Positions 1-64,000 of a stretch of 64,000 nucleotides of DNA are shown here, one piece after another. The translations under genes and the position numbers were made by a program. The notes under the pieces were generated by a model, which was given only the letters and a program-made list of their open reading frames with translations, made no database searches and was not told where the DNA came from. Positions within the stretch are counted from its first letter, which is position 1. Every line of letters begins with the position of its first letter. Source of the stretch: Candidatus Latescibacterota bacterium (GTDB taxonomy: Bacteria > Latescibacterota > UBA2968 > UBA8231); contig OZ241362.1 in the NCBI GenBank assembly GCA_965200315.1, forward strand, positions 3,040,001 through 3,104,000. The letters run 5' to 3'.

Positions 1-147
1 GCATTTCGATATGCGCGGAATCAATGGCGCGGTGGAGGACGACGAAACCGTCGTCGCGCAGGGCGGCGACGGCCTGTTGCAAGTGCTGCGGTTTTAGCTT
101 GCGTGCGCTGTGTTCGGCCGCGCTCAGTTCCAATTCGACCATAACAT

Positions 148-1137
148 TCAGGCGCAGGCGGGGTCTTCAAATGGCCAGCGATTGAAGGAGGGCAAGTTTT
201 TGTCGGACAGTTTTTCTCGTGCGTCGTACCACGATTGCGCCCAAGCCGCTGGGTCGCGCAGTTCGCATTGGGGATCTTTGCGGCTGCGGGCGACGAAGCC
301 GGGGAAGAGCGGCCGGCCAGTGGGCTGGCCGGTGGGGTTGTAGCGGAGGTCAAAGCTGATCCGCACCTGTTCGCTGACGTTGGGCAGCGACGAATGGCAG
401 GTCTGCCGGTGCATGAAGAGCACATCGCCGCGCTTGAGTTCGGCGGTGACGACGCGGTCGAGGGCTAGGTCTTGGTCGCGGATAAAGTGGCCGATGCCCT
501 TGAACAAGCAGTGGCGCAACAGCCCGTCGCGATGGCTGCCGGCTACTACTTCGATGCAGCCGTGCTCGCGAAAGGCGTTGGTCAGCGGCACCCACACGGT
601 GAGCATGTCGGTCTCGTCGGCCTCGGGCAGCACCACGCCATTGTCTTGGTGCCAAGGCGTGGCACCGACGGCGAAGCCAGCGATGCGGCCGTGATGGTCT
701 TTGGGAACATCGGACAAGAACTGCTCGGGTGGTTTGATGCGGATGTGCTGGACGGGGTTGGAGTAGATTTCCGGGCCGATGAGGTCTTCGATGATGTCGA
801 GGAGCTTTTTGTTGCGCAGCATCGCGAAGGTGGCCGGGCCAACGGCGATGGGCGAGTCCGGGCCGATGCCACCTTGGGGCAGCGAGATGTCGAAGTGCTG
901 GGCGTGAACTTGGCCGGTTTCGTTGTATATCTGGCAGAGGCGCGCATCAAAGCCGAGATCGGCGTACGTGGAGGCTATTTGCCCGGCGGCGAAAAGCTCG
1001 TTGGCGAGCTCGTCGAGGATTTCGTCGTATTCGGCCAAGACGGGATCGATGTCGGCGGTGGGGTCGAGGAGGGCTTCGACGAGGACGAAGCCGTGTTCGC
1101 GATAGTGGTCGAGTTGGGTAGGGGTTAGTTTAGGCAT
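148..1137 (-). CDS. Phytanoyl-CoA dioxygenase (PhyH) family protein
   Basis: LTPTQLDHYREHGFVLVE N-terminus, WHQD and distal His (HSS), RISFDLRY; start could be 1164. Confidence 0.9.
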   Translation of the reverse strand: MPKLTPTQLDHYREHGFVLVEALLDPTADIDPVLAEYDEILDELANELFAAGQIASTYADLGFDARLCQIYNETGQVHAQHFDISLPQGGIGPDSPIAVGPATFAMLRNKKLLDIIEDLIGPEIYSNPVQHIRIKPPEQFLSDVPKDHHGRIAGFAVGATPWHQDNGVVLPEADETDMLTVWVPLTNAFREHGCIEVVAGSHRDGLLRHCLFKGIGHFIRDQDLALDRVVTAELKRGDVLFMHRQTCHSSLPNVSEQVRISFDLRYNPTGQPTGRPLFPGFVARSRKDPQCELRDPAAWAQSWYDAREKLSDKNLPSFNRWPFEDPACA

Positions 1138-1571
1138 GGGTTGGATTCCTGTGTGATGCGTCATCGTGCTCTCGGCGGATACGATTTTGCCGTGGCTTCG
1201 TCCAGACACGCAATTCTAAAGGTGAAGGTGCTTGGCCGCAAGAGTTTCGCTCTGCATATTACAGACCGGTGTATTGCTGAACGGCTGGAGACCGGGATCT
1301 GGCATCGAAATCAGCGTGACGGTCCGCCGCTAGACCGAGATACTCCTGACTAGAGCGTCCTGCGCCTGGGGGGGGAAACGTTGTAACGCCAGCCCAACAG
1401 AGATTATTTTTTAAGGTGGTAAGATTACCGTATTCGTTCAAGAGACATGATAGGAGATGTCTGAGGTCTGGCAATGGGAGATCGCGGACTAGCAAAGCCT
1501 GAAGGCCAAAGTCGAATGCTTTTTGGGGCGAGTGACCATATTCTAACAATCGCGTTACCTTAAGAGTTGAG

Positions 1572-2789
1572 GTGAATATAGTGAGCGGTGGCTGTAGTAT
1601 TTGCGAATTAGATCTTTCGATCCTAAGGTCCACTACTCCCCCATCAGGTGACCCTTCTTGGCCGAAATTGAGAATCGCCGACCTATTTTCGGGTTGTGGC
1701 GGTCTATCGCTCGGTATACAGAGGGCCGTCCAAGAGTCGGGTTACTCCCTTGATGTTAGACTTGCAGTGGACTCAGACCAAATAGCACTGGACGTATATA
1801 GTACATCATTCCCGGCGGCAACAACAATTTGTAAGCCCATCGAACAAATATTGGACGGGGAGCTCGGTTCACCGCCCACCGTTGCTGAAGCTGAGTTGGC
1901 GCACCAAGTCGGGGAACTCGATATCTTACTAGGTGGACCCCCATGTCAGGGCCATTCAAATCTGAACAACCATTCAAGGCGCGATGACCCGAGAAACGGA
2001 TTGTACCTCCACATGGCAAGGGCGGCTGAAGTCCTATATCCATCGGCAATCATCTCTGAGAATGTTCCAACCGTCACTTTCGACGTTCGCAACGTTGTCT
2101 ACCAAACCATCGAGAGGCTCAAAGAGATTGGTTACGTTATCGGAGAGGGAGTGGTTGACCTGTCGAGTTTGGGTGTACCCCAAAAGCGTCACCGGCACGT
2201 AATAATTGCGGTGCTAGATTGCGATGTCGATCCCCAAGAACTAGTAAAAAGACTAGAATCGCCGATATGCGAACATGTTCCCAGAAGCATCCGATGGGCC
2301 ATGGAAGACCTAGAGGATGTGGCCAGATCCAACCTGTTCGACTCACCTTCTCAACCATATCCAGCAAACCAATCTAGGATCGACTGGCTATTTGAGAACG
2401 ACGAGATCAACTTGCCTAACGACTTGAGGCCTCCATGCCATAGATCGGACCATAGCTATACCGCAATGTACGGTAGGATGGTATGGGATCAGCCGGCGCA
2501 AACGGTCACTACGGGTTTCAATTGCATGGGTCAAGGCAGATATGTTCATCCTGCTTGCCGAAGAGTGATTACCCCTCACGAAGCTGCAAGGCTACAAATG
2601 CTTCCAGATTTTGTAGATTTTAGTTCTGTTACAGCGCGGAAACACCTAGCAAAGCTGATTGGAAATTCCGTGCCGCCGCCGCTGTCGTCTGCTATTGGCA
2701 GGATGGTAATTCCGTTTCTGAAAGACGTACCTCTGACTTGTTACGAATACGACATGTCAAGAAAAGGGGCAATTGACTACGGTGCCTGA
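1572..2789 (+). CDS. dcm: DNA (cytosine-5)-methyltransferase
   Basis: Motif I DLFSGCGG, IV GGPPCQ, VI ENV, VIII QKRHR, IX/X ITPHEAARLQ...IGNSVPP; start uncertain. Confidence 0.95.
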   Translation: MNIVSGGCSICELDLSILRSTTPPSGDPSWPKLRIADLFSGCGGLSLGIQRAVQESGYSLDVRLAVDSDQIALDVYSTSFPAATTICKPIEQILDGELGSPPTVAEAELAHQVGELDILLGGPPCQGHSNLNNHSRRDDPRNGLYLHMARAAEVLYPSAIISENVPTVTFDVRNVVYQTIERLKEIGYVIGEGVVDLSSLGVPQKRHRHVIIAVLDCDVDPQELVKRLESPICEHVPRSIRWAMEDLEDVARSNLFDSPSQPYPANQSRIDWLFENDEINLPNDLRPPCHRSDHSYTAMYGRMVWDQPAQTVTTGFNCMGQGRYVHPACRRVITPHEAARLQMLPDFVDFSSVTARKHLAKLIGNSVPPPLSSAIGRMVIPFLKDVPLTCYEYDMSRKGAIDYGA

Positions 2790-5022
2790 GCTTGGCTTAC
2801 AAAAAGTCCACTTCACCGTAGATTCAGAGCTACTTCGGGAGCTCGGTGAACGTCTAGTCGGCCGTCAGTACATTGCTCTTGCCGAGTTGGTGAAGAATAG
2901 CTACGATGCAGACGCCTCCAAAGTGGAGATCCGTATTCAGGACGACTGCATTGAAGTGTCCGACAACGGCCACGGCATGACTTATGAGGACTTTGAGGGC
3001 CGCTGGATGCGTGTAGGTTCGACTCATAAGGTTAAAGAAGAAACATCGCCGGAATTGCATCGACCACTGACCGGTTCAAAAGGAGTGGGGCGTCTGGCCG
3101 TCCAGTTTCTCGCTAGTGAGTTAGAGTTGACCTCTATCCCGAAGAAGACGCGAGTTCCAGAAGGTTCAATGCCCAGAGAGCTTTATGTGATGGTTGATTG
3201 GGACACGGCAGTTCAGGCGGGAGAGTTGACTCAAGCGACTGCCCTATACGACCTGAACAAACCTCAAGATACAGTTTTTCCTCTCGAAAGCCCACACGGC
3301 ACTACAGTAACACTGAAGAAACTCAAGCATGAATGGAGCCCCAAGGAATTTGAAGATCTTGCTAGAGAGATTTGGTTCCTCCAACCACCATTCCGCTCGT
3401 TGACTGGTGCTGCCAACAGAGAAGCAAGCGGTTTTGAAGTAGATTTGTCCGCACCACCGGAGGCGGTCGCTCTGTTCAATACCCAGATGTCCCGCACATT
3501 AGAATTGTATACTTCCCGTCTCGTCGGGAGACTCTTACCCCGTAACGGTTCGGGGAAAAGATCCGATAAGCGAAAAGCGCAACTATCATTGGAACTGGAG
3601 GGCCAACACACTCCGGCTTACGAATTCCAAGTTCCTGTCCGCGGCGATGATCGATATTTAATTGACAGCCTTGATTTTGAAATTCGCATATTTACGTTGC
3701 AGAACCGGCAACCTTATGGAATACCAGTACAACAAGCACGAGATTATATGCACGAATGGGGAGGTGTCCATATTTATGATGCTGGATTCCGAATCCCTTA
3801 TGCTGGGCCTGACTCGGACTGGTTAAGGCTTGAGATTGATCACTCACATCGCCTAACACAATCTCAGCTTTTACCGGACGAACTGAACGTCTCAATGGGA
3901 TTAAACCACTTGCCAACAAATTCGCGTGTTCTTGGTGTCGTAAACATCGACACTACCCACGAGGCGAGGGTAGCAGGTCAAAACAAACCTCCATCGAATC
4001 AATACTTACAGATCCAGGTATCCCGCGATCGCCTAGTCAGCAACGACGCATTTCGCCAACTCCAAGACACCGTCAGATTCGCCTTGGATTACTATGCAAC
4101 CCGTCTGGCAGTTCTGCGACTGAAAGAAAAGGTGACCATACAGAGTGTGGAAGTGCCTGAATCTCTTGTCGAAGGCGTATGGAATGTTCTGGAACAACAT
4201 GAAGACGAGGTACCCAAGGCAGTAGCGAACCAACTTAGGACGGAGCTAGAAAAGACTATAGACTCTATCCGCGAACAGTCTGAATGGACTAAGAGCCAGT
4301 CAGGGTTGCTTGGTGCCATGGCAACAGTCGGGGCAACATCTGTCGCGTTTGATCATCAATTCACCCAACAACTTAGCGTTTTGGAACATCACGCTGCCGC
4401 TCTGGACGATGCTATTAAGATAGACCCAGATTTGAAGAAATCTATTGGTTCCGTTTCCAACAGTATCAAGAAATGGATTCGAGACGCACGCGAGACACGT
4501 ATGATTTTCTCGCCAATCTCCGACGAACGAAATCGGACGACAGTTGCCCGTTTCAAGGCCAAACTCATAGTGGAAAGTATGGCCGGCAACCTGCGGGCCT
4601 TGCTACGTGGAGTGAAGGTAGAGGTTTCAGGTATCGATCGAGGCTTGTTGCTACCGGAGACTAGCTACCCGGTCTGGATGGCCATTTTCCACAACGTACT
4701 TATGAATGCTTCCAATGCAATGCTGGACAGTAATAGCAAGCGAATATCGGTGTCGTCCTTTGAGTCGGGCAAACGCCGAGGGATTCGAGTCCAAGACACG
4801 GGGGTGGGCATCGATCTGGATAAGGCGGAGGACCTATTTGAACCGCTCAAACGAGGCCTAGAGATTTCGCCGGAACGCCGGGCGTTGGGATATGGCGGTG
4901 CGGGACTGGGTTTAGCTATCGTTAGGATGTTAGCCACGGACTTGAAAGCGGACGTCCGCTTCATCGAACCAGTAGCACCATTCAACACATGCTTTGAGAT
5001 GGCATGGAGCGAGGACTTATGA
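2773..5022 (+). CDS. MORC/GHKL ATPase fused to C-terminal histidine kinase
   Basis: N-terminal GHKL motifs ELVKNSYDA, DNGHGM, GSKGVGR, GTTV; second kinase module with H-box AFDHQF, N-box NVLMNA, DTGVG, LFEP, GAGLGL. Confidence 0.88.
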   Translation: MTTVPELGLQKVHFTVDSELLRELGERLVGRQYIALAELVKNSYDADASKVEIRIQDDCIEVSDNGHGMTYEDFEGRWMRVGSTHKVKEETSPELHRPLTGSKGVGRLAVQFLASELELTSIPKKTRVPEGSMPRELYVMVDWDTAVQAGELTQATALYDLNKPQDTVFPLESPHGTTVTLKKLKHEWSPKEFEDLAREIWFLQPPFRSLTGAANREASGFEVDLSAPPEAVALFNTQMSRTLELYTSRLVGRLLPRNGSGKRSDKRKAQLSLELEGQHTPAYEFQVPVRGDDRYLIDSLDFEIRIFTLQNRQPYGIPVQQARDYMHEWGGVHIYDAGFRIPYAGPDSDWLRLEIDHSHRLTQSQLLPDELNVSMGLNHLPTNSRVLGVVNIDTTHEARVAGQNKPPSNQYLQIQVSRDRLVSNDAFRQLQDTVRFALDYYATRLAVLRLKEKVTIQSVEVPESLVEGVWNVLEQHEDEVPKAVANQLRTELEKTIDSIREQSEWTKSQSGLLGAMATVGATSVAFDHQFTQQLSVLEHHAAALDDAIKIDPDLKKSIGSVSNSIKKWIRDARETRMIFSPISDERNRTTVARFKAKLIVESMAGNLRALLRGVKVEVSGIDRGLLLPETSYPVWMAIFHNVLMNASNAMLDSNSKRISVSSFESGKRRGIRVQDTGVGIDLDKAEDLFEPLKRGLEISPERRALGYGGAGLGLAIVRMLATDLKADVRFIEPVAPFNTCFEMAWSEDL

Positions 5023-6260
5023 ATTCACTTAAGGTATTGGTCTACGAAGATCAATCCACGATTGCCAAAACTTGGGTAGATGGCATACGGAGCACTTATA
5101 GAGAGGCGGACGTGGAGGCTGTCGATACAAAGGATTTTCAGCCGCTGCTAGAGTTGGTGAATCGCCGGAGGACCGCATGGAGAGAGGATCTGAACGAAGC
5201 TTTTGAGACCGGGTCACACGATATAGATGAGGCGGACATAATCGTCTTGGACTACGATCTTCTCCACTATTCGGATGCCGCAGACATCACAGGGAGCAGG
5301 TTGGCCTATCTTCTCCGCTGTTTCTCTAAATGCGGGTTCATTATCGTTCTCAACGAATTCGGGAGAAATGTTTTCGAGCTGAGTCTAGGTAGTCCGCCTG
5401 AAGGCTTCGCCGACATACATCTCGGCGGCGAACAGATAGGGAATCCCGGTCTTTGGCAAGCTCCGTTCGACGGCTACCGACCATGGTATTGGCCGGTCGT
5501 CCCCAATGCTAGGGAGAACTTTGAGCTATGCGTAAAAGATGTTCGTGAACACCCTGACACACCGGTCCTTGGCTTCTTAGGTCTGGACCGTGTCATAGAC
5601 TGGATACCGCGGCGAGCACGGGACTTCTTGTTGGGTAAGCAAAAGATCGAAGAGGTCACATTCAAGAGCTTTGTCGAATCCGTCCACGGCGGTATTTCCG
5701 ACAAAGACACGCTTATTCCAGAGCAGATGGCACGGGTCACTGCGGCGAGGATAGTAACTCTGCTCAATTCGATCATCCTCCCAGAGCAGAGTATCCTTGT
5801 GGATGCGCCACATCTAGTATCCCGGTTTCCCAGCATCACCTTGGATCGACATCGACATAATGACGTCGAAGTGTGGAATCAACTGTGCAATCCAGTCGAT
5901 CTCGATATAGACAATTTATTGATCGAACGTTTGAAAAAGTACAAGTTCCAAAAACCGCATTGGCTCTGGAGACCAGCTTGGTATTGGCCCGAAATCAATA
6001 AAGATGAAAATATAGAAGAAGTGAAAGACCCATGGAAGGTCCCAGAAGTAGACTGGGTGTTTTGTGAAGACATTTCTCGGTTCGTACCCGTTGAAGTTGC
6101 TCAAGGCTTTAGAGCGCTCGTTTCGCCGCCGTTCATCAAGCGCTATGTGTTCAGAAGAGACTCACCGGACGCAAATGATCTCGTGAGCCAAATCGGGTCT
6201 AGAGGCCCACAGGATCCTTTCTCAGTCGAGTATGTCCCTCAAGCAATGTTTAGTTTGTAG
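5019..6260 (+). CDS. Receiver (REC)-domain protein with unknown C-terminal domain
   Basis: KVLVYED acidic pair, DIIVLDYDL phospho-Asp strand, ITGSRLA; ATGA overlap with kinase gene. Confidence 0.75.
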   Translation: MNSLKVLVYEDQSTIAKTWVDGIRSTYREADVEAVDTKDFQPLLELVNRRRTAWREDLNEAFETGSHDIDEADIIVLDYDLLHYSDAADITGSRLAYLLRCFSKCGFIIVLNEFGRNVFELSLGSPPEGFADIHLGGEQIGNPGLWQAPFDGYRPWYWPVVPNARENFELCVKDVREHPDTPVLGFLGLDRVIDWIPRRARDFLLGKQKIEEVTFKSFVESVHGGISDKDTLIPEQMARVTAARIVTLLNSIILPEQSILVDAPHLVSRFPSITLDRHRHNDVEVWNQLCNPVDLDIDNLLIERLKKYKFQKPHWLWRPAWYWPEINKDENIEEVKDPWKVPEVDWVFCEDISRFVPVEVAQGFRALVSPPFIKRYVFRRDSPDANDLVSQIGSRGPQDPFSVEYVPQAMFSL

Positions 6261-6273
6261 AAAGCCCTATGCC

Positions 6274-6918
6274 ATGCCCGTCGAACCGGCCGATAAGGCT
6301 ACTCGGGATGTCATCTTGGACATCTTGTTGATATTTTTGAAAGATTATAATGACGGCTCTTTTGCCAAACTTCTCTGCGAGGTCTATGACAGATATCAAT
6401 TGGGAGAGCTTGACGCCAATGGACTCAGATCGATGCTGAGTAAATGTCCAGACGTCGAAATGAGGGACCAGAATCAATTTCTACACCTCGAGCCTACGAA
6501 GAAGGGCATTCTACCCTTTGTAACTCTGCAAAGCTCAGACAAATGGGTCCATTTTAGGATTTACGCACTCCTCACGATCCTTGACGAAAATTGTAATCTT
6601 CAGTCCTTAGCGATCAGATTTGAGACCGACGAAGGAGATCTTAGTCTAGGAGATAGCCTTGGCTCACATGATTTCTGCCACGCCCAACTGTGCAATTGCA
6701 TCAATAAACGTGTTAAGGGAGTAACGCCTCAGTGGGTTCCAGATTCGCAGCCTTCAATTCCGCTGGACGCCGACAATCAAGTAAGTCTCGTGCTTTGTAT
6801 GCTGACGTCCCTCTACGGCGGTGCCGATGTGCGCAAAAAAATCAACGCAAGCGGTGCCGGGGAGATCCGGAAACACTTGGACAAGATTCGGGCATTGAAG
6901 GATCCCACGACCGACTAG
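6274..6918 (+). CDS. Hypothetical protein (RFETDE...HDFCHAQ motif)
   Basis: Open frame directly after the REC gene; alternative start 6232. Confidence 0.65.
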   Translation: MPVEPADKATRDVILDILLIFLKDYNDGSFAKLLCEVYDRYQLGELDANGLRSMLSKCPDVEMRDQNQFLHLEPTKKGILPFVTLQSSDKWVHFRIYALLTILDENCNLQSLAIRFETDEGDLSLGDSLGSHDFCHAQLCNCINKRVKGVTPQWVPDSQPSIPLDADNQVSLVLCMLTSLYGGADVRKKINASGAGEIRKHLDKIRALKDPTTD

Positions 6919-7103
6919 ATTTTGACAAAACGGCAAACGCGTGGCGTTCTTGGCATCTGATGATGCGAGTTCCATAAAATAGATCAATCAATACATGGAC
7001 CGCTTGACCGCCAGCACCGGGGCTTGTACACAGGCAAATTCAAAGATGCAGATAGAACGCTTTTTTGCTGATGTGTTGGACGCATAGGATGTAGTGTGCA
7101 TTA

Positions 7104-7421
7104 TTGCCGAATCCGTTGGCGGACCAACAGAGGCAGCCATTGAGGCACTTGTCCAGCTTTGCACTACGTAACAGATTCCCGATGTTGCGAGTTTCCAGAC
7201 GCGGGGGTACGCCGGTTGGCATCGTGCGTTTGGACTCATCCAGTCGAACGCGCTGCATCACCACGTACATCGCCATGCATCCCGACTGGAGAGGTCAGGA
7301 CATTGGGCGAACACTGGTTGAATTTATTCGCAACGATCTGAGCGATGCTGTCGGCGTATACAAATCCTGTGGATTTGACGTAGAACTTCTCGGCGAGAAG
7401 TCACCGTACCCCCGGCTATGA
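7104..7421 (+). pseudogene. GNAT acetyltransferase fragment
   Basis: IAMHPDWRGQDIGRTLV acetyl-CoA motif, AVGVYKSCGF; short and apparently internally deleted. Confidence 0.55.
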
Positions 7422-7473
7422 GCCATATAGCTCTTCCGAGCAAAACGCTCCTTTACCCTGATTGGAGTCCGCT

Positions 7474-8697
7474 ATGAAACTCAACCGCGACGAATTTCTG
7501 GAAACCGGCTACCTCATTGTCAAAGAAGCTGTGCCACGCGACAAACTTGAACGCGTCCGGCAGGCATACGAGACCCTCGTCAACCGCCAGCGCGAGACTT
7601 GGAAGGCCGAGTGCGCGGAAGGCGATCCACCCGGAGGCGTCTGGGAGACCGCACCGCAGCCTCGCCTGCAACTGTCAAGGGCGCCGCTCGTCAATCAGAT
7701 CGACCCGGAGACCGCGCCGGCGGTTGAGGTCTGGCTCGAGGAGAACATCCACGGAGTCAGCACAGAACTCCTCGGCATAGCGGACGGGGCCGTCACAGAG
7801 ATGATGATGATGTGCAATCCCGTCAGAGATCACGGCCCGGCCAAGTGGCACCGCGATCTCCATCCGATCGACACCGCGCCGCTCCAAGGCTATATCGACG
7901 ACATCCGCGAAGGAGGCCCGCGCTACGTCCAGTGGAACATCCCGCTCTACGACGATAGCGTCCTTTGGGTGGTGCCGGGCAGCCATCTGCGGCTGAACAC
8001 GCCCGCAGAGAACGCAGTGATGTTGGCAGATCCCCGCCGCCCGCTACCCAATGGTGTGCAGACCCATCTCGAAGCCGGCGACGGCGTCGTCTATATCCTC
8101 CCGATCCTCCACTGGGGCAGCAACTACAGCCCCAAGATGCGGCGAACCGTTCACGGCGGCTTCTCGACTTTTACGTCAATGGACGAGCTCTCGTTTACCG
8201 AACACATCTCCGCAGACGCGCAGGCGGCATTCACGCGCTGGAATGACCGCGGCGAAAAGATGAGGCAGCATACGGAATCGGCGCTGCGGGCCGTTCTCTC
8301 CGGAAATGGTGCCGCGTATCTGAGTGCCCTAGACGACCTCCATCCAGAGCGGGCCGAGAAAGGCAGGATTCTGTCAACGGTCTTTCTCTGCAAGGCCGCA
8401 CTGGCGATCCGACTGCACAAGGAGCCACCGCTTCAGGGAATCGCCGAGGACCTCCAAAGTCGCGTCTTGGGGAAGCACCCCATTACGCTCAACTGGGGGC
8501 CGAGCTTCGCCGATCGATTCTCCGCGGATGAGGCGCACTTGCTTTGGGATCGCTTCAGTTCGCTCGAGGCCCTGCTGCAAGCAGACGTGGAACACTTTGT
8601 GCCGGGCTTTCAGGCCGCCCCGATGAAGCACTGTTTCAACGAGATGCCGGCGGACTACGGTACGGCGGACTTCATCGCTAGTTGGAAGGCCGCGTGA
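7474..8697 (+). CDS. PhyH-family dioxygenase with C-terminal extension
   Basis: FLETGYLIVK, WHRD, VVPGSH, ILHWG. Confidence 0.85.
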   Translation: MKLNRDEFLETGYLIVKEAVPRDKLERVRQAYETLVNRQRETWKAECAEGDPPGGVWETAPQPRLQLSRAPLVNQIDPETAPAVEVWLEENIHGVSTELLGIADGAVTEMMMMCNPVRDHGPAKWHRDLHPIDTAPLQGYIDDIREGGPRYVQWNIPLYDDSVLWVVPGSHLRLNTPAENAVMLADPRRPLPNGVQTHLEAGDGVVYILPILHWGSNYSPKMRRTVHGGFSTFTSMDELSFTEHISADAQAAFTRWNDRGEKMRQHTESALRAVLSGNGAAYLSALDDLHPERAEKGRILSTVFLCKAALAIRLHKEPPLQGIAEDLQSRVLGKHPITLNWGPSFADRFSADEAHLLWDRFSSLEALLQADVEHFVPGFQAAPMKHCFNEMPADYGTADFIASWKAA

Positions 8698-8752
8698 TCT
8701 GATACAACCCGCGCTTGCGCGACTGGCAACATTGACCAGGAGAAAAACGAAG

Positions 8753-9772
8753 ATGAGCCAACTCAGCATCGGCGTCGCCGGGCTTGGCCACGGCCGAACG
8801 CTACTTGGGGCCAACCAGCCGGAAAACAGCACCCTGCCGATCCGCGTCACCGCTCTGTGCGACGCACAGCAAGACAAACTCGAAGCGCTCGGCCGCGAAT
8901 TCGGGATCGACGCCCTCACGTCTGATTTCGACGAACTAGTCGCACGAAGCGACCTCGACGTCATCGGTATCTACACGCCCGGCCCGCTCCACGCGCAGCA
9001 GATCCTGACCGCGCTCGACGCGGGCAAGCACGTGATGGTCACCAAGTCGATGGTGTACACGATGGAAGAGGTCGAACAGGTTGTGGAAGCCGTTGACCGA
9101 TCCGGCAAGGTGCTGCTCGTCACGCAGAGTCTGCGCGGGAGGTATGACTTCATTGAGGCCAAGCGCGCCTGCGATGCCGGCGAGATCGGTGAACTCTTCA
9201 TGGCCGAAGCCCACTACGTTCACGATCTCCGCCCGGTCTATGCCTACTCGCCGTGGCGAGTCGAGATGCCGCAGGACCTGATATTGGGCGGGGCCTGCCA
9301 CCCGATTGATCTTCTGAGCTGGTTCATGGGCGACATAGACGAAGTCCATTGCTACGGGCTGCGCAGCGGCGTCGCACCGGACTATCCCCAAGAGGACAAC
9401 TTCGTCGTCAACGTGAAGTTCACATCTGGAAAGATCGGACGCATTGCGAACTTTCTCGGCATCGTACACCCACACGACGTCCCGATGAACAGCCTTGCCG
9501 TTTACGGGACTCGCGGCACCATTCTCAACGGCGTAAAAAGCCTCGATCCCATCGGCGACCTGCCCTCGCGCAGGGTCGCCGCAGAATTCTCATCTATGCG
9601 GGGCCACGCCAGCGAGATGATCGTCATGCTGCGGCACATGGCTGATTGCGTCCTGAACGGTACAAAGCCTTGGGTCGGCGTCCGCGAGGGGGCTAGGGTG
9701 GTTGCCACAGGGCTTGCGTGTTGGGATTCGCTCAGATCGGGGATGCCAGAGAAGGTGCGGAACGATTTCTGA
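8753..9772 (+). CDS. Gfo/Idh/MocA oxidoreductase
   Basis: GVAGLGHG Rossmann start, TPGPLH, AGKHVMVTKS, CHPID. Confidence 0.9.
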   Translation: MSQLSIGVAGLGHGRTLLGANQPENSTLPIRVTALCDAQQDKLEALGREFGIDALTSDFDELVARSDLDVIGIYTPGPLHAQQILTALDAGKHVMVTKSMVYTMEEVEQVVEAVDRSGKVLLVTQSLRGRYDFIEAKRACDAGEIGELFMAEAHYVHDLRPVYAYSPWRVEMPQDLILGGACHPIDLLSWFMGDIDEVHCYGLRSGVAPDYPQEDNFVVNVKFTSGKIGRIANFLGIVHPHDVPMNSLAVYGTRGTILNGVKSLDPIGDLPSRRVAAEFSSMRGHASEMIVMLRHMADCVLNGTKPWVGVREGARVVATGLACWDSLRSGMPEKVRNDF

Positions 9773-9793
9773 CGACGTAGAGGGGAGCCCTTC

Positions 9794-10783
9794 GTGCCCG
9801 TTTGTATTCCCAAAGACGCCAAGCGCATTATGCCCGATCTGTTGCGGGACTTTACTACTGAAGTGTTGCGCAAAGTCCGTTTGCCCGACGGCGATGCTGC
9901 GTTGATTGCGCGCTATCTGGTGGATGTGGATTTGCGCGGGGTGGTTTCCCACGGTACGCGCCAGTTGCAACGGTATGTAGCTGAGTTTCGCGAGGGACGC
10001 ATTAACTCACATCCCGAAATTGCCCAAGTCATGGATGCCCCTTCAATGGCGATTTTTGACGGCGACGGCGGTACAGGTTACTTGGTAGCAACGCATGCAA
10101 CAGAGGCCGTCATTGAAAAGGCGAAAGCAAATGGCGTTGCCGTTGTGTGTACGCGCAATCACGGGCATGTGGGCAGCGTGGGGATTTATGCGCGGCTGGC
10201 ATTGGCACGCGATTTGGCGACCTTTGCCGTGGCTGGGGGTATCGCTTGGGAAAAGCCGACGCACCCCGATGCAACGGTGTGGGATGCAATGCATGCACCG
10301 CCGATGTGTTTTGGCATTCCAACGGCAGCAGGCCCGCCGTTTGTGCTGGATATGAATGCGAACATGTTGAAAGACCGCAGCAGGCTCGCCGAGGCATTGC
10401 AGACATTTCCAGATTTTGTTTTCAAGAGTTTGGGAATGCGATTTACGTCGTGGTTCTTGGCGGGCATTTTAGCGGGCACGGCGACGCCTGAATCGCGCAA
10501 TCCAAAATTCGCAAGTGCCACGCGGGCATTTATGCTGGTGGCGATTGATGTGGCGCGGTTGGGCGATTTGGAGGCTTATAAGGCAGAGCTTGCTCGCATT
10601 TTGCGCGCGAGCCGGTCGCTAAACCCCATGCCGGGCTTGGCAAGTGCCGAAGTGCCCGGCAGCTTGGAGTGGCAGCGCGAACAAGCGCGTGAGCAGAGCG
10701 GCATCCCACTGACCGAAGAACATTTCGACATGTTGCAGTGCATTGCTACGGAGATCAATGTCCCCGTTCCTTGGGAATTGTAG
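9794..10783 (+). CDS. Ldh_2 (malate/L-lactate/ureidoglycolate dehydrogenase) family oxidoreductase
   Basis: DLRGVVSHG, DGDGGTG, RNHGHVG, terminal VPGSLE...GIPL. Confidence 0.88.
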   Translation: MPVCIPKDAKRIMPDLLRDFTTEVLRKVRLPDGDAALIARYLVDVDLRGVVSHGTRQLQRYVAEFREGRINSHPEIAQVMDAPSMAIFDGDGGTGYLVATHATEAVIEKAKANGVAVVCTRNHGHVGSVGIYARLALARDLATFAVAGGIAWEKPTHPDATVWDAMHAPPMCFGIPTAAGPPFVLDMNANMLKDRSRLAEALQTFPDFVFKSLGMRFTSWFLAGILAGTATPESRNPKFASATRAFMLVAIDVARLGDLEAYKAELARILRASRSLNPMPGLASAEVPGSLEWQREQAREQSGIPLTEEHFDMLQCIATEINVPVPWEL

Positions 10784-10802
10784 TGGACGATAATGCGGCG
10801 AT

Positions 10803-10868
10803 GCGGCCCCGCAGCTACCCTTCAAAAGCAAGTACCCGCAGCGGAATGGCGTCGGTTTCGGCGGCCGG
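10803..10868. repeat. Left copy of 66-bp direct repeat (displaced 3' end of cyclase gene; att-like)
   Basis: Identical to 21357-21422; encodes PAAETDAIPLRVLAFEG* on the minus strand. Confidence 0.95.
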
Positions 10869-10934
10869 AAAGCAGATATGGCCCAAATCATTGCATCTAC
10901 TAACAAAGGTTTTTTATGATAAATCCTTATGAGA

Positions 10935-11284
10935 AGCGTAACGCTCTGCGCGTCCACGATCCCCGCCGCGGGCGTCGGCTTGCGGCCTTGCTGGGGGCGT
11001 TCCCGCCGGGTTAGCGCGTCAAGGATGCGTTTCCAAACCCCGGGTTGACGCCACCGATGAAAGTAGCTATATACCGTCTGCCAAGGGCCGAAAGACGCCG
11101 GGAGCCATCGGCCAAGGACCCCCGTTTTAGCCCGATATAAAAGGCCATGGATAACGACCCGCACTTCCCGGGGCGGACGACCCCGCCCCCCGCGACACCA
11201 ACGACACGAAGGAAGCAGGCGAGCAAGCACAGACTATTGCTCATCGGTCAAATCGGTTGCAGATGCCAGACCGGACGTACTCAT
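10935..11284 (-). pseudogene. IS5-family transposase remnant
   Basis: TDLTDEQ*(W to stop), GLLYRAKTG..WLPASFGPWQTVYSYFHRW, PTPAAGIVDAQSV, then truncated. Confidence 0.88.
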
Positions 11285-11382
11285 GTAACCCGCCGTTCAG
11301 GCTTTGTCGTGAAACCTAAAGGTCGCTAATGGGTACGTCCTTTCAACATAAAAACAACTAAAAGGGAATTTTAAAGACGCTT

Positions 11383-13599
11383 TTGAGAATTTCGAGAGAG
11401 AAGTTAAAGGCTGAGGCGGATGCCTTGCGTAAGCGGGCCGAGCCGGTTTGGGCGGCCCTTGAAGACCTTGAAGGCCGCGACCAGTGCCAGCGAGCATTCG
11501 AGAGTTCGCTGTTGCACTTTGAACAACAACGCCTTTGCATCACAGTGATGGGGGAGTTCAATACGGGCAAATCTACCCTCCTCAACACTTTTATCGGAGA
11601 AGAACTGCTTGCGACCGACCAGTTGGAATGTACGGCCGTGCCAACTTGGATTCGGTGGGCAGACAGCGAAAGCTTCGATGAGGATCGACAGGCCACCGTG
11701 ATTTATAAGAATGGCGATTCGGCTGCCATGCCCCGGTCTGAGGTCAGTGTCCATACTACTCTTGATCAGGACTCTTGGGAGGCCACTGAACGGGTCGAAA
11801 TTGTCTTGCAACCTGAAGAAAAACAACCAACGGGCGTTGTGCTCGTCGATACGCCTGGACTCAACGGCAATCCAGAGTTGGAAGCGCGAAGCATTCATCA
11901 GCTTAGCATGTCTCACGTGACCATTGTCGTGGTTCCCGTCGATGGGATTGGGCGGGAGAGCGATGTCGAGTTGATCAAAAAGGCGCGGTCTATTGCGGCC
12001 CGCGTCATAGTCGTCATCAATAAGTGCGATCAATACGCAAAGATAGGGGATGGATTCGAGAAGTATAAAGAAGAACTCCACAGACGAGTTCCTGATCTTC
12101 CCCGCGAGGAGATTTATACGCTCTCTGCCAAACGCGCTTTTGAAGGCAATGTCTACCGCGATGGCGAAGAGGAACTAGAGAACGAATTTTACCGCTTCTG
12201 CAACGAGCTGCGGAAGAATGCAGAGGAAGAGGTCCAGACCTCTGCACTCCGAAAGCGTCCGTTATTACTTTTGCGCGAGATTTGTAAGACAGAGATCGCT
12301 CACATTGAAAAACGTGATGCAGAGTGCGATGCGAGCGTTTTGAAGGAGCGGAAAGCAGCGGAAGCACATCTTAAAGAGGCCACTAAGAATCTAGAACGCT
12401 CGCTAGACAAAATTCTCCGATTGGCGCGAAAGGCTCTGATGGAGGAGTTGAGGCGCCTCCAACACTTTCTGACCGAAGAACAGCCTCGCATTGAACGCGA
12501 GATGGCGAGGTTTGTCGATGATGGATTAGATGATAAGTTGCTAGAGCGAGATGATCTAAGAGTGGCGCAAAAGATGGTGTCTGAACGGCTAAACGAAAGC
12601 ATGCAAAAATCTATTTTTGAGCGGCTCTCTCGGTTGTTGAGAGCGGTGACGAGTCGATTGATCTATGACCTTGAAAACCGGGGGAGGGTCTCTACGTTGG
12701 ATTTGCCAAAGGTGGCTTCTATCAAACTAGACAAGGCCCCGTTAAAAGAGCAAGCCGACAAAGCGAGTGAGGCGCTGAGCCGCCGAGAAGACGAGCTCGA
12801 TAGGCTGAAGCGGGAGGTCGCAAGGTGTGAGCGGGCTGTGCAAAGGCGAAAGGCAAAGGTCGAAACGCTTGAGAGACAGTCTGCTCAGTTAGAGAATTTA
12901 GAGAAGCAACGCAAAAAGGCTGTGAGGGATAGAACGCAACTCGGGCCGAAACCGGCTCCAAAAGTGGAACATTACACTGATTATGTGACGAGGGCCGTGG
13001 AGCGCGGCGGATTAGGATGGATTTTGGACATATTCCATACCAAGACCGAAGTGTTCCCGGTGACGCGGCAACGCAAAGATTATAGCCCCGTTAAAAAATG
13101 GGAACGCGAGTACGAGGCGGCGAATGAGAAGGTTTCCGATTTAGATAAGAAGATTAAGCCTCTCAAAGAGATGCGGACAGAGATGAGAAAGATCGAAGGC
13201 GAGATTCCAAAATTGCGACGAGAGGCTAACAATGCCAAAGCAAACTTGAGACGTGCAGAGGCGCGTCTGGCAGAGGAACGAGAGAGGTATCGTCAGTCGG
13301 GAATGAAAACCCGACAAGCACAGCTTAAGGCAGGTGCCCGAAGGGAGTTGGAAAGTCTCTTTGATTCGCTTCCCGATAGACTTGAACGGGAGGCCGAGCA
13401 AATGCTGGAGGGGATTTCACGAGGTTTCCGTACGCGCTTCAAACAGGCTGCGGACCAGCAGCGCAAGGTGCTCGCAGACAAGATGGCGCGGAAGAAGAAA
13501 GAGGCAGACGAAGCAGATGCAGATGATGAACGAGTGAAGCGCGAAGCTGTTCGTAAAACGCTTGCGGAGGCATTGGAGACTTTTCGCAGCGAAAACTGA
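11383..13599 (+). CDS. Dynamin-like GTPase 1
   Basis: G1 GEFNTGKS, G2 TAVPT, G3 DTPG, G4 NKCD, long coiled-coil stalk. Confidence 0.92.
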   Translation: MRISREKLKAEADALRKRAEPVWAALEDLEGRDQCQRAFESSLLHFEQQRLCITVMGEFNTGKSTLLNTFIGEELLATDQLECTAVPTWIRWADSESFDEDRQATVIYKNGDSAAMPRSEVSVHTTLDQDSWEATERVEIVLQPEEKQPTGVVLVDTPGLNGNPELEARSIHQLSMSHVTIVVVPVDGIGRESDVELIKKARSIAARVIVVINKCDQYAKIGDGFEKYKEELHRRVPDLPREEIYTLSAKRAFEGNVYRDGEEELENEFYRFCNELRKNAEEEVQTSALRKRPLLLLREICKTEIAHIEKRDAECDASVLKERKAAEAHLKEATKNLERSLDKILRLARKALMEELRRLQHFLTEEQPRIEREMARFVDDGLDDKLLERDDLRVAQKMVSERLNESMQKSIFERLSRLLRAVTSRLIYDLENRGRVSTLDLPKVASIKLDKAPLKEQADKASEALSRREDELDRLKREVARCERAVQRRKAKVETLERQSAQLENLEKQRKKAVRDRTQLGPKPAPKVEHYTDYVTRAVERGGLGWILDIFHTKTEVFPVTRQRKDYSPVKKWEREYEAANEKVSDLDKKIKPLKEMRTEMRKIEGEIPKLRREANNAKANLRRAEARLAEERERYRQSGMKTRQAQLKAGARRELESLFDSLPDRLEREAEQMLEGISRGFRTRFKQAADQQRKVLADKMARKKKEADEADADDERVKREAVRKTLAEALETFRSEN

Positions 13600-13618
13600 A
13601 AACTAAGGAGTAAAGAAC

Positions 13619-15979
13619 ATGAGTGTCAAAAATCGGTTTGCGGAGTTGCGCGACGAGGTGGTTGACCTATTGAAGCGATCTGCCAAAGTCATGGAGAATG
13701 TCGTCCCGCACTTGGGCGATGAAAGCGCGAGTAGCCTTCCACAGACTTTCCAAGAACGGGCTAACACCGTTCAGAATGAGGAGTTCGTAGTCGTGGTCGT
13801 CGGCGAGATGAATCGCGGAAAATCCATGCTCCTCAACGCAATGATGCACAAGCAATTACTCACGATGGACGTGCTTGAGTGTACAGCAACAGTCAATTTT
13901 CTTCGGTATCCAAAGACGAAAGAAGGTCAGTCGTCCGACCATGTCGAGGTGCATTTTACCAATGGAAGTCCATCAGAAAAAGTGCCGGTTGATAAACTCG
14001 CAGATTATACCTCGCGGCTCTCTGCCCTCGGCAGCGAAAAAGTGGCGGATTTGGTGAATCATGTAGATGCCTTTGTTAAATCTCCCTTTCTTGAGGACAA
14101 TGTACTGCTCGTAGATACTCCGGGGACGAATACAACTACTCACAACCACATTCGGATTACCAATGATCAGATTGATCGCAGTAATGCGGCCATTTTTCTT
14201 TTTGGTGCAGAAACGCAAGTGACCCAGTCTGATCGGCAGTTTCTCGAGGGTGTAGAAGAGGCTGTCGCCCGCCTATTTTTTGTGGTGAACAAAATTGACA
14301 GTGTTGACGAGAGTCAGATCAGCCGGGTTTTGGAGCGCGTGGAAAGTAGTATTCGGGATGTCGTGGATCAGTCCAAGATGCGCCGAGTCTTTGGCGTGTC
14401 TGGTGCGAAGGCACTGCTTGGGCGTGCTGGGTATGTGAAAACTCCGATTTTGGCAGAGAGTGAGCGGAGCAGGTTGGAGGATCGGCAGTTTCGCGAGACT
14501 TTGATCGAAGAGTCCGGGATCAGTGCCTTTGAGGCTGACCTCGAACGGTATCTTTTTCGTGGCGGCAAGGGTTATGATCTCTTACATAGCCCGCTCTCGT
14601 TCGTTCAAAGCGAGACCGCTAAGCTCATAGAGAAGTTGCATCGGCAGATTGAGGTTCTCGACGACACTTTTGATCTAGCCGATCTCGAATTGAAAGTAGA
14701 AAAGATGGAACGCGTTGTGGAAGATCGAAAACGCGAAATCGAAGGCATGAAGGGTGAACTTTCTGAGGAGTTTTCGCAGACATTATCGCAGGCAAAAGAT
14801 GCCTTTGAGGAGCGATGCAAGTTGGCTGAAGAAGCTCTCAAGGACGAGATCAATGCCTACGACTCGCATGAAGCGCTTAAAGACAACTGGGGCGCGGGTG
14901 CCCAATTAGCCAATTTACCGGGCAGAAATTTCGCGGCACTCGGAAGGCAGGCGGGGAAGTTGTTGAATGACGCCGTAGGTAGTGTGCTACGCAAGCAGAC
15001 GCGAGAGATTCGGAGGCAGGTTCGGGGCGAGCTGGGAGAGATCGCTTTGGAGCTTCCCGAAGTACCCGACATGGCGTTTCAGGTGCCGGAACCGAAGATC
15101 GATGAAGCTGAAGCAGAGAAAGTCAAAGAACTCGAAAGAGAAATTGAAGACCGTGATCGGCAGTTAGAAAAGTTGGATGAGGCACAGGCAGGATCGAATG
15201 AACGTCGCTACATGGACCTAAAGGAGGAAAAGAAGCGATTGAACGAGGAATATCTCGCAGAACTCCAAAGTCACGGCAGCCGTCCCGCGGTGAGAACTAG
15301 AACGGTTATAGAAGAAAAGGTTGAAGATGTCAGAGGAATTGGAGGGGTCTTCATGTTCCTTTTGAGGGGAAAAAAGCGGGTACAAGTACCAAGAGAAGTT
15401 GATGATGACCGAGCCCAAAAACATTACGACAAAAGCAAAGGGCGCATTGAGGACCAGTACCAAGAGAAGTTAGCTGAACTCAACCGCCGAACAAATGAAG
15501 CAGAGGTAAAGTACGACGCCGAGTTGTCGGAGAGGCGCAAAGCCGAGGTACTGGAAAAACTCAATCGAAATCGGAAACAGGCATTGGAACGGGCAGAAAG
15601 CCAGTATCGGGAAAATGTGGCGAAAGCTCGTCAACGCGCTGTGGAGTCAACCAAAGGACGATTGATTAGCACCTTTCAACGCGCTGTGGAAACTCTAGAA
15701 ACCGCTGTGGAACATTGTGTCGGTCAGACCGAAAAGATGGCCACGGATTTCATTGAGAACGCAATAGCGGAGCTCGATGCCACTTTGAATGGCCACAATC
15801 AGGAGTTGGCAAAGCTCAAATCTTTGAAGGACACAAAAGAAAGCGAGCGGGATACCAAAAAGGAAGGAATTACGGAGGCACTAGAAGAACTGAAGACCTT
15901 GCAAGAGGGGGCGTCGAGCTTAGAGAAAGAGCACGAGGCTTTTGTTGCGGAATCTGGCGAGGAGGTAACAAATGAGTGA
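13619..15979 (+). CDS. Dynamin-like GTPase 2
   Basis: G1 GEMNRGKS, G2 TATVN, G3 DTPG, G4 NKID, SGISAFEADL; RBS AAGGAG. Confidence 0.93.
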   Translation: MSVKNRFAELRDEVVDLLKRSAKVMENVVPHLGDESASSLPQTFQERANTVQNEEFVVVVVGEMNRGKSMLLNAMMHKQLLTMDVLECTATVNFLRYPKTKEGQSSDHVEVHFTNGSPSEKVPVDKLADYTSRLSALGSEKVADLVNHVDAFVKSPFLEDNVLLVDTPGTNTTTHNHIRITNDQIDRSNAAIFLFGAETQVTQSDRQFLEGVEEAVARLFFVVNKIDSVDESQISRVLERVESSIRDVVDQSKMRRVFGVSGAKALLGRAGYVKTPILAESERSRLEDRQFRETLIEESGISAFEADLERYLFRGGKGYDLLHSPLSFVQSETAKLIEKLHRQIEVLDDTFDLADLELKVEKMERVVEDRKREIEGMKGELSEEFSQTLSQAKDAFEERCKLAEEALKDEINAYDSHEALKDNWGAGAQLANLPGRNFAALGRQAGKLLNDAVGSVLRKQTREIRRQVRGELGEIALELPEVPDMAFQVPEPKIDEAEAEKVKELEREIEDRDRQLEKLDEAQAGSNERRYMDLKEEKKRLNEEYLAELQSHGSRPAVRTRTVIEEKVEDVRGIGGVFMFLLRGKKRVQVPREVDDDRAQKHYDKSKGRIEDQYQEKLAELNRRTNEAEVKYDAELSERRKAEVLEKLNRNRKQALERAESQYRENVAKARQRAVESTKGRLISTFQRAVETLETAVEHCVGQTEKMATDFIENAIAELDATLNGHNQELAKLKSLKDTKESERDTKKEGITEALEELKTLQEGASSLEKEHEAFVAESGEEVTNE

Positions 15980-18362
15980 GTCGAGTGCTAGGGAACGCTG
16001 GAGAAAGATCGTCGAGACGCTGGATGCCGCTGGATTGGACCATTTGGCGGCTTATGTTCGCGACGAGTCTAATGCTGCACACGCCGCACCGTTGAGCATC
16101 CCCATCATCGGCGAAACCGGGTCGGGAAAGAGCGCGTTGGTTGCTCGCATTTTTGGGGTAGAGCCAGCGACTTTTCCTATAGACGTTCTCGAATCCACGG
16201 CTCGTCCGGTTGAAGTCAAGTACGCACGAACTAATTATCGCGCTGTGGTGCATGGTGATTCTGAGGAATGGGAAGAGTGTGAAGATGATGCACGTTGGGA
16301 CGCGCTGGTACGGGGACAGGATCCACTCAGTAGCGGTTCGCGTCTTGAAGTCGGGTTGCAGCGCGAAGACTTGGCGACTTGGAATGCCAGCATTGTGGAT
16401 ACGCCCGGAATGAATACCAACACGCCGGAATTGGAGGGACGCGCTTGGGCTGCGGCCGCTACTGCGCCGGTGGTGATATTAGCCATCCCCGCGACGAGCA
16501 CGGGCCGGAGGACTGACATTGACTACTTGGAGAGCTTGGGCGACAACTCGGCGAGTGTTGTAATCGCGCTTACAAAAGCAGATCAGCTACCACAAGATTC
16601 GGTAGATCGAGTTATCGACGATTTTCGCAATCGCCTCGCCGAGCGCGGTATCTCGCCGCTTGAGATATTGCCGACATCGAGTACCGAGGGAAAAGGTATT
16701 GAAAAGCTGCGGCAGGTTTTGACCGAGGTAACGGGAATGCGCCGCGATCAATTGATCGCGCACCATGTTGGTGGTCGCGTGGTTGCGAAGATTCAGAGTG
16801 AATTGTCGGCTCTCCGCCTCAAGCAGACGGCTCTCGAATCGGAGGCATTGACCATAAGGGAACGAGGCGAGATCGAAGAGCGCGATATTGACGAGGAAAG
16901 GGCCGACCAAGAGGCTGATCTTACAAACACCACCAACACATTGAAAGATCGCTGTAAGCGGCTGCGTCTCGAAGCGTTCAATCGCATGCACGAAATTGGT
17001 AAGGCGGTTCTCCAAACCATTTCCGAGGAGATCGCCCCATTACAAACCCGGGACCAAGTTCAGCATTTTGCCGATAGCTCTGTTCGCCGGTGCGTTTTAC
17101 AGTGGCGGGAAAAGTGTATTGCCGTGGCTGAAGGTCGCTTGGAGGAGCTCGACCAAGCAGGTGTCCAAACGGCCAAGGAGATGGCATCTCAACACTTTGA
17201 TCAGATCGGCCTGGCAACGGATTGGCTACAAGAACTGCCGGAAGGAACGGTGTCCCCTGCTTGGGACTCGGCAAGTGTCGATGATTTGCAGAATTTTCGA
17301 GCGGAGTTGGAGGGCGAAATTGAGGAATTGAAGAAACAGAAACACGCGCCAGCCGAGGAGTTGGAAGATATCCAACAGGCACTATCTGTTACACAAACGG
17401 AGCGCGACAAACTCGTATATGTGCCGCAGATGGATAAGGTTCGCCTCGACCAAGGAGCAGGAGAATTTCGAGAGGGTGGGCGTATATTGGGGAAGATCGC
17501 AGATGTGGCTTTGACTTTATCACCTATTCCCACAGGAGGAAAGGTCGGTGTGTTTTTGAAAAATCTGCCAAAGGGGGGGCAGATCATTAGTGGGATCAAG
17601 AAATACAATGGCCTCATTGCCGCACGCGACAAACGGTTGCTAAACGCTGTGTCCAGTACTACACATCTGTCCAAGCCTTTGCAGACAAAACTGCCGGCTA
17701 CGCCCGGTAGAAGGATGACAACAGATGTAGCCCGAGGGTGGCTGATGAAAGCTATCGATAACTTGTCCCTTGAAACTTGGGGCGAACGCTTGGGCGGAGC
17801 AGTAGGCAATTGGATTAGTCCCGACAAAGTAGTAGAGATCGAGAATGAAGAGGTGCGTCAAGAGTTTCTCAAGCGAACGAAGCCCTTTGAGGATGAGATA
17901 CACAAGCTCAGGTATGAACAAACGAAAATCAAGTCGAGGCAGAATGAGATTGACCGGAAGCTAGAAGAAAAAATCGTCGAATTAGAGCGCAGAAAGCAGC
18001 TCGAAAAAGAGAGCGAGGAGTTGACGACACGCCAGCAGCGTTTAGAGGCAGAGGAACAGGCCACCAAGGCCAAGACAGCCTTGATGGCGCAACTGACTCG
18101 TCAATTTCTCGCTCACGATGGGGATTCGCTCTGTGCGGATATCCGCAAGGCCGTGGGCGCGGGTTTTGCTTCCGCCGATGAAGCACTTGAGAATCACCTG
18201 CGGGAGCGCGTGAGTGCTATCAAGTCCGAGGTTCAGGCCGCGTTGAAGGAAGCGCGAGCCAAACACGCTGAGGGAGAAGCGGCGGTCAAAAAAGCACTTG
18301 AAGAGAACCAGAAGATGCGTTCGGCCCTTGAGTCTGCATTATCACAACAGGAGACATTATGA
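15972..18362 (+). CDS. Dynamin-like GTPase 3
   Basis: G1 GETGSGKS, G2 TARPV, G3 DTPG, G4 TKAD; 8-nt overlap with gene 2. Confidence 0.9.
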   Translation: MSESSARERWRKIVETLDAAGLDHLAAYVRDESNAAHAAPLSIPIIGETGSGKSALVARIFGVEPATFPIDVLESTARPVEVKYARTNYRAVVHGDSEEWEECEDDARWDALVRGQDPLSSGSRLEVGLQREDLATWNASIVDTPGMNTNTPELEGRAWAAAATAPVVILAIPATSTGRRTDIDYLESLGDNSASVVIALTKADQLPQDSVDRVIDDFRNRLAERGISPLEILPTSSTEGKGIEKLRQVLTEVTGMRRDQLIAHHVGGRVVAKIQSELSALRLKQTALESEALTIRERGEIEERDIDEERADQEADLTNTTNTLKDRCKRLRLEAFNRMHEIGKAVLQTISEEIAPLQTRDQVQHFADSSVRRCVLQWREKCIAVAEGRLEELDQAGVQTAKEMASQHFDQIGLATDWLQELPEGTVSPAWDSASVDDLQNFRAELEGEIEELKKQKHAPAEELEDIQQALSVTQTERDKLVYVPQMDKVRLDQGAGEFREGGRILGKIADVALTLSPIPTGGKVGVFLKNLPKGGQIISGIKKYNGLIAARDKRLLNAVSSTTHLSKPLQTKLPATPGRRMTTDVARGWLMKAIDNLSLETWGERLGGAVGNWISPDKVVEIENEEVRQEFLKRTKPFEDEIHKLRYEQTKIKSRQNEIDRKLEEKIVELERRKQLEKESEELTTRQQRLEAEEQATKAKTALMAQLTRQFLAHDGDSLCADIRKAVGAGFASADEALENHLRERVSAIKSEVQAALKEARAKHAEGEAAVKKALEENQKMRSALESALSQQETL

Positions 18363-19309
18363 GTCAGGGCATAGTCGCTCTCTGGGAACGGGTTCTCGAA
18401 AGAGACCGGGCTTTGAAGAAAACCTTGTCCGACGCCAGTGTAGTCGAGTCGAGCGACGATCCACTTGACGATTTTGATACTAGTATCCCTGATGATGGGT
18501 CTGAACCAGAGACTGATGATCCATTCGCTGATCTTGATCTCGACATTGAGTTTGACGACGATGAGTCTGAGCCAGATGGGTCTGAACCAGATGGGTCTGA
18601 ACCAGAGACTGATGATCCATTCGCTGATCTTGATCTCGACATTGAGTTTGACGACGATGAGTCTGAGCCAGATGAAGCAGAGAAGATCGTCGATGTACTC
18701 TTCGAGGAGTCGGCTGATCTCTGGTTGTCTCGGTCTCGTCTCGCGCTGGAACACGCGCTCCTGTCAATGGGACTCACGCGGGATGTTTTCCCCACAAAAC
18801 GCCCGCTACTGATCTTCGGATCACATCGTTCAAGGATCATCGCGCCCGAGTATCACCGCGTGGAGGTCACGCGGGAAGGTTGGCCCTGTCGCCTACAATC
18901 CACCGAACTGCTGACAAGCACTGCTGCTGCAAAAATTCTGGCATCTTCCCATGAGGGCGAGACCGTTGCGGTTGAGGTTTCAAATCCGTTGCTCGCCCGC
19001 GACCGGTGGATTGTCTTGTGGCCAAAGTTGGAAGTGCTTCCCGAAGTGACGGAGCTGCATCAATGGCAGCAGGTGCGCCGGGTCGTGTGGTGCGTCAATC
19101 GGGAGCAAATTGGACCGCAGGATGTCATTGATTGGCTTGCCCGTTGGCAAAACACACCCATTCGCATAGCACTCTTTAGAGTGACATCTTTTCTGCATGG
19201 GGAACAGGATGAGGTAGCACAATCAAAGGTGTTGCCAAGAGTTCGTCGAACACTCAAAAAATTCGATGCGATTAAGAGCCAGCCTTGGACCGTGGTAGGG
19301 CCGCAGTGA
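18359..19309 (+). CDS. Acidic-repeat protein, possible degenerate dynamin G-domain
   Basis: ATGA overlap; D/E-rich repeat followed by an alpha/beta region echoing the dynamin G-domain pattern without G motifs. Confidence 0.7.
   Translation: MSQGIVALWERVLERDRALKKTLSDASVVESSDDPLDDFDTSIPDDGSEPETDDPFADLDLDIEFDDDESEPDGSEPDGSEPETDDPFADLDLDIEFDDDESEPDEAEKIVDVLFEESADLWLSRSRLALEHALLSMGLTRDVFPTKRPLLIFGSHRSRIIAPEYHRVEVTREGWPCRLQSTELLTSTAAAKILASSHEGETVAVEVSNPLLARDRWIVLWPKLEVLPEVTELHQWQQVRRVVWCVNREQIGPQDVIDWLARWQNTPIRIALFRVTSFLHGEQDEVAQSKVLPRVRRTLKKFDAIKSQPWTVVGPQ
18494..18674 (+). repeat. Intragenic duplication, two identical 85-bp copies (18494-18578, 18590-18674)
   Basis: Encodes DGSEPETDDPFADLDLDIEFDDDESEP twice with an extra DGSEP. 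Confidence 0.95.
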
Positions 19310-19929
19310 CGATGTGGGCAAAAAATAATTCCGAATTTCTCGGGTTCCTCACCGGCGTTGACGACCGCGATGCCTTCTCAAAAACCCAGCGTTTCTCTGT
19401 CGTTAGGTCCCCCAATGTAAGTGACACAGCCGAGATAGAAAAGCCGCCAGAGGCTCAAAACGACGTTCTGGCACTGGTGTATGAAATTTTGGGGGTTTTG
19501 AGGAAGGAAGGAACGGGAAAAAGACTATCTGCGAGAGACTTACTGAATGTTCTCCAAGTAGATAGCCTCTTCTCGAAGGCGACTCGGTCGATGGTCAAGG
19601 TCGCCAGGTCTGACTCGCCGTTGCAAGGAGCGGTTCAGGGGCTTGTTACAGAAGCCTATATCGAACGGATCCGAAATGAATTTGTCGGCGAATTGGCGCG
19701 TTCCCTCAAAGTGTTTCGAGAACGCCTCGCAAAAGACCGTGCAAAGGATGATTGGCGGGAGGAGTTGGATCGCGGCGTCGTACTTTACGATGTCTTTCGG
19801 CCGAATCTCTGGGAGCTTTATCAGGAACTTTGGGGCAAATGGCGGGATGATATGGCGCGTATCGACGCCTTGGCTACACACGTACAGCGCATTGACGAGA
19901 CATTAAAGAGAGAGGAGAGAGACTCGTGA
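19306..19929 (+). CDS. Hypothetical helical protein
   Basis: GTGA overlap with upstream stop (or ATG at 19312); overlaps the next start. Confidence 0.7.
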   Translation: MTMWAKNNSEFLGFLTGVDDRDAFSKTQRFSVVRSPNVSDTAEIEKPPEAQNDVLALVYEILGVLRKEGTGKRLSARDLLNVLQVDSLFSKATRSMVKVARSDSPLQGAVQGLVTEAYIERIRNEFVGELARSLKVFRERLAKDRAKDDWREELDRGVVLYDVFRPNLWELYQELWGKWRDDMARIDALATHVQRIDETLKREERDS

Positions 19930-20942
19930 AGAAAACGGTGTTATTTGCATTCGGGGCTGTGTTCCCTTTGGTCGCCTTGGCTGTTTTAACCATCATCATG
20001 CCCTCTCTTGGGACGTGGGTTATCGTGATGGGGGTCTCTGTGATCGCAGGTGTATTTTTAGCACAGGCTAGACAGGAGTTGGGGAAGCTGCTCTTGAGTG
20101 TTCGCGAAGGGCTTGATGCAGGAACTCAGACGACACTAAAGGCATTGAGGGAGGAAAACAAAGAAAACAAAGCTACAAGAAGAGAGGCGAACAAAATTCT
20201 CGCTGAACGATTTGAACGTTTTTTCGAGGAGTACGGACAGCGGGACGCAGACTGGCGCACCAAGACGCTGGCCGAGTGGCAGTCCGTGACGCAGGCGTTG
20301 GCTTCGTCTTTTGAAAAGATGTTAGCGGATACGAGCTCTCGTCTCATAACGCTTGCCGAGCAAGAGCGAGTATTGCAAGAAGAAGCGGCAAAAGATAGGG
20401 CCGAGGCCATGCAGGCCGAAGCGAAACAAGTACGCAGTGAATTTGCCCAGCTCTGCGAGGCGACGAAAGAAGCGGTAGAACAACACGCAGCCGTAATTCA
20501 GGCGACGCAAAAGGTCATTGAGAACGTCGAGAATCATTTCGCCAAACAGCAGGCGAACACACTCACTGAGTGGCAGTCCGTGACGCAGGCGTTGGCTTCG
20601 TCTTTTGAGAAGAACCTCGCAACGCTTGCCGAGCGAGAGCGAGTATTACAAGAAAAAGCGGCGCAAGAGAGAACCGAGGCCATTGATGCTGGATTGGCGC
20701 AAATAAAAGAAATTTTTGCACTGGTTGAAGATGCACTCAACAAACTCAATGCAGAATTTGAAAAGGTGATTGGGGAGCTTCGCGCACTCGTTAAAGAAGA
20801 GACGCAAAGACAGCAGGAGCAGAAACGCGGTGACCGAGATCACCTCGAAAAAATGTTGGAAGTTCAACAAAAGGCCCATGACGAAGCTGCGGAACGCTCT
20901 GGGCAGTTGTGGGGCCGTTTGCTCGATCAACTGAAAAAGTAA
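19926..20942 (+). CDS. Membrane-anchored coiled-coil protein
   Basis: Two N-terminal hydrophobic segments, then coiled coil with duplicated EWQSVTQALASSFEK. Confidence 0.8.
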   Translation: MKKTVLFAFGAVFPLVALAVLTIIMPSLGTWVIVMGVSVIAGVFLAQARQELGKLLLSVREGLDAGTQTTLKALREENKENKATRREANKILAERFERFFEEYGQRDADWRTKTLAEWQSVTQALASSFEKMLADTSSRLITLAEQERVLQEEAAKDRAEAMQAEAKQVRSEFAQLCEATKEAVEQHAAVIQATQKVIENVENHFAKQQANTLTEWQSVTQALASSFEKNLATLAERERVLQEKAAQERTEAIDAGLAQIKEIFALVEDALNKLNAEFEKVIGELRALVKEETQRQQEQKRGDRDHLEKMLEVQQKAHDEAAERSGQLWGRLLDQLKK

Positions 20943-21340
20943 TGGCGGATCGTACCTTACATGAGAGGCTGCATTCGGAGCTTGCCACAACCGAGTTGAA
21001 GGCGGTACTGGCTGAAAATCCAAGGCTGTCAAGCCTCGTGGAGAATAGTATGCGCCGGGCGCGGGAGTTGGTTGAGCAAAGACGAGTGCTAGAGGCGCAG
21101 GTCTGGCTAGCGGGAATTACTGCGATCGTCGAACGCCGTCGCCGCGAGCGCGTTGCCGCCAAACAGCGTCAAGAAGAACGCATTGCAACTCTAGTGGAGA
21201 TCCTCGGTAGCGATCCGCCGGCCAAAGGTCTCGGTGGATTACTCTCCCATGCGGCAACTCTTCAGCCCGACACTACCAGAAAACTCCTCGATGTGGTCGA
21301 AAATGCGCTGACGTGCGCTGAGCCGAGGACGGCCCCCTAG
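20942..21340 (+). CDS. Small hypothetical helical protein
   Basis: TAATG overlap with upstream stop; last gene of the operon. Confidence 0.65.
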   Translation: MADRTLHERLHSELATTELKAVLAENPRLSSLVENSMRRARELVEQRRVLEAQVWLAGITAIVERRRRERVAAKQRQEERIATLVEILGSDPPAKGLGGLLSHAATLQPDTTRKLLDVVENALTCAEPRTAP

Positions 21341-21356
21341 ACGACGGACGCGCTGA

Positions 21357-21422
21357 GCGGCCCCGCAGCTACCCTTCAAAAGCAAGTACCCGCAGCGGAA
21401 TGGCGTCGGTTTCGGCGGCCGG
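21357..21422. repeat. Right copy of 66-bp direct repeat (3' end of intact cyclase gene)
   Basis: Identical to 10803-10868. Confidence 0.95.
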
Positions 21423-22031
21423 CAGCGGCTGGGCGAAAAGGTAAACGCGAGGTTGTCGCAGAGAGGCCAAGCGGTCCAAGCTCTCGATTAGGGGGATGCC
21501 GTGCGCGAAGAGCAGGTGGTGGTTGGGCAGGCTGCGGTCACCCGGAATATCTAGACCGGGGGTGTCGATGCCGAGCAGTTTAACGCCAGCTTCGACGAGC
21601 CAGCGCAGGGCTGCGGTCGTGGGGTAAGGCGGATAAGAACCAGCGGTAGCCCGTTGATCCCAATCAAAGCGAAAGAGGGCGATGTCTCCCGGGCGGACGC
21701 CTCCGCTTGGGGCGGCCCGTTGGAATTGTTCCGGCGAGAGCGGCTCGCCCAGCGGCGCATCGCTAAAGTCGAAGACAATGGCCTCGCCAAAAAAGCGCTC
21801 GACATCGAGATCGGCGATGGCCGGGCCGTCTTGGACGGCGTGTAAAGGCCCTTCGACATGAGTGCCGGCGTGACCGCCCATTTCGATGTTGGTGGTGATA
21901 TACCAGCGGTCGGTCGGCGGATCATCGACGGGTACGCGCACCGTGCGGTAGTGGATGAGGCGGCCTTCCGACGGCGCAATAGTCCGCGAAAGGTCTACCA
22001 TGCGGCTGTAGGCGAAGGAAGGAACCTTCAC
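21369..22031 (-). CDS. Cyclase family (kynurenine formamidase-like) metallohydrolase
   Basis: VDLSRTI, HAGTHVEGPLH, LGIDTPG, HHLLF...IESL. Confidence 0.9.
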   Translation of the reverse strand: MKVPSFAYSRMVDLSRTIAPSEGRLIHYRTVRVPVDDPPTDRWYITTNIEMGGHAGTHVEGPLHAVQDGPAIADLDVERFFGEAIVFDFSDAPLGEPLSPEQFQRAAPSGGVRPGDIALFRFDWDQRATAGSYPPYPTTAALRWLVEAGVKLLGIDTPGLDIPGDRSLPNHHLLFAHGIPLIESLDRLASLRQPRVYLFAQPLPAAETDAIPLRVLAFEG

Positions 22032-22807
22032 GCGATGACCTTTTTGAGGGCGATAGCGGTCTCGCCGTCGTCGGTGTATGCTGGCAGTGCGCCGCTCAAG
22101 GTTACGCGGCCATCGTAGCCGGATGCGCGTAAGGTGTGTAGAAAGAGCGCGTGGTCGGCCGGCGTGGTTTGCGGTCGGCCGCGCCCCGGCTCGGCGATGT
22201 GGGCGTGAATAAGGTGCGGCCCGGCTTGTTTGAGCGCGTCGAAGGACTCGCCGTTGAGCTTCATGTGAAAGAAGTCGGCCATTAGCTTGGCATGAGAACG
22301 GTCAACTTCCTGTATAAACTCGGTCGCTTCAGAAACGGTATTGAGCAGATTGGCGTCGTCGCGGTTGTAAGGTTCAAGCGCCACCTTGACGCCCCGCGGC
22401 TCGCCGAGGTCGGCGCACAGGTGCAAGAAGTCGGCGACTTGTTGGCGAGCTATGTTGCGGTCGAAACCGTCGGGCACCCAGCGCGAGCCGCCGCTGCCGT
22501 AGCCGATGACCTCAACGCCGGCCCGCTGCATCCGGTCGAAGACCTGCGTCACAAAAGTACGCAGCCGTTCCAAGCTCACGTCGGGGCCGACGACCATTAG
22601 CCCGCGCCTCTGCGGATCGCCAATAAAACCGCACATCGTCTTCATCTGGAGCGGGTGCTTTTCCAAAAGTGCCAAGAATTCGCGCTCGGCCTGTGGGGCG
22701 TCAGCATCGATGCCGAGCAGACCGGGGAAGCCTTCGAGATAGTCGAAATCCCAATCGGCAGACTCTTCAAGCTCCCGAAGATTGGTAACTAAGAGGCCGA
22801 TCTGCAT
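22028..22807 (-). CDS. Sugar phosphate isomerase/epimerase (TIM barrel)
   Basis: VALEPYN, ADFFHM, HAHIAE. Confidence 0.85.
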   Translation of the reverse strand: MQIGLLVTNLRELEESADWDFDYLEGFPGLLGIDADAPQAEREFLALLEKHPLQMKTMCGFIGDPQRRGLMVVGPDVSLERLRTFVTQVFDRMQRAGVEVIGYGSGGSRWVPDGFDRNIARQQVADFLHLCADLGEPRGVKVALEPYNRDDANLLNTVSEATEFIQEVDRSHAKLMADFFHMKLNGESFDALKQAGPHLIHAHIAEPGRGRPQTTPADHALFLHTLRASGYDGRVTLSGALPAYTDDGETAIALKKVIA

Positions 22808-22809
22808 GA

Positions 22810-23898
22810 CTATTTGCTCCGGATCCAGCTCATGCCCTCGCCGCGCACCAAAAAGGAGCGCTCGTCCCAATGGCCGGGCCGGGTGACGGGTATACGCCCC
22901 TCCTCGACGGCCACGTCGAGCGGGTTGTCGCGGGTTTGCAGCGGCAGAGCCACGCGCTCGTGCAGCCTAGCCGACTCATAGACGCCCATCATGATCTCGG
23001 TGGCGGCCTTGCCGTGCTCGGCCTTGCCGTAGTAGTCCTCGAAGTCGCCCTCGATCCAGCGGCAAATCCCGTAGGCCTGATCGACAAAGGCGTTGCCGTA
23101 GCCGCTGGCCTTGTCGGTGGGTTCAAAGTCTTGCCAGCCGCCGGAGGTAGCCGTCATGTAGCGCAGGCTGTTGTCGCTGACAACCATCATGCCGTCTTCG
23201 CCGTAAATGGTGGCACCCACCTGATATATATCGTTCATCTCGTTTTCGATCACGCCCTCGACCCCATTGGGATAGCCGATGATCCCCACACAGCGGTCTT
23301 CGACCCGGTGGCCGAAGACGAAGTGGTCGGTGTGGCGCTCGACCGAGCCCATGACCCACTCGGCCTGTGGATCGCCGAGGGCGTAGAGCTGGAAGTCGAT
23401 GCAGTGAGTGCCAGTGTTCATCATCCCGGCCTTGACCGCCGACCACAACCGCTGCGGCTTGCCGATGGCTCCGTCGGCGATCATCCGCCGTGCCTCGCGC
23501 CAACAAGAGTAAAAACGGCGTTGGTGGCCGATGGCGAGCTTGACGTCGTTGCGCTCTGCGGCGATGACCATGGCCTCGGCCTCGCCCAAGGAGACGGCCA
23601 TGGGCTTTTCGCAGAGCACGGCTTTGGGACGCCGAGCGCAGGCGGCGATGGACATTTCCGCATGCTGGGGATCCCAAGAGCAAACGCTGACGATGTCGAG
23701 GTTTTCCATGTTGAGCATTTCTCGGTAGTCGAGGTACTGCTTTTCGACGTGGAAATCCGCGGCGTAGCTGGCCAAGGCTTCGGGGTGGGAGTCGGCACAG
23801 GCGACGATTTCAGTGTGTTCGCACTCGGCCCAGCCGCGGCCGTGCTCGCGGGCAATGCGACCGGAGGCAATGACGCCGACGCGATACTTGGCAGGCAT
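22810..23898 (-). CDS. Gfo/Idh/MocA oxidoreductase
   Basis: VGVIASGRIA, CEKPMA, GHQRRF, THCID. Confidence 0.92.
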   Translation of the reverse strand: MPAKYRVGVIASGRIAREHGRGWAECEHTEIVACADSHPEALASYAADFHVEKQYLDYREMLNMENLDIVSVCSWDPQHAEMSIAACARRPKAVLCEKPMAVSLGEAEAMVIAAERNDVKLAIGHQRRFYSCWREARRMIADGAIGKPQRLWSAVKAGMMNTGTHCIDFQLYALGDPQAEWVMGSVERHTDHFVFGHRVEDRCVGIIGYPNGVEGVIENEMNDIYQVGATIYGEDGMMVVSDNSLRYMTATSGGWQDFEPTDKASGYGNAFVDQAYGICRWIEGDFEDYYGKAEHGKAATEIMMGVYESARLHERVALPLQTRDNPLDVAVEEGRIPVTRPGHWDERSFLVRGEGMSWIRSK

Positions 23899-23900
23899 CG

Positions 23901-24815
23901 CTACTTGGCGTCGCCTAGGTGCATCAGCGGCAGTGGTGCAGGGCTGTCGCCATCGATGAAATAGACCTTGGCGGCCGGATCTTTGGAAATAGCTTCAAGG
24001 GACTTGAGCGCTTGGAGCTTGACGTAGTTGGGATTGCGGCCGATGGCGTCGTTGATCTTGGTAATTTCGTACGCTTGGGCGTCGGCGAGTAGGCGGCGCT
24101 TTTCGGCCTCGGCCTCGGCGGCGTTCTTTTCGGCCTCGGCGGCGGCAACTATCTGTTCCTGCTCGGTGGTGAAGCGCTCCAACTCGGCCTTTTGCTTTTC
24201 GACTTCCTGCTCGCGCTCTTTTTTGGCCTCAATAGCCTTGGTGATAAAGGGCGGCAGGGAGATGTCGCGGATCAACACGGCCTCTACGTCAACCCCTTTG
24301 GGAGCGAGATAATCCTTCAGCCCTTCGAGCAGAGCCGTTTGCAAAGTGGTCTGTGTCTCTTCCAAAAAGAAGTCCTCGGCGCGCTTGATGGTCTTGCCCT
24401 GCTCGCGGATGAGTGAGCGCAGCTTGGGCACGATGTGTACAGAGCGCACGTTTTCAAAACCGCCCGTCTCCTGTAAGATGCGCGGCGTGTCGGCCGATAT
24501 GAGACGGTACTGAACGCTGACGTCGATCTTGGTCTGTAGCTGATCTTGGCTGGGGACACTGGAGGTTTCGGAGTGCGTCTTTTGGCGCACGTCGAAGAGG
24601 GACCATTCGTAGAGGGGGTTGACGGGGATGTGCAGGCCCTCGCCGAAGTGCTTGAACTGGACTTCGCCGAAGAGGGTGGCGACGGCCACATGGCCGGCCG
24701 GGACGCTTTGTAAGAAGCGCGGACTGACGAGGAATAGGACGAAGACAGCGGCGATGATGCCGAGGATGGACTTAGGGAGCTGGATCATGGGGGGCCTCCT
24801 TACGGGCTCGGACAT
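23901..24815 (-). CDS. SPFH/prohibitin family membrane protein
   Basis: N-terminal TM, VPAGHVAV, GEGLH..NP, AIEAK coiled coil. Confidence 0.9.
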   Translation of the reverse strand: MSEPVRRPPMIQLPKSILGIIAAVFVLFLVSPRFLQSVPAGHVAVATLFGEVQFKHFGEGLHIPVNPLYEWSLFDVRQKTHSETSSVPSQDQLQTKIDVSVQYRLISADTPRILQETGGFENVRSVHIVPKLRSLIREQGKTIKRAEDFFLEETQTTLQTALLEGLKDYLAPKGVDVEAVLIRDISLPPFITKAIEAKKEREQEVEKQKAELERFTTEQEQIVAAAEAEKNAAEAEAEKRRLLADAQAYEITKINDAIGRNPNYVKLQALKSLEAISKDPAAKVYFIDGDSPAPLPLMHLGDAK

Positions 24816-24924
24816 TTTTACCTGCCTTTGATGGGGTTGGAGAAATTAATAGCCTAGAAGGTAAATCCTCCACCTGAAAATGTCCATAAAAGCACCCAAG
24901 ACCAAATACTCGGCAGTAGGATGG

Positions 24925-25330
24925 CTAGGTAAAAATGCAAAGCCCCGCCGCGCCGCTCGGTGCGGTGAATGGTGAGATAGCCGGTCTGGAACAAGCGTGC
25001 TTCGGTGGCGATGGCGTCCACATCGAAGGTCGACAACAGATCGCTGCTGCCCACCATGTCATCTAGCGCTAGGGAGCTTACCCGCCGCTCAAACAGGGTT
25101 TCGACTAGGAACGCCGGTGTGCCGGTCTCGAACCAGTAGGCACCGAACTCGCGGTTGCGGAACAGCAGCAGCACGTCGAAGGGGTTGTACACCTTCTCCT
25201 CGCCGAGCGTTTCGGGCCTCGTCGAGCTCTGCCGAGACGCTGAGCTCAACGTCGAAGCCCAGTTGTAGCCGTTGTACTAGGTGCCGATCTCGTCCCGGTT
25301 GAGGCCCGGAAGCTCCGGGGCGAACACGCG
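24925..25330 (-). pseudogene. AAA-ATPase-like (PD-(D/E)XK-associated) gene fragment
   Basis: *YNGYNW..LGEEKVYNPFDVLLLF..YWFETGTP..LFQTGYLTI; internal stop and 51-nt insertion. Confidence 0.8.
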
Positions 25331-25415
25331 TTTACCCAACTTTTTGAAAATGTACACCCCAAATCAGCGCAGAGCATTGACGGAAAAAATGACTAGCTAC
25401 CAAATAACTCACTGA

Positions 25416-25760
25416 TATAGTAATCCTACATCATTCACAAGATGAGCCGCAGATGGCCGCAGCATAGTATTCACGAGACGATCCATATCTCGAATCGTTC
25501 AAAGCATTCCGGGTTGCTATATAGCAAGCCTACATGACTTGCGGAGCTTGCCGGGTTGTGCTCTCATCGAGCTTGGCCCGGCCGGTGCTTGGTGGTTCGT
25601 GCGTCCTTGGGGGGCCGGCCAGCGGCGGCCTACGGGCGAGACGCCCGCGCACCCAGCCATGCGCCGCAGTTTGCTGAGGAAGCCATTGGTAGAAGGTGCT
25701 TCGACGCCGCGGCTCAGCGTTTATCTTGAGCGACGCCGAAAGGCTCAGCATGACAGGCGC
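25416..25760. mobile_element. Tandem MITE-like elements with TATAG(C/T)AA ends and REP-like hairpins
   Basis: 25416-25521 resembles 54380 and 62593; a second element starting at 25520 resembles 35293; junction GCTATATAGC. Confidence 0.65.
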
Positions 25761-26139
25761 ATTATAATGCCGGGCGTAACGTCAGTAACTCAATTCGCTG
25801 TGACTAAAGTGCCTCGTCCGTCCATACCGGCAGCGGTCCTTTACCAGAGAGTTCTTCGTATACAACGGACGCGCCATTCGTAGTCGTTATAGGCATTGAT
25901 TGTATCTCCACCGATGATTTACCCCAGAAAAGTAGCTTGCTGAGGACAATGCGTCAGCAGCCCCCGTTTCCATGAAATTCCGTCGAGATATATTGTATCG
26001 CTAGAACGCATCGCCGGGCAAAAGTACCGTCAATTATGCCGACCCAGCGCATCTTGCTCTGCGGGTTCAAACAATGGAACTGGGTTGACATGATATCCTT
26101 AGAAGTCGTTTCTACATTGAGCAATTCGACCGATGGCCC

Positions 26140-27519
26140 ATGCTCCTGACGATCTCCACAACCCATCAGCCCGCCACGGACTTGGGCTACCTCCTGCACA
26201 AGCACCCAAGCCGCGCCCAAGCCCTCGATCTGCCCTTTGGGACGGCGCACATCTTCTATCCAGACGCCTCGTCTGAGCGATGCACGGCCGCGTTGCTCCT
26301 CGACATAGACTCAACCGCGCTCAAGCGGTGCTCGGCATCCCCGGACTTCGCGCTGGCGTCCTATGTCAACGACCGTCCGTACGCGGCCTCTTCTTTTACT
26401 AGCGTAGCCATTGCCCGAGTGTTTACCTCGGCCTTGAACGGACAGTGCCGAGAACGGGCCGAGCTAGTGGAAAAGGCCCTGCCGCTGCGAGTTGGCATTA
26501 GCGTGCTGCCCTGCCGGGGAGGCGAGGACTTGTTGCGCGATCTCTTTGAGCCGTTGGGGTATGCAGTAGAGGCGAGGGGCTTCTTGCTCGACGAGCATTT
26601 TCCAGAGTGGGGGAACAGCCCCTATTACGAGGTCGAGCTGGAGTGCGTGCGGCCGTTAAAAGAAGTGCTGGCGCATCTGTACGTGTTGATACCGGTGCTC
26701 GACGACGAGAAACACTACTATGTGGGGGAGGAAGAGATCGACAAGCTGATGAGGCGCGGCGGAAAATGGCTGGCAAGCCACCCGCTGCGCGACGTGGTCG
26801 TCGAGCGCTACCTAAAGCACCAGCGAGGTCTGAAGCAGGCCGCACTGTCGCGGCTTTTGGTAGAGGAAGCAGGGGAGGCCAAAAATCAAGCAGGCGAAGA
26901 GGCACTTGAAGCGGAGCTGAGCTTGAACCAACAGCGCTTGGCCGCCGTGTTCGAGGTGCTCAAGACGAGCGGTGCCCGGCGGGTGCTGGACCTCGGCTGT
27001 GGGGAGGGGCGGCTGCTCGCGCTGTTGGCGGCGGAAGTGCAGTTTACCCAAGTGGCGGGAATGGATGTGTCGCCGCAAGCCCTGTCGCGTGCTCGTCGGC
27101 GGTTAGAGAGGTTGCCGCGTGGCGAGCAGGTCGCAGTTTTTCAAGGGTCGCTGGCCTACCGCGACGTCCGGCTGAGCGGATACGACGCCGCGGTGCTGAT
27201 GGAGGTCGTTGAGCATTTGGATCCGCCGCAGCTACGAGCCTGCGAGCAGGCCGTGTTTGAGTTCGCCCGCCCCGCTACGGTGGTGATAACCACCCCCAAC
27301 GCCGAATACAACGCCCATTGGGACGCGCTGCCGGCCGGTGCTTTTCGCCATCCCGACCACCGCTTTGAGTGGCCGCGAGCGGAATTTGGGGCGTGGGCCG
27401 AGGAGGTGGGGACGCGCTATGGATATGCCGTGCGCATCGCGCCCGTCGGTCCAGAGGCCCCCAAGCTAGGGGCGCCGACGCAGATGGCGATTTTCTCTGC
27501 GGAGGGCGCAGGTGGCTGA
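26140..27519 (+). CDS. hen1: 3'-terminal RNA ribose 2'-O-methyltransferase Hen1
   Basis: MLLTISTTHQPATDLGYLLHKHP, YVNDRPY, DLGCGEG, EVVEH, TTPNAEYN, FRHPDHRFEW. Confidence 0.96.
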   Translation: MLLTISTTHQPATDLGYLLHKHPSRAQALDLPFGTAHIFYPDASSERCTAALLLDIDSTALKRCSASPDFALASYVNDRPYAASSFTSVAIARVFTSALNGQCRERAELVEKALPLRVGISVLPCRGGEDLLRDLFEPLGYAVEARGFLLDEHFPEWGNSPYYEVELECVRPLKEVLAHLYVLIPVLDDEKHYYVGEEEIDKLMRRGGKWLASHPLRDVVVERYLKHQRGLKQAALSRLLVEEAGEAKNQAGEEALEAELSLNQQRLAAVFEVLKTSGARRVLDLGCGEGRLLALLAAEVQFTQVAGMDVSPQALSRARRRLERLPRGEQVAVFQGSLAYRDVRLSGYDAAVLMEVVEHLDPPQLRACEQAVFEFARPATVVITTPNAEYNAHWDALPAGAFRHPDHRFEWPRAEFGAWAEEVGTRYGYAVRIAPVGPEAPKLGAPTQMAIFSAEGAGG

Positions 27520-30040
27520 CGAGAAAATTCGCCTCTCGATACCCGACCTCTCGCTGGTAGTGCTAGTCGGCGTCTCTAGCGCGGGCAAATCGACCTTTGC
27601 CCGAGAGCATTTCCTCCCGACCGAAGTGCTGTCCGCCGACTTCTTTCGCGGAGTGGTCGCAGACGACGAAAACAGCCTAGAGGCCACGGACGATGCGTTC
27701 GCCGCTCTGTACTTTGTTGCTGCCCGCCGCTTGGCGCGGGGCCTTTTGACCGTGGTCGATGCGACCAACGTCCAGCCCGAGGCGCGCAAGCCGCTGGTGG
27801 AGCTGGCCAAGCGCTACCATGCCCAGCCGGTGGCCATTGTCTTCGACCTGCCCCGGGCACTCTGCGAGGAGCGTGCAGCCGGGCGCACCGACCGCGACTT
27901 GCCCCCCCACGTAATCCCCCGGCAACACCGCCAGCTACGCCGCGGCCTCAAGGGCCTCAAGCGCGAGGGCTTTCGCCGCTCCTTTGCGCTGCGCTCGCCC
28001 GCGGACGTGGCGCGGGTTGAAGTGGTGCGGGAGAAGCTGTGGCCGGACCGCCGCGAGGAGCGCGGTCCGTTTGACATCATCGGCGATGTACACGGATGTT
28101 GCGCCGAACTCGAAGCCCTGCTCGTCCAGCTAGGGTATCGCATCGCAGGAGAAAAGGTGAAGCTGCCGCCGGGGCGCAAGGCCGTCTTCGTCGGCGACTT
28201 AGTGGACCGCGGCCCCAATGCCCCCGGCGTCCTCGCGCTGGTCATGCGCATGGTGGAGTCGGGCGCGGCCCTGTGCGTACCGGGCAATCACGACGTGCGC
28301 TTGGTCCGAGCCTTGCAGGGCCGGAAGGTCCAACGCACACACGGCTTGGCAGAGACGCTAACCCAACTCGCCGGCGAGACCGCGGAGTTCAACAAAAAAG
28401 TCGAAACCTTCCTCGGTGGCCTAGTCAGCCACTATGTCCTCGACGGGGGTGCGCTGGTGGTAGCACACGCTGGCATGAAGGAGGAGATGGCCGGCCGCGC
28501 CTCCGGGGTTGTGCGGGCGTTTGCCCTGTACGGGGACGTGACGGGCGAGAAAGACGAGTTTGGCTTGCCGGTGCGCCGCGATTGGGCGGCCGAGTATCGG
28601 GGCCGCGCCCGCGTCGTCTATGGCCACACGCCGGTGGCGCAGCCCGAGTGGGTCAACAATGCGATCAACATCGACACTGGCTGCGTGTTTGGCGGTGCGC
28701 TGACGGCACTGCGCTATCCCGAGCTGGAACTCGTATCCGTCCCGGCCAAGGCCCAGTACGCCGATCCGGTCCGCCCCTTGGCGGTGCAACAGGTGCGCGC
28801 CGATGTGCTCGACTTGGCGGATGTGGCCGGGGGGCGGCGCGTGGAGACGCGGTTGATGGGCCGAGTTTTCATTCACGTGCGGAGCGGGCGGCCGCGGCCT
28901 TGGAGGTGATGAGTCGCTTTGCCGTTGATCCCCGGTGGTTGGTCTATCTGCCGCCGACCATGGCCCCGCCCCAAACCAGCACCCGCCCGGACCTGCTCGA
29001 ACACCCGGACGAGGTCTTGGCGTACTATCGCCGCTGCGGTGTGCGCGAGTTGGTCTGCGAGGAAAAGCAGATGGGCTCGCGGGCCGTGCTCATCGTCTGC
29101 CGCAACCCGGAGACAGCGCAGCGGCACTTTGGAATAGAGGACGGCAGCACAGGGATTTGCTACACGCGCACGGGCCGCCGCTTCTTTGCGGATGCAGGTT
29201 TGGAAGCGGGGGTTTTGGATCACGTGCGCCGGGCCTTTGAGCGCAGCGAGCTGTGGAGTGCGCTGGCGACGGAGTGGGCGATACTCGACGCCGAGATCAT
29301 GCCTTGGTCGGCCAAGGCACAGCAGCTACTTGAAGACCAGTACGCCGCGGTGGGTGCGGCCGCGCGGGTGTCGCTGGCAGCGTCCATGGATGCGCTGGAG
29401 CAGGCGGCCGCGCGGGGCGTGGCCGTAGGCGAGCTGTTGAGCCCGTTGCCGCGGCCGGGCCGAATCTGTGGTACGCTACTCAGCAGCTTATCGCCCCTAT
29501 TGCTGGCCGGTGCTCTCGCTCAAGGAGCTCAAGGTGGCTCCCTTTCACCTCTTGGCCACGGAGGGGCAGGTTCACGTCAACCAGACCCACGCTTGGCACT
29601 TGGAGACCTTGGACCAGCTCTGCGCGGCTGGGCCGGAGTTGCTGTGTGCAATAGATCGCCGGCGGGTGGTTTTAGACGATAAACAGGGGTGCGCCGAGCT
29701 GGTCCGGTGGTGGGAGGAGTTGACCGCCAGCGGCGGCGAAGGCTTAGTCGCCAAGCCGTTGGACTTCGTCTGCACAGACGGACGCAGACTCATCCAGCCA
29801 GCACTCAAGTGCCGGGGGCGCGAGTACCTGCGGCTGATCTACGGGCCTGAGTACACAGAGTGCCTAGAGCTTTTGCGCGGCCGCAACCTCAAGGGCAAGC
29901 AGGCGTTGGCTCTGCGGGAGTTCGCGCTGGGGGTGGAGGGCTTGGAGCGGTTTGTCGCCAGACAGCCCTTGCACCGGGTACACGAATGCGTCTTCGGGGT
30001 CTTGGCGTTGGAAAGCGAGCCGGTTGACCCTCGGTTTTAG
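27512..30040 (+). pseudogene. pnkp: Polynucleotide kinase-phosphatase-ligase Pnkp, two frameshifts
   Basis: Kinase GVSSAGKST, phosphoesterase GDVHG/GDLVDRG/GNHD, ligase EEKQMGSR and GEGLVAKP, end ESEPVDPRF; frame breaks near 28877 and 29439. Confidence 0.9.
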
Positions 30041-30114
30041 AAATAGGCTGCTTGCGCTGCCTCCCACTGTCTCGGTATTATCAAACATGTAGTACACCCA
30101 AACGGAGGACAGAC

Positions 30115-30684
30115 ATGATTACCATTACCGAAGCAGCAGAAAAGAAAATTGCCAACCTAGTCGCCGAGAGCAAAAAGCCCGTCAAGGGCCTGCGCATCGG
30201 GGCCCGCCTCGACCCCGCCAAGCAGGTTGACTACAAGCTGGCATTCATGTCCGACCAGCAGGTAGGCGGCGACGATCAGGTCGTCCGCTTTGAGGGTTTT
30301 GACGTGTACATGGATCCCGAAAGTGCCGATCTGTTGGCCGAAGCCAAGGTGGATTACGTCGATGGGCTTATGGGCTCGGGCTTCAAGATCGAGCGTCCGC
30401 GCAAGATGTCCGCACACCTGAGCGGCCCGGTGGCCGAGGCCGTCCACCGCGTCATCGAAACCCAAATCAACCCAGGCGTGGCCTCGCACGGTGGCGTGGT
30501 GACCCTAGTAGATATCAAAGGCAACACGGTCTTCGTGCAGATGGGCGGGGGCTGTCAGGGCTGTGGCCAAGCGGATGTGACGCTCAAACAGGGCATCATT
30601 CGCATGATCAAGGAAGCGGTGCCCGAGGTGGAAGAAGTGGTTGATGCGACGGATCACGCCGCAGGAGAAACCCCTTATTATTAG
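30115..30684 (+). CDS. nfuA: Fe-S biogenesis protein NfuA
   Basis: ITITEAA HesB-like domain plus NifU-C INPGVASHGG...GGCQGC. Confidence 0.9.
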   Translation: MITITEAAEKKIANLVAESKKPVKGLRIGARLDPAKQVDYKLAFMSDQQVGGDDQVVRFEGFDVYMDPESADLLAEAKVDYVDGLMGSGFKIERPRKMSAHLSGPVAEAVHRVIETQINPGVASHGGVVTLVDIKGNTVFVQMGGGCQGCGQADVTLKQGIIRMIKEAVPEVEEVVDATDHAAGETPYY

Positions 30685-30763
30685 TGGCCAGTGATCTGTG
30701 GCCAGCCCCAACCCCACACCGCGGGGGACTGGCCACCGGCCACGAACCACTGCTGGAGGTTAT

Positions 30764-31567
30764 ATGACAACGGCGTTGCCGCTGGTAGCGCGGCCCGATT
30801 TAGCGGGCTATGTGCAGGCGATGAAGGAAGACGGGTACGCCTATTTTCCCGAGGTGCTCAACGAGCAGGAGATCGCTGAGTTGCGCCAAGCCATGGACGA
30901 GCTGATCGCGCTGGAGGAAAGCTACGATCGCCACTCCGACCCAGCCGCGCACGGCTTTCTCAACAAGAGCATCAACAACGCCTTCAACCGTGCGCCGATC
31001 TTCGCCCAATACTTGGACCGACCCGAAATCATCGACCTAGTCGAGGCGATACACGGCGACGATTGCCACTGCATCGGCATGACGGCTTGGATGACCGGCC
31101 CGGGCCGCCCGGATCAAACCCTGCACGCCGACTGGCAGCCGCTGACCCTGCCGGAAGAGGTCATGGACCACCCAGAGGTAGAGATTCCGATCTTTATCAC
31201 CACGGCCCATTACTACCTCGACGCCCTGACCGAGGAGCTGGGGCCGACTCGCTTCGTGCCGGGCAGCCACCGCGCAGGTCGGCGGCCCCGCGCGGGCGAG
31301 ACCCGCTTTAAGGGCGTTGAGGAGCAGAGCATCTTGTGCAAGGCCGGCGACTGCGTGCTGTTCCGCTGCGAGGTCTGGCACCGGGGCACGGCCAATAGGA
31401 GCGATCAGACGCGCTATTTGCTCCAAGTACACTACGCCCAGCGCATTATCACCCAGAAGTACCCACCCTATCTGAACAAATTCCAATTCGATGCGGCCCT
31501 GTTGGCGCAGGCCACGCCGCGGCAGCGGCGGCTTTTGGGCGACCACGTGCCGAGCAATTACGACTAA
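30764..31567 (+). CDS. PhyH-family dioxygenase
   Basis: EDGYAYF, LHAD, GPTRFVPGSH, WHRG. Confidence 0.9.
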   Translation: MTTALPLVARPDLAGYVQAMKEDGYAYFPEVLNEQEIAELRQAMDELIALEESYDRHSDPAAHGFLNKSINNAFNRAPIFAQYLDRPEIIDLVEAIHGDDCHCIGMTAWMTGPGRPDQTLHADWQPLTLPEEVMDHPEVEIPIFITTAHYYLDALTEELGPTRFVPGSHRAGRRPRAGETRFKGVEEQSILCKAGDCVLFRCEVWHRGTANRSDQTRYLLQVHYAQRIITQKYPPYLNKFQFDAALLAQATPRQRRLLGDHVPSNYD

Positions 31568-31620
31568 AAGCCATCTCATATACCCGGATTACGCTCCCAT
31601 TGATGGATGAATAACGCGCT

Positions 31621-31992
31621 ATGGCTAATTCCCCGATATCCGTCCTACTCTTTGAGGACAATCCCATTCACGCTCGCCTGTTGCAGAACTTGCTGAAACC
31701 GGAATTTGCCGTGGAAGCGGTCGATAACTTGGCGGCCGGCTTGGCGCGGTTAGAAGCCGGTGGCATCGACGCAATCCTCCTCGACCTCGTGCTGCCCGAC
31801 AGCCAAGAGTTAGCCACCTTCGAGCGCGTCAAAGCAACCGTCCCGAATATCCCCGTGCTGGTCCTGACGGGCCTCGATGACGAAGTACTCGCCGCAGAGG
31901 CCGTAGCGGCCGGTGCCCGCGATTACCTAGTCAAAACGCAGATCGATGGCGAGCGCTTGGCCCGGTCTATCCGGGCGGCCGTAGCGGGTTAG
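31621..31992 (+). CDS. Single-domain response regulator
   Basis: [25 protein letters not shown]. Confidence 0.93.
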
Positions 31993-31994
31993 CG

Positions 31995-34937
31995 ATGGGG
32001 GGCGATCCCCGCTTCCTGCGCGGGACCGGCTGGCTGGCGCGCTTGGCCGCCACCACGACCGTGCTAACGGGCGCGCTGGTGCTGTGGGGCTGGCACACCA
32101 ACGACGAATACCTCAAAAGCTTCATGCACGTCAATTGGGTGACGACGCACCCGCTCGTGGCGATGCAGTTTATCTTGGCTGGCGCGGCGCTGTTGTTGTT
32201 ACAGATCGAGCCGCTGACCCATTGGCGGCGGTATGCGGGCGTGGTGCTGGGGTTGACCGTAGTGGTGATCGCCGTGCTCAAGTTAATCGGCTACCAGTAC
32301 AACTGGGAGCGGGGCGTCGATACGTACCTCTTTTATTTTAAACTGGGCGTCTCTCGGATGTCGCCCAATGCAGCGTTTTCCTTCTTGCTGATAGGCTTGG
32401 CCTTGGTGCTGATGGATGTGCGAATGAGAGGCCACGCCTATCTGTCTCAGAGCTGCGTACTCGCGGCGGCGGTCATCGGCCTTTTGTCGATGAGCAGCTA
32501 CTTCCACAACGTGCTGCTACTCTATGGAGTATCCGGGTTCGTCCCGTTCGTTCCCGACACGGCGACCGAATTCCTCATCCTCTGCTTTGGCCTGCTGTGC
32601 GCTCGTCCGCACCGCGAGCCAGTCGCGACCATCATCAGCACTACGGAGGGCGGTTCCGTGGCGCGCCGCCTCTTGCCGGCCGCCTTTGTCATTCCCCTCC
32701 TACTCGACTGGATGCGCATCGAGGTCGAGAGCCTCTATGGCTACGAGTTTGGCTTCTCACTTTTTACGCTGCTCAACATTTTGGCCTTTGCCCTGCTCAT
32801 TTGGTGGAATGCCGCGTCGCTTTCGCGGGTTGATGCAGAAAGGCGGCGCTCGGAAGAGCAGCTACAAAAGCAATACCGCCTGACCGCGGAGAAAGCGCAG
32901 TCCGAGCACGAGGCCCTGTTGGCCCTTGAAGAGTCGCAGGAGGCCCTGCGCCACGCCAAAGAGCAAGCCGAGGCGGCCAACCAAGCCAAGAGTGCGTTTT
33001 TGGCCAATATGAGCCACGAGATCCGCACCCCAATGAACGGCATCATCGGCATGACCGAGCTGTTGGGGCGCACTCGGCTCGAAGCGCAGCAGCGTAGCTA
33101 CTTGACCTTGGTGCAGCAGTCGGCGGAATCGCTGCTGTCTCTGCTCAACGACATCCTCGATTTCTCCAAAGTCGAAGCAGGCCGCTTGGCACTGGAGGAG
33201 ATCGAGTTCGACCTACGCGACGAGGTGGGCAATGCCGTGCAGACGCTAGCCATGCACGCGGCGAGCAAAAACATAGAGCTTGTGTATCACATTCCCGCGG
33301 ACGTGCCCGATCGCTTAATCGGCGACCCGCGTCGCTTGCGCCAAGTGGTGATCAACTTGGTGGGCAATGCCGTCAAGTTTACCGAGGACGGCGAGGTAGA
33401 AGTTGGCATCGCCGTGGAAGAGGCGTTGCCGGACGCGGTGTGCCTGCGCTTGCGGGTGCGCGACACTGGGATCGGCATCGCGCCGGAGAAACAGGCGCGG
33501 ATATTCGACTCTTTCAGCCAAGTCGATAGCTCGACCTCGCGGCGCTTTGGCGGTAGCGGCTTGGGCTTGGCCATCTCTCAGCAGCTAGTCGAGCTGATGG
33601 GGGGACGCATCTGGGTTGAGAGCGCGGAGGGCCAAGGCAGCACCTTTTACTGCACGGTCCGCTTAGGGCGGGGGACGTCGGAGTCCAAGCGCACCGATCT
33701 GGTCTCGCTGCGGGGGCTAAAGGTCTTAGTTGTCGACGACCATGCGACCAATCGGCGGATCCTTGAAGAGATCCTGAAAAGCTGGGCGATGGAGGTCGAA
33801 CTCGTGGAGAGCGGCTCGGCTGCCATCGCAGCTTTGGAAGCAGCGACGCAGCTCTTCGACTTGGTGCTGATGGATCTGATGATGCCGGAGATGGACGGCC
33901 TAGAAACGGTAGCGATAATCCGCGAGAACGCGGCGTTTGCCCAAGTGCCGGTGCTGCTGCTTTCCTCGGCGGACCGAGCCGGATACAGTGCGCAGTCGAG
34001 AGCCTTGGGCATTGCCCGCAGCCTGATAAAGCCGATCAAGCAGTCCGACCTGCTAGAGGCCATTGGCGCGGCTCTTGAAGCCGCCCCGCCGGTGGAGACG
34101 CATGGTCACGCCTCAAGGCGAGGAGAAGCACCTAGGGACGAGCCGGCGGCGGTCGAGAGCTGGGGCCGGACAGCTCGTCGCGTTCTCTTGGCCGAGGATG
34201 GGTTGATTAACCAGCAGGTAGCCGTGCGGCTACTGGAAGAGCGCGGCCATTCGGTAGTGGTCGTGAACAATGGCCGTGCGGCCGTAGAGCAGGTGGCCGC
34301 GCAGGATTCGGCGCGGCCAGCCGAGCCGCCCTTTGACGTGGTGCTGATGGACGTGCAGATGCCGGAGATGGACGGCTTAGAGGCCACGGCCGCCATTCGC
34401 CGCGCAGAGAAGCTGACCGGCGGGCATGTCCCAATCGTCGCCATGACGGCCCACGCCATGAAAGGCGACCGCGACCGCTTCTTGGCGGCGGGCATGGACG
34501 ATTATGTGGCCAAGCCCGTGCGCCCTCACGAGCTGTACGCGGCTGTGGAGGGTTGCGGCCCCAATGCTGAGGCCGGACAGCTCGCGCCGGCCGATTTGCC
34601 TTTTGAATGGGATGCTGCGCTCGAGCGCGTTGGCGGCGACGAGGACTTGTTGCGCGAACTGGCGGAGATGTTTTTTGCCGAGTGTCCCAAGCTGATGCAG
34701 CAGATCCGCGAGCACCTCGCCGGCGCGGATGGCCCCGAATTGCGGCGGGCCGCGCATACGCTCAAGGGGTCGGCGGGGGTTTTCGGGGCTGAGGCCGCGG
34801 CCAAGGCGGCGCATCGGTTGGAGGAAATCGGACGCGAGGCAGCGTTTGCCGACTCTGAAGAGGCGCTGGCGTTGCTGGAGGGTGAAGTGGCGCGGCTGTT
34901 GCCGGCTTTGCGGGAGCGAGTTGCGGCCAGCGCGTAA
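31995..34937 (+). CDS. Hybrid membrane histidine kinase (HisKA-HATPase-REC-REC-Hpt)
   Basis: Multi-TM sensor, [30 protein letters not shown], two REC domains, AAHTLKGS. Confidence 0.95.
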
Positions 34938-34961
34938 CGCCGAAGGAGAAGCAGGTACTCA

Positions 34962-35273
34962 ATGGAACGAATTTACACCGCTCAGGACTTGGCCATGCTC
35001 AGTCACCTCAAAAACTCGTTGGCCGCGCAGGGCATTGAATGCGTTTTGCGCGGTCAGCACCTGCTCGGTGGAGTGGGCGAATTGCCCCCGATTGAGTGCT
35101 GGCCGGAGTTGTGGGTTTTGGACGACAGACAGGTCGCGGTCGCGAAGTCGCATATCGACACTCTGTTTGCAACGGCTGCGGAAGACAGAGTGCCGTGGAC
35201 CTGCGCGGGCTGCGGCGAGGAGTGCCCGGGGGCGTTTACGGACTGTTGGAGCTGCGGGGCGGCTAGGGCCTAA
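34962..35273 (+). CDS. DUF2007-like protein with C-terminal zinc ribbon
   Basis: LAAQGIEC..GELPPIECWPELWV; WTCAGCGE..FTDCWSCG. Confidence 0.85.
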   Translation: MERIYTAQDLAMLSHLKNSLAAQGIECVLRGQHLLGGVGELPPIECWPELWVLDDRQVAVAKSHIDTLFATAAEDRVPWTCAGCGEECPGAFTDCWSCGAARA

Positions 35274-35292
35274 GAGAGCGGAACTTCCTAAA

Positions 35293-35459
35293 TATAGCAA
35301 TCCTACATGACTTGCGGGGCTTGAAGGATTGCACACGCATCAACCCAGTTCAAAGCGTCTGGGATCGCGGGCGTCTCGCCCTCGAAAAACGCTGGCCCCC
35401 TAGCCTACGCGGCGAGACGCCCGCGCTCCCCATCTTAGGAATGATTTAGGACTGCTATA
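35293..35459. mobile_element. MITE-like element
   Basis: Imperfect terminal inverted repeats TATAGCAATCCTACAT / ATTTAGGACTGCTATA; internal inverted repeat GCGGGCGTCTCGCC / GGCGAGACGCCCGC. Confidence 0.75.
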
Positions 35460-35561
35460 TACACTCCACCGATGCCCTGCTGGCTGGGGGTGCTCTTTTG
35501 TCTCACTAGGTATTTGGACTTATTGACCCATACCGACCGTGCGGTCGGTGGAAGGATACGT

Positions 35562-36371
35562 ATGTCGCGCTTTTTGCTCGCGCTCGCTTTCGTCTTTTTG
35601 CTCGCCGCTCCCGTCCGCGCACAAGCGTCGCCAATGCTGGCGACGGGAAGCTCCGCCGATAGCCTGCTCGTCAGCGGCAAACAGATGCTGCGAGCCGGTG
35701 CCCTCGACGCGATGTACGCGGCTAAGGCCACGTTCGAGCGCACCTTGGCCGACACGACTTTATCCGCGTGGGGCCATTACTACATCGCTTTGGCCGATTA
35801 TCGCATCGCCGATTACCTGTTGGCCGCGGGCGAGGAAAACAAAGGCGCGGCTTCTGAACACCTTAAAGCCGCTGTCGAGTGTTTGCAAAAGGCTACCGAA
35901 ATTGACCCGCAAGCGGCTGAAGCGTATGCCCTGCTGTCGAGCGCGTACGGACGACAAATAGGCCTCAATCCGATCAAGGGCATGGTCTTGGGGCGCAGAG
36001 CAGAGAAAGCTCTTAAAAGAGCAGTGCAGCTCGCCCCCGACAATCCGCGCGTCGTGCTAGTCGCGGCCATCCGCGACTTCAATACCCCGGAAATGTTTGG
36101 TGGCAGCAAGGAAAAGGGCCTGCAAGGATTCCAGCGCGCCGCCGAACTCTTCGCCCAAGAAGGACCAATCGCTCCCATTCATCCCGCATGGGGACACAGC
36201 CGTACCTACGCGTGGCTCGGCCTCGTGTACCAAGAGCGCGGCGAGCTAGCGCAGGCACAAGTAGCCTTTGCCAAGGCGCTTGCCATCAATCCAGATTTTA
36301 GTTGGGTCAAAAACGTGCTGCTACCCGAATTGGAAAAGGCCGTTGCGAAGCATGAACAAAACAGAAAATAG
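35562..36371 (+). CDS. Secreted TPR protein
   Basis: Signal peptide; TPR-like KATEIDPQAAEAY, AVQLAPDNP, KALAINPDF. Confidence 0.85.
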   Translation: MSRFLLALAFVFLLAAPVRAQASPMLATGSSADSLLVSGKQMLRAGALDAMYAAKATFERTLADTTLSAWGHYYIALADYRIADYLLAAGEENKGAASEHLKAAVECLQKATEIDPQAAEAYALLSSAYGRQIGLNPIKGMVLGRRAEKALKRAVQLAPDNPRVVLVAAIRDFNTPEMFGGSKEKGLQGFQRAAELFAQEGPIAPIHPAWGHSRTYAWLGLVYQERGELAQAQVAFAKALAINPDFSWVKNVLLPELEKAVAKHEQNRK

Positions 36372-37752
36372 TGCCCCCAACATCGTCCTAATCGTCACTG
36401 ACCAGCAGCGCTGGGACACGCTCGGCTGCTTGGGCTACGATCACGTCATCACTCCGCACATTGACCGGCTAGCCGCTCGCGGCGTGGCATTTAGTCGCGC
36501 CTTTGTGCAAGGAGCGGTCTGCGGCCCGTCGCGCAACAGTATCGTCTCGGGCCAGTACGTCCACACCCACGGCATTGACCGCAACGAAGCGTGGCTGACG
36601 CCCGACCAGCCCAATTGGATCGAGCAGCTTAGAGACGGCGGCTACCACACGGTCAACATCGGCAAGATGCACACTGCGCCCATTCGCCTGCCGTGCGGCT
36701 TCCGCCACCGCACGGTCGTCGAAAACAAAAACTATCGGCAGGGGCACCACGGCCCTGATCCAGACGACTACGACTTGTACCTGATGCAGTTCGGGCTTCG
36801 GCGACCGGCGCTGACCTACTACCAAGACGTGCCCAATTGGCCGGATTACTTGGGAGCAGCCGTGTGGCCGCACGTCGAAGAGTTGTTTATCGACAACTGC
36901 GTTGGGCGTTGGAGCGTGGAGGCCATTCGCAACCACGACTTTGCCAAGCCGCTCTTCCTGTGGAGCGGCTTCGCCGGTCCGCACGACCCCTTTGACGCGC
37001 CTGCGTCCGCGCTGGCTCGCTACGAGGGAGTAGAAATTCCCGACCCCGTGGGGCTCCCCAACGAACTGGACACCAAGCCGCCGCCACAGCGCCGCGCCAT
37101 GGAGGGCATGGACGGCAAACACACGCCCGCGGCGATATGGTGGAGCCGAGCGACCCCGGAGCGCATTCGCCGCATGCGCCGGCACTACTACGCCAACATC
37201 ACGGCCATTGACGATTGGGTCGGCGCGCTGGTCGCGGCCATGGACGAGCGAGGCGCGCTGGACAACACGGTTTTTGTGTTTACCTCAGATCACGGCGACT
37301 GCCTCGGCGACCACCACCAAGTCTATAAGTTCTCGTCCCACTACGACTCGGTGGCGCGGGTGCCGCTAATTTTTGCCGGTCCCGGAGTTGAGCGATTGGG
37401 GGTGAGCGATCCGCTGGTCGAGCTGATTGACCTAGGGCCGACCCTGTTGGAACTAGCGGGATTGGGGCCGTTGGCCGGGGCGGAGGGGCTTTCTTTGGGG
37501 TCGCTGTTGCGCGGAGAAGAGACCGTACTGCACGAGACCGTGTTTTCCGAATACGGCCCGCGCATCATGGCGCGAACCGAGGCGTGGAAATTGGTTTTTT
37601 ATCCCGGAGAATCCTACGGGGAGTTGTATCATTTAACAGAGGATCCAGACGAACTGTACAATCTATACGACGATCCGACTCATGTGGGAGCGCGGGGAGC
37701 GATGGTGGAGCGGATGATGGATTGGTACGGAAAGACGCGGATGCAGCGGTGA
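36352..37752 (+). CDS. Sulfatase
   Basis: PNIVLIVTDQQR, CGPSR, GKMH, TSDHG, ELYHLTEDPDE. Confidence 0.95.
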   Translation: MNKTENSAPNIVLIVTDQQRWDTLGCLGYDHVITPHIDRLAARGVAFSRAFVQGAVCGPSRNSIVSGQYVHTHGIDRNEAWLTPDQPNWIEQLRDGGYHTVNIGKMHTAPIRLPCGFRHRTVVENKNYRQGHHGPDPDDYDLYLMQFGLRRPALTYYQDVPNWPDYLGAAVWPHVEELFIDNCVGRWSVEAIRNHDFAKPLFLWSGFAGPHDPFDAPASALARYEGVEIPDPVGLPNELDTKPPPQRRAMEGMDGKHTPAAIWWSRATPERIRRMRRHYYANITAIDDWVGALVAAMDERGALDNTVFVFTSDHGDCLGDHHQVYKFSSHYDSVARVPLIFAGPGVERLGVSDPLVELIDLGPTLLELAGLGPLAGAEGLSLGSLLRGEETVLHETVFSEYGPRIMARTEAWKLVFYPGESYGELYHLTEDPDELYNLYDDPTHVGARGAMVERMMDWYGKTRMQR

Positions 37753-37823
37753 GGAAGCACTCGGAGCGTTGTGCAATTACCTGGATGGGCGCGTATATTA
37801 TATAATTATGAACGACTTGCGAA

Positions 37824-38139
37824 ATGATTGACCTCGATCGAGTCGTCGGTTTTCAATGGGATATAGGTAACTCCCGCAAGAGTACTGACGGACACGGGAT
37901 TAGTCAGGCTGAAGCAGAGCAAGTGTTTGCCAATGGACCGCTCCTGCTGGTCGAGGATGTAGCCCACAGTCAATTGGAGCCGCGGTTTCACGCCTTGGGT
38001 GTAACCTTCGACCAAGGCGATTTCCCTGAGACTGCCGGTCGATTTGCTAGAGAGGATCAAGTTCGCGGCCAATAAGCGGGATGTCCCCTACCAGCCGCTG
38101 ATCAAGGTCTGGCTGGCCGAGAAGATAGACGCCGATTAG
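37824..38139 (+). pseudogene. brnT toxin 5' part fused by deletion to CopG/BrnA antitoxin 3' part
   Basis: GFQWDIGNSRKS..HGISQAEAEQVF..RFHALGVT, then in another frame PSTKAISLRLPVDLLERIK..DVPYQPLIKVWLAEK*. Confidence 0.8.
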
Positions 38140-38213
38140 GGAAAGGACGCGATGGCGAGGTGAAAGACAGACGCTCAGAGAAAAACAATTCGCGCTAGCG
38201 AAAGGAGTACACT

Positions 38214-38582
38214 GTGAACATACACGTAGGTAATTTGGCGAAGACGGCTAAAAAGGACGCACTGATCCAGCTCTTTCAACCGTACGGAAAGGTCGTGGCG
38301 GCCACCATCGCCCGAAACAAGAAGAGCGGCGACTCGCGCGGCTTTGGCTACGTGGAGATGGCTACTCGGCACGAGGGCGAAGAGGCCATTGCCCATCTCA
38401 ACGACAAGGAATTTGAGGGGCAGAAGCTGCATCTGAGCGAGGCGCACGAACGCAAGGATAAGGCCGGGCGCGGGTCGGGCAAGGGGGGCGACCGCTTTGA
38501 CCAGCGCAGCAGTTTTCTTTCGCCCCGAGGCGGCCAGCACGGGGCGGGCAATATGCGGCGGAGTGGACGGCGGGGTTCCTAG
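38214..38582 (+). CDS. RRM RNA-binding protein
   Basis: IHVGNL (RNP2), SRGFGYVEM (RNP1), Gly/Arg tail. Confidence 0.93.
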   Translation: MNIHVGNLAKTAKKDALIQLFQPYGKVVAATIARNKKSGDSRGFGYVEMATRHEGEEAIAHLNDKEFEGQKLHLSEAHERKDKAGRGSGKGGDRFDQRSSFLSPRGGQHGAGNMRRSGRRGS

Positions 38583-38782
38583 TCTGGGCGATCATAAAGC
38601 AGCAACCGTGCGAGGATGGGGTCGTGGTCGCTGGCTTGGTTGGGGAATTCGGTGTTGACGTGGACATGGTCGAACTCGGGCCGGAGCGCGAACAGGGCCG
38701 AGCTGACCAGTAGGTAATCGAGTTGCAAGGCCAACACATCGGGGGCGCGTAGGTGATGGACGATTTGGTCGGCAATGGCCAC
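38579..38782 (-). pseudogene. Endonuclease/exonuclease/phosphatase C-terminal fragment
   Basis: LDYLLVS..VHVNTEF..ASDHDPILAR. Confidence 0.65.
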
Positions 38783-38832
38783 GAATTGACCGTCCGCTAA
38801 GTCCGCACTTTTGTCGCGGTCATTGGGATCGA

Positions 38833-39025
38833 TATAGCAATCCTACCTCACTTGTTTGCTATAGCGGCCCTCAGCAGCCCTCTTGACGCGCCCGGCGGGC
38901 GGCTGGGCGCGTCGGTCGCGCGGCGTTTTTCGAGGGCAGGATGCCCTCGATCCCGGGGGGCGCCGCGTGAAAGACCGAACCGTGTGCGAGGCTTCGCGCC
39001 GCGCCCGTCGTGTCGGTTTGCTATT
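38833..39025. repeat. MITE/REP-like repeat cluster
   Basis: TATAGCAATCCTAC start; GCGTTTTTCGAGGGCAGGATGCCCTCGATCCC is a variant of the reverse complement of 35361-35392. Confidence 0.6.
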
Positions 39026-39266
39026 GCAACAAAAGTTACACTCTGGGCATTTTAATTTGCCATGTTCACATCGCTTTGCTTTACCTAAAACTAAGGGGTT
39101 CTTACCACAAGCAGAGTCATCTTGTAACCGCCCACCACAATAGGCGATTAGTGTTGTCCATAAGCTCTTATTGAAATTAGACTTACCCCGTAAAATACTA
39201 AAACCTTCTAGCCTAAACGTACAGAATTTACGAATCAATGATTTTCAGCAGTGCGTCGCGTCTTAT

Positions 39267-39860
39267 TTAACTCATCTCAGACAATAGCGCGAGCAGTTCG
39301 TCGTGGCTTTGGACGCGGAAATCGGCTTCGGCCGTCCAGAGGTCTTGGCTCTCGGCGTCGTAGTAGATGGTGGTGACCGCGGCGCGGCGGCCAGCTTCGA
39401 GGTCGTAGCGGAAGTCGCCGACCATCACGGTGGTTGCTGGCGCAGCATCCCAAGCGGCGATCAACTTGTGGATGCCATCGGGATCGGGCTTGGGGGCGGC
39501 TTCGTCGCGGCCTAAGACGTGGGCGGGATCGAAGAATTCGGCGAGACCGCAGACGGCGAGCGTCTGCAACGCATTGGCGTGGTTGTTGCGGGTGAGGATG
39601 CCGAGCCGGAAACCGCGTTTGACCAGTGAGTTCAGCAGCGCGTAGGCGCCGGGCAAGGGCTGGGCGCGAAGCGCGTACTCGCGTTCGAGCGCAGCAAGGC
39701 GCTGTCTGAGCGCGGCCGCTTCGGCAGCGGGGCGGGTGTCAATCTCTTCGAGCATACCCTTCCCCAAAGGCAGACCCAATTCCTCGCGAATAGCATTGAA
39801 ATCAATGGCGCTATCGGCCAGAGTGTTATCGAGATCGAAAATCCAGTGGGTGAAGTTCAT
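39267..39860 (-). CDS. HAD-superfamily hydrolase
   Basis: FDLDNTL, ILTRN, KPDP, VGDFRYD. Confidence 0.92.
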   Translation of the reverse strand: MNFTHWIFDLDNTLADSAIDFNAIREELGLPLGKGMLEEIDTRPAAEAAALRQRLAALEREYALRAQPLPGAYALLNSLVKRGFRLGILTRNNHANALQTLAVCGLAEFFDPAHVLGRDEAAPKPDPDGIHKLIAAWDAAPATTVMVGDFRYDLEAGRRAAVTTIYYDAESQDLWTAEADFRVQSHDELLALLSEMS

Positions 39861-39943
39861 ACTATGTCGCCGATGTTGCGCCCGGGCCTCTTGGGTATGA
39901 GATGCTTCGACTCCGCTGCGCTCAGCATGACGGTTTGAGCAGA

Positions 39944-40951
39944 TTAAGCAACCCCCAGAACTTCTCGTGCGGCTTGCGTAGTCTCGCGGACTTGGCCTAG
40001 GGTGCCCATCCCAAACATCGAGGCCGAGACGTCTACCTCTTTGAAGACATATTCAAATGCCTTGGGGCCAAGGTAGCGACCGCCGGCCAGTGGCTTGATG
40101 GCGATGACGGGTTTACTGGCGTTTTTGATCGCGTCAATGGCCATATCGCGGGTGGGAAACATGAAGGTGCCCGGGGCATTGACGGTGGTCAGGTAGCCAT
40201 CGACGGGAATATTTTCGGCTTCGAGGAGCGGTAGGGTGACACCCGCGTGGTGGACGCTGGTGATAACGGTGTCGAAGCGCTGGCGCAGAAAGCCCAAGTA
40301 CTCGCGGATCAGGTCAAAGCGGCCGGTCATCGCCAGCAGGTCGATTTCGGCCCCAGGGTCGGCGATGAGGATATCGCAGCCGGCGAAAAAGCCCAAGTAT
40401 TGTTCGAGGATGCCGTAGTCGATCTCAAAGCGGGCAGCATCTTCTGCTGTGTACGGTGGCACGGTCTCCGGAGTGACGATGCCGTCGAAGGTGTCGCCTA
40501 GGTTGTAGCGGATGATGTCGTCGCGGTGGAAGTGCTCGCGGAAGGCCGCGCCGCCGAGAGCTTCGTTGCAGGCGTAGAAGGTCGAGTGAGCGCGCTCGGA
40601 GTAGGAGACGATTTCGCCGTCCAAGGTCACCGGGATCAGGATGTAGGCCACCATGCCGATTTGGGTGTCGGTCTGTTGCTCGGTTTCCCAGATTGCTTGC
40701 AGGTGCAGGCGGTCGAGTTCGGGCAGCATGTGGTCCACTTGGACGGCGGTGATGCCGCCTTCTTCGACTGCGCAACGCAGCACGTCAGCGACGGATTGGA
40801 CGCGACTAAAAGCGCGAAAATTTTCAGCGTCGCGCTCCTTATTTTGGTAGGAACAGCCATCGTAGGGATGGATACCCATAATCAGGCGGGGAATCTCGGC
40901 TTGGCCAATCTGCGTCGTCGGGACGCCACAACCTTCGAGATAGGTTCTCAT
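39944..40951 (-). CDS. Hypothetical protein, aldo/keto-reductase-like fold
   Basis: IPRLIMG N-terminus, KPVIAIKPLAGGR. Confidence 0.6.
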   Translation of the reverse strand: MRTYLEGCGVPTTQIGQAEIPRLIMGIHPYDGCSYQNKERDAENFRAFSRVQSVADVLRCAVEEGGITAVQVDHMLPELDRLHLQAIWETEQQTDTQIGMVAYILIPVTLDGEIVSYSERAHSTFYACNEALGGAAFREHFHRDDIIRYNLGDTFDGIVTPETVPPYTAEDAARFEIDYGILEQYLGFFAGCDILIADPGAEIDLLAMTGRFDLIREYLGFLRQRFDTVITSVHHAGVTLPLLEAENIPVDGYLTTVNAPGTFMFPTRDMAIDAIKNASKPVIAIKPLAGGRYLGPKAFEYVFKEVDVSASMFGMGTLGQVRETTQAAREVLGVA

Positions 40952-40968
40952 CGCGTTGTTCCTATTGG

Positions 40969-41943
40969 TTAGACGTGGCGCTCGGCAAAAGGGGTCCAGC
41001 CGCGGCCGGGCTTGTGGACGGGGGTCTGTTCGTAGCGGGTGCGGATTTTCTTGAATTCGGCGATGTCGGTGACTTCGCGCGCTGGGTTTTGCGCGTCTTT
41101 GATGACAAAGTCCCCCTCCGTAGGCAAGCAGGCCATGGTGACAGGGTCGCGTTCTGGGTCGAAGTCTTTGGGGTCTTCGTCAATGTTGTTCGGAACTTTG
41201 GCATCTTGATAGCGGAGATCGACGCTCCAGCGGACGATGTCGGTGTTGTTCTCAAAAGAGGCGTGCGGGGTGAGATTGGTCATAAAGAGCACCGAACCAG
41301 CGCGCATTGGGCAGGCCACCGGCTCGGGGGCTGGCAGGTCTTCGCGGGCGATTTCGAGATACCCGCCTCGCCCGCCGGTGTAGTGGCGATAGACGCCGCT
41401 GCGGTGCGATTGGGGGAGGACGTACAGGCAGCCGTTTTCAATGGTGGCATCGACGAGGGGAATCCAGCAGGTCACGATCAGACTCCCGTCGCAGTGAGGC
41501 ATGAAGTAGCCCGAGTCTTGGTGCCAAGGCACGGCACCACGCGAGTAGCCGGGGGCCTTGGGGCGGATGCGGTACACGGACGAGCCAATGATGTCGGGTC
41601 CGACGAGGCTTTCGATGCAGGAGACGAGCGGCGGGTGGCGCAAAAAGCTGAGAATGGCCTGTTCTTTGAAGCCGCCGCCGCCGTGCCCCATGATCGCTCG
41701 GGTCACGCGCTCGCCGACTTCGACATTGGCTTTGAAAAGGGCACCGAGCCGGGTTTCAAAGGGTTCGGCGGCAAAGGTTTCCGCGCCGAGTAGCCCTTCT
41801 TCTTGCAGAGTGGCACACGTCTGGTCAATGACGGCGGTGAGGCCGTCTTTGAGGAGTTGGAGATCGGCTTGGGAGTAGATGTCTTCTTTGACTACGTAGC
41901 CGAGGTCGTGGAATTGCTGGCGTTCGGCAGTGTTTAGGCCCAT
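40969..41943 (-). CDS. PhyH-family dioxygenase
   Basis: FHDLGYVV, WHQD, NGCLYVLP, TPHAS, RWSVDLRY. Confidence 0.92.
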   Translation of the reverse strand: MGLNTAERQQFHDLGYVVKEDIYSQADLQLLKDGLTAVIDQTCATLQEEGLLGAETFAAEPFETRLGALFKANVEVGERVTRAIMGHGGGGFKEQAILSFLRHPPLVSCIESLVGPDIIGSSVYRIRPKAPGYSRGAVPWHQDSGYFMPHCDGSLIVTCWIPLVDATIENGCLYVLPQSHRSGVYRHYTGGRGGYLEIAREDLPAPEPVACPMRAGSVLFMTNLTPHASFENNTDIVRWSVDLRYQDAKVPNNIDEDPKDFDPERDPVTMACLPTEGDFVIKDAQNPAREVTDIAEFKKIRTRYEQTPVHKPGRGWTPFAERHV

Positions 41944-41992
41944 GAAGTGCTCCGGGTAAAAGGGTCATCAAAGGGTATTTCCTCTGTCCGCG

Positions 41993-43210
41993 CTAGTCAA
42001 TGGCGTCTCGGAGCAGTATTTTCCTCGCGGCTTCATTCTCGGATGCGAACAGAAATGCTGCGGCGCTGTCGAGGTGTGTGGTCGCCCGCTCGTCCGCCGC
42101 TGCTTGCTGGCGAAGCTGGTATAACGCGATGGGCAGCCGCAGGTCTTCTCGGTTGTAGGGAAAGGTCTTACCGGCTTGCTTTTTGCGGTAGTTCTGCAAC
42201 GCTTCAAGATAGCGATAGCCGAATTCTATCGTCGGCTCGATTATGGTGCCCTCGCCGTAATCGTTCCAAGTGATGATCTGGATCAGCGATGCGTGCGCTC
42301 CGGCGAGTTCTAACGTTTCCCCGAAAACTGCTCCCTCTTGGTCGTCGAGGTAGCCGTAGCTTGCGCGCACACCGGCTTCCTCGTAGATGTCGTGGAACTT
42401 GGGAAACGCCGTGCCAACGCCGCCTCGCTCGTAGAGCTGGCTTAGGTAGGTGCGCCAAGCGGCAGCAGGCACGACGCGACCGTCGTGTACTGGAGGCCAG
42501 CCGAATACTCCGTCGGCCTCTTCCTGTAGTGAGTTCAGGGTGTAGAAGTGCGGAGGTTGCGGCAAGCCCGAAAACAGCTCCTTCCACTGCGCTCCTTTGA
42601 AGTACTGAGGACCGAATACGAACAGCAGGGGCCGGCCGGCGATCTTGGCGTATTCGTCGGCGACAAACCAGTGCTCCTGCATCCAACGCAAGACGTTCTG
42701 GCCGTGGCTAAGGGCTTGGCTCTCGCGGAGAATCCCATCGTCGACGAGGTGCTTTGCCGATTGGTCTTCGTAACATATTGCGAAGCTCAATCCGGCCTTT
42801 TTGATGTATGTGATTAAGTGGTCTGTATTGCGATGGATCGCGGCGTAATCGTAGTGATCTTTAATGCCGTACCAGTCGATGATTGCGCCATCGATGCCCG
42901 CGAATTTCATAAGCAATACATGACATTCTAAGGCGTGTGGGTCGTTTGAATCGTATGGCCCGATCAGTGGGTAGTAATGAGAGGCTATGTCGCGGCGGCC
43001 ATCGTCGGCGATGGTGTCGGGATCAAAGTGATTCATGGTCCAATGCCAGCCCCATTCGCCGCTGATCGGCTCCGACGCGTACCAAGGCATGTAGTGGACC
43101 ATTATTCGGGGGCTTGCCGCAGACAGCGGCTGAATGTTCGGGTCAACGAGGCTTTTGCCGCAGGAATGCAGCGACACACAGCACAGGGCGATGAGTGGGA
43201 GGCGTTTCAC
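41993..43210 (-). CDS. GH99/GH71-like glycoside hydrolase, probable lipoprotein
   Basis: Signal ending LHSC, HYMPWY, YPLIGPYDSND, TWNDYGEGTIIEP. Confidence 0.85.
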   Translation of the reverse strand: MKRLPLIALCCVSLHSCGKSLVDPNIQPLSAASPRIMVHYMPWYASEPISGEWGWHWTMNHFDPDTIADDGRRDIASHYYPLIGPYDSNDPHALECHVLLMKFAGIDGAIIDWYGIKDHYDYAAIHRNTDHLITYIKKAGLSFAICYEDQSAKHLVDDGILRESQALSHGQNVLRWMQEHWFVADEYAKIAGRPLLFVFGPQYFKGAQWKELFSGLPQPPHFYTLNSLQEEADGVFGWPPVHDGRVVPAAAWRTYLSQLYERGGVGTAFPKFHDIYEEAGVRASYGYLDDQEGAVFGETLELAGAHASLIQIITWNDYGEGTIIEPTIEFGYRYLEALQNYRKKQAGKTFPYNREDLRLPIALYQLRQQAAADERATTHLDSAAAFLFASENEAARKILLRDAID

Positions 43211-43215
43211 TTAAT

Positions 43216-46164
43216 TCAGGGTTTAGGATTTTGGGGGCTGGCCTCAATGCGGAAGATGGCTTGGGTGTTTTCGTCGCTAGTCAAGTAGAGGTGTCCGGCG
43301 TCGTCCGTAGTCAGCCCAACCGGCTTACCCCACACATTAGCGGCGTTAAAAGAGAAAAAACCGAATAACCCACCCAATCCGGTACCCCCGTTGTCCTCGC
43401 TGGAATCGAGCCGGAAGCCGGTGAGAAAATCGGCGACGCGGGCGTTGGACCCATCCGGCTCGGCAAAGAGCACCATGACCTTGTAGCCGGGATCGTTGCC
43501 CAAAGCTCCAGCGCGGCAGGCGACGAACGCGGCGTGTTTGTACTGAGGGGGAAACTGGTCGTGCGTGTAGAAATGCAGCGCCATGGGGGCCAAGTGGGCG
43601 GGAATGAGGACGGCTGGAGTATCCATGTTGGCAACCAACAGCGAATCGGCAGCGGTCAGCGGGAAGATAGACCTTCCGTAAGAGGAAAAATCGGTCCAGA
43701 CTTTGTCCCCGTACGCCAACGGCCAGCCATAGAAGCCGCCGTCGCGGAGCGGGGTGATCCACTCCGGCGGCAGGTTTGGACCCTCGCGATCGTGCCCAGT
43801 GTTGGCAGCCCAGAGTTCGCCGGTGACGGGGTGCAGGTCGAGGCCGATGGCATTGCGCAGCCCTGAAGCAAAGATCCGCCGACCTGTGCCGTCGGTGTTC
43901 ATCTGCATGACGGTGGACCGCTCCGGGTCATCTTCGCGGCAGATGTCGCAACCTGAGCCAATGTGGAAGTAGAGCTTGTCGTTGGACTCGTCGAAAACCA
44001 GCGTATGGGTTACGTGCTCAACGGCACGACCCATGAAACCGGGCACCTCGGCGAAGACGGCGCGCTCCTCGTAAAAGCCGTCCGAATCCCGGTCTTCGAG
44101 GCGGTAAATGGCATCGTCGTCTGCGACAAAGAGCGCCCCCTTGTAGAAGGCGATGCTGTGGGGCCAGTTGAGGTCATCAACCGCTTTGTACACAGTGTCG
44201 GCGCGGCCGTCGCCGTCTTTGTCGGGCAGGGCTAACACGGTGCCTTGGCGGCCGGGGACCGGGGTCCAAGTACCCCGAGGCTTCATATTGGCCACGTGTA
44301 AGACTCCTTGGTCGTCCCATGCCATGAAGCGGGCTTTATCTACTTGGTCGGAGAAGAGTTTGACCTTAAAGCCGGGGGGAAGATTGAGCGTGTGATCGGG
44401 GAGTCCCTCAACAGGGGTTGGTTCGAGGTGGAGATCGATCTTGGGCGTTAAGCGGATCTGACTGGGCGGGTCCTCGCCTTGGAGGGTGGCGAGATACTCG
44501 TCGAATCCTTCGCGCGAGCCGTGCCGGCGCTCGTACAGCGCGGCTAGGGCCGCTTGGCAGGGGTTGGGGCCCCAGCTTCGGATTTCGAGGCCAGCGAGAT
44601 AGGCGTCCGCTGCCTTGTCGAGCCAAGTGTCGGCTGCCTCGGCCTCGGTCGCCAGATGCTCGAACACCTGGCCTAAGTGATAGTGGGCACGGGTGTTTCT
44701 TGCCCAGAACTCCAGCGCCCGCTCGAGCTCGTCGCGGCCTTCCTCGACGCGACCCGCTTTGTAGAGTGCCCACCCGAGGGCGTCGTGGACGAGGCCCAAG
44801 TAGTAGTCTGGCCGCTCCGCTTCGGCACTATCGAGCGTGGTCTGTATGAGACCCCGAGCGATTGCGGCCGTCTCCTCGGCGTACGGCGTGTGGTCGATCA
44901 TCAAGATAAGGGCACTGTACGTTAGGTGCGGGATGATGGACTGCTCGTACTGGATCAATTCGCGCACCGCCTCGGCGAGTTCCTCGGCCGGAACCGGGTT
45001 CATGGCGCTTAGGGAACTAAAGAGCGCTCGGTACGGCCGCTCGCGGAAGCTATCGTCGTAGAGAGGTTTTTCGAGAAACCGATAGGCCGCGTCGCAGATG
45101 AGGCGAAGCTGATTTTGGTACTCCGGCGCGTCGCGACCGATGCGCTCCAACTCGGACTGCAATTGTCGGTGCTCCCGTTGGAACTTCTCTTGGTGGAGCC
45201 GCGACGCATGTCGGCCCGCAGGAGCCTGCGCCAGCAGCTTGGCCTCGAACGCCGCCGCCTGCTCTTCGTCCCCGAGTACGTTCCTATAAGCCGTGGTGAG
45301 CAGGGCGAGGCCGCGCACGGTCTCCGGAACGGCCTGCCGATACGCGGCGATGCTGGCCTCAATGGCGGTGCGTCGCTCGTCGGCCGGGAGCTGATCCGTC
45401 TCGTTGAGAATCTGCCAATGCAAGTAGCGCACATCCGCGGAGCTTGGGGAGAGGCACACGGCCTCTTCGATCAGTGGGTGCGCCTCCTGAGGCTTGTTGG
45501 ACCGGTATAGCTGTTGCGCGGCACTAAAGTAGCCGCTGACGTGGTCGGGCCAACGCGCTCGAAGCATGGCTAAGGTAGCGAGGCTCGTATCCGCATAGGC
45601 GGGATCCTCTAGCTGGTACTGTGCCCAGTACTCGAATTCCGCACGGGCGTGGAGGACTTCGGGATGCTGGCGGGTCGCCGCGTCTAGTGAGTCCAGAAAT
45701 GCCATCCCTGCTTCCGCGTTTCTGAACCGAAGCACCTGAAGATGTGCTGCGGCGAACTCGGGCTGGGGTAGCAACCTCCAAGCGCGCAGGCTGGACTCGG
45801 CCGCTTCGTCGGAATAGTGCCAGTCTGTCAAAAACGCGAGTGCTTGCGCGTAGAGCCCCCACGGGTTGTCCGGCTCTCGTTTCAAGACCGCGTCTGCTTG
45901 CTCTTGGATCTCTCGGCGTCCGTACAACTGCCCGTGTAGCTGACGTGCGTAGAGTGCCCGCAGCTCGGCGTCCTCTGGCGCGCGGCGCGTCCATTCACGG
46001 CCGAGTACGGCTCCCTCCTCAAACGTCCACAACCGATTGTGCTCGCGCAGTTCGGCTTTCGCCGCTTTTAGCTCTTGGGGCGAGTAGTGTTGCTCGGTTT
46101 CGTTTGCGGTGCAGACGCAGACGCTCAACATCAATCCGATGAGACTGCCGATCAAAGACTTCAT
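43216..46164 (-). CDS. Secreted TPR protein fused to PQQ-dependent sugar (sorbosone) dehydrogenase domain
   Basis: Signal peptide, TPR helices, then LPPGFKVKLF, DKDGDGRAD, GSGCDIC, ASGLRNAIG, GGFYGWP, GKPVG. Confidence 0.82.
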   Translation of the reverse strand: MKSLIGSLIGLMLSVCVCTANETEQHYSPQELKAAKAELREHNRLWTFEEGAVLGREWTRRAPEDAELRALYARQLHGQLYGRREIQEQADAVLKREPDNPWGLYAQALAFLTDWHYSDEAAESSLRAWRLLPQPEFAAAHLQVLRFRNAEAGMAFLDSLDAATRQHPEVLHARAEFEYWAQYQLEDPAYADTSLATLAMLRARWPDHVSGYFSAAQQLYRSNKPQEAHPLIEEAVCLSPSSADVRYLHWQILNETDQLPADERRTAIEASIAAYRQAVPETVRGLALLTTAYRNVLGDEEQAAAFEAKLLAQAPAGRHASRLHQEKFQREHRQLQSELERIGRDAPEYQNQLRLICDAAYRFLEKPLYDDSFRERPYRALFSSLSAMNPVPAEELAEAVRELIQYEQSIIPHLTYSALILMIDHTPYAEETAAIARGLIQTTLDSAEAERPDYYLGLVHDALGWALYKAGRVEEGRDELERALEFWARNTRAHYHLGQVFEHLATEAEAADTWLDKAADAYLAGLEIRSWGPNPCQAALAALYERRHGSREGFDEYLATLQGEDPPSQIRLTPKIDLHLEPTPVEGLPDHTLNLPPGFKVKLFSDQVDKARFMAWDDQGVLHVANMKPRGTWTPVPGRQGTVLALPDKDGDGRADTVYKAVDDLNWPHSIAFYKGALFVADDDAIYRLEDRDSDGFYEERAVFAEVPGFMGRAVEHVTHTLVFDESNDKLYFHIGSGCDICREDDPERSTVMQMNTDGTGRRIFASGLRNAIGLDLHPVTGELWAANTGHDREGPNLPPEWITPLRDGGFYGWPLAYGDKVWTDFSSYGRSIFPLTAADSLLVANMDTPAVLIPAHLAPMALHFYTHDQFPPQYKHAAFVACRAGALGNDPGYKVMVLFAEPDGSNARVADFLTGFRLDSSEDNGGTGLGGLFGFFSFNAANVWGKPVGLTTDDAGHLYLTSDENTQAIFRIEASPQNPKP

Positions 46165-46388
46165 AGGGCAAACACCTTTAGAAAGGGTTTTGAGAAGGCT
46201 CTTCCCGGAGGCGCTGCGTGAGTAGGCTGGACAGACATGGAAACTCCGGTGGTTTGAGGTGCTGCTATTCAAACATAAGGAATCGGGATTTTGACGTTCA
46301 AATTCAACTAACAGTAACGCGGCTAGGCTAATGGCGGGAGATCTACGCGGCCCTTGACAGAGAGTGATGGTATTTTTTTGCTATCAGT

Positions 46389-46619
46389 ATGAAATCACTA
46401 CATATCAGAGACGTAGATCCCAACACTCTGGCTGCCCTGAAACGGCTGGCTAAGAGCCACCGTCGCTCGCTCCAGGGAGAGCTGCATACAATACTGGAGC
46501 GGGCCGCTCGCACCGCACCGCCCGAGCAGCCAGATGCGATATCTTGGATTACGGTGGAGACCGGCCGAGCCACATCGACGTGGTCTCGAAGCGAGATTTA
46601 CGATGACGACGGCAGGTGA
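46389..46619 (+). CDS. FitA-like ribbon-helix-helix antitoxin
   Basis: LHIRDVD..LKRLAKSHRRSLQGELHTILERA; WSRSEIYDD tail. Confidence 0.85.
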   Translation: MKSLHIRDVDPNTLAALKRLAKSHRRSLQGELHTILERAARTAPPEQPDAISWITVETGRATSTWSRSEIYDDDGR

Positions 46620-47061
46620 GGTCCTGTTCGCCGACACCAACGTGTTCTTGGCGGCCACAGACCGTTCACGCAGGCACCACACCGAGGCTCGGGAACTATT
46701 GCAAGCGGCAGGAGAAGGCAAAGCGATTCTGGCCATCAGCGGTCAGATAATCCGCGAGTACCTAGTGGTCGCCACGCGTCCTGTCGAAGTCAATGGTCTC
46801 GGTTTGGCCGTGGAAGACGCGCTGAAGAACATTGACGTTTTCACTCGTCCGCCTTTCCTGTTCTGCGAGGAGTCAGAGAGAGTGGCCCACCGCCTGCGGG
46901 ACCTCGTGCAGACGCATCGCCTGACGGGCAAGCGCGTCCACGACGGCAACATCGTGGCGACCATGATCGCGGAGGGGATTGATCGTTTGATCACCGAGAA
47001 TCCGGGGGACTTTGCCTCTTTCAAAGAGATCGAAGCCATCGGGCTGACATTTACGAGGTAG
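46603..47061 (+). CDS. PIN-domain (VapC) toxin
   Basis: FADTNVF, QIIREY, VHDGNIVATM, ITENPGDF. Confidence 0.9.
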   Translation: MTTAGEVLFADTNVFLAATDRSRRHHTEARELLQAAGEGKAILAISGQIIREYLVVATRPVEVNGLGLAVEDALKNIDVFTRPPFLFCEESERVAHRLRDLVQTHRLTGKRVHDGNIVATMIAEGIDRLITENPGDFASFKEIEAIGLTFTR

Positions 47062-47140
47062 CGTTTGGTCGTTTCAGCCCGTACTTGTGCAGGCGGTGCC
47101 GCAGCCTCTCTGGGCCGATGCCCAACAACCGAGCCGCCCC

Positions 47141-47485
47141 TCACGGGCCATAGATCCGCGAGTTGGTGACTTCGAGGGCCGCTAAAATGCGCTGCTTTTC
47201 GTCCTCATCTTTGGCATCCCCGGCGAAGCCTTGTTCAACAGGCAGGGCAAGTTCCGCCTCGGCAGCCTGAAACGCGGCACATCCACCACCTGAATGACGG
47301 CCCTGTCGCCCAACACGACCGCCTGCTGGACTTACGTGCTCCAACGAACGTGCCGAATAACAGCCGTCCGTAAGCAAATGGCCAGCCATAGAAGCCGCGT
47401 TGATCTTGTTAGATATCTTCCACCTGCATCCCGGCCAACCCGTCGAAAACCGTGTATTGCTGTCCGAGGATGTGATCAAATAGTT
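47141..47485 (-). pseudogene. Deleted remnant of a propeller-sensor/sigma54-type regulator
   Basis: YTVFDGLAGMQVEDI*QDQRG (Reg_prop-like) and EKQRILAALEVTNSRIYGP (Fis HTH-like) within about 350 nt. Confidence 0.5.
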
Positions 47486-47534
47486 TTTCTTCCCTAATAG
47501 GGAATCAGTATTGAACGGGGCGCAGACGCGAGAC

Positions 47535-48557
47535 CTACGAGGGCGTCGGCGCGTCTTCCCGCAACAGTCCTTCCGCCTTTAGCTCGGCCCACAGGTCCGT
47601 TGGTATTTCGTACTGAAACCACTGTGCGTTGGTTTCGATGTGGGCCGGCGTCTGTGCCCCCGGTATAATCGCTGCGACGAGAGGATTCCCGAGCGGGAAC
47701 TGCATGGCGGCGGCGGGCAAGGGCACGTCGTGCCGCTGGCAGACAGCTTGGATGCGGCGGGTCTTTTCGAGGATTTCGGGCGAGGCAGTGTCATAGGCGT
47801 AGCGGGCACCTTCAACCGGGCCGGCGGCGAGGATGCCGGAAGCGAAAACCGCGCCGATGACGATGCGCACGTCGCGCTCCTCGCAGAGCGGGAACTCCTC
47901 GTCGAGGGAGTCTTGGTCCAAGAGCGTGTAGGGCATGGCGACGATGCAGAAGTCGAGGTCGGCCGCGTCGAGCAGGCGCGGCATGGCCCCCATGCGGTTG
48001 AGGCCCGCGCCGACGGCCTTGACTAGCCCTTGGGAACGGAGTTCGTCGAGCGCGCGCCAGCCGCTGGTGATTAGGTGGTTGACGTGGGCGGAGAAGCGCT
48101 GCTCGCTGTCGTGGAAGAAGCTGTCGAGGTCGTGGATTAGAAGCAGGTCAATGGCGTTGAGGCTCAGCCGCTGCAAGCTATCTTCCCACGAGCGCATAAT
48201 GCCGTCGTACCCATAGTCGAAGCGGAAGTCGAAGGGCAGGCCGCCGATCCAGAAGCCCTTCTCGAAAGAATCGAGATCGCGGGTGGCCGTGAGCACTCGG
48301 CCGACCTTGGTCGAGAGCACGAAGTCGCCGCGCTCCTGCTGGCGGAGAAAGTAGCCGAGGCGGTGTTCGCTTTTGCCGTAGCCGTAGAACGGGGCCGTGT
48401 CGTAGTAGCGGATGCCGGCGTTCCAAGCCGCTTGCAGGGTGTCTTGAGCTTGGGGTTCGCTGACGGGATCGAAAAGCTCACCTAAAGGAGCGCCGCCAAA
48501 GCCGAGCGTGCTTAGCTCGACGCCGGTGCGCAAAGCGCGCGTGGGGATAGTGGACAT
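47535..48557 (-). CDS. Aldo/keto reductase
   Basis: LGFGGAPLG, YDTAPFYG, LSTKVGR, LLIHD. Confidence 0.93.
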   Translation of the reverse strand: MSTIPTRALRTGVELSTLGFGGAPLGELFDPVSEPQAQDTLQAAWNAGIRYYDTAPFYGYGKSEHRLGYFLRQQERGDFVLSTKVGRVLTATRDLDSFEKGFWIGGLPFDFRFDYGYDGIMRSWEDSLQRLSLNAIDLLLIHDLDSFFHDSEQRFSAHVNHLITSGWRALDELRSQGLVKAVGAGLNRMGAMPRLLDAADLDFCIVAMPYTLLDQDSLDEEFPLCEERDVRIVIGAVFASGILAAGPVEGARYAYDTASPEILEKTRRIQAVCQRHDVPLPAAAMQFPLGNPLVAAIIPGAQTPAHIETNAQWFQYEIPTDLWAELKAEGLLREDAPTPS

Positions 48558-48810
48558 AGGATGCTTCCTTTCGTTTGTAGGTTGCTACCGTTATATCTTT
48601 TTACTGACCGTGCGGCCGGAGGGAGAAGCGTTGTAGTGTCTGTTGGGCAACGATGAAACGGTTGGAGGATAAAGCATTGCAGAGGCTAGACAGACGATAT
48701 TCCAGTTCAGTTTGCCGTAACCGAGGCACGTATGCGCTCGACTAAAAGGACATTGACTAAGGTTTCAACCGACGCGCCTTGTGCCTCGGCATTCTGCATG
48801 AGTTCTTCCG

Positions 48811-49074
48811 CTATTTCAGGAAGAATAGCAACGCGATTGCTCGTTTCTCACGGTTAGTCATACTCCGGGCAGTTATAGGCTCATAGACAGTGTCTTTGAT
48901 ATGCTCCAATACGACAAATAAGTACCGCCCGTCTGATGTCTGTCCATAGGGAAGATAGCGATTGCGTCCCTGACGGCGCGCTGAGTGAACTTCCCAGACT
49001 TCATCTGGCTCCACGCCGGGTCGAGCAATATGTTAAATGTGATAATCGTCCCAATCCAATCTGCTGATATACGT
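48811..49074 (-). pseudogene. BrnT-family toxin pseudogene
   Basis: LDWDDYHI*HIA..GVEPDEVWEV..GQTSDGRYLFVV..ITARSMT.REK. Confidence 0.75.
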
Positions 49075-49114
49075 GTTCACCCGAACCAATTTTTATACTA
49101 TCTGACTTCGCTGA

Positions 49115-50479
49115 CTAGAAACGGCCGTGATGCGATTCGGCTGGCGCTCGGTACTCCACTTTGAGGTGGGGCGTTTTGAGCCGCTTGTAGCCCTTCACTT
49201 TGGAGGTCAGACAGCTTTCGAGTGCGCCGCTGACGATTAGGGTGCGCTCGGCGGGAAAGGGTGCTTGGCCGGTCTCGATCATTTCCCAGATCTTGGCCAC
49301 CAGACAGGCCGAGTACGTGACGTTGGGCGTCGGCGGCAAGAAAAATTGGGTCGAGATGGGATCGTCTTCGCCAGCTATCTTGCAGGCGAAGCAGTAGTCG
49401 CGGATGGCACCGTTGAGCATCAGGAGGGTCGTCTTAAGGCCGTCGTTGTGCTCGATGAAGTACGCGGCCGGCTCTTTGACGAGTTGGGGCAATTCGCCGT
49501 TGCCGAGCAGGTCTTGGGTGCGGCCGTCCTCGTCGGTTTTGCCGCAAGGAGAGTCGCTGCGCGAGAGGGCGGATTCGAGCAGTTTTAGCGAATAGCGCCC
49601 TTCCTCACCCGCCTTCCACACATCGTCTCCCTCGATCAATTGCACGGATTTAACGCCGGTCTCGCCGCCTGAGCGCCGCTCAATCATGCACTGCATGGCT
49701 TCTAGCGCGTGGTAATCCATGGGGTCAGAGCCGCCGACGCCGACCATCAGCGCCTCTTCGATCTGGCAACCCAAGGGCAGCTCGACATCGGGCAGACGCC
49801 AAGTGACCGGTAGCGACGAACCGGCGAGAATCGGGAAGCCGAGCCGGTGGCCGTCGTCGACCATTTCTCGCGCCTTGTCAAAGCTGTAGGAGAGGTGCTT
49901 GTCGTTGTAGATGGGCGCGGTGCGGCCGTCTTGTTCAAAGACCTTGACGCATTCTTTGAAAAACTCGTAGCGCGGGTACAGAACCTGTCCTTTGTCGTTT
50001 CTGGGGTACTCGCCGTGCTCGCCGATGATCAGCACTGCGTCGCAAGCTAGTTCGTCGCCGCCGCAGCGCAGGGCCTCGGCGATGGTGGGGTACACGGCGA
50101 AGCCGAATTCGCGCGCCCGGTCTTGGCTTTGGTCGCCTTCGGGACGCTGATCGACGTAGAGCGAGACGATTTTGCAGTCGGGGCGGTGCCAGCGGCCGCC
50201 GTAGGGATAACCGACTAAAAAGCGGTCGGCAAAGTGCTGAGCGTGCGAGAGGTAGCGATAGATGGTAGCGATGACGGCGATGCGTTTGGGCTGAGAGGCT
50301 GCGCCCGGGCTTGGCAAGCCCCCGCTCCGGCCCAGATCTTCGACTTGGGTAGTGACGGGCGTCTGTGGTGGGTCTTGGGTGCGGACCGGCTGACTCTGCG
50401 TCTGGCGTTCGGGTTCGAGGGTTCCCGCGGTGGCCGATCCGAACAGAGAGTGGAACCGCTGTTTTCCGCGACGGGCCAT
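49115..50479 (-). CDS. Conserved hypothetical protein (Rossmann-like), paralog of next gene
   Basis: SHAQH..DRFL.GY, SLYVDQRPEGD, GEHG.Y, NDKHLS, AGSSLPVTWR. Confidence 0.8.
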   Translation of the reverse strand: MARRGKQRFHSLFGSATAGTLEPERQTQSQPVRTQDPPQTPVTTQVEDLGRSGGLPSPGAASQPKRIAVIATIYRYLSHAQHFADRFLVGYPYGGRWHRPDCKIVSLYVDQRPEGDQSQDRAREFGFAVYPTIAEALRCGGDELACDAVLIIGEHGEYPRNDKGQVLYPRYEFFKECVKVFEQDGRTAPIYNDKHLSYSFDKAREMVDDGHRLGFPILAGSSLPVTWRLPDVELPLGCQIEEALMVGVGGSDPMDYHALEAMQCMIERRSGGETGVKSVQLIEGDDVWKAGEEGRYSLKLLESALSRSDSPCGKTDEDGRTQDLLGNGELPQLVKEPAAYFIEHNDGLKTTLLMLNGAIRDYCFACKIAGEDDPISTQFFLPPTPNVTYSACLVAKIWEMIETGQAPFPAERTLIVSGALESCLTSKVKGYKRLKTPHLKVEYRAPAESHHGRF

Positions 50480-50480
50480 T

Positions 50481-51701
50481 TTACGTCCTCCAGAAAGTGG
50501 ATTCTTCAGTGGCTTGATAGGCGATGTTTAGATGGGGCGTTGCTATTTGGGCCTGATCTTGCTGAAGGCTATCGACGCCGGCGATGACCAAACCCGAAGT
50601 GAGCAGAGTGCGTTCGACCGGATAGGTGGCTTTGCCGGTTAGGAACATCTGCTCAATGTTGTTGACCAGCGGGCTGAAGAAGTTGGCCAGCGTGGTGCGG
50701 GCCGGGGGCATGGGCAAGTACATCTGGGTCGAGAGCGGCTCGTTCTGCCCCGTGAGCCGGGCGGCAAAGTTGAAATCCTGAACTAGTCCGTTCATCAGCA
50801 TCATGGTCGAGCGGAGGCCGTCGGTGTGCTCGTACTGGTAGGCGACAGGGCTCTCGACTAGGTGCTTGAGCTCGTCGATGGTGGGGAAGGGGTTGTTGAA
50901 CCCAGGTCTTGCCGGAGTGAGCGTGTGGCTGCGGCAGAGGCAGGCTTCAAAAAGCTCGCGTGACCACGCGCCCGCGGCGTACGCTTGCCAGAAGGCATCG
51001 TCGCGGTAGGCCCGGAGCCATTTGACGCCCGTTTCGCCGCCCTTTCTGCGCTCGACCATGCACTGCAAGGTCTCCAAGCCGTGGAAGTCGTAGCTATCGA
51101 CGCCGCCATAGCAGACGCAGACCGCTTCTTCGACCTCGGCACCAAGGGGCATGTCGAGCGAGGGGGTGCGCCAAGTAACGGGCAACGAAGAGCCGGCCAT
51201 AAAGGCGAAATCGAGCTCTTGCGAAACATCGTACATCTCTTGGCACCAGTCCCAGTTCCAAGAGAGATGCTTGTCGTTGAACACGGGTGCGCTCTTGCCG
51301 GTCGTGCGATAGACCGAGACGATCTGTTTGAACAGCTCGTAGCGCGGATAGAGGTGCTGGCCCTTTTCATTGTGCTCGTAGGTGCCGTGCTCACCAACGA
51401 GCAGGACGCCATCGACAGCCAAATCGGCCCCACCCAGCGTCAGGGCGTCGGCGACGGTGGGGTAGATCGCCATGTGGGGGGCAGTCCGTCCGCAGCCTTG
51501 CGGACGCAAGCGGGCCGCCCGGTCTTGGCTCAGGTCGCCTTCGGGACGCTGATCCACGTACAGCGAGACCAGATCCATGGGCGGGCGGTGGTGTCGGCTG
51601 TTCCAGCCGTAGCCTTCGAGGAAGCGGTCGCAGATGTGCTGGGCGTGGGAATACTTGCGGTACTCGGTGACGATGCCGGCGATTCTGGGGCGGTCGGCCA
51701 T
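50481..51701 (-). CDS. Conserved hypothetical protein (Rossmann-like), paralog of previous gene
   Basis: Same motif series as 49115-50479. Confidence 0.8.
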   Translation of the reverse strand: MADRPRIAGIVTEYRKYSHAQHICDRFLEGYGWNSRHHRPPMDLVSLYVDQRPEGDLSQDRAARLRPQGCGRTAPHMAIYPTVADALTLGGADLAVDGVLLVGEHGTYEHNEKGQHLYPRYELFKQIVSVYRTTGKSAPVFNDKHLSWNWDWCQEMYDVSQELDFAFMAGSSLPVTWRTPSLDMPLGAEVEEAVCVCYGGVDSYDFHGLETLQCMVERRKGGETGVKWLRAYRDDAFWQAYAAGAWSRELFEACLCRSHTLTPARPGFNNPFPTIDELKHLVESPVAYQYEHTDGLRSTMMLMNGLVQDFNFAARLTGQNEPLSTQMYLPMPPARTTLANFFSPLVNNIEQMFLTGKATYPVERTLLTSGLVIAGVDSLQQDQAQIATPHLNIAYQATEESTFWRT

Positions 51702-51866
51702 GATGGTGGTCTCTCGACAGGGGGCGGTATTAACGGGTTTGGAGAGGGAAGGTAGGAGAAGGGAGTGGGGGGAGCAAGCTCGACGCAATGCCTCCCAGCC
51801 GGCGGCAACCCGGGCGTATCGTATATCGTATATTGTCATGCACTCACTCAATACCGAGAGGCAACC

Positions 51867-53114
51867 ATGCAGACGATCACTGTATCGCGCAACGACGAAA
51901 TCTACGAGGCCTTCGCCGATGTGGCCCAAGCGGCCGACGGTACCCTAGTATGCACGTACCGCGAGAGCATGGGACACAGTTCGCGTCCCTTTTCTCGCAT
52001 AATCGTGCGCCGCAGCTTCGACCGCGGCTTGACCTGGATCCCGCGCCAAGTGGTGGTGGCGCGCACCGAGGAGGAAACCGCCCAAGGGCTAGGAAGGCTC
52101 AACTGCTCGCGCATCGCCGCCGGCCGCGACGGAACTTTGCTACTCATCGTTGACTTGCTGCTCAAGGATACCTTTGAAGAATACCTAGAGCCGGGCACCT
52201 GCATGAACCTCCTGTTGCGCAGCCGCGACAACGGAGCCACCTGGGAGGGGCCGGAGGAGACCGGCATGACCGAGGGCATCGTCCCCTCCATCAAGGAACT
52301 GTCCAACGGCGACCTAATCGTCGGCCTCACCGAACAGTGGCCCGGCCAACGGGGAACCGAGGATTTCGTGGAAGTGCAGACATGCTATCTGTCCGCCGAC
52401 CGAGCCCAGACTTGGGAAGGCCCTTTCAAGGTGCCCGACCCCGAAGGTTCGCCCTGCACCGGGGGGCCTTGGCGTTTGAACGAGGGGGATTTTGCCGAAA
52501 TGGACGACGGCACTTTGGTGCTCTATATGCGCGAGGACGGCGAGGGACTGAGTGGCTGGAAGAGCTTTTCCGGCGACGGCGGTCGGACGTGGTCAACGCC
52601 GGTGCGCACTCAGATGATGCGCTGTCTGGGTCGCCCCTCGGTGGGTCGCCTGCGCTCAGGGGAGGTGGCTATTACCTATCGGGTCGCCTGCGGTCTTTCT
52701 ACTTCCCTCGGACTCTATGTAGAGACCGCGGCGGAGGCTTTGCGCGGCTCCCCCATTCGGGCGGGTGCTCCAGCCGACCCCGAGCAATACCAAGGCGAAA
52801 CCGAGGCTCGCTTCGCCTTTTTGGACAATGATCGTGCTCTGTCGGCCGACAGCGGCTATTCGGGCTGGGTGCAACTACCCGACGGGACGCTCTACATGGT
52901 CAATTACATCACCGATGACGCGCCCCGTGCCCACATTCGCGGCTATGTAGTGGGCCGCGATGACTGGTATCTCTTTCCCGAGGGGGCGATATGCGCCAAC
53001 CATCCCTTGTCGAACAATCCCCACTACTACGACAAGGCCCAGCAAATGGCCCTTGAACAGCAACGCTGGGTTGACGAGCAAAATTGGTCGCGCCGCGTAC
53101 CGACGCAGAAATAG
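51867..53114 (+). CDS. Sialidase/BNR-repeat protein
   Basis: Asp boxes SFDRGLTW, SRDNGATW, SADRAQTW, SGDGGRTW; DSGYS. Confidence 0.88.
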   Translation: MQTITVSRNDEIYEAFADVAQAADGTLVCTYRESMGHSSRPFSRIIVRRSFDRGLTWIPRQVVVARTEEETAQGLGRLNCSRIAAGRDGTLLLIVDLLLKDTFEEYLEPGTCMNLLLRSRDNGATWEGPEETGMTEGIVPSIKELSNGDLIVGLTEQWPGQRGTEDFVEVQTCYLSADRAQTWEGPFKVPDPEGSPCTGGPWRLNEGDFAEMDDGTLVLYMREDGEGLSGWKSFSGDGGRTWSTPVRTQMMRCLGRPSVGRLRSGEVAITYRVACGLSTSLGLYVETAAEALRGSPIRAGAPADPEQYQGETEARFAFLDNDRALSADSGYSGWVQLPDGTLYMVNYITDDAPRAHIRGYVVGRDDWYLFPEGAICANHPLSNNPHYYDKAQQMALEQQRWVDEQNWSRRVPTQK

Positions 53115-53117
53115 ACC

Positions 53118-54089
53118 CTATCCGGCCCGTTCGAGAGCGGTCAGATCAAACGGATTGGACCACGCCTTGTGGCCGCGCTCGTCGATGATCTCAAAGCGCA
53201 CCCAGCGGACATTGGCCCTGAGCGCAAAGGTCGCGGTCTCAAAGAGGGCACCGTGCTGATGATACTCGGTGCCGAAAAGATCGGACACCGCGGCGATGCG
53301 CCGCGCCGGCGAGCAGGACACCGTGGCTTCGACTTGGGTGCGCTCGTCGCCCTCGCGGTCGGTGCGGCGGAGCTGGATGTCGTGGATTGTGGGGCCGGTG
53401 CTGCCGTACGATGCGCCTGCGACTAGAGCGGCGACGACTGCGTCGGCGGTGCGCTCTTTGACGCGAACCCAAGTCCATCCTTGGTACGTGTCGCGCTGGT
53501 CGGCTTCGAGGGCGTGCGAATCGTCGTTGGCCAGCGCCGGGTAGAGGCGATTCTCCAACTCCATCCAGTCGTCCCAATGTACGCTCGACTCGCCGCGTCC
53601 GGCGCAGCGGCAAGTGGTGTTGAAGACCTCGATGCCGGCGAACCCTGTGAGCGGTAGCGCGTCGCGCAGGATATTGACCGAACTCCAATGAGGGTGAGCT
53701 AGCCAGACAGCACCGCCTTGCCGTCGGACCTCGTCGATGACGTGCTGGGGGGGCATCTTCGCCGCGTCCATGTCCTCGTGGATATTGATACAGACGAAGT
53801 GGTGCCGCTGGCCGCCGAAGGGATTGTCCGGGTGCAGTTCGGCCCCTTGGATGAGCACGAAGTCGCTTGGAGCCTGCACGGTATGGGTAAAGGTGATTTT
53901 GTGGTGGTCGGACAGGCAGAGGAAGTCGTAGCCTTGGCCGACATAGCCGTCGAGCCGCTCTTGCGGCGCGGCCTTGCCGTCGGAATTGGTCGTGTGCGAG
54001 TGGAGGTTGCCCTTGAGCCAGATGTAGCCGTCGTCCTCGCTGAGGGAAAATGGGTTGGTCAGTGTGCCCTTGGGTGCGTTGTCCGACAT
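53118..54089 (-). CDS. PHP-domain (CehA/McbA-like) metallohydrolase
   Basis: KGNLHSHTTNSDG, SDHH, AHPHW, IEVFN, NDDSH. Confidence 0.88.
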   Translation of the reverse strand: MSDNAPKGTLTNPFSLSEDDGYIWLKGNLHSHTTNSDGKAAPQERLDGYVGQGYDFLCLSDHHKITFTHTVQAPSDFVLIQGAELHPDNPFGGQRHHFVCINIHEDMDAAKMPPQHVIDEVRRQGGAVWLAHPHWSSVNILRDALPLTGFAGIEVFNTTCRCAGRGESSVHWDDWMELENRLYPALANDDSHALEADQRDTYQGWTWVRVKERTADAVVAALVAGASYGSTGPTIHDIQLRRTDREGDERTQVEATVSCSPARRIAAVSDLFGTEYHQHGALFETATFALRANVRWVRFEIIDERGHKAWSNPFDLTALERAG

Positions 54090-54249
54090 TTTGGTCCTTT
54101 CTCTGGGAGGGGGTCGTGTGTCAGCGTTGAAGGCATAGTATAGAGCGGCTCTCTTAGGGGAGCAATGGTGCTTATGAGTTAGCGGCGAGGGCGGCGATTC
54201 GATGTGGAGAATTTGTAATCCTCTATGCTTTAGACCGCCCCAATCCCAC

Positions 54250-54380
54250 CTGCGAGTGAAGAAGAAGGGGCCGACGTACTTCATGCCGGCGCGTTGGGCG
54301 ACGAAGGCAAAGCTCCATATCAGGGCTATGAGCAGGAGGTCGGCGCGAACTTGGGCGGAGTGCGCCGTAGCAATGTTCAT
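54250..54380 (-). pseudogene. DMT/EamA transporter N-terminal fragment
   Basis: RADLLLIALIWSFAFVAQRAGMKYVGPFFF, then breaks off. Confidence 0.65.
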
Positions 54381-54474
54381 ATAGCAACCCCAAATCATTC
54401 ATGAAGTTATCCGCAGATAGACGCAGAATATCCATAGATATTTACGAGAGGATCAACAGCGCAAATCTGCTATA
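54380..54474. mobile_element. MITE-like element
   Basis: TATAGCAACCCCAAATCATTCA...CTGCTATA; internal CCGCAGAT..CGCAG shared with 25416 and 62593. Confidence 0.65.
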
Positions 54475-55293
54475 TCAGCGCCTGACAGGCAGTGGTCGGC
54501 CTGCGTATTTTTGCGCCAGCGCGTAGATCAAAAGGTTGGTGCCGAACTGCAAGCTGCGGCTGCGGCCTTCGGCGTCGAGGTTGCCCCAGAACCAGCTAAT
54601 GTTGAGGTCGCTGAAGATAACGGCGGTCCGTCCTTTGAGTTCTATAGCTTCCAAGGCGAAGACGTTGCCCCGGTTCGTGCCGCTTAGAGGCGGGCCATCG
54701 GGGAAGTCGAAATAGACCGAATACAGGGGGTCGCTCTTGGGTAATTTGCGCCAGCGTGCTCCGTCGTTGCCGAGGACTTGCGGGTCTTTGAGCAGGGCCT
54801 TGAACTGCCGGTCGAAGGGGGTGCCGGCTACGCCAGCCTCTCTGCGTAAATTCGCATCTAAGGGCAAAATATCCTCGGCAAAGAGCAGACCGCCGCTCTG
54901 TAGGTAGTGGGCGAGGTTTTTCTTTTCGGTGTCGCTTATCTGCATGACGCAGTCGAAGCCGGTCATGTAGAGCAGCAGCGCGTCCGCAATTTTCGGATCG
55001 TCGAGCGCGAGGGTGCGCGAGTGCAACGGCACTTTGAGTTGGGTCGATACGTGGGTGAACGTCACCAGTTCCTGCACGGCCAGCGAGAGGTAGTCGCGCT
55101 CCTTGACCGCGTTGTCGTAGTTCACTTGGACGATGGTCAAGGGGCCGCCCGGTGTCGGCATCACGCGCTGGCGTTCGGGTTGGGGAATTGATAGGGGCGG
55201 ACGCTCGTCTTGGGTTAGGGCCGGGGCGGCGAGCAGTAATGTAAGAACGAGACTTGTGCTCAACCGGCGGGCGCAGTGGTGGATGGTGTTCAT
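54475..55293 (-). CDS. DUF4159 domain secreted protein
   Basis: Signal peptide, LYMTG, YLQSGGLLFAED, FGTNLLIYAL. Confidence 0.8.
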   Translation of the reverse strand: MNTIHHCARRLSTSLVLTLLLAAPALTQDERPPLSIPQPERQRVMPTPGGPLTIVQVNYDNAVKERDYLSLAVQELVTFTHVSTQLKVPLHSRTLALDDPKIADALLLYMTGFDCVMQISDTEKKNLAHYLQSGGLLFAEDILPLDANLRREAGVAGTPFDRQFKALLKDPQVLGNDGARWRKLPKSDPLYSVYFDFPDGPPLSGTNRGNVFALEAIELKGRTAVIFSDLNISWFWGNLDAEGRSRSLQFGTNLLIYALAQKYAGRPLPVRR

Positions 55294-55312
55294 ATCGCGC
55301 CGTGGCGACAGG

Positions 55313-56293
55313 TCACGCGCCGAGCTTGTTGACCACTTGGATGAGGGCCTGTATAAAGCCCACGCAATGGGCACGTCCCCGGTGCCCCCAAGGCGAGTCA
55401 TCGACAATATGGGGCACGTGATCGGTTATCATAAAGCCGTCGAAACCAACCGCCTTGAGTGCCTTGACCACCTCAAAAGTATCGACTTGGCCGCAGTCGA
55501 TAAAGGTCTCGTGGAAGTCCTCCACCGGCCCGATGACGTCGCGAAAGTGGATGTAGATGATTTTCTTTTGCCCGCCGAAGTGGCGGACGGCGCGGATAAC
55601 GCTGTCGTGGCCGCCCATCTCCGACCAGCACCCCATGCAGAAATCGAGGCCGTGATGCGGGCTGTCGAAGGTGTCCATGTTGCGCTTGAAGTCGTCGAAA
55701 GAACTGCATATCCGCGCTATGCCGCCGAGAGTCGTGCCGGTGGGCGGGTCGTCTGGGTGTAGGGCTAGACGCACATTGGCTTCCTCGGCTATGGGCAAAA
55801 TGCGCTCCAAATACCAGCAGTAGTTTTCCCACATCTCCTCGTGGGTGAAGACGCGGCCATGGGTCAGCTCATCGGGGTCGTGCTCGGCGAGGGCAAAGCG
55901 AGTGGCACGGGCCCCGCCGCGCAAGGTGGCTGGCTCGGGCGTGCGCCAGACGCTGTTGGGGATCCAGTGGTAGCCTAAGATCGGGATGCCGGCTTTGCCC
56001 ATGTTGCACACGGTGGTGATCATGTGCTGGAGCTGTTCTTCGCGGCCGCTTTGGCCGAGCATGATCTGGTCGTAGAACGATGTAGGCACGTTTTCCAGTG
56101 CCATCAGCCGCAGTTCGGCGTCATCCGCCCGCTTTTTGATGGCGGCCAAGTCCTCGTATTCCCATTGCTTGTCGCCGGGGAGCTTGGGGGTGTTCATCAA
56201 AAAGTCGTCGCAGCCTATTTGCTTGATAAAGGCGAGCTTTTCGTCGGTGAGTTCGTTGAACTGACCCAGACCCACGCGCATTTGCAGGGACAT
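55313..56293 (-). CDS. uxuA: Mannonate dehydratase family protein
   Basis: NMGKAGIPILGYHW, LALHPDDPP, IHFRDV, FIDCG, DHVP. Confidence 0.88.
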   Translation of the reverse strand: MSLQMRVGLGQFNELTDEKLAFIKQIGCDDFLMNTPKLPGDKQWEYEDLAAIKKRADDAELRLMALENVPTSFYDQIMLGQSGREEQLQHMITTVCNMGKAGIPILGYHWIPNSVWRTPEPATLRGGARATRFALAEHDPDELTHGRVFTHEEMWENYCWYLERILPIAEEANVRLALHPDDPPTGTTLGGIARICSSFDDFKRNMDTFDSPHHGLDFCMGCWSEMGGHDSVIRAVRHFGGQKKIIYIHFRDVIGPVEDFHETFIDCGQVDTFEVVKALKAVGFDGFMITDHVPHIVDDSPWGHRGRAHCVGFIQALIQVVNKLGA

Positions 56294-56354
56294 AAGTAGC
56301 CTCCAGAGGTAAGGGTTTGCAGAGCGGGAAATTTGCCGAAGCCGCCGGAGCGGG

Positions 56355-57269
56355 TCAAGCGCGACGGCCGACGCCGGCTCCGGTGGGGACGTGTATCTCT
56401 AGGCCGGCCTCAGAGTCGGCGACTAGGTCGCTGTCAAAGGCAATCGCCCCCGGCTCGAAAAGCAGCACGACGGTTGAGCCGCCGAATTGGAAAAAGCCCT
56501 TTTCTTGGCCGCGCTCGCAAGGCCCTAACGAGTACGTCTGGACGATGCTGGCGACGTTGATAGCACCCACCTCAATGTAGGCTATCCTGCCGAAGATGGG
56601 CGTAGTCAGCTCGCAGACGGAGCGCCGGTTGCGGTGGAAAACGTCGGGTACGCGGGCGAGGGCGATGGGGTTGACCGAGTGGTAGGTGCCGTTGATCCAC
56701 TCGGTTTGACCCGCTTGGCCGTCGGCTGGGAAGTGGAAGCGGTGATAGTCGTAGGGGGCGAGGCGCACGACGAGGGCACCGCCGCCGTGGTATGGGGTGG
56801 GGTCGATTGCTTCGGCTAGGAGTTCGCGGACCGAGAGCCGGCTGCTTTTGACCGGCAGCTCATCCTCGGCTGCGAGCTGCGGATAGACGAGCACTTTGCC
56901 ATCGGCGGGGCAACAGAGACGCTCGGGGTCGAGGTCGCAGGGTCTAGCTCCGGGTTTGAGGCGGCGAATAAAGAAGTCGTTGAAGCTGGCATAGTGGCTG
57001 AGGGGGTATTCGATTTCGTCGAGGTCAATGCGGTATCGCTCGACAAATGGGCGGATTTGACGCCGAGTCCAAGGGCTTTGTTTCCACCAACCGTAGAGGC
57101 GGGAGCAAAGAGGCCTGTTGAAGACGGCGCGAAAAACGAGATGCCCGGTGTTTGTGCCGTAAAACCAGCGGAGGAGCCCCTGCCCCGGAACGTGTTCGAC
57201 GACGATAGACCCGGTGTGGCGGTCGCGGTAGCGGGTTGGCGTGGGGGCTGTGGCTCGACGGAAGGGCAT
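56355..57269 (-). CDS. psd: Phosphatidylserine decarboxylase
   Basis: SFNDFFIRRLK, RLAPYDYHRFHFP, SVNPIA, FQFGGST. Confidence 0.93.
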   Translation of the reverse strand: MPFRRATAPTPTRYRDRHTGSIVVEHVPGQGLLRWFYGTNTGHLVFRAVFNRPLCSRLYGWWKQSPWTRRQIRPFVERYRIDLDEIEYPLSHYASFNDFFIRRLKPGARPCDLDPERLCCPADGKVLVYPQLAAEDELPVKSSRLSVRELLAEAIDPTPYHGGGALVVRLAPYDYHRFHFPADGQAGQTEWINGTYHSVNPIALARVPDVFHRNRRSVCELTTPIFGRIAYIEVGAINVASIVQTYSLGPCERGQEKGFFQFGGSTVVLLFEPGAIAFDSDLVADSEAGLEIHVPTGAGVGRRA

Positions 57270-57419
57270 GTGTAAGAAAAAGAAAATGGGTGGAAAACGC
57301 GCAAGATGTGAAGTGAGAAGATGGGTAGCTACTGAGATAGACTGCTGAGACGGGACCGAGTTAAGCTAGCACCATCATTAGGACAAGTGCCGGGCGTGAG
57401 ACTTGGTCAGGGCGTGGTC

Positions 57420-57592
57420 GCCTAGCTCTTTGATAATGTTGTTGAGTTCTCCTTCTGAAGCCAGCCAGCATAGTAGATGACAATGTTGCGCCTAGTAATC
57501 TCGGAAACTTCTTTGAGATAGCGACGGCGGATAACATCGTGCATGCCTTCGGCGGCCTTGATTTCGTCGAGGAGTTGGTTCCAGTTAGGCAT
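57420..57592 (-). pseudogene. SDH/ClpP-class (S49-like) serine peptidase N-terminal fragment
   Basis: MPNWNQLLDEIK..HDVIRRRYLKEVSEITRRNIVIYYAGWLQK, then stop. Confidence 0.55.
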
Positions 57593-57788
57593 CGCCAGCC
57601 TTTGCGGTGTTGTTTTGAGTGTCCGTTGGCTCGTGTCGGCGGGCCTCCTTCTCCAGGCTCTGGCCGATGGTCCCTAAGTCGGCTAGCCGTTGAAAGCGAC
57701 TTCTTTCCTCCGCAGTCTCCAAACCAAGGTGCCGGAATACCTCGCATCTATCGTTCATTGTATGTCCTCCTTGTATCAGAGTAATTAG

Positions 57789-60700
57789 TCATTCGGCCAC
57801 GCTCGGCAGCAAATTCTCCTCCACCTTCAAATACAAACCATCCATCCGTTTCTGAAGCATCAGCGTCAGCCCAACAGCCGTCGCCAGCCTGCAATAGGTG
57901 CGGATGTCGTCGAGTTCGAGATGTCGTTCTTTGCGGTCTTTCAACCACTTATCGCAGACTTGGTAGCCGCCGACCTGATATTCGTAGACTTCCGGGGGAA
58001 CAGGACCGAAGTATTGCGTCTTGTTGATATACATACGCTGTTCCTCGGCGTCATAATGAAAGCCCTGCGCCTTCGTCCGTGCAACAATCGCGTCGCCTTG
58101 GCCCTCGAAGCGGCAGGCCGGCGGATCGAGGGCCGGAGACTTGAGAAGATGCAGGTCGGCCAATCGAGTGCCGAGAGCCGCGATGTTGGCAAATAGTTTC
58201 CGGCCTCCTGTAAACGGAATACGCGGGAAGTCGGTCCGCAGAAACTCGGCGTATTTCTCGCGGTAGGTCGGGGCATGAAGAATGGCGTAGATGTAGTGGA
58301 AAATTTCTTCGGGCGAGGGAGCTTGACCGTGCGCCTCGGTTAGAGCCGCGACCCACTCTGGATTCAAATTCGGTTGGCGTTCGGACGCCTCGTGGCGAGC
58401 GAAGAGGTCGGCGCGGTCGGCGGTGGGATAGAGGTAGAGGGGGAAGTTCGCGTTTCCGCCGCGATAGAACAGGTTGAGATCCTCTATTCTCTGCGAGCAG
58501 TAAATCAAATTCCATTCACCAGCACCGACAACATGCCCTTGGCGTCCAACACACAGTGCCAAATTATCCCCGGCCAGTATATGGCGCATAACCTCGGAGC
58601 GGGGCATACATAAGAATCCCCGCGACCATCCCGTATAATAAGTGTAACGTATGTCAAAAGGCCGATACAGAATTGGAACCACATTTTCTTTGGTAGGGCC
58701 GGAAGCCAGCAAATCTCTCTGTGCCATCGTTACCTTCCAATCTCGCGAATCTTCGCCGAGTTCATACGCCTGCCGGGCCAGTTCCGGCTCCATCCCCGAA
58801 AAAGTACGCACCGTATCCCACGCCTCTTGCTTTGACCAGCGAATCGCCAAGTGGTCGCGTGCGGTGACGATGCCGACGCTGTTGACCGGAAATACATCGG
58901 GAATGGAAGTGAACCGGCCATACTCGGCTTCGAGCACATCATCACGCGGCACGAATATATAGAACGGCGAGACCGGGTTTGTTGCCATTCAGTGCTATTC
59001 AAATCATGGTCGGCCAGCCAGTCGTACTTGCTCTCACGAGTTCCATATAATCCGGCGTGATGGACGCGAGCATCGCGCTCTTGTTTGTTGTCGCGCTTGA
59101 CGAAAAAGGCGATGGCTACGCCTTGGCGAATGTCAAACACATTCTCGTCTTTGCTACCGTCCGGGGCGGTTTCCTTTTTTAGCGAATTGCCGTGCAGGTC
59201 TAAGATGTAGATGTCGTCAAAAGTGTGCATCAGGCTACGGCGCATCCCGCGAAAAGTGGGGTTGTCGAGATAGCTATGGTTGGTGATCATCCCGACGACG
59301 CCCCGCCCGGCTTGCTCAATTTTCCACTGGGCAAAACGAAGGAACTTGACGTAATCATCCTGAAGCCACTTAGGGTTCTTTTCGCCGAGTGGGTTGCCAT
59401 CCACCCGCTTGTATTCGTCAATCAACCCCCGTATCCAATCACCCGTATTGCTCGAATGGCCCGAATAGGGCGGATTGCCCAAGATGAGCAGGATCGGCGT
59501 CTGTTTTTTGACCGCGCCGGCCAAGCGGGATTCCTCGGCCAAGGCAGAGAGGCCGGGCAAACGGCTCTGTTCCAATTCCTCCGTGTCGAGCGTATTGGTG
59601 AGATAGAAAGGGACACGCTCGTCGTCGGCGAGACGGTGGCCGAGCTCTTCGAGAAAAAAGCTCATCTTGAGATGGCCGACCGCGTAGGGTGCCATCATCA
59701 ACTCAAGGGCATAGAAGTTTTGCAGAACATGCCGACGGATAAAATCCTCTTTTCCGCCGCTGCCATAGTTGGCCTCAAACTCGGCAACCGCTTCTTGAGC
59801 GGCGCGAGCGACAAAGGTCATGGTGCCGGCCGCCGGATCGAGCAATGTCACACCATCAGAGGCGAGGCCATCGCGCTTGTCGAACTCCGCCTTGAGCAAT
59901 CTGTGCAGGGAGCGCACGATGTAGCCAACGACTGGTTCGGGCGTGTAATACACCCCCCGCCGCTCGCGCTCGTTGGGATCGTATTGCGCCAAGAAGGTCT
60001 CGTAGAAATGCACGATCGGGTCGCTGCCTTTGCCCTCGCGGTAGTAGCGGTCCAGAATGCCGGGCGCGTCGGCCACGGCCAAAACTTCGGCGAGGTCGTC
60101 TACACACCAAGCGAGCGGATCGGGCAGCTCGTCGAGCGAAATAAAGCGGAACAAATCGCGCAGGACGCCGATAGTATGCGGGATGTGGTCGAAAGCAGCG
60201 CGCCGGTTGAAGCCATTGCTGGCCCGAGTGCGGGCGGCGAACAGCCCGTAGGTAATGGTTTGGGCGAACAGATCGGCGAAATTTTCAGGCGTCAGCGAGC
60301 CGATCAGGTACGTCTGGAATGCCTCGAAAAAGCCGGAGAGCCTACCGGGATCCACCCGTTCTTGTTGGAACTGTTCGCCGATTACATCGCGGAGGAGGCG
60401 TGTGCGCTTGGCCAGTTCGACGGCGAGCGATTCGGCAGTAAACGTCTGGGGCAGCGCAAAGTCCAAGAAGCAGTCGAGCAAGGCGCAGAGTTCGTCTTGG
60501 TTTTCGAGCGGGGGCGTGGCGCGCACTGCGTTGAGTATTAGGGGCCGACCCGCCTGTACCACTTGGACGCGCTCGCCGTTTCGGTACAAGCGGAACTCGA
60601 GAAAGTTGGTGAGAATGAGGTTCGGAAACGTAGCGCGATAGCGTTTGAGTTGTTCGGAATTTTCAATACTCTCCAGCCGCTCTTCGGTCGGCTTCTTCGC

Positions 60701-60952
60701 CTCGACATAGCCGATAATCCGGTCCGTCCCGTTCCAGAGGCGGAAGTCCGGGTTGCCGCCCTCGGTGGGCCGGGGAAGCGTAGTGACGTGTACGTCCGTC
60801 TTCCCAGCGGCGATTTCTTTCAGCATGTCCGCCAGTGCCGGGTAGAAGCTCTCCTCCCGTGCGTCGCCTTGGCGGGCCACAGCGGCGAGATTTTTCAAAT
60901 ACGTTAAAAAGATGGTTTTTTGGTTCACGGGGTTCTCCCTGACTTCTTCCAT
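57789..60952 (-). pseudogene. Type IIG/ISP-like restriction-modification enzyme (N6-MTase), frameshifted near 58980
   Basis: PDF..GYVEAK nuclease, GVYYTPEPVV, LDPAAGT, GNPPY, C-terminal DFPRIPF..YQVGGYQV.DKWLKDRK specificity domain. Confidence 0.88.
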
Positions 60953-61079
60953 GTCGGCGTACATTCTAAATGGCAAAACCCAATGGCCATCGGGAAATGA
61001 GGACGCTGGTCTAGTACCTTCTCACGCCCAATGCGATAACTTGACTATACTTTATCACTCTGACAACCAAACAATTTAG

Positions 61080-62566
<1,487 letters not shown>

Positions 62567-62592
62567 AGACCGCGACCTCCGTTTTTCCAATC

Positions 62593-62670
62593 TATAGCAA
62601 GCCTACAGTGCTTACAAGACGATCCGCAGATGGGCGCAGATAGTATGCACGAGACGATCCAATCATTCCG
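62593..62670. repeat. MITE-like repeat copy
   Basis: TATAGCAAGCCTACA..CCGCAGATGGGCGCAG..CACGAGACGATCCA matches the 25416 copy. Confidence 0.65.
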
Positions 62671-62671
62671 A

Positions 62672-64000
62672 CTAGCCTTGCCAGTCGGGATTGGGTTGGG
62701 GGATTTGGGCTTCCACTTTTTCGCGCCACTCGCGCAACAGCCCGTGTAGCCGGTCGCGGATTTGCGGCATTTGCTCGGCTAGGTTGTGCTCCTCGCCGAG
62801 GTCGTCGCGCAGGTTGTACAGTTCCAGCCGCCCGTCTTCAAAAAATTCGATCAGCTTGTAGTCGCCGGAGCGCACGGACGAGCCGGGCGTGCCGCCCTGA
62901 TTGCCGTAGTGCGGGTAGTGCCAAAAGATAGCTTCGCGCTCAATGGACTCGGCCCCGCGCATAAGCGGCGCGATGCTGGTGCCGTCGCAATGCTGGGCGG
63001 GGATGGGGTCCAAGCCGGCCAATTCGAGGATCGTCGGGTAGAAGTCCGGGCTAGTTACCGGGACGGGACAGGTGCTGCCAGCGGCGACTCGGCCGGGCCA
63101 GCGCACTAGCAAGGGTTCGCGGGTGCCGCCCTCGTACATCCAGCCCTTGCCCTCGGCTAGCGGCGCGTTGCAGGTCGGCGAGCTTTCGGAGGTGGCGAGG
63201 CCGCCGTTGTCGGAGGTGAAAAACACGACGGTATTGTCGGACTCGCCGAGCGCGTCGAGGAGGTTGAAGAGGCGGCCCAAGTTTTCGTCGAGGCTCTCAA
63301 TCATGGCCGCATAGACCGGATCGGATTGGATGAGCCGCCGTTTGACGCGCTGATCTTGCTTGTGCTCGCAGGGGAAGTACTCCCCCTCGGCAAAGGCTTC
63401 GACTTGATCCAAGCCCAAGGCGCGGACTTTGGCTTCGTACTTGGCGATTTTTTCTCGTTTGGCTTGGATCGGCGTGTGGACTGTATAGTACCAGAGATTC
63501 AAAAAGAAGGGCCGCTCGTCCCGGTTGTTCACCAAGTCGAGTGCTTGGTCGGTCAGGTAGTCGGTTAGGTACGTGCCCTCTGGGACATCGGCATCGGCGA
63601 GCGGAGGGATGGTCCAAGGGCTGAAGTACCCACCCGGCCCCGGCGAGCCTTGGTACGCGCCGCCAATGTTGGCCTCAAAGCCGTGGTCTTCGGGCAGGTG
63701 CCCGTCGCCGCCCAAGTGCCACTTGCCTACGTGCCATGTCTGATAGCCGCCCTCGTTGAGGGCGCGGGCCAGCGAGTGTTCTTGAGTCGGAAGCTGCTTG
63801 AGATACGGCACATCAACGAGCTGGCCATGCGCCGGGTGGATGTGCCCATGCACGTCGATCCAGTCGGTGATGCCGACGGTGGCCGGGTACTTGCCGGTGA
63901 GGATGCTGGCGCGGGTCGGCGAGCAGACCGGGCAGGCCGCGTACGCGTCGGTAAAGCGCATGCCCTCGCGGGCGAGGCGGTCGATGTTGGGCGTTTCGTA
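62672..64000 (-). CDS. Sulfatase (5' end outside window)
   Basis: CSPTRAS, GKWHLG, TSDNGG, YEGGTREP. Confidence 0.95.
   Translation of the reverse strand, partial: YETPNIDRLAREGMRFTDAYAACPVCSPTRASILTGKYPATVGITDWIDVHGHIHPAHGQLVDVPYLKQLPTQEHSLARALNEGGYQTWHVGKWHLGGDGHLPEDHGFEANIGGAYQGSPGPGGYFSPWTIPPLADADVPEGTYLTDYLTDQALDLVNNRDERPFFLNLWYYTVHTPIQAKREKIAKYEAKVRALGLDQVEAFAEGEYFPCEHKQDQRVKRRLIQSDPVYAAMIESLDENLGRLFNLLDALGESDNTVVFFTSDNGGLATSESSPTCNAPLAEGKGWMYEGGTREPLLVRWPGRVAAGSTCPVPVTSPDFYPTILELAGLDPIPAQHCDGTSIAPLMRGAESIEREAIFWHYPHYGNQGGTPGSSVRSGDYKLIEFFEDGRLELYNLRDDLGEEHNLAEQMPQIRDRLHGLLREWREKVEAQIPQPNPDWQG

Follow-up and report, generated by a model that had tools for sequence, protein, structure and literature searches.

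The gene cassette and its flanks

The window, a stretch of 64,000 nucleotides from a Latescibacterota genome, harbors four + strand genes, here G1 to G4 (longest ORFs 1572-2789, 2773-5022, 5004-6260, and 6232-6918, together spanning window 1572-6918). They encode a C5 methylase, a GHKL-kinase fusion, a receiver-like protein, and a fourth protein. This architecture was found as the first-pass annotation had described it, and ORF analysis, GC content, and Pfam likewise bear out its picture of closely packed, lower-GC genes between PhyH genes: the left flanking gene (148-1209, - strand) matches PhyH PF05721 at E 2.2e-21 and the right one (7462-8697, + strand) at E 1e-5. Database orthologues support the starts of G2, G3, and G4 used in Table 1. 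With these starts, G1 and G2 overlap by 8 nt, G2 and G3 overlap by 4 nt, and 13 nt separate G3 from G4, and G1-G4 thus form a tight operon. Terminal repeats of the low-GC island were looked for and not found. Together with the left flank, the island is collinear with a related locus (L001; 85% nucleotide identity over window 135-6966).

Table 1. Coordinates of the cassette and its features in the window.
Feature	Position	Strand	Remarks
Low-GC island with cassette	~1250..7250 (approximate limits)		GC 0.46-0.53 inside vs 0.58-0.65 on both sides
G1, C5 cytosine DNA methyltransferase	1572..2789	+	405 aa from longest ORF; PF00145, TIGR00675
G2, soluble GHKL-ATPase + DHp + CA histidine-kinase fusion	2782..5022	+	746 aa; longest ORF from 2773
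G2 N-terminal Bergerat-fold ATPase core (HATPase_c_3)	2872..3144	+	residues 34-124, 749-aa numbering; PF13589
G2 H-box His codon	4354..4356	+	H528 (749-aa) = H525 (746-aa numbering), in AFDHQF
G2 C-terminal kinase catalytic (CA) domain	4684..4962	+	PF02518
G3, receiver-like + C-terminal domain	5019..6260	+	413 aa; longest ORF from 5004; ATG overlaps G2 stop by 4 nt
G3 receiver-like (beta-alpha)5 domain	5019..5468	+	~residues 1-150; candidate acceptor Asp78, codon 5250-5252
G3 C-terminal domain, candidate output/effector	5469..6257	+	~260 aa; conserved residues; pLDDT mostly 72-96
G4, conserved protein, candidate effector/partner	6274..6918	+	214 aa; longest ORF from 6232

Domains and conserved residues of the four proteins

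Judged from its motifs, G1 is an intact C5 methylase: I, IV, VI, VIII, and X are all there (FSGCGG, PPCQ, ENV, QKRHR, and GNSVP), with the PPCQ cysteine at Cys125 (codon 1944-1946). The protein matches PF00145 in Pfam (E 3.9e-41) and TIGR00675 (dcm) in NCBIfam, at 123 bits above the cut-off of 100.65, and its top PADLOC model is DruM2 (PDLC00033, E 1.4e-106). Searches of the cassette with PADLOC, Pfam, and NCBIfam brought up no nuclease; a tblastn search of the whole window for Vsr gave a best E of 0.35, and a purpose-built Vsr HMM had no match in it, so that the absence of both, already noted on first inspection, holds.

G2 combines PF13589 (residues 34-124, E 4.1e-23), a DHp with H-box, and PF02518 (residues 638-730, E 3e-19), which confirms the claim of two GHKL domains in one protein with a kinase. 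Homologues number 2123 at E<=1e-3; among the 120 of them listed, 119 carry both PF13589 and PF02518 and one PF13589 alone, and PF19191 was found neither in these nor in G2. An alignment of 18 sequences, with homologues as distant as 24% identity, shows no variation in either GHKL site, in the H-box His, or in the N, G1, and G2 boxes (746-aa numbering: E35, N39, D42, D61xGxG65, G98-K100-G101-G103, and T174 in the N-terminal ATPase; N638, N642, D672xGxG676, and G706xGLGL711 in the CA domain). The H-box His aligns with that of AdeS (AIAHELRTP, 7cch) and occupies what we take to be the phospho-acceptor position, after HisKA H-boxes. Among solved kinases, the family profile aligns with DHp+CA cores at E values as low as 9.7e-14, and hhalign pairs the CA domain with the window's own hybrid kinase at 96.9% probability; on these alignments, the C-terminus is a true histidine-kinase core.

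The same kind of GHKL domain as in the G2 N-terminus heads the type II restriction enzymes BbrUII/HgiDII (NF050001), which pair with C5 methylases. G2 residues 14-198 correspond to the N-terminal 181 of the 659 positions of that model (E 1e-25; 90 bits, below the cut-off of 550), whereas the rest of G2 is kinase core and does not correspond to the C-terminal part of those enzymes; two PADLOC REase_II models also match the N-terminus. The domain further resembles MutL/PMS2 in sequence, a similarity limited to motifs I-II (profile positions 25-84). For its earlier label, MORC-type, no specific support emerged: it is a MutL/PMS2-like HATPase_c_3 domain that, by sequence, is better named paraMORC/MutL-like GHKL.

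G3 has 393 homologues, and a wider set holds 666 representatives of 50%-identity clusters (E<=1e-3). It matches nothing in Pfam (E<=10), PADLOC, NCBIfam, or PHROGs, failing PF00072 and PF19192 alike; the latter is also absent from the 44 remote representatives scanned among 150 listed. The AlphaFold2 model (pLDDT 80.5, pTM 0.84) yields no Foldseek match to the PDB at E<=0.001. The top sub-threshold matches are mostly receiver domains (ARR1 at 6e-3, further RcsB, NarL, DesR, CheY3, ArcA, TrrA, and DrrB; probability up to 0.99), and hhalign against a canonical receiver in the window aligns 27 columns only (E 0.0019, probability 14%). An acidic pocket is formed by E/D10-D11 at the end of strand 1 and D78 at the end of strand 3, a triad without variation in 36 of 36 sequences. 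G3 retains three of the five canonical receiver residues, while Thr/Ser is replaced by an invariant N112 at the end of strand 4 and Lys by a near-invariant H134 inside strand 5, one residue past the inferred Lys place. The name receiver protein given at first therefore stands for the acidic triad and a weak receiver fold, but not for a Pfam match or the Thr/Lys pair, and the domain could be a pseudo-receiver. Past it, the C-terminal domain matches nothing in the PDB (Foldseek) or the atlas. Its invariant residues comprise D262, H265, R269, H314, C349, E350, S353, R375, and six Trp, and the motifs VDAPH and VFCE(D/N)xS are retained in a 27%-identical homologue on a Mycolicibacterium plasmid.

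G4 was confidently modeled by AlphaFold2 (pLDDT 88.3, pTM 0.88), and Foldseek found no fold match (best PDB E 0.14; best BFVD E 9e-3, probability 0.10). Invariant residues include R115, E117, T118, E120, H132, D133, H136, and Q138; the motifs are RFETDEG and GSHDFCHAQLC, with C140 invariant and C135 nearly so. Pfam, PADLOC, NCBIfam, PHROGs, PDB sequence search, Foldseek, and the atlas revealed no catalytic fold or nuclease in G3 or G4. Their position and conserved polar residues make the G3 C-terminal domain and G4 candidate effectors.

Related loci and closest known systems

Synteny was assessed in 21 related loci. By record title, their genomes span many phyla and belong to Latescibacterota, several classes of Chloroflexota, Gemmatimonadetes, Poribacteria, Verrucomicrobiae, and Proteobacteria, with one Heliobacteriaceae genome and one 'Candidatus Aldehydirespiratoraceae' genome in addition. 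Everywhere G2 lies directly 5' of G3 and G4 comes after G3, once behind a 1.5-kb insertion and once as a marginal match; the G4 HMM match adjoining G3 reaches E<=7e-12 in 20 loci and 2.8e-4 in the remaining one (L020). The G2-G3-G4 order is thus syntenic elsewhere, and by PADLOC and Pfam (no PF19191/PF19192) the locus does not completely match a characterised system. G4, at first called an orphan, indeed bears no family name, but it has 180 homologues and the same place in all 21 loci. A C5 methylase is nearby in every locus, yet only in 12 is it orthologous to G1 (62-89% identity) and directly upstream; a non-orthologous C5 methylase replaces it in the other nine. With the methylase swapped so often, a G2-G4 core tied to a single recognition site is ruled out, and the interchangeability suggests that the core reads a generic state rather than one fixed sequence.

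Vsr is encoded in 11 of the 21 loci (E<=1e-30; six confirmed by Pfam), often directly 3' of G4, and a strong match is missing from the other ten as from the window. Its presence was taken as a sign of 5-methylcytosine in host DNA. Where the methylase is apart from the core (L002, L009, L015, L017, and L018), Vsr adjoins the methylase, which suggests that it serves the methylase rather than G2-G4. The neighborhoods contain HEPN, AbiU2, PIN, SMODS, GmrSD_N, and type I restriction-modification genes as well as integrases, recombinases, and transposases. G2 or G3 is split in two loci (L010 and L021), and the cassette hence decays in some genomes. In a cousin on a Hymenobacter plasmid, an MBL-fold hydrolase is encoded 3' of the kinase.

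Clusters of this kind are already in print. In a purely computational study, Bellieny-Rabelo, Pretorius and Moleleki (2021; PMC8011034) reported 644 regions in which HEF_HK/Response_reg_2 clusters accompany C5 methylases. As far as the accessible text goes, these share with the window the order of methylase, soluble HATPase_c_3 + DHp + HATPase_c kinase, and receiver-like protein without other known domain, as well as the frequency of Vsr, a patchy phyletic distribution, and a suggested paraMORC descent (PMC8011034). In contrast, G2 lacks PF19191 and G3 lacks PF19192; Response_reg_2 conserves the Thr and Lys for which G3 has Asn and His; and no conserved G4-like gene appears in the accessible description, where Vsr directly follows the receiver-like gene, whereas here G4 stands between the two (PMC8011034). 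A kinase on a Paraburkholderia plasmid, which aligns with G2 at 24% identity across 95% of its length, shows a sub-threshold HEF_HK match (E 0.0079), so that a distant relationship between the families is probable. Detocs likewise uses a kinase-to-receiver phosphorelay with enzymatic output for phage defence, as proposed here, but is not known to include a methylase or a GHKL sensor, and its effector is a nucleosidase; PADLOC gave no Detocs match for G2-G4.

An experimentally validated anti-phage system, Ambrosia (AbrR-AbrA-AbrB-AbrC-AbrD) of Pseudomonas aeruginosa, also groups genes for a methylase, a kinase/HATPase protein, and a REC protein with a fourth gene for an effector (2025 preprint, 10.1101/2025.09.30.679545). 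According to the accessible part of the preprint, defence needs all five proteins and the receiver Asp D60, the working model has the relay control transcription rather than an enzyme directly, and phage gained no protection from methylation by the Ambrosia methylase, which speaks against a simple unmethylated-DNA trigger, of the sort that the first-pass annotation had suggested, in that cousin. Compared by description, Ambrosia includes an XRE regulator, its methylase is of the N6-adenine type, its REC protein has a winged helix, and an HNH nuclease is encoded downstream of the kinase, whereas the window has neither XRE nor HNH but a C5 methylase, a receiver-like domain with 260 further residues, and G4. 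The first-pass annotation had underestimated this prior art, both the 644 regions and the phage-defence-validated cousin. The paraMORC/MORC GHKL ATPases that Iyer, Abhiman and Aravind (2008; PMC2292703) described from restriction-modification systems share with G2 the N-terminal position, intact motifs, proximity to cytosine methylases and Vsr, and lateral mobility; the accessible text links them to S5 domains, nucleases, TIR domains, or helicases and does not contain the word 'receiver'. With the kind itself known, new here are its output modules, the G3 C-terminal domain and G4.

Proposed phosphorelay and competing explanations

We hold with about even confidence that the locus is a horizontally mobile, restriction-modification-linked defence cassette whose kinase relays from His to Asp to a new effector pair. 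The parts of a relay are present in G2 and G3, as seen in sequence and fold. G1 would constitutively methylate host cytosines. G2, which is soluble and presumably acts as a dimer like kinases of its class, would engage DNA or an infection cue through the MutL/paraMORC-like ATPase in the sensor place, the generic state read by the core being, for example, methylated versus unmethylated cytosine or an infection signal. Its kinase core would then phosphorylate His528, and the phosphoryl group would pass to Asp78 of G3. In the least-supported step, phospho-G3 may switch on its own C-terminal domain, probably with G4, and attack DNA.

Counted in favor of defence were the intact catalytic parts, operon structure, synteny, methylase/Vsr association, defence and mobile context, the restriction-enzyme link of the G2 N-terminus, the variable output gene in relatives, and the Ambrosia precedent. 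Counted against it were the lack of a nuclease fold in G3/G4, the receiver without Thr/Lys, the decayed loci, and, from what is accessible of the preprint, transcription control and unprotective methylation in Ambrosia. With no Vsr in the window, constitutive methylation is putative for the source genome.

Transcriptional control, in which infection-sensing G2 phosphorylates a DNA-binding G3 that induces the cassette and G4 or the methylase is the sole effector, appears unlikely. It has its precedent in the winged-helix REC protein of Ambrosia, where cluster reporters are infection-induced and D60A abolishes defence (10.1101/2025.09.30.679545, accessible part). The receiver-plus-DNA-binding regulators ARR1, RcsB, and NarL among the top Foldseek matches and the largely helical residues 161-252 of G3 fit it too, but the long NarL/ARR1 alignments (rmsd 12-13 A) are uninformative past the receiver part, and Pfam (E<=10) finds no HTH or winged helix. 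For a DNA-binding output, the C-terminal domain is big (~260 aa) and, with its many invariant Trp, Cys, His, Asp, and Glu, rather like an enzyme, and a non-exhaustive search of small ORFs found no XRE/C-protein gene in the island, where ORF 1259-1633 (-) matches no family.

It is improbable that G2-G3-G4 form an ATP-dependent multi-subunit restriction enzyme cutting DNA without G1 methylation, with kinase and receiver features as relics devoid of phosphotransfer, and just as doubtful that ATP binding and hydrolysis drive its assembly. The BbrUII/HgiDII and REase_II matches and the missing Thr and Lys of G3 agree with such an enzyme, as does the proposal, in the accessible text of Iyer et al. 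(2008; PMC2292703), that paraMORCs work as mechanical ATPases in restriction-modification. However, an H-box His, CA ATP-lid boxes, and acidic triad invariant to 24-27% identity are hard to explain without phosphoryl chemistry, and non-orthologous methylases in nine of 21 loci misfit a nuclease of fixed cognate site.

MutL stimulates Vsr in E. coli, and T:G mismatches, the Vsr substrate concerned, arise from 5-methylcytosine deamination. A non-defence accessory in which MutL-like G2, G3, and G4 aid Vsr-type T:G repair or monitor methylation is nonetheless very improbable: the MutL/PMS2 likeness and the Vsr genes, a parallel also drawn in the accessible text of Iyer et al. (2008; PMC2292703), are offset by the short span of that likeness, the loci without strong Vsr match, the attachment of Vsr to the methylase instead of the core, and neighborhoods made up of defence islands and mobile elements.

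Layout and setting of the cassette

Four closely packed, low-GC genes lie between two PhyH-family genes, as described in the first-pass annotation. They encode a C5 cytosine DNA methylase (G1), a fusion of a GHKL ATPase and a putative histidine kinase (G2), a protein with a receiver-like domain and a C-terminal domain of unknown fold (G3), and a smaller protein (G4). The start of G2 and the stop of G1 overlap by 8 nt, the ATG of G3 and the stop of G2 by 4 nt, and a gap of 13 nt separates G3 from G4. The GC content amounts to 0.46-0.53 over about 1250-7250 and to 0.58-0.65 in both flanks. Terminal repeats were not found at the island, only short matches such as chance often produces. Neither promoter-like sites (5 vs 6.5) nor terminator-like sites (5 vs 6.1) were more frequent than in shuffled sequence.

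Features of the 64-kb window, with the evidence for each
Feature	Position	Strand	Evidence
PhyH-family gene, left flank	148-1209	-	Pfam
G1 ORF	1572-2789	+	longest ORF
G2 ORF	2773-5022	+	exact-match database protein starts 2782, 746 aa
G3 ORF	5004-6260	+	exact-match database protein starts 5019, 413 aa
G4 ORF	6232-6918	+	exact-match database protein starts 6274, 214 aa
Segment without counterpart in L001	6967-7443		comparison with L001
105-aa ORF	7104-7421	+	match only to C-terminal part of GNAT acetyltransferases (PF13508, E 4.3e-8)
PhyH-family gene, right flank	7462-8697	+	Pfam
Possible second variable island	10794-21362		~10.5 kb vs ~1.2 kb replacement in L001
Three tandem dynamin-family GTPases	11383-18362
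Four ORFs without family	18359-21340
Hen1 and Pnkp-ligase pair	26140-29682	+	PF12623, E 2.8e-108; PF16542, E 1.7e-80
PhyH-family dioxygenase gene	30698-31567
Canonical receiver, then hybrid kinase	31621-34937	+	receiver PF00072, E 4.2e-18; kinase with HisKA, HATPase_c, two receiver domains, Hpt
Sulfatase	36268-37752
PhyH-family dioxygenase gene	40969-41943
748-aa protein	58730-60976	-	weak N6_Mtase match, E 9.8e-7
Uma2-family putative restriction endonuclease	62003-62590	-	E 4e-30
Sulfatase	62672-63961

Another Latescibacterota genome (L001) has the island together with its flanks in the window at 85% nucleotide identity, so the insertion is older than the split of these genomes. The 105-aa ORF related to GNAT acetyltransferases, at the right border of the island, is probably a gene fragment. 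In L001, a 302-nt copy (11954-12255, 91% identity) of a part of the left PhyH gene (window 879-1180) lies directly 3' of G4, and an aldo-keto reductase absent from the window comes next; this copy may be a trace of island insertion or rearrangement.

G1 matches PF00145 (E 3.9e-41) and, above the cut-off, TIGR00675, and motifs I, IV (PPCQ, Cys125), VI, VIII, and X are all present. As for a type II restriction-modification system, the methyltransferase with complete motifs is there, and a cognate endonuclease of a recognised nuclease family was found at the cassette neither by Pfam, PADLOC, NCBIfam, and PHROGs nor by fold search, in agreement with the earlier statement that no recognisable restriction nuclease is present. 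The best PADLOC model for G1 is DruM2, a Druantia-type methylase (E 1.4e-106). In PADLOC, G1 matches methylase models only and G2-G4 match no Dru model; a Druantia type II assignment was dropped because the DruE helicase and partner genes are absent and no other Dru component stands beside G1.

The kinase, the receiver-like protein, and the fourth protein

Two GHKL domains, as the first-pass annotation had stated, were found in G2: HATPase_c_3 at residues 34-124 (E 4.1e-23) and HATPase_c (PF02518) at residues 638-730 (E 3e-19). Conservation was followed in an alignment of 18 sequences, down to 24% identity, made up of 10 orthologues among the 120 listed, six translated sequences from distant loci, and two from plasmids. 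Therein, the N-terminal Bergerat motifs (E35, N39, D42, DxGxG, GxKGxG, T174) are invariant, as are the N, G1, and G2 boxes of the CA domain (N638/N642, D672xGxG, G706xGLGL). The H-box histidine (H525; H528 in ORF numbering) is found in 18/18 sequences, and its surroundings, AFDHQF (AFDH528QF), align with AIAHELRTP of AdeS. A profile of the G2 family recovered solved DHp and CA cores from the PDB down to E 9.7e-14 (profile positions 455-736), and hhalign related the kinase core to the canonical hybrid kinase of the window with a probability of 96.9%; this kinase and the receiver preceding it served as internal comparators for G2 and G3. Both hallmarks of a histidine kinase, the DHp with its H-box and the CA domain with its three boxes, are present, and the earlier assignment of a kinase with an H-box histidine is borne out.

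The N-terminal ATPase had been called MORC-type. The GHKL domain does carry intact ATP-binding motifs of the kind expected for the MORC family (PF13589, motifs I-IV invariant), but in the PDB the N-terminus matches MutL/PMS2 alone (profile positions 25-84), and the 60 PDB matches listed for the G2 profile include no MORC chain. Taken together, the GHKL, H-box, kinase-core, and N-terminal matches predict that G2 is a soluble kinase with a paraMORC/MutL-like ATPase in the position of the sensor.

G3 had been described as a receiver protein, a designation that holds only in part. No Pfam family was found for it at E<=10, PF00072 and PF19192 included, nor a PADLOC, NCBIfam, or PHROGs family, and searches of the PDB by sequence and profile (profile, E<=10) returned nothing. 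The AlphaFold2 model (pLDDT 80.5, pTM 0.84) shows alternating strands and helices across the N-terminal residues 5-146. In Foldseek, receiver domains (ARR1, RcsB, NarL, DesR, CheY3, ArcA, TrrA, DrrB) make up most of its best matches, all of them weak (E 6e-3 to 7e-2, target TM 0.35-0.53, none at E<=0.001). With positions assigned from the secondary structure of the model rather than from superposition, E/D10-D11 lie at the end of strand 1 and D78 at the end of strand 3, all invariant. Of the receiver active-site quintet, these acidic residues and D78 are kept, while the expected Thr/Ser and Lys are replaced by Asn112 (invariant) and His134 (90% or more). Receiver profiles do not recognise G3, and hhalign aligned it with the canonical receiver of the window (31621-31992) over 27 columns only, at a probability of 14%. 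The acidic residues thus stand, and a receiver-like fold is weakly suggested; the profile match and the canonical Thr and Lys are lacking. The remaining ~260 residues are modelled confidently and contain many invariant polar and aromatic residues; for this C-terminal domain, Foldseek gave no fold match and the protein atlas no usable one. The motifs VDAPH and VFCE(D/N)xS are kept in a plasmid homologue with 27% identity.

G4 was previously called an orphan. Indeed no family was found in any library searched (Pfam at E<=10, PADLOC, NCBIfam, PHROGs), but the protein has 180 homologues and recurs downstream of G3 in related loci. It is modelled confidently (pLDDT 88.3, pTM 0.88), and fold searches gave nothing usable in the PDB (best E 0.14) or in BFVD (best E 9e-3, probability 0.10). 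The four PDB matches by sequence or profile are each at E>=0.55, and the protein atlas yields unnamed clusters only (0.90). A weak atlas lead to DUF2290 (0.82) had no HMMER support and was rejected because Pfam gives no family at E<=10. The invariant positions are concentrated in the motifs RFETDEG and GSHDFCHAQLC. Weak matches of the G4 profile to downstream genes of two distant loci (L020, E 1.7e-4; L023, E 6e-4), in both of which RF..EG, H-x3-H-x-Q, and P-x-IP elements occur, suggest that these genes share the G4 motifs. The prediction of a G3-G4 complex scored 0.00 against a mark of 0.32, which counts neither for nor against binding.

Linkage in other genomes and on plasmids

Scanning one genome per species yielded 63 pattern matches, 21 of which encode a relative of G3; 20 of these 21 loci stem from metagenome-assembled genomes. 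G2 is directly upstream of G3 in 21/21 loci (in pieces in L010 and L021), and a G4 HMM match follows G3 in all of them (20 at E<=7e-12, L020 at 2.8e-4), with a 1.5-kb insertion separating G3 and G4 in L019. The synteny search proposed with the first-pass annotation therefore found G2, G3, and G4 together throughout. A C5 methylase is encoded nearby in 21/21 loci (tblastn). In 12 of them it is orthologous (62-89% identity) and directly upstream; the methylases of the other nine are 22-40% identical and placed upstream or downstream on either strand, with PF00145 confirmed in the eight non-orthologous ones that were scanned.

The hosts comprise Latescibacterota, several Chloroflexota classes, Gemmatimonadetes, Poribacteria, Verrucomicrobiae, Gamma- and Betaproteobacteria, a Heliobacteriaceae genome, and a 'Candidatus Aldehydirespiratoraceae' genome. 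Among the neighbouring genes are HEPN, AbiU2, PIN, SMODS, GmrSD_N, and type I restriction-modification subunits as well as integrases, serine recombinases, and transposases. In L020 (Undibacterium), the C5 methylase is separated from the kinase gene by HEPN (MAE_28990-type) and GmrSD_N genes (5545-7454, minus strand). L010 (7753-10001) has its G2 gene in two pieces, and L021 (7736-11180) has G2 in three and G3 in two; these copies look pseudogenised or affected by assembly frameshifts. A PhyH gene is also found near the cassette in L005 (Gemmatimonadetes).

G3 has 393 homologues at E<=1e-3, and a profile built from 36 of its homologues retrieves 666 cluster representatives (50% identity), of which 442 are at E<=1e-30. 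With these and 2123 G2 homologues, the cassette is a large separate branch. The copies fetched come mostly from uncultured genomes of many phyla, and in the closest group G2-G4 are 53-89% identical across phyla.

More distant relatives reside on plasmids. A Mycolicibacterium plasmid (L023) carries G2-G3-G4 next to two methylases, one dcm and one of the Eco57I type. On a Paraburkholderia plasmid (L022), an HTH regulator, an adenine methylase, and a kinase with 24% identity to G2 precede two proteins without assignment (355 aa and 225 aa), and a Hymenobacter plasmid (L025) encodes an N6 methylase, a kinase, a 227-aa protein without assignment, and an MBL-fold hydrolase. The layout is thus modular, with variation in the gene that follows the pair of kinase and receiver-like protein. 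The G3 profile aligned with the downstream proteins of L022 and L025 over the first strand and helix only (hhalign, E 0.051 and 0.12).

Relation to described systems and proposed working

ParaMORCs adjoining cytosine methylases and Vsr were defined by Iyer et al. (2008; PMC2292703), and the word 'receiver' is absent from that text. According to Bellieny-Rabelo et al. (2021; PMC8011034), kinases with HATPase_c_3, HEF_HK (PF19191), and HATPase_c adjoin Response_reg_2 (PF19192) proteins, with a linkage of 91.6% in 644 regions; C5 methylases stand upstream, and Vsr or HNH in the vicinity. The cassette resembles these clusters in its HATPase_c_3, DHp, and HATPase_c arrangement, the adjacent receiver-like gene, and the C5 methylase upstream. 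It differs from them in the pattern of receiver-like residues and in having no match to either defining domain. PF19191 was found neither in G2 at E<=10, nor among the domains precomputed for the 120 listed orthologues, nor in eight distant homologues (L014, L016-L020, L023); the model is present in the library, as the L022 kinase gives a sub-threshold HEF_HK match (E 0.0079). PF19192 was detected neither in G3, nor in 44 of 150 listed remote representatives, nor in the locus homologues, a search without a positive control: none of the plasmid loci scanned (L022, L025, L026) carries it. With no such comparator, G3 is related to Response_reg_2 through architecture only.

Methylase-coupled kinase relays are a recently recognised defence layout, known from a single computational survey (2021) and a single system with experimental validation, Ambrosia (2025 preprint; 10.1101/2025.09.30.679545). 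Ambrosia is a five-gene cousin that defends Pseudomonas against phages; besides an XRE regulator and an HNH nuclease it encodes an N6 methylase, a kinase/HATPase, and a REC protein carrying a winged helix. Defence depends on each of the five proteins and on the receiver Asp, infection induces expression, methylation by AbrA gives the phage no protection, and the mechanism is still a working model. By gene content, only the kinase/HATPase and the receiver-like part correspond in the cassette. Its methylase is of the C5 instead of the N6 type, XRE, winged helix, and HNH are absent (Pfam), and its conserved fourth gene codes for a protein of unknown fold. As these differences add to the missing PF19191 and PF19192 and the other receiver pattern, the cassette is, judged from sequence, the same kind of system and a member of neither described family. 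No complete match of the locus to a characterised system was found, and the literature searched on HEF_HK/Response_reg_2, paraMORCs and HATPase_c_3 (2021 onwards), and defence two-component systems contained no publication that deals with the families of G3 or G4.

It is proposed that the cassette serves defence: G1 would mark the host DNA, the GHKL-kinase G2 would sense the state of DNA or an infection, a phosphoryl group would pass from His528 to Asp78 of G3, and the C-terminal domain of G3, with G4, would act on DNA. The chances of this sequence of events are considered even. The parts of the cassette, their conservation, and their linkage are observed; signal, transfer, and output we infer. 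The reading in the first-pass annotation, in which a clamp may detect unmethylated DNA and signal by His-to-Asp transfer to an effector, is thereby supported in part.

Three other explanations are less probable. The relay could exert transcriptional control as in Ambrosia, with which the kinase and receiver-like pair is shared; the winged helix and the XRE regulator have no counterpart in the cassette, and such control is considered rather unlikely. G2 could also belong to a restriction complex and retain its kinase features as relics. Residues 14-198 resemble the N-terminus of the BbrUII/HgiDII model NF050001 (E 1e-25, profile positions 3-181/659), and the N-terminus also matches two PADLOC REase_II models. 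G2 does not reach a full-length NF050001 match (90.4 bits vs a cut-off of 550), its H-box and CA boxes are invariant, and this explanation appears distinctly doubtful. Finally, an accessory role in Vsr/MutL-like repair would fit the MutL/PMS2 likeness and the Vsr matches at E<=1e-30 in 11/21 loci (in one case at a distance of 8 kb from the cassette; weak matches in four more loci), and is very improbable for a cassette with no Vsr in its window, where the absence noted earlier was upheld by searches of the whole window, including an HMM built here from six Pfam-verified Vsr sequences.

More tentatively, and on the unlikely side, the C-terminal domain of G3 and G4 may form a new pair of effectors that target DNA and whose folds lack any solved relative, turned on directly and post-translationally by His-to-Asp phosphotransfer from a DNA-engaging GHKL clamp. 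A phosphorelay would then read self and non-self as set by whichever C5 methylase accompanies the core, neither via transcription nor by direct recognition of nuclease sites, and would represent phosphorylation-gated restriction in a family of hundreds of sequence clusters. Both output proteins have confident models and no known fold. If they prove to be effectors, new enzyme families would be added, and the four genes would offer a compact setting in which to ask if a GHKL clamp is able to turn a readout of DNA methylation into a phosphoryl signal, a question that bears on the reading of epigenetic marks by eukaryotic MORCs.

Elsewhere in the window, the segment that holds the dynamin-family GTPases may be a second variable island, and the Hen1 and Pnkp-ligase pair is a bacterial RNA repair cassette. 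The 748-aa protein and the Uma2-family protein are further DNA-modification-related genes. Four PhyH-family dioxygenase genes, the two flanking ones included, and two sulfatases occur within the 64 kb.

Follow-up and report, generated by a model that had tools for sequence, protein, structure and literature searches.

The window, a stretch of 64,000 nucleotides of a Candidatus Latescibacterota bacterium, contains a cassette of seven genes (g1–g7) at positions 11383–21340. All seven lie on the plus strand and are co-oriented and translationally coupled, as judged from the list of open reading frames and the gene junctions. The cassette and its bordering elements are as follows.

10803–10868, no strand: left 66-nt direct repeat, duplicating the 3′ end of a cyclase gene plus 12 nt downstream of it
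11025–11230, minus: IS4/IS5-family transposase remnant limited to the N-terminal part of DUF4096
11383–13599, plus: g1, dynamin-like protein A, 738 aa, TTG start, Dynamin_N with G motifs
13619–15979, plus: g2, dynamin-like protein B, 786 aa, Dynamin_N with G motifs
15972–18362, plus: g3, divergent dynamin-like protein C, 796 aa, Dynamin_N with G motifs
18359–19309, plus: g4, 316 aa, acidic repeats and a predicted G domain lacking a P-loop
19306–19929, plus: g5, 207 aa, conserved N-terminal motif followed by a helical bundle
19926–20942, plus: g6, 338 aa, two N-terminal TM helices followed by a coiled coil
20942–21340, plus: g7, 132 aa, small helical protein with high conservation
21357–21422, no strand: right 66-nt direct repeat, which overlaps the cyclase gene at its true 3′ end

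A 19-nt spacer with the motif AAGGAG separates g1 from g2, and the subsequent junctions are overlaps (in order, ATGAGTGA, ATGA, GTGA, GTGA, and TAATG). An earlier note on this DNA had described seven co-oriented genes with one 19-nt gap followed by overlaps, the first three encoding 738–796 aa; the junctions read exactly so, and the open reading frames of g1–g3 have the lengths listed above. For g5 and g7, the starts were chosen on the basis of the gene overlaps and ortholog alignments, giving GTG 19306 and ATG 20942, neither of which is the longest-ORF start. The tightness of the overlaps indicates that the cassette genes are probably co-translated. An Rfam scan of positions 10500–21700 (E ≤ 1) returned no match, so no riboswitch leader was found in this interval, and a scan for promoters and terminators gave counts equal to those of shuffled controls.

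The cassette was also said to fill a repeat-bounded island. Indeed, it is flanked by perfect direct repeats: the two 66-nt copies are 100% identical and are the only ones in the 5.36-Mb genome. The cyclase gene itself (21369–22031, minus strand) lies at the right border. Positions 10517–10868 are collinear with the empty site of a related genome (G131), and empty sites in related genomes show gaps of 48 nt and approximately 100 nt. Between the left repeat and g1 lies the transposase remnant, identified by a Pfam match (PF13340, 2e-16) to aa 2–69 of the minus-strand ORF 10619–11230; it is missing at that place in locus L009. This truncated remnant is the only mobility-related ORF of the island (10869–21356), in which no integrase was found. 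The GC content of the cassette is 50–57% versus 58–65% in the flanks at all six loci. Other cargo at the same hotspot within the genus comprises Cu/Zn SOD, PhyH-like proteins, and one nuclease-like protein.

The search for Dynamin_N domains suggested by the earlier note gave matches above the Pfam cut-off of 27 bits for all three large proteins: g1 with 5.5e-19 (69.2 bits), g2 with 5.8e-23 (82.2 bits), and g3 with 1.9e-8 (34.9 bits). The G1, G3, and G4 motifs claimed for them are all intact, reading GEFNTGKS, DTPG, and NKCD in g1; GEMNRGKS, DTPG, and NKID in g2; and GETGSGKS, DTPG, and TKAD in g3. G1 (GxxxxGKS) and G3 (DTPG) are retained in all 18 orthologs of g1–g3, and G4 ([NT]KxD) in 17, the exception by this pattern being g2 of locus L013. 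Among solved structures, the best relative of g1 is Campylobacter jejuni DLP2 (5owv_C, 7.8e-10), and those of g2 are Nostoc BDLP (2j68, 1.6e-15) and C. jejuni DLP1 (5owv_A, 1.6e-11), with IniA as a further sequence match (2.2e-6). The same type of sequence search found no solved dynamin for g3. Searches against PHROGs gave weak coiled-coil or P-loop matches for g1 and g2 and nothing for g3–g7.

Approximately 500 residues follow the G domain in each of g1–g3, and the alignment of g2 to C. jejuni DLP1 extends to aa 352. No segment outside the G domains shows TM-like hydrophobicity. All three proteins have conserved, Gly-rich, hydrophobic tips, located near aa 542 in g1 and aa 573 in g2, whose putative paddle role is read from their composition. 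In addition, g3 contains a conserved Gly/Pro/Lys-rich insert (aa ~495–640). In the phylogenetic tree, g1, g2, and g3 form separate clades with support values of 96/99, 99/99, and 99/99, respectively. Because each protein falls into its own well-supported clade, g1–g3 are old paralogs rather than recent copies.

The fourth protein had been described as an acidic-repeat protein. This description is correct as far as the repeats are concerned but incomplete, since g4 also carries a predicted G domain of the dynamin fold without a P-loop. It begins with a helix, continues with a disordered acidic stretch bearing repeats of the DDPFADLDxxF type, and closes with a C-terminal domain (aa ~110–316). 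The acidic repeats are encoded by a perfect 85-nt tandem duplication at 18494–18674, and the repeat number varies among g4 relatives. The structural model is of moderate quality, with a mean pLDDT of 58.8, values of 72–89 over aa 120–220, and 63–79 up to aa 260. All 12 Foldseek matches of the C-terminal domain at E ≤ 0.001 belong to the dynamin family, among them IniA (6j72, 1.1e-4), MFN2 (1.7e-4), MFN1, and C. jejuni DLP2 (7.6e-4). A wide search with VIA, which is independent of Foldseek, found Z scores of at least 5 for only five of 48,161 chains, and each of the five is a G domain from the dynamin family: SynDLP (Z 7.0, rmsd 5.1 Å over 165 residues), C. jejuni DLP2 (5.9), BDLP (5.8), MFN2 (5.8), and Fzo1 (5.8). 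A second VIA comparison gave Z 5.8–6.2 over approximately 170 residues; overall, these scores are modest (5.7–7.0). The predicted C-terminal domain thus matches the G-domain fold of the dynamin/mitofusin/BDLP class. This assignment is drawn solely from the predicted structure, since profile-profile comparison by hhalign did not find the g4 and g2 families to be similar in sequence (probability 0.15%). In the ESM Atlas, the leads for g4 were GTPase-like but all below threshold (0.78–0.81).

The Walker A pattern is found in none of the g4-family members (0 of 39 in set A2 and 0 of 9 in set A5). The motifs PNPLL and N/D-R/K-E/D-Q occur close to those strand ends at which G3 and G4 should sit, an equivalence that is read from the strand ends and not from a residue-level superposition. 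With a predicted dynamin-type fold and no P-loop in any of 39 relatives, g4 looks like a candidate dynamin pseudo-GTPase. The family is very rare, comprising 12 clusters among 1.84 billion representatives, all without annotation. A predicted complex of g4 (aa 115–316) with g5 scored 0.01 and 0.02, the mark being 0.32; for the idea that g4 and g5 may be a split dead dynamin, these values are uninformative either way.

Among the remaining three proteins, neither g5 nor g7 could be placed in a family. For g5, Foldseek returned no match at E ≤ 0.001. Its assignment as a dynamin trunk was rejected: the VIA score of Z 10.0 to residues 514–677 of 5owv_A falls below the level trusted for helical folds and ties with that of a designed helical bundle (Z 10.3). 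A g5–g6 fusion was likewise set aside, as it is represented by a lone read-through protein of 526 aa that may reflect a frameshift or an assembly error. The prediction of a two-TM coiled-coil protein agrees with g6, in which an N-terminal hydrophobic hairpin precedes a coiled coil. The hydrophobic stretch (aa 1–51) is taken as two TM helices (aa ~4–47), and this 51-aa hairpin is kept in all six orthologs; no TM-like segment was seen in the other six cassette proteins. The coiled coil contains an internal repeat (20262–20410 and 20556–20683), the copy number of which varies between orthologs. Pfam gave nothing for g6. Weak PADLOC matches to ZorA (6.7e-5 and 4.7e-4) touch the coiled coil only (aa 61–323) and cover profile positions 324–578 of 780 and 291–562 of 692, with no MotA/ExbB-type channel domain, and g6 was not assigned as ZorA. 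Finally, g7 is 70–89% identical to its orthologs and gave nothing in the ESM Atlas.

Five further loci were found, of which four belong to Latescibacterota and one to a distant MAG; all seven genes occur in identical order at each of them, and because of this conservation the arrangement is not due to chance. The four accessory genes, which the earlier note had regarded as coupled partners of the dynamins, accompany them at all five loci; a lack of any such co-occurrence elsewhere would have spoken against the partnership. Across the phylum, 5 of 168 genomes carry the cassette, and within the genus 4 of 31 do. Both g3 and g5 are confined to exactly the same five phylum genomes; in the order of the distant carrier, 1 of 301 genomes has it. 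It was not found in the other 163 phylum genomes or the other 27 genus genomes, six of which are single-contig assemblies, and the flanking genes were intact in the five cassette-negative genus genomes that were checked. Between L013 and the window, the cassette proteins are 42–70% identical, RecQ 38%, and RlmN 45%. The cassette is an accessory, horizontally spread element.

Cassette genes show dN/dS values of 0.17–0.33 compared with 0.06–0.13 for metabolic flanking genes, at similar dS. Between genomes G000 and G141, dS is 0.39–0.63 for the cassette and 0.29–0.51 for the flanks. This similarity is evidence against repeated independent insertion within the genus; it points to co-inheritance followed by loss, or to exchange through recombination in the flanks. 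Alignment with g5 revealed no locus in JGI metagenome contigs or viral contigs, and tblastn with the g5 protein gave no match in plasmid or phage collections. Contigs from RNA libraries cover all seven genes in three of three RNA runs of one study; depth over the cassette is uneven in the RNA and flat in the DNA run, and, being from assembled contigs, it yields neither a single transcript nor an expression rank.

To place the cassette among known systems, PADLOC and the literature were searched. No PADLOC system model matches in full, and no publication describing the seven-gene cassette was found, in agreement with the earlier view that this is not a named system. Eleos, the existing model named at that time as a possible full match, is represented by a weak LeoBC match to g1 (9.8e-12, 42.8 bits), and none of the seven proteins matches the LeoA models. 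Bacterial DLP genes are described as mostly paired in operons (PMC6104087), and their functions as membrane-related (PMC6104087, PMC8844932, PMC12998192, PMC6715688). The adjacent g1 and g2, with intact G motifs and a long, putatively helical C-terminal half, resemble C. jejuni DLP1/DLP2 (5owv) and Nostoc punctiforme BDLP (2j68/2j69). However, the cassette adds a third, very divergent DLP with intact motifs (g3), a stalk-less protein with a predicted dead G domain, a TM coiled-coil protein, and two orphans, and all of these extra genes are conserved as a single block.

Like the cassette, Eleos ("Dynamins") and LeoABC of ETEC are multi-dynamin operons that are accessory and island-borne. Eleos is defined by two genes, or three when LeoBC is split (Millman 2022), whereas the cassette lacks a LeoA match and has seven conserved genes, four of them extra. 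LeoBC provides a precedent for a dynamin divided over separate genes, and LeoC one for a membrane anchor (Michie 2014); unlike LeoC, which is half of a live G domain, g4 is predicted to be a complete but P-loop-less G-like fold. The DLPs of mycobacterial iniBAC (IniA, 6j72) and Bacillus subtilis DynA are reported to maintain membranes challenged by drugs, pore-formers, or phages. IniA ranks with the best structural matches of the g4 domain and also matches g2 in sequence, yet the cassette has neither an IniB-like gene nor a fused two-headed DLP, and its partners and gene number differ. In eukaryotes, a DRP-like pseudoenzyme is described as acting with MICOS (bioRxiv 10.1101/2023.10.03.560745). 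It shares with g4 the concept of a dead dynamin relative beside membrane-shaping machinery; lineage and architecture are unrelated.

The reading that we favor, at about even odds (probability approximately 0.5), is that the cassette encodes a mobile, membrane-associated multi-dynamin assembly that likely protects the cell membrane under attack. Its members would be the three distinct active DLPs g1–g3, the pseudo-GTPase g4, g6, and the helical partners g5 and g7. g6 may fix the assembly to the cytoplasmic membrane, and g1–g3 may bind lipid via their Gly-rich hydrophobic tips. GTP-driven pairing of their G domains would then tether, seal, or reshape the membrane, with Nostoc BDLP, C. jejuni DLP1/2, IniA, and B. 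subtilis DynA as precedents for DLP action on membranes. The dead G domain of g4 may pair with a live one, thereby holding or gating the machine, and its acidic repeats could form a tail for docking or sensing. The stress countered may be phage, pore-formers, or another envelope stress.

A dedicated anti-phage system, i.e., an expanded relative of Eleos (LeoA plus LeoBC) that targets the virus or aborts infection and in which g4 or its acidic repeats would sense or decoy a phage protein, is possible though somewhat doubtful. The two-gene Eleos is reported to protect against jumbo phages, with the P-loops of both proteins required (Millman 2022). The LeoBC match of g1, the patchy, low-GC, cross-phylum distribution of an accessory cassette, its raised dN/dS, and the variable repeat numbers of g4 and g6 are consistent with this reading, as are a cytosine methylase and GHKL-ATPase cluster that lies ~4.5 kb upstream and, on the downstream side, genes for Hen1-Pnkp RNA repair at ~5 kb and a Type ISP-like R-M system at ~36 kb. 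However, no LeoA and no other PADLOC system is matched, and searches for g5 among phages, plasmids, and viral contigs gave no match. The defence-island context that had been proposed for examination is weak: in three independent contexts (the genus hotspot, L012, and L013), the immediate neighbors are mostly metabolic or housekeeping genes, and a Dam-type methylase lies nearby only in L012. The RecQ beside the L013 cassette strongly matches DpdF models, yet it was excluded from the defence neighbors because RQC and HRDC domains, as in the housekeeping enzyme, are present.

Two other explanations carry less weight. The cassette would very improbably be a module for host interaction or secretion in a sponge-associated symbiont, acting, for example, in vesicle release as proposed for LeoABC or through DPF/FxDxF-like motifs of g4 that engage eukaryotic endocytic machinery. 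The DNA run holding the window is labelled as a sponge metagenome, and g4 has repeated acidic Asp-Pro-Phe-type motifs, which we take to resemble eukaryotic adaptor-binding motifs. In LeoABC mutants, vesicle cargo release is reported to be ~50% lower (Michie 2014). Nevertheless, the cassette shows no signal peptide and no secretion gene; the Asp-Pro-Phe-type motif, present in 0–3 copies per member, is absent by the pattern used from 8 of 39 members of the g4 family, and remote members bear a different acidic motif. A housekeeping cell-biology system for division or internal membranes, mobile in appearance only, would fit the near-equal dS of cassette and flanks, which suits long co-inheritance in the genus, and the coverage by RNA-library contigs. 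We give this hardly any credence against the many phylum and genus genomes in which the cassette was not found, single-contig assemblies and intact flanks among them, and against the copy at L011, where a transposase insertion splits g7.

A more specific proposal is rather unlikely: a four-dynamin immune or membrane-guard machine in which g4 would lock the G–G interface of one DLP until a trigger on its acidic repeats unlocks it. A protein of phage or host origin, or else a membrane lesion, could be the trigger that binds the variable repeats.

What is new in this analysis is what looks like a dynamin-type G domain without a P-loop, predicted in g4. The cassette offers a defined seven-piece set for testing hetero-oligomerisation, control by a pseudo-GTPase, and anchoring, as three distinct dynamins, a predicted dead G domain, a candidate membrane anchor, and two partners are co-inherited. 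If it serves phage defence, the Eleos-type class of dynamin immunity would be widened; if it serves membrane repair, such repair kits would be traded horizontally. If g4 acts as a lock, the cassette would provide the first example in bacteria of a dynamin under the control of a dead dynamin domain.

The ORF list and the junction sequences bear out the layout described in the earlier note, namely a cassette of seven co-oriented genes (g1–g7) between 11383 and 21340. A gap of 19 nt with AAGGAG inside it separates g1 from g2, and the junctions that follow are, in order, ATGAGTGA, ATGA, GTGA, GTGA, and TAATG. From the overlaps and ortholog alignments, g5 starts at the GTG at 19306 (207 aa) and g7 at the ATG at 20942 (132 aa). 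The coupling of g4–g7 to the three dynamin genes, posited in the same note, extends to other genomes. A scan of species-representative genomes yielded five other loci, four in Latescibacterota MAGs and one in a MAG labelled Pseudomonadales, and tblastn places all seven genes in the same order in each of the five. At L013, the locus of a distant MAG, the contig end cuts g1, and at another locus, L011, an insertion with a DDE transposase ORF interrupts g7.

Dynamin_N scores above the Pfam cut-off in each of g1, g2, and g3, and the G motifs are kept in the orthologs (G1 and G3 intact in 18 of 18, G4 in 17 of 18), so the first three genes are dynamin-like GTPases, as originally read. The Pfam scan found no domain in g4–g7, and NCBIfam added nothing specific for the cassette proteins. 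By sequence, g1 most resembles C. jejuni DLP2, and the best matches of g2 are Nostoc BDLP and C. jejuni DLP1; no solved dynamin was found in this way for g3. A maximum-likelihood tree built from the G-domain halves leaves the deep forks unresolved and places g1, g2, and g3 in one supported clade each, on long stems; because of this pattern they are, as judged from the tree, old paralogs and not recent duplicates. The g2 ortholog of L011 (4184–6628) carries a Gly/Ala/Leu-rich hydrophobic expansion of ~30 residues exactly at the putative paddle tip, which is consistent with the tip being a membrane-inserting element tolerant of length change.

The fourth gene had been described as encoding an acidic-repeat protein. 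The repeats are present, but this description is incomplete, as the C-terminal domain matches dynamin G domains in its predicted fold. In the protein, a disordered acidic region separates a conserved N-terminal helix from the conserved C-terminal domain. Over 39 relatives, the acidic region holds 0–3 Asp-Pro-Phe-type motifs, and the window copy has two exact 32-residue units. ESM-Atlas features gave a weak pointer to GTPase clusters (0.78–0.81), taken as a lead only. The AlphaFold2 model of g4, built from 39 sequences, has an α/β fold with pLDDT values of 72–89 over residues 120–220 and 63–79 up to residue 260. Foldseek against the PDB returned 12 matches at E ≤ 0.001, all of the dynamin family (IniA, mitofusin 1 and 2, and C. 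jejuni DLP2), and a second alignment of residues ~110–316 with the G domains of these matches gave Z values of 5.8–6.2 and an rmsd of 4–5 Å over ~170 residues. In a Foldseek-independent search of 48,161 representative chains, five reached Z ≥ 5, all of them dynamin-family G domains (SynDLP 7.0, C. jejuni DLP2 5.9, BDLP 5.8, MFN2 5.8, and Fzo1 5.8), and the nine best rows all belonged to the dynamin superfamily. The matches of the predicted model are modest in Z value and high in specificity. Since a profile-profile comparison of g4 with g2 revealed no sequence similarity, we infer homology to the dynamins from the fold alone.

A Walker A motif was found in none of 39 members of the g4 family and in none of nine sequences of a set including four remote relatives. 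The family has a near-invariant PNPLL motif (N209 and L211 never vary, and P210 is kept in at least 90%) and an N/D-R/K-E/D-Q motif; in our reading of the model, by strand order and not by residue-level superposition, they occupy the places expected for DxxG and NKxD. The family is rare, with only 12 clusters among 1.84 billion representatives in a profile search. The C-terminal part of g4 has 65 relatives at E ≤ 0.001 among 496 candidates, none of which has a Pfam domain or a name.

The predicted model of g5 is a helical bundle (pLDDT 71) with no specific structural match, and none of its 50 relatives at E ≤ 0.001, among 424 candidates, has a Pfam domain or a name. The N-terminus of g6 is a hydrophobic hairpin, interpreted as a pair of TM helices whose two ends are cytoplasmic. 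A long coiled coil follows; it contains an internal repeat that varies in number between orthologs. PADLOC matches of g6 to ZorA are confined to the coiled coil, and this assignment was rejected. The small, highly conserved helical protein g7 has no match in any collection searched (Pfam, NCBIfam, ESM Atlas, and PHROGs).

The island is repeat-bounded, as had been proposed. A perfect 66-nt direct repeat flanks the cassette, and its two copies are the only ones in the 5.36-Mb genome:

10803–10868, left 66-nt repeat, directly after the Ldh_2-family gene
21357–21422, right 66-nt repeat, the true 3′ end of the minus-strand cyclase gene

Positions 10517–10868 of the window align collinearly with the empty site in a related genome; there, the two convergent genes lie 48 nt apart. 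A truncated IS4/5 transposase remnant is located between the left repeat and g1, and no integrase was found in the island. The GC content of the cassette is 52%, compared with 59% for the genome, and lies 4–11 points below that of the flanks in all six loci. Within the genus, the cassette is always found between the same Ldh_2-family and cyclase genes, which in the window span 9794–10783 and 21369–22031, respectively. Two of the five non-carriers of the genus examined have empty sites, and three have other small cargo, comprising a PhyH-like protein, a Cu/Zn superoxide dismutase, and a protein whose HSDR_N_2 domain is restriction-enzyme-like. The interval separating these convergent genes is a hotspot, variable across the genus. 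In L009, a cassette locus of the same genus, successive cargo modules are separated by three partial cyclase 3′-end repeats (2076–2116, 12024–12077, and 13413–13472), a pattern suggestive of stepwise accretion at a single attachment-like sequence. The Ldh_2-family and cyclase proteins are 89–95% identical to those of the window in carriers and 88–95% in non-carriers; because these ranges are alike, the two genes do not separate carriers from non-carriers.

Within the phylum, g5 occurs in 5 of 168 genomes (4 of the 31 of the genus), and g3 in exactly those five. In the order of the distant carrier, the cassette was found in one of 301 sampled genomes. Between this carrier (L013) and the window's genome, RecQ is 38% and RlmN 45% identical, and the cassette proteins, at 42–70%, are more alike than these, which indicates transfer between distant lineages. 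The flank genes compared between the window and L009 include the following:

23901–24815, − strand, SPFH/Band_7 (flotillin-like) gene, 2.5 kb downstream of the cassette and part of the conserved carrier flank

Links between flotillin and bacterial dynamins have been reported in B. subtilis (PMC4594503). Between the window and L009, the dS values of the cassette genes (0.39–0.63) and flanks (0.29–0.51) are close, and dN/dS is 0.17–0.33 in the cassette versus 0.06–0.13 in four metabolic flank genes; the Band_7 gene, at 0.23, exceeds the other flank genes. In our reading, the cassette may have been at the hotspot since roughly the time these species diverged, with protein evolution several times faster, and would have been repeatedly lost or exchanged. 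On this view, a recent conversion or rearrangement would best explain why the two repeat copies of this genome are 100% identical.

Sampled words of the window were present at 0.97–0.99 in three metatranscriptome runs of one study (X2, X5, and X6), and the window is also present in a DNA run labelled sponge metagenome, marked as a possible source of this DNA. RNA-library contigs over 8000–26000 cover all seven genes in each of the three RNA runs, with single contigs extending from about 10860–10987 to 18523 (X2 and X5) or 17631 (X6). Contig breaks fall on the g4 and g6 internal repeats, in the DNA run as well as in the RNA runs. In these RNA contigs from one study, which cannot prove a single transcript or rank the genes, word depth is 21–30 over g1–g3, 12.5–39 over g4–g7, 2–14 over upstream genes, and 0–5 over 24828–25428. 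This unevenness, where the DNA run is flat (~150–205 up to 25428), argues that the RNA libraries are not simply DNA. The Rfam scan found no riboswitch for the cassette.

Three further features of the window bear on defence or repair:

1572–6918, cytosine methylase and GHKL-ATPase cluster, four genes of low GC (~50%)
26140–29682, Hen1 methyltransferase and Pnkp (kinase-phosphatase-ligase) RNA-repair pair
57789–60976, − strand, Type ISP-like methylase/specificity ORF pair with a Type_ISP_C specificity domain (3e-90) and N6_Mtase

The four-gene cluster encodes a C-5 cytosine DNA methylase (PADLOC DruM/MTase_II, 1e-106), a protein of 749 aa that has two GHKL ATPase domains, and a further two of 418 and 228 aa for which no family was found; a defence role, either restriction-type or methylation-linked, is probable for the cluster. 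Pnkp lies in two overlapping frames (27512–28909 and 28096–29682), which may reflect a frameshift or a sequencing error. The nuclease or helicase part of the Type ISP-like pair was not seen in the ORFs scanned, and the pair is possibly a truncated system.

The genome also holds two paralogous cassettes, each with three tandem dynamin-like genes:

G000:C1:5334817-5340862 (L024 4817–10862), + strand, genes of 555/636/661 aa
G000:C1:1434719-1441225 (L025 4719–11225), − strand, genes of 568/672/660 aa

Both end with a 162–163-aa protein for which no family was found; of the 168 genomes of the phylum, only 6 have this small partner. Their dynamin-like proteins have weak PADLOC LeoA and LeoBC matches, down to 3e-17.

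The main alternative to a membrane-protecting role is a dedicated antiviral system acting in phage defence. PADLOC gave only a weak LeoBC match for g1 and no LeoA match in the cassette, so that no existing model such as Eleos, a possible identity raised in the earlier note, is matched in full. By definition, Eleos consists of two dynamin-like genes in a row, of which the first is split in some cases (Millman 2022), whereas the cassette has seven genes; with the absent LeoA match, this definition rules out membership. In LeoC/LeoB, a live G domain is divided between two genes and a membrane anchor is present (Michie 2014). The cassette may still work in a way related to Eleos. The g5 alignment found no copy in viral contigs, nor did the g5 protein in phage and plasmid records. 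The defence context of the cassette is weak, and we regard a dedicated antiviral system as rather unlikely. The direct neighbours, here and in other contexts, are metabolic or housekeeping genes; a housekeeping function for the cassette itself, confined as it is to few genomes, is very improbable, and a host-interaction or vesicle role is only a little less so.

For the preferred reading, a membrane-protection machine, we estimate a probability of about 0.5. In the proposed working, for which we infer every protein contact and role, the cassette proteins would form a membrane-anchored hetero-assembly with g6 as its anchor. The three dynamins would bind lipid through Gly-rich tips and act by pairing their G domains in a GTP-dependent manner, as the solved bacterial DLP pair does. 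Activity would be gated by g4, whose dead G domain would pair with a live G domain and whose acidic repeats would form a tail for docking or sensing. The machine would serve to protect a membrane under attack. In full-text searches of main articles, no description was found of a cassette that joins three dynamins to a dynamin-fold pseudo-GTPase and the partners seen here. The seven-gene dynamin cassette is real and conserved, has accessory status, and has been transferred horizontally; it has a newly recognised pseudo-GTPase component and a predicted function.
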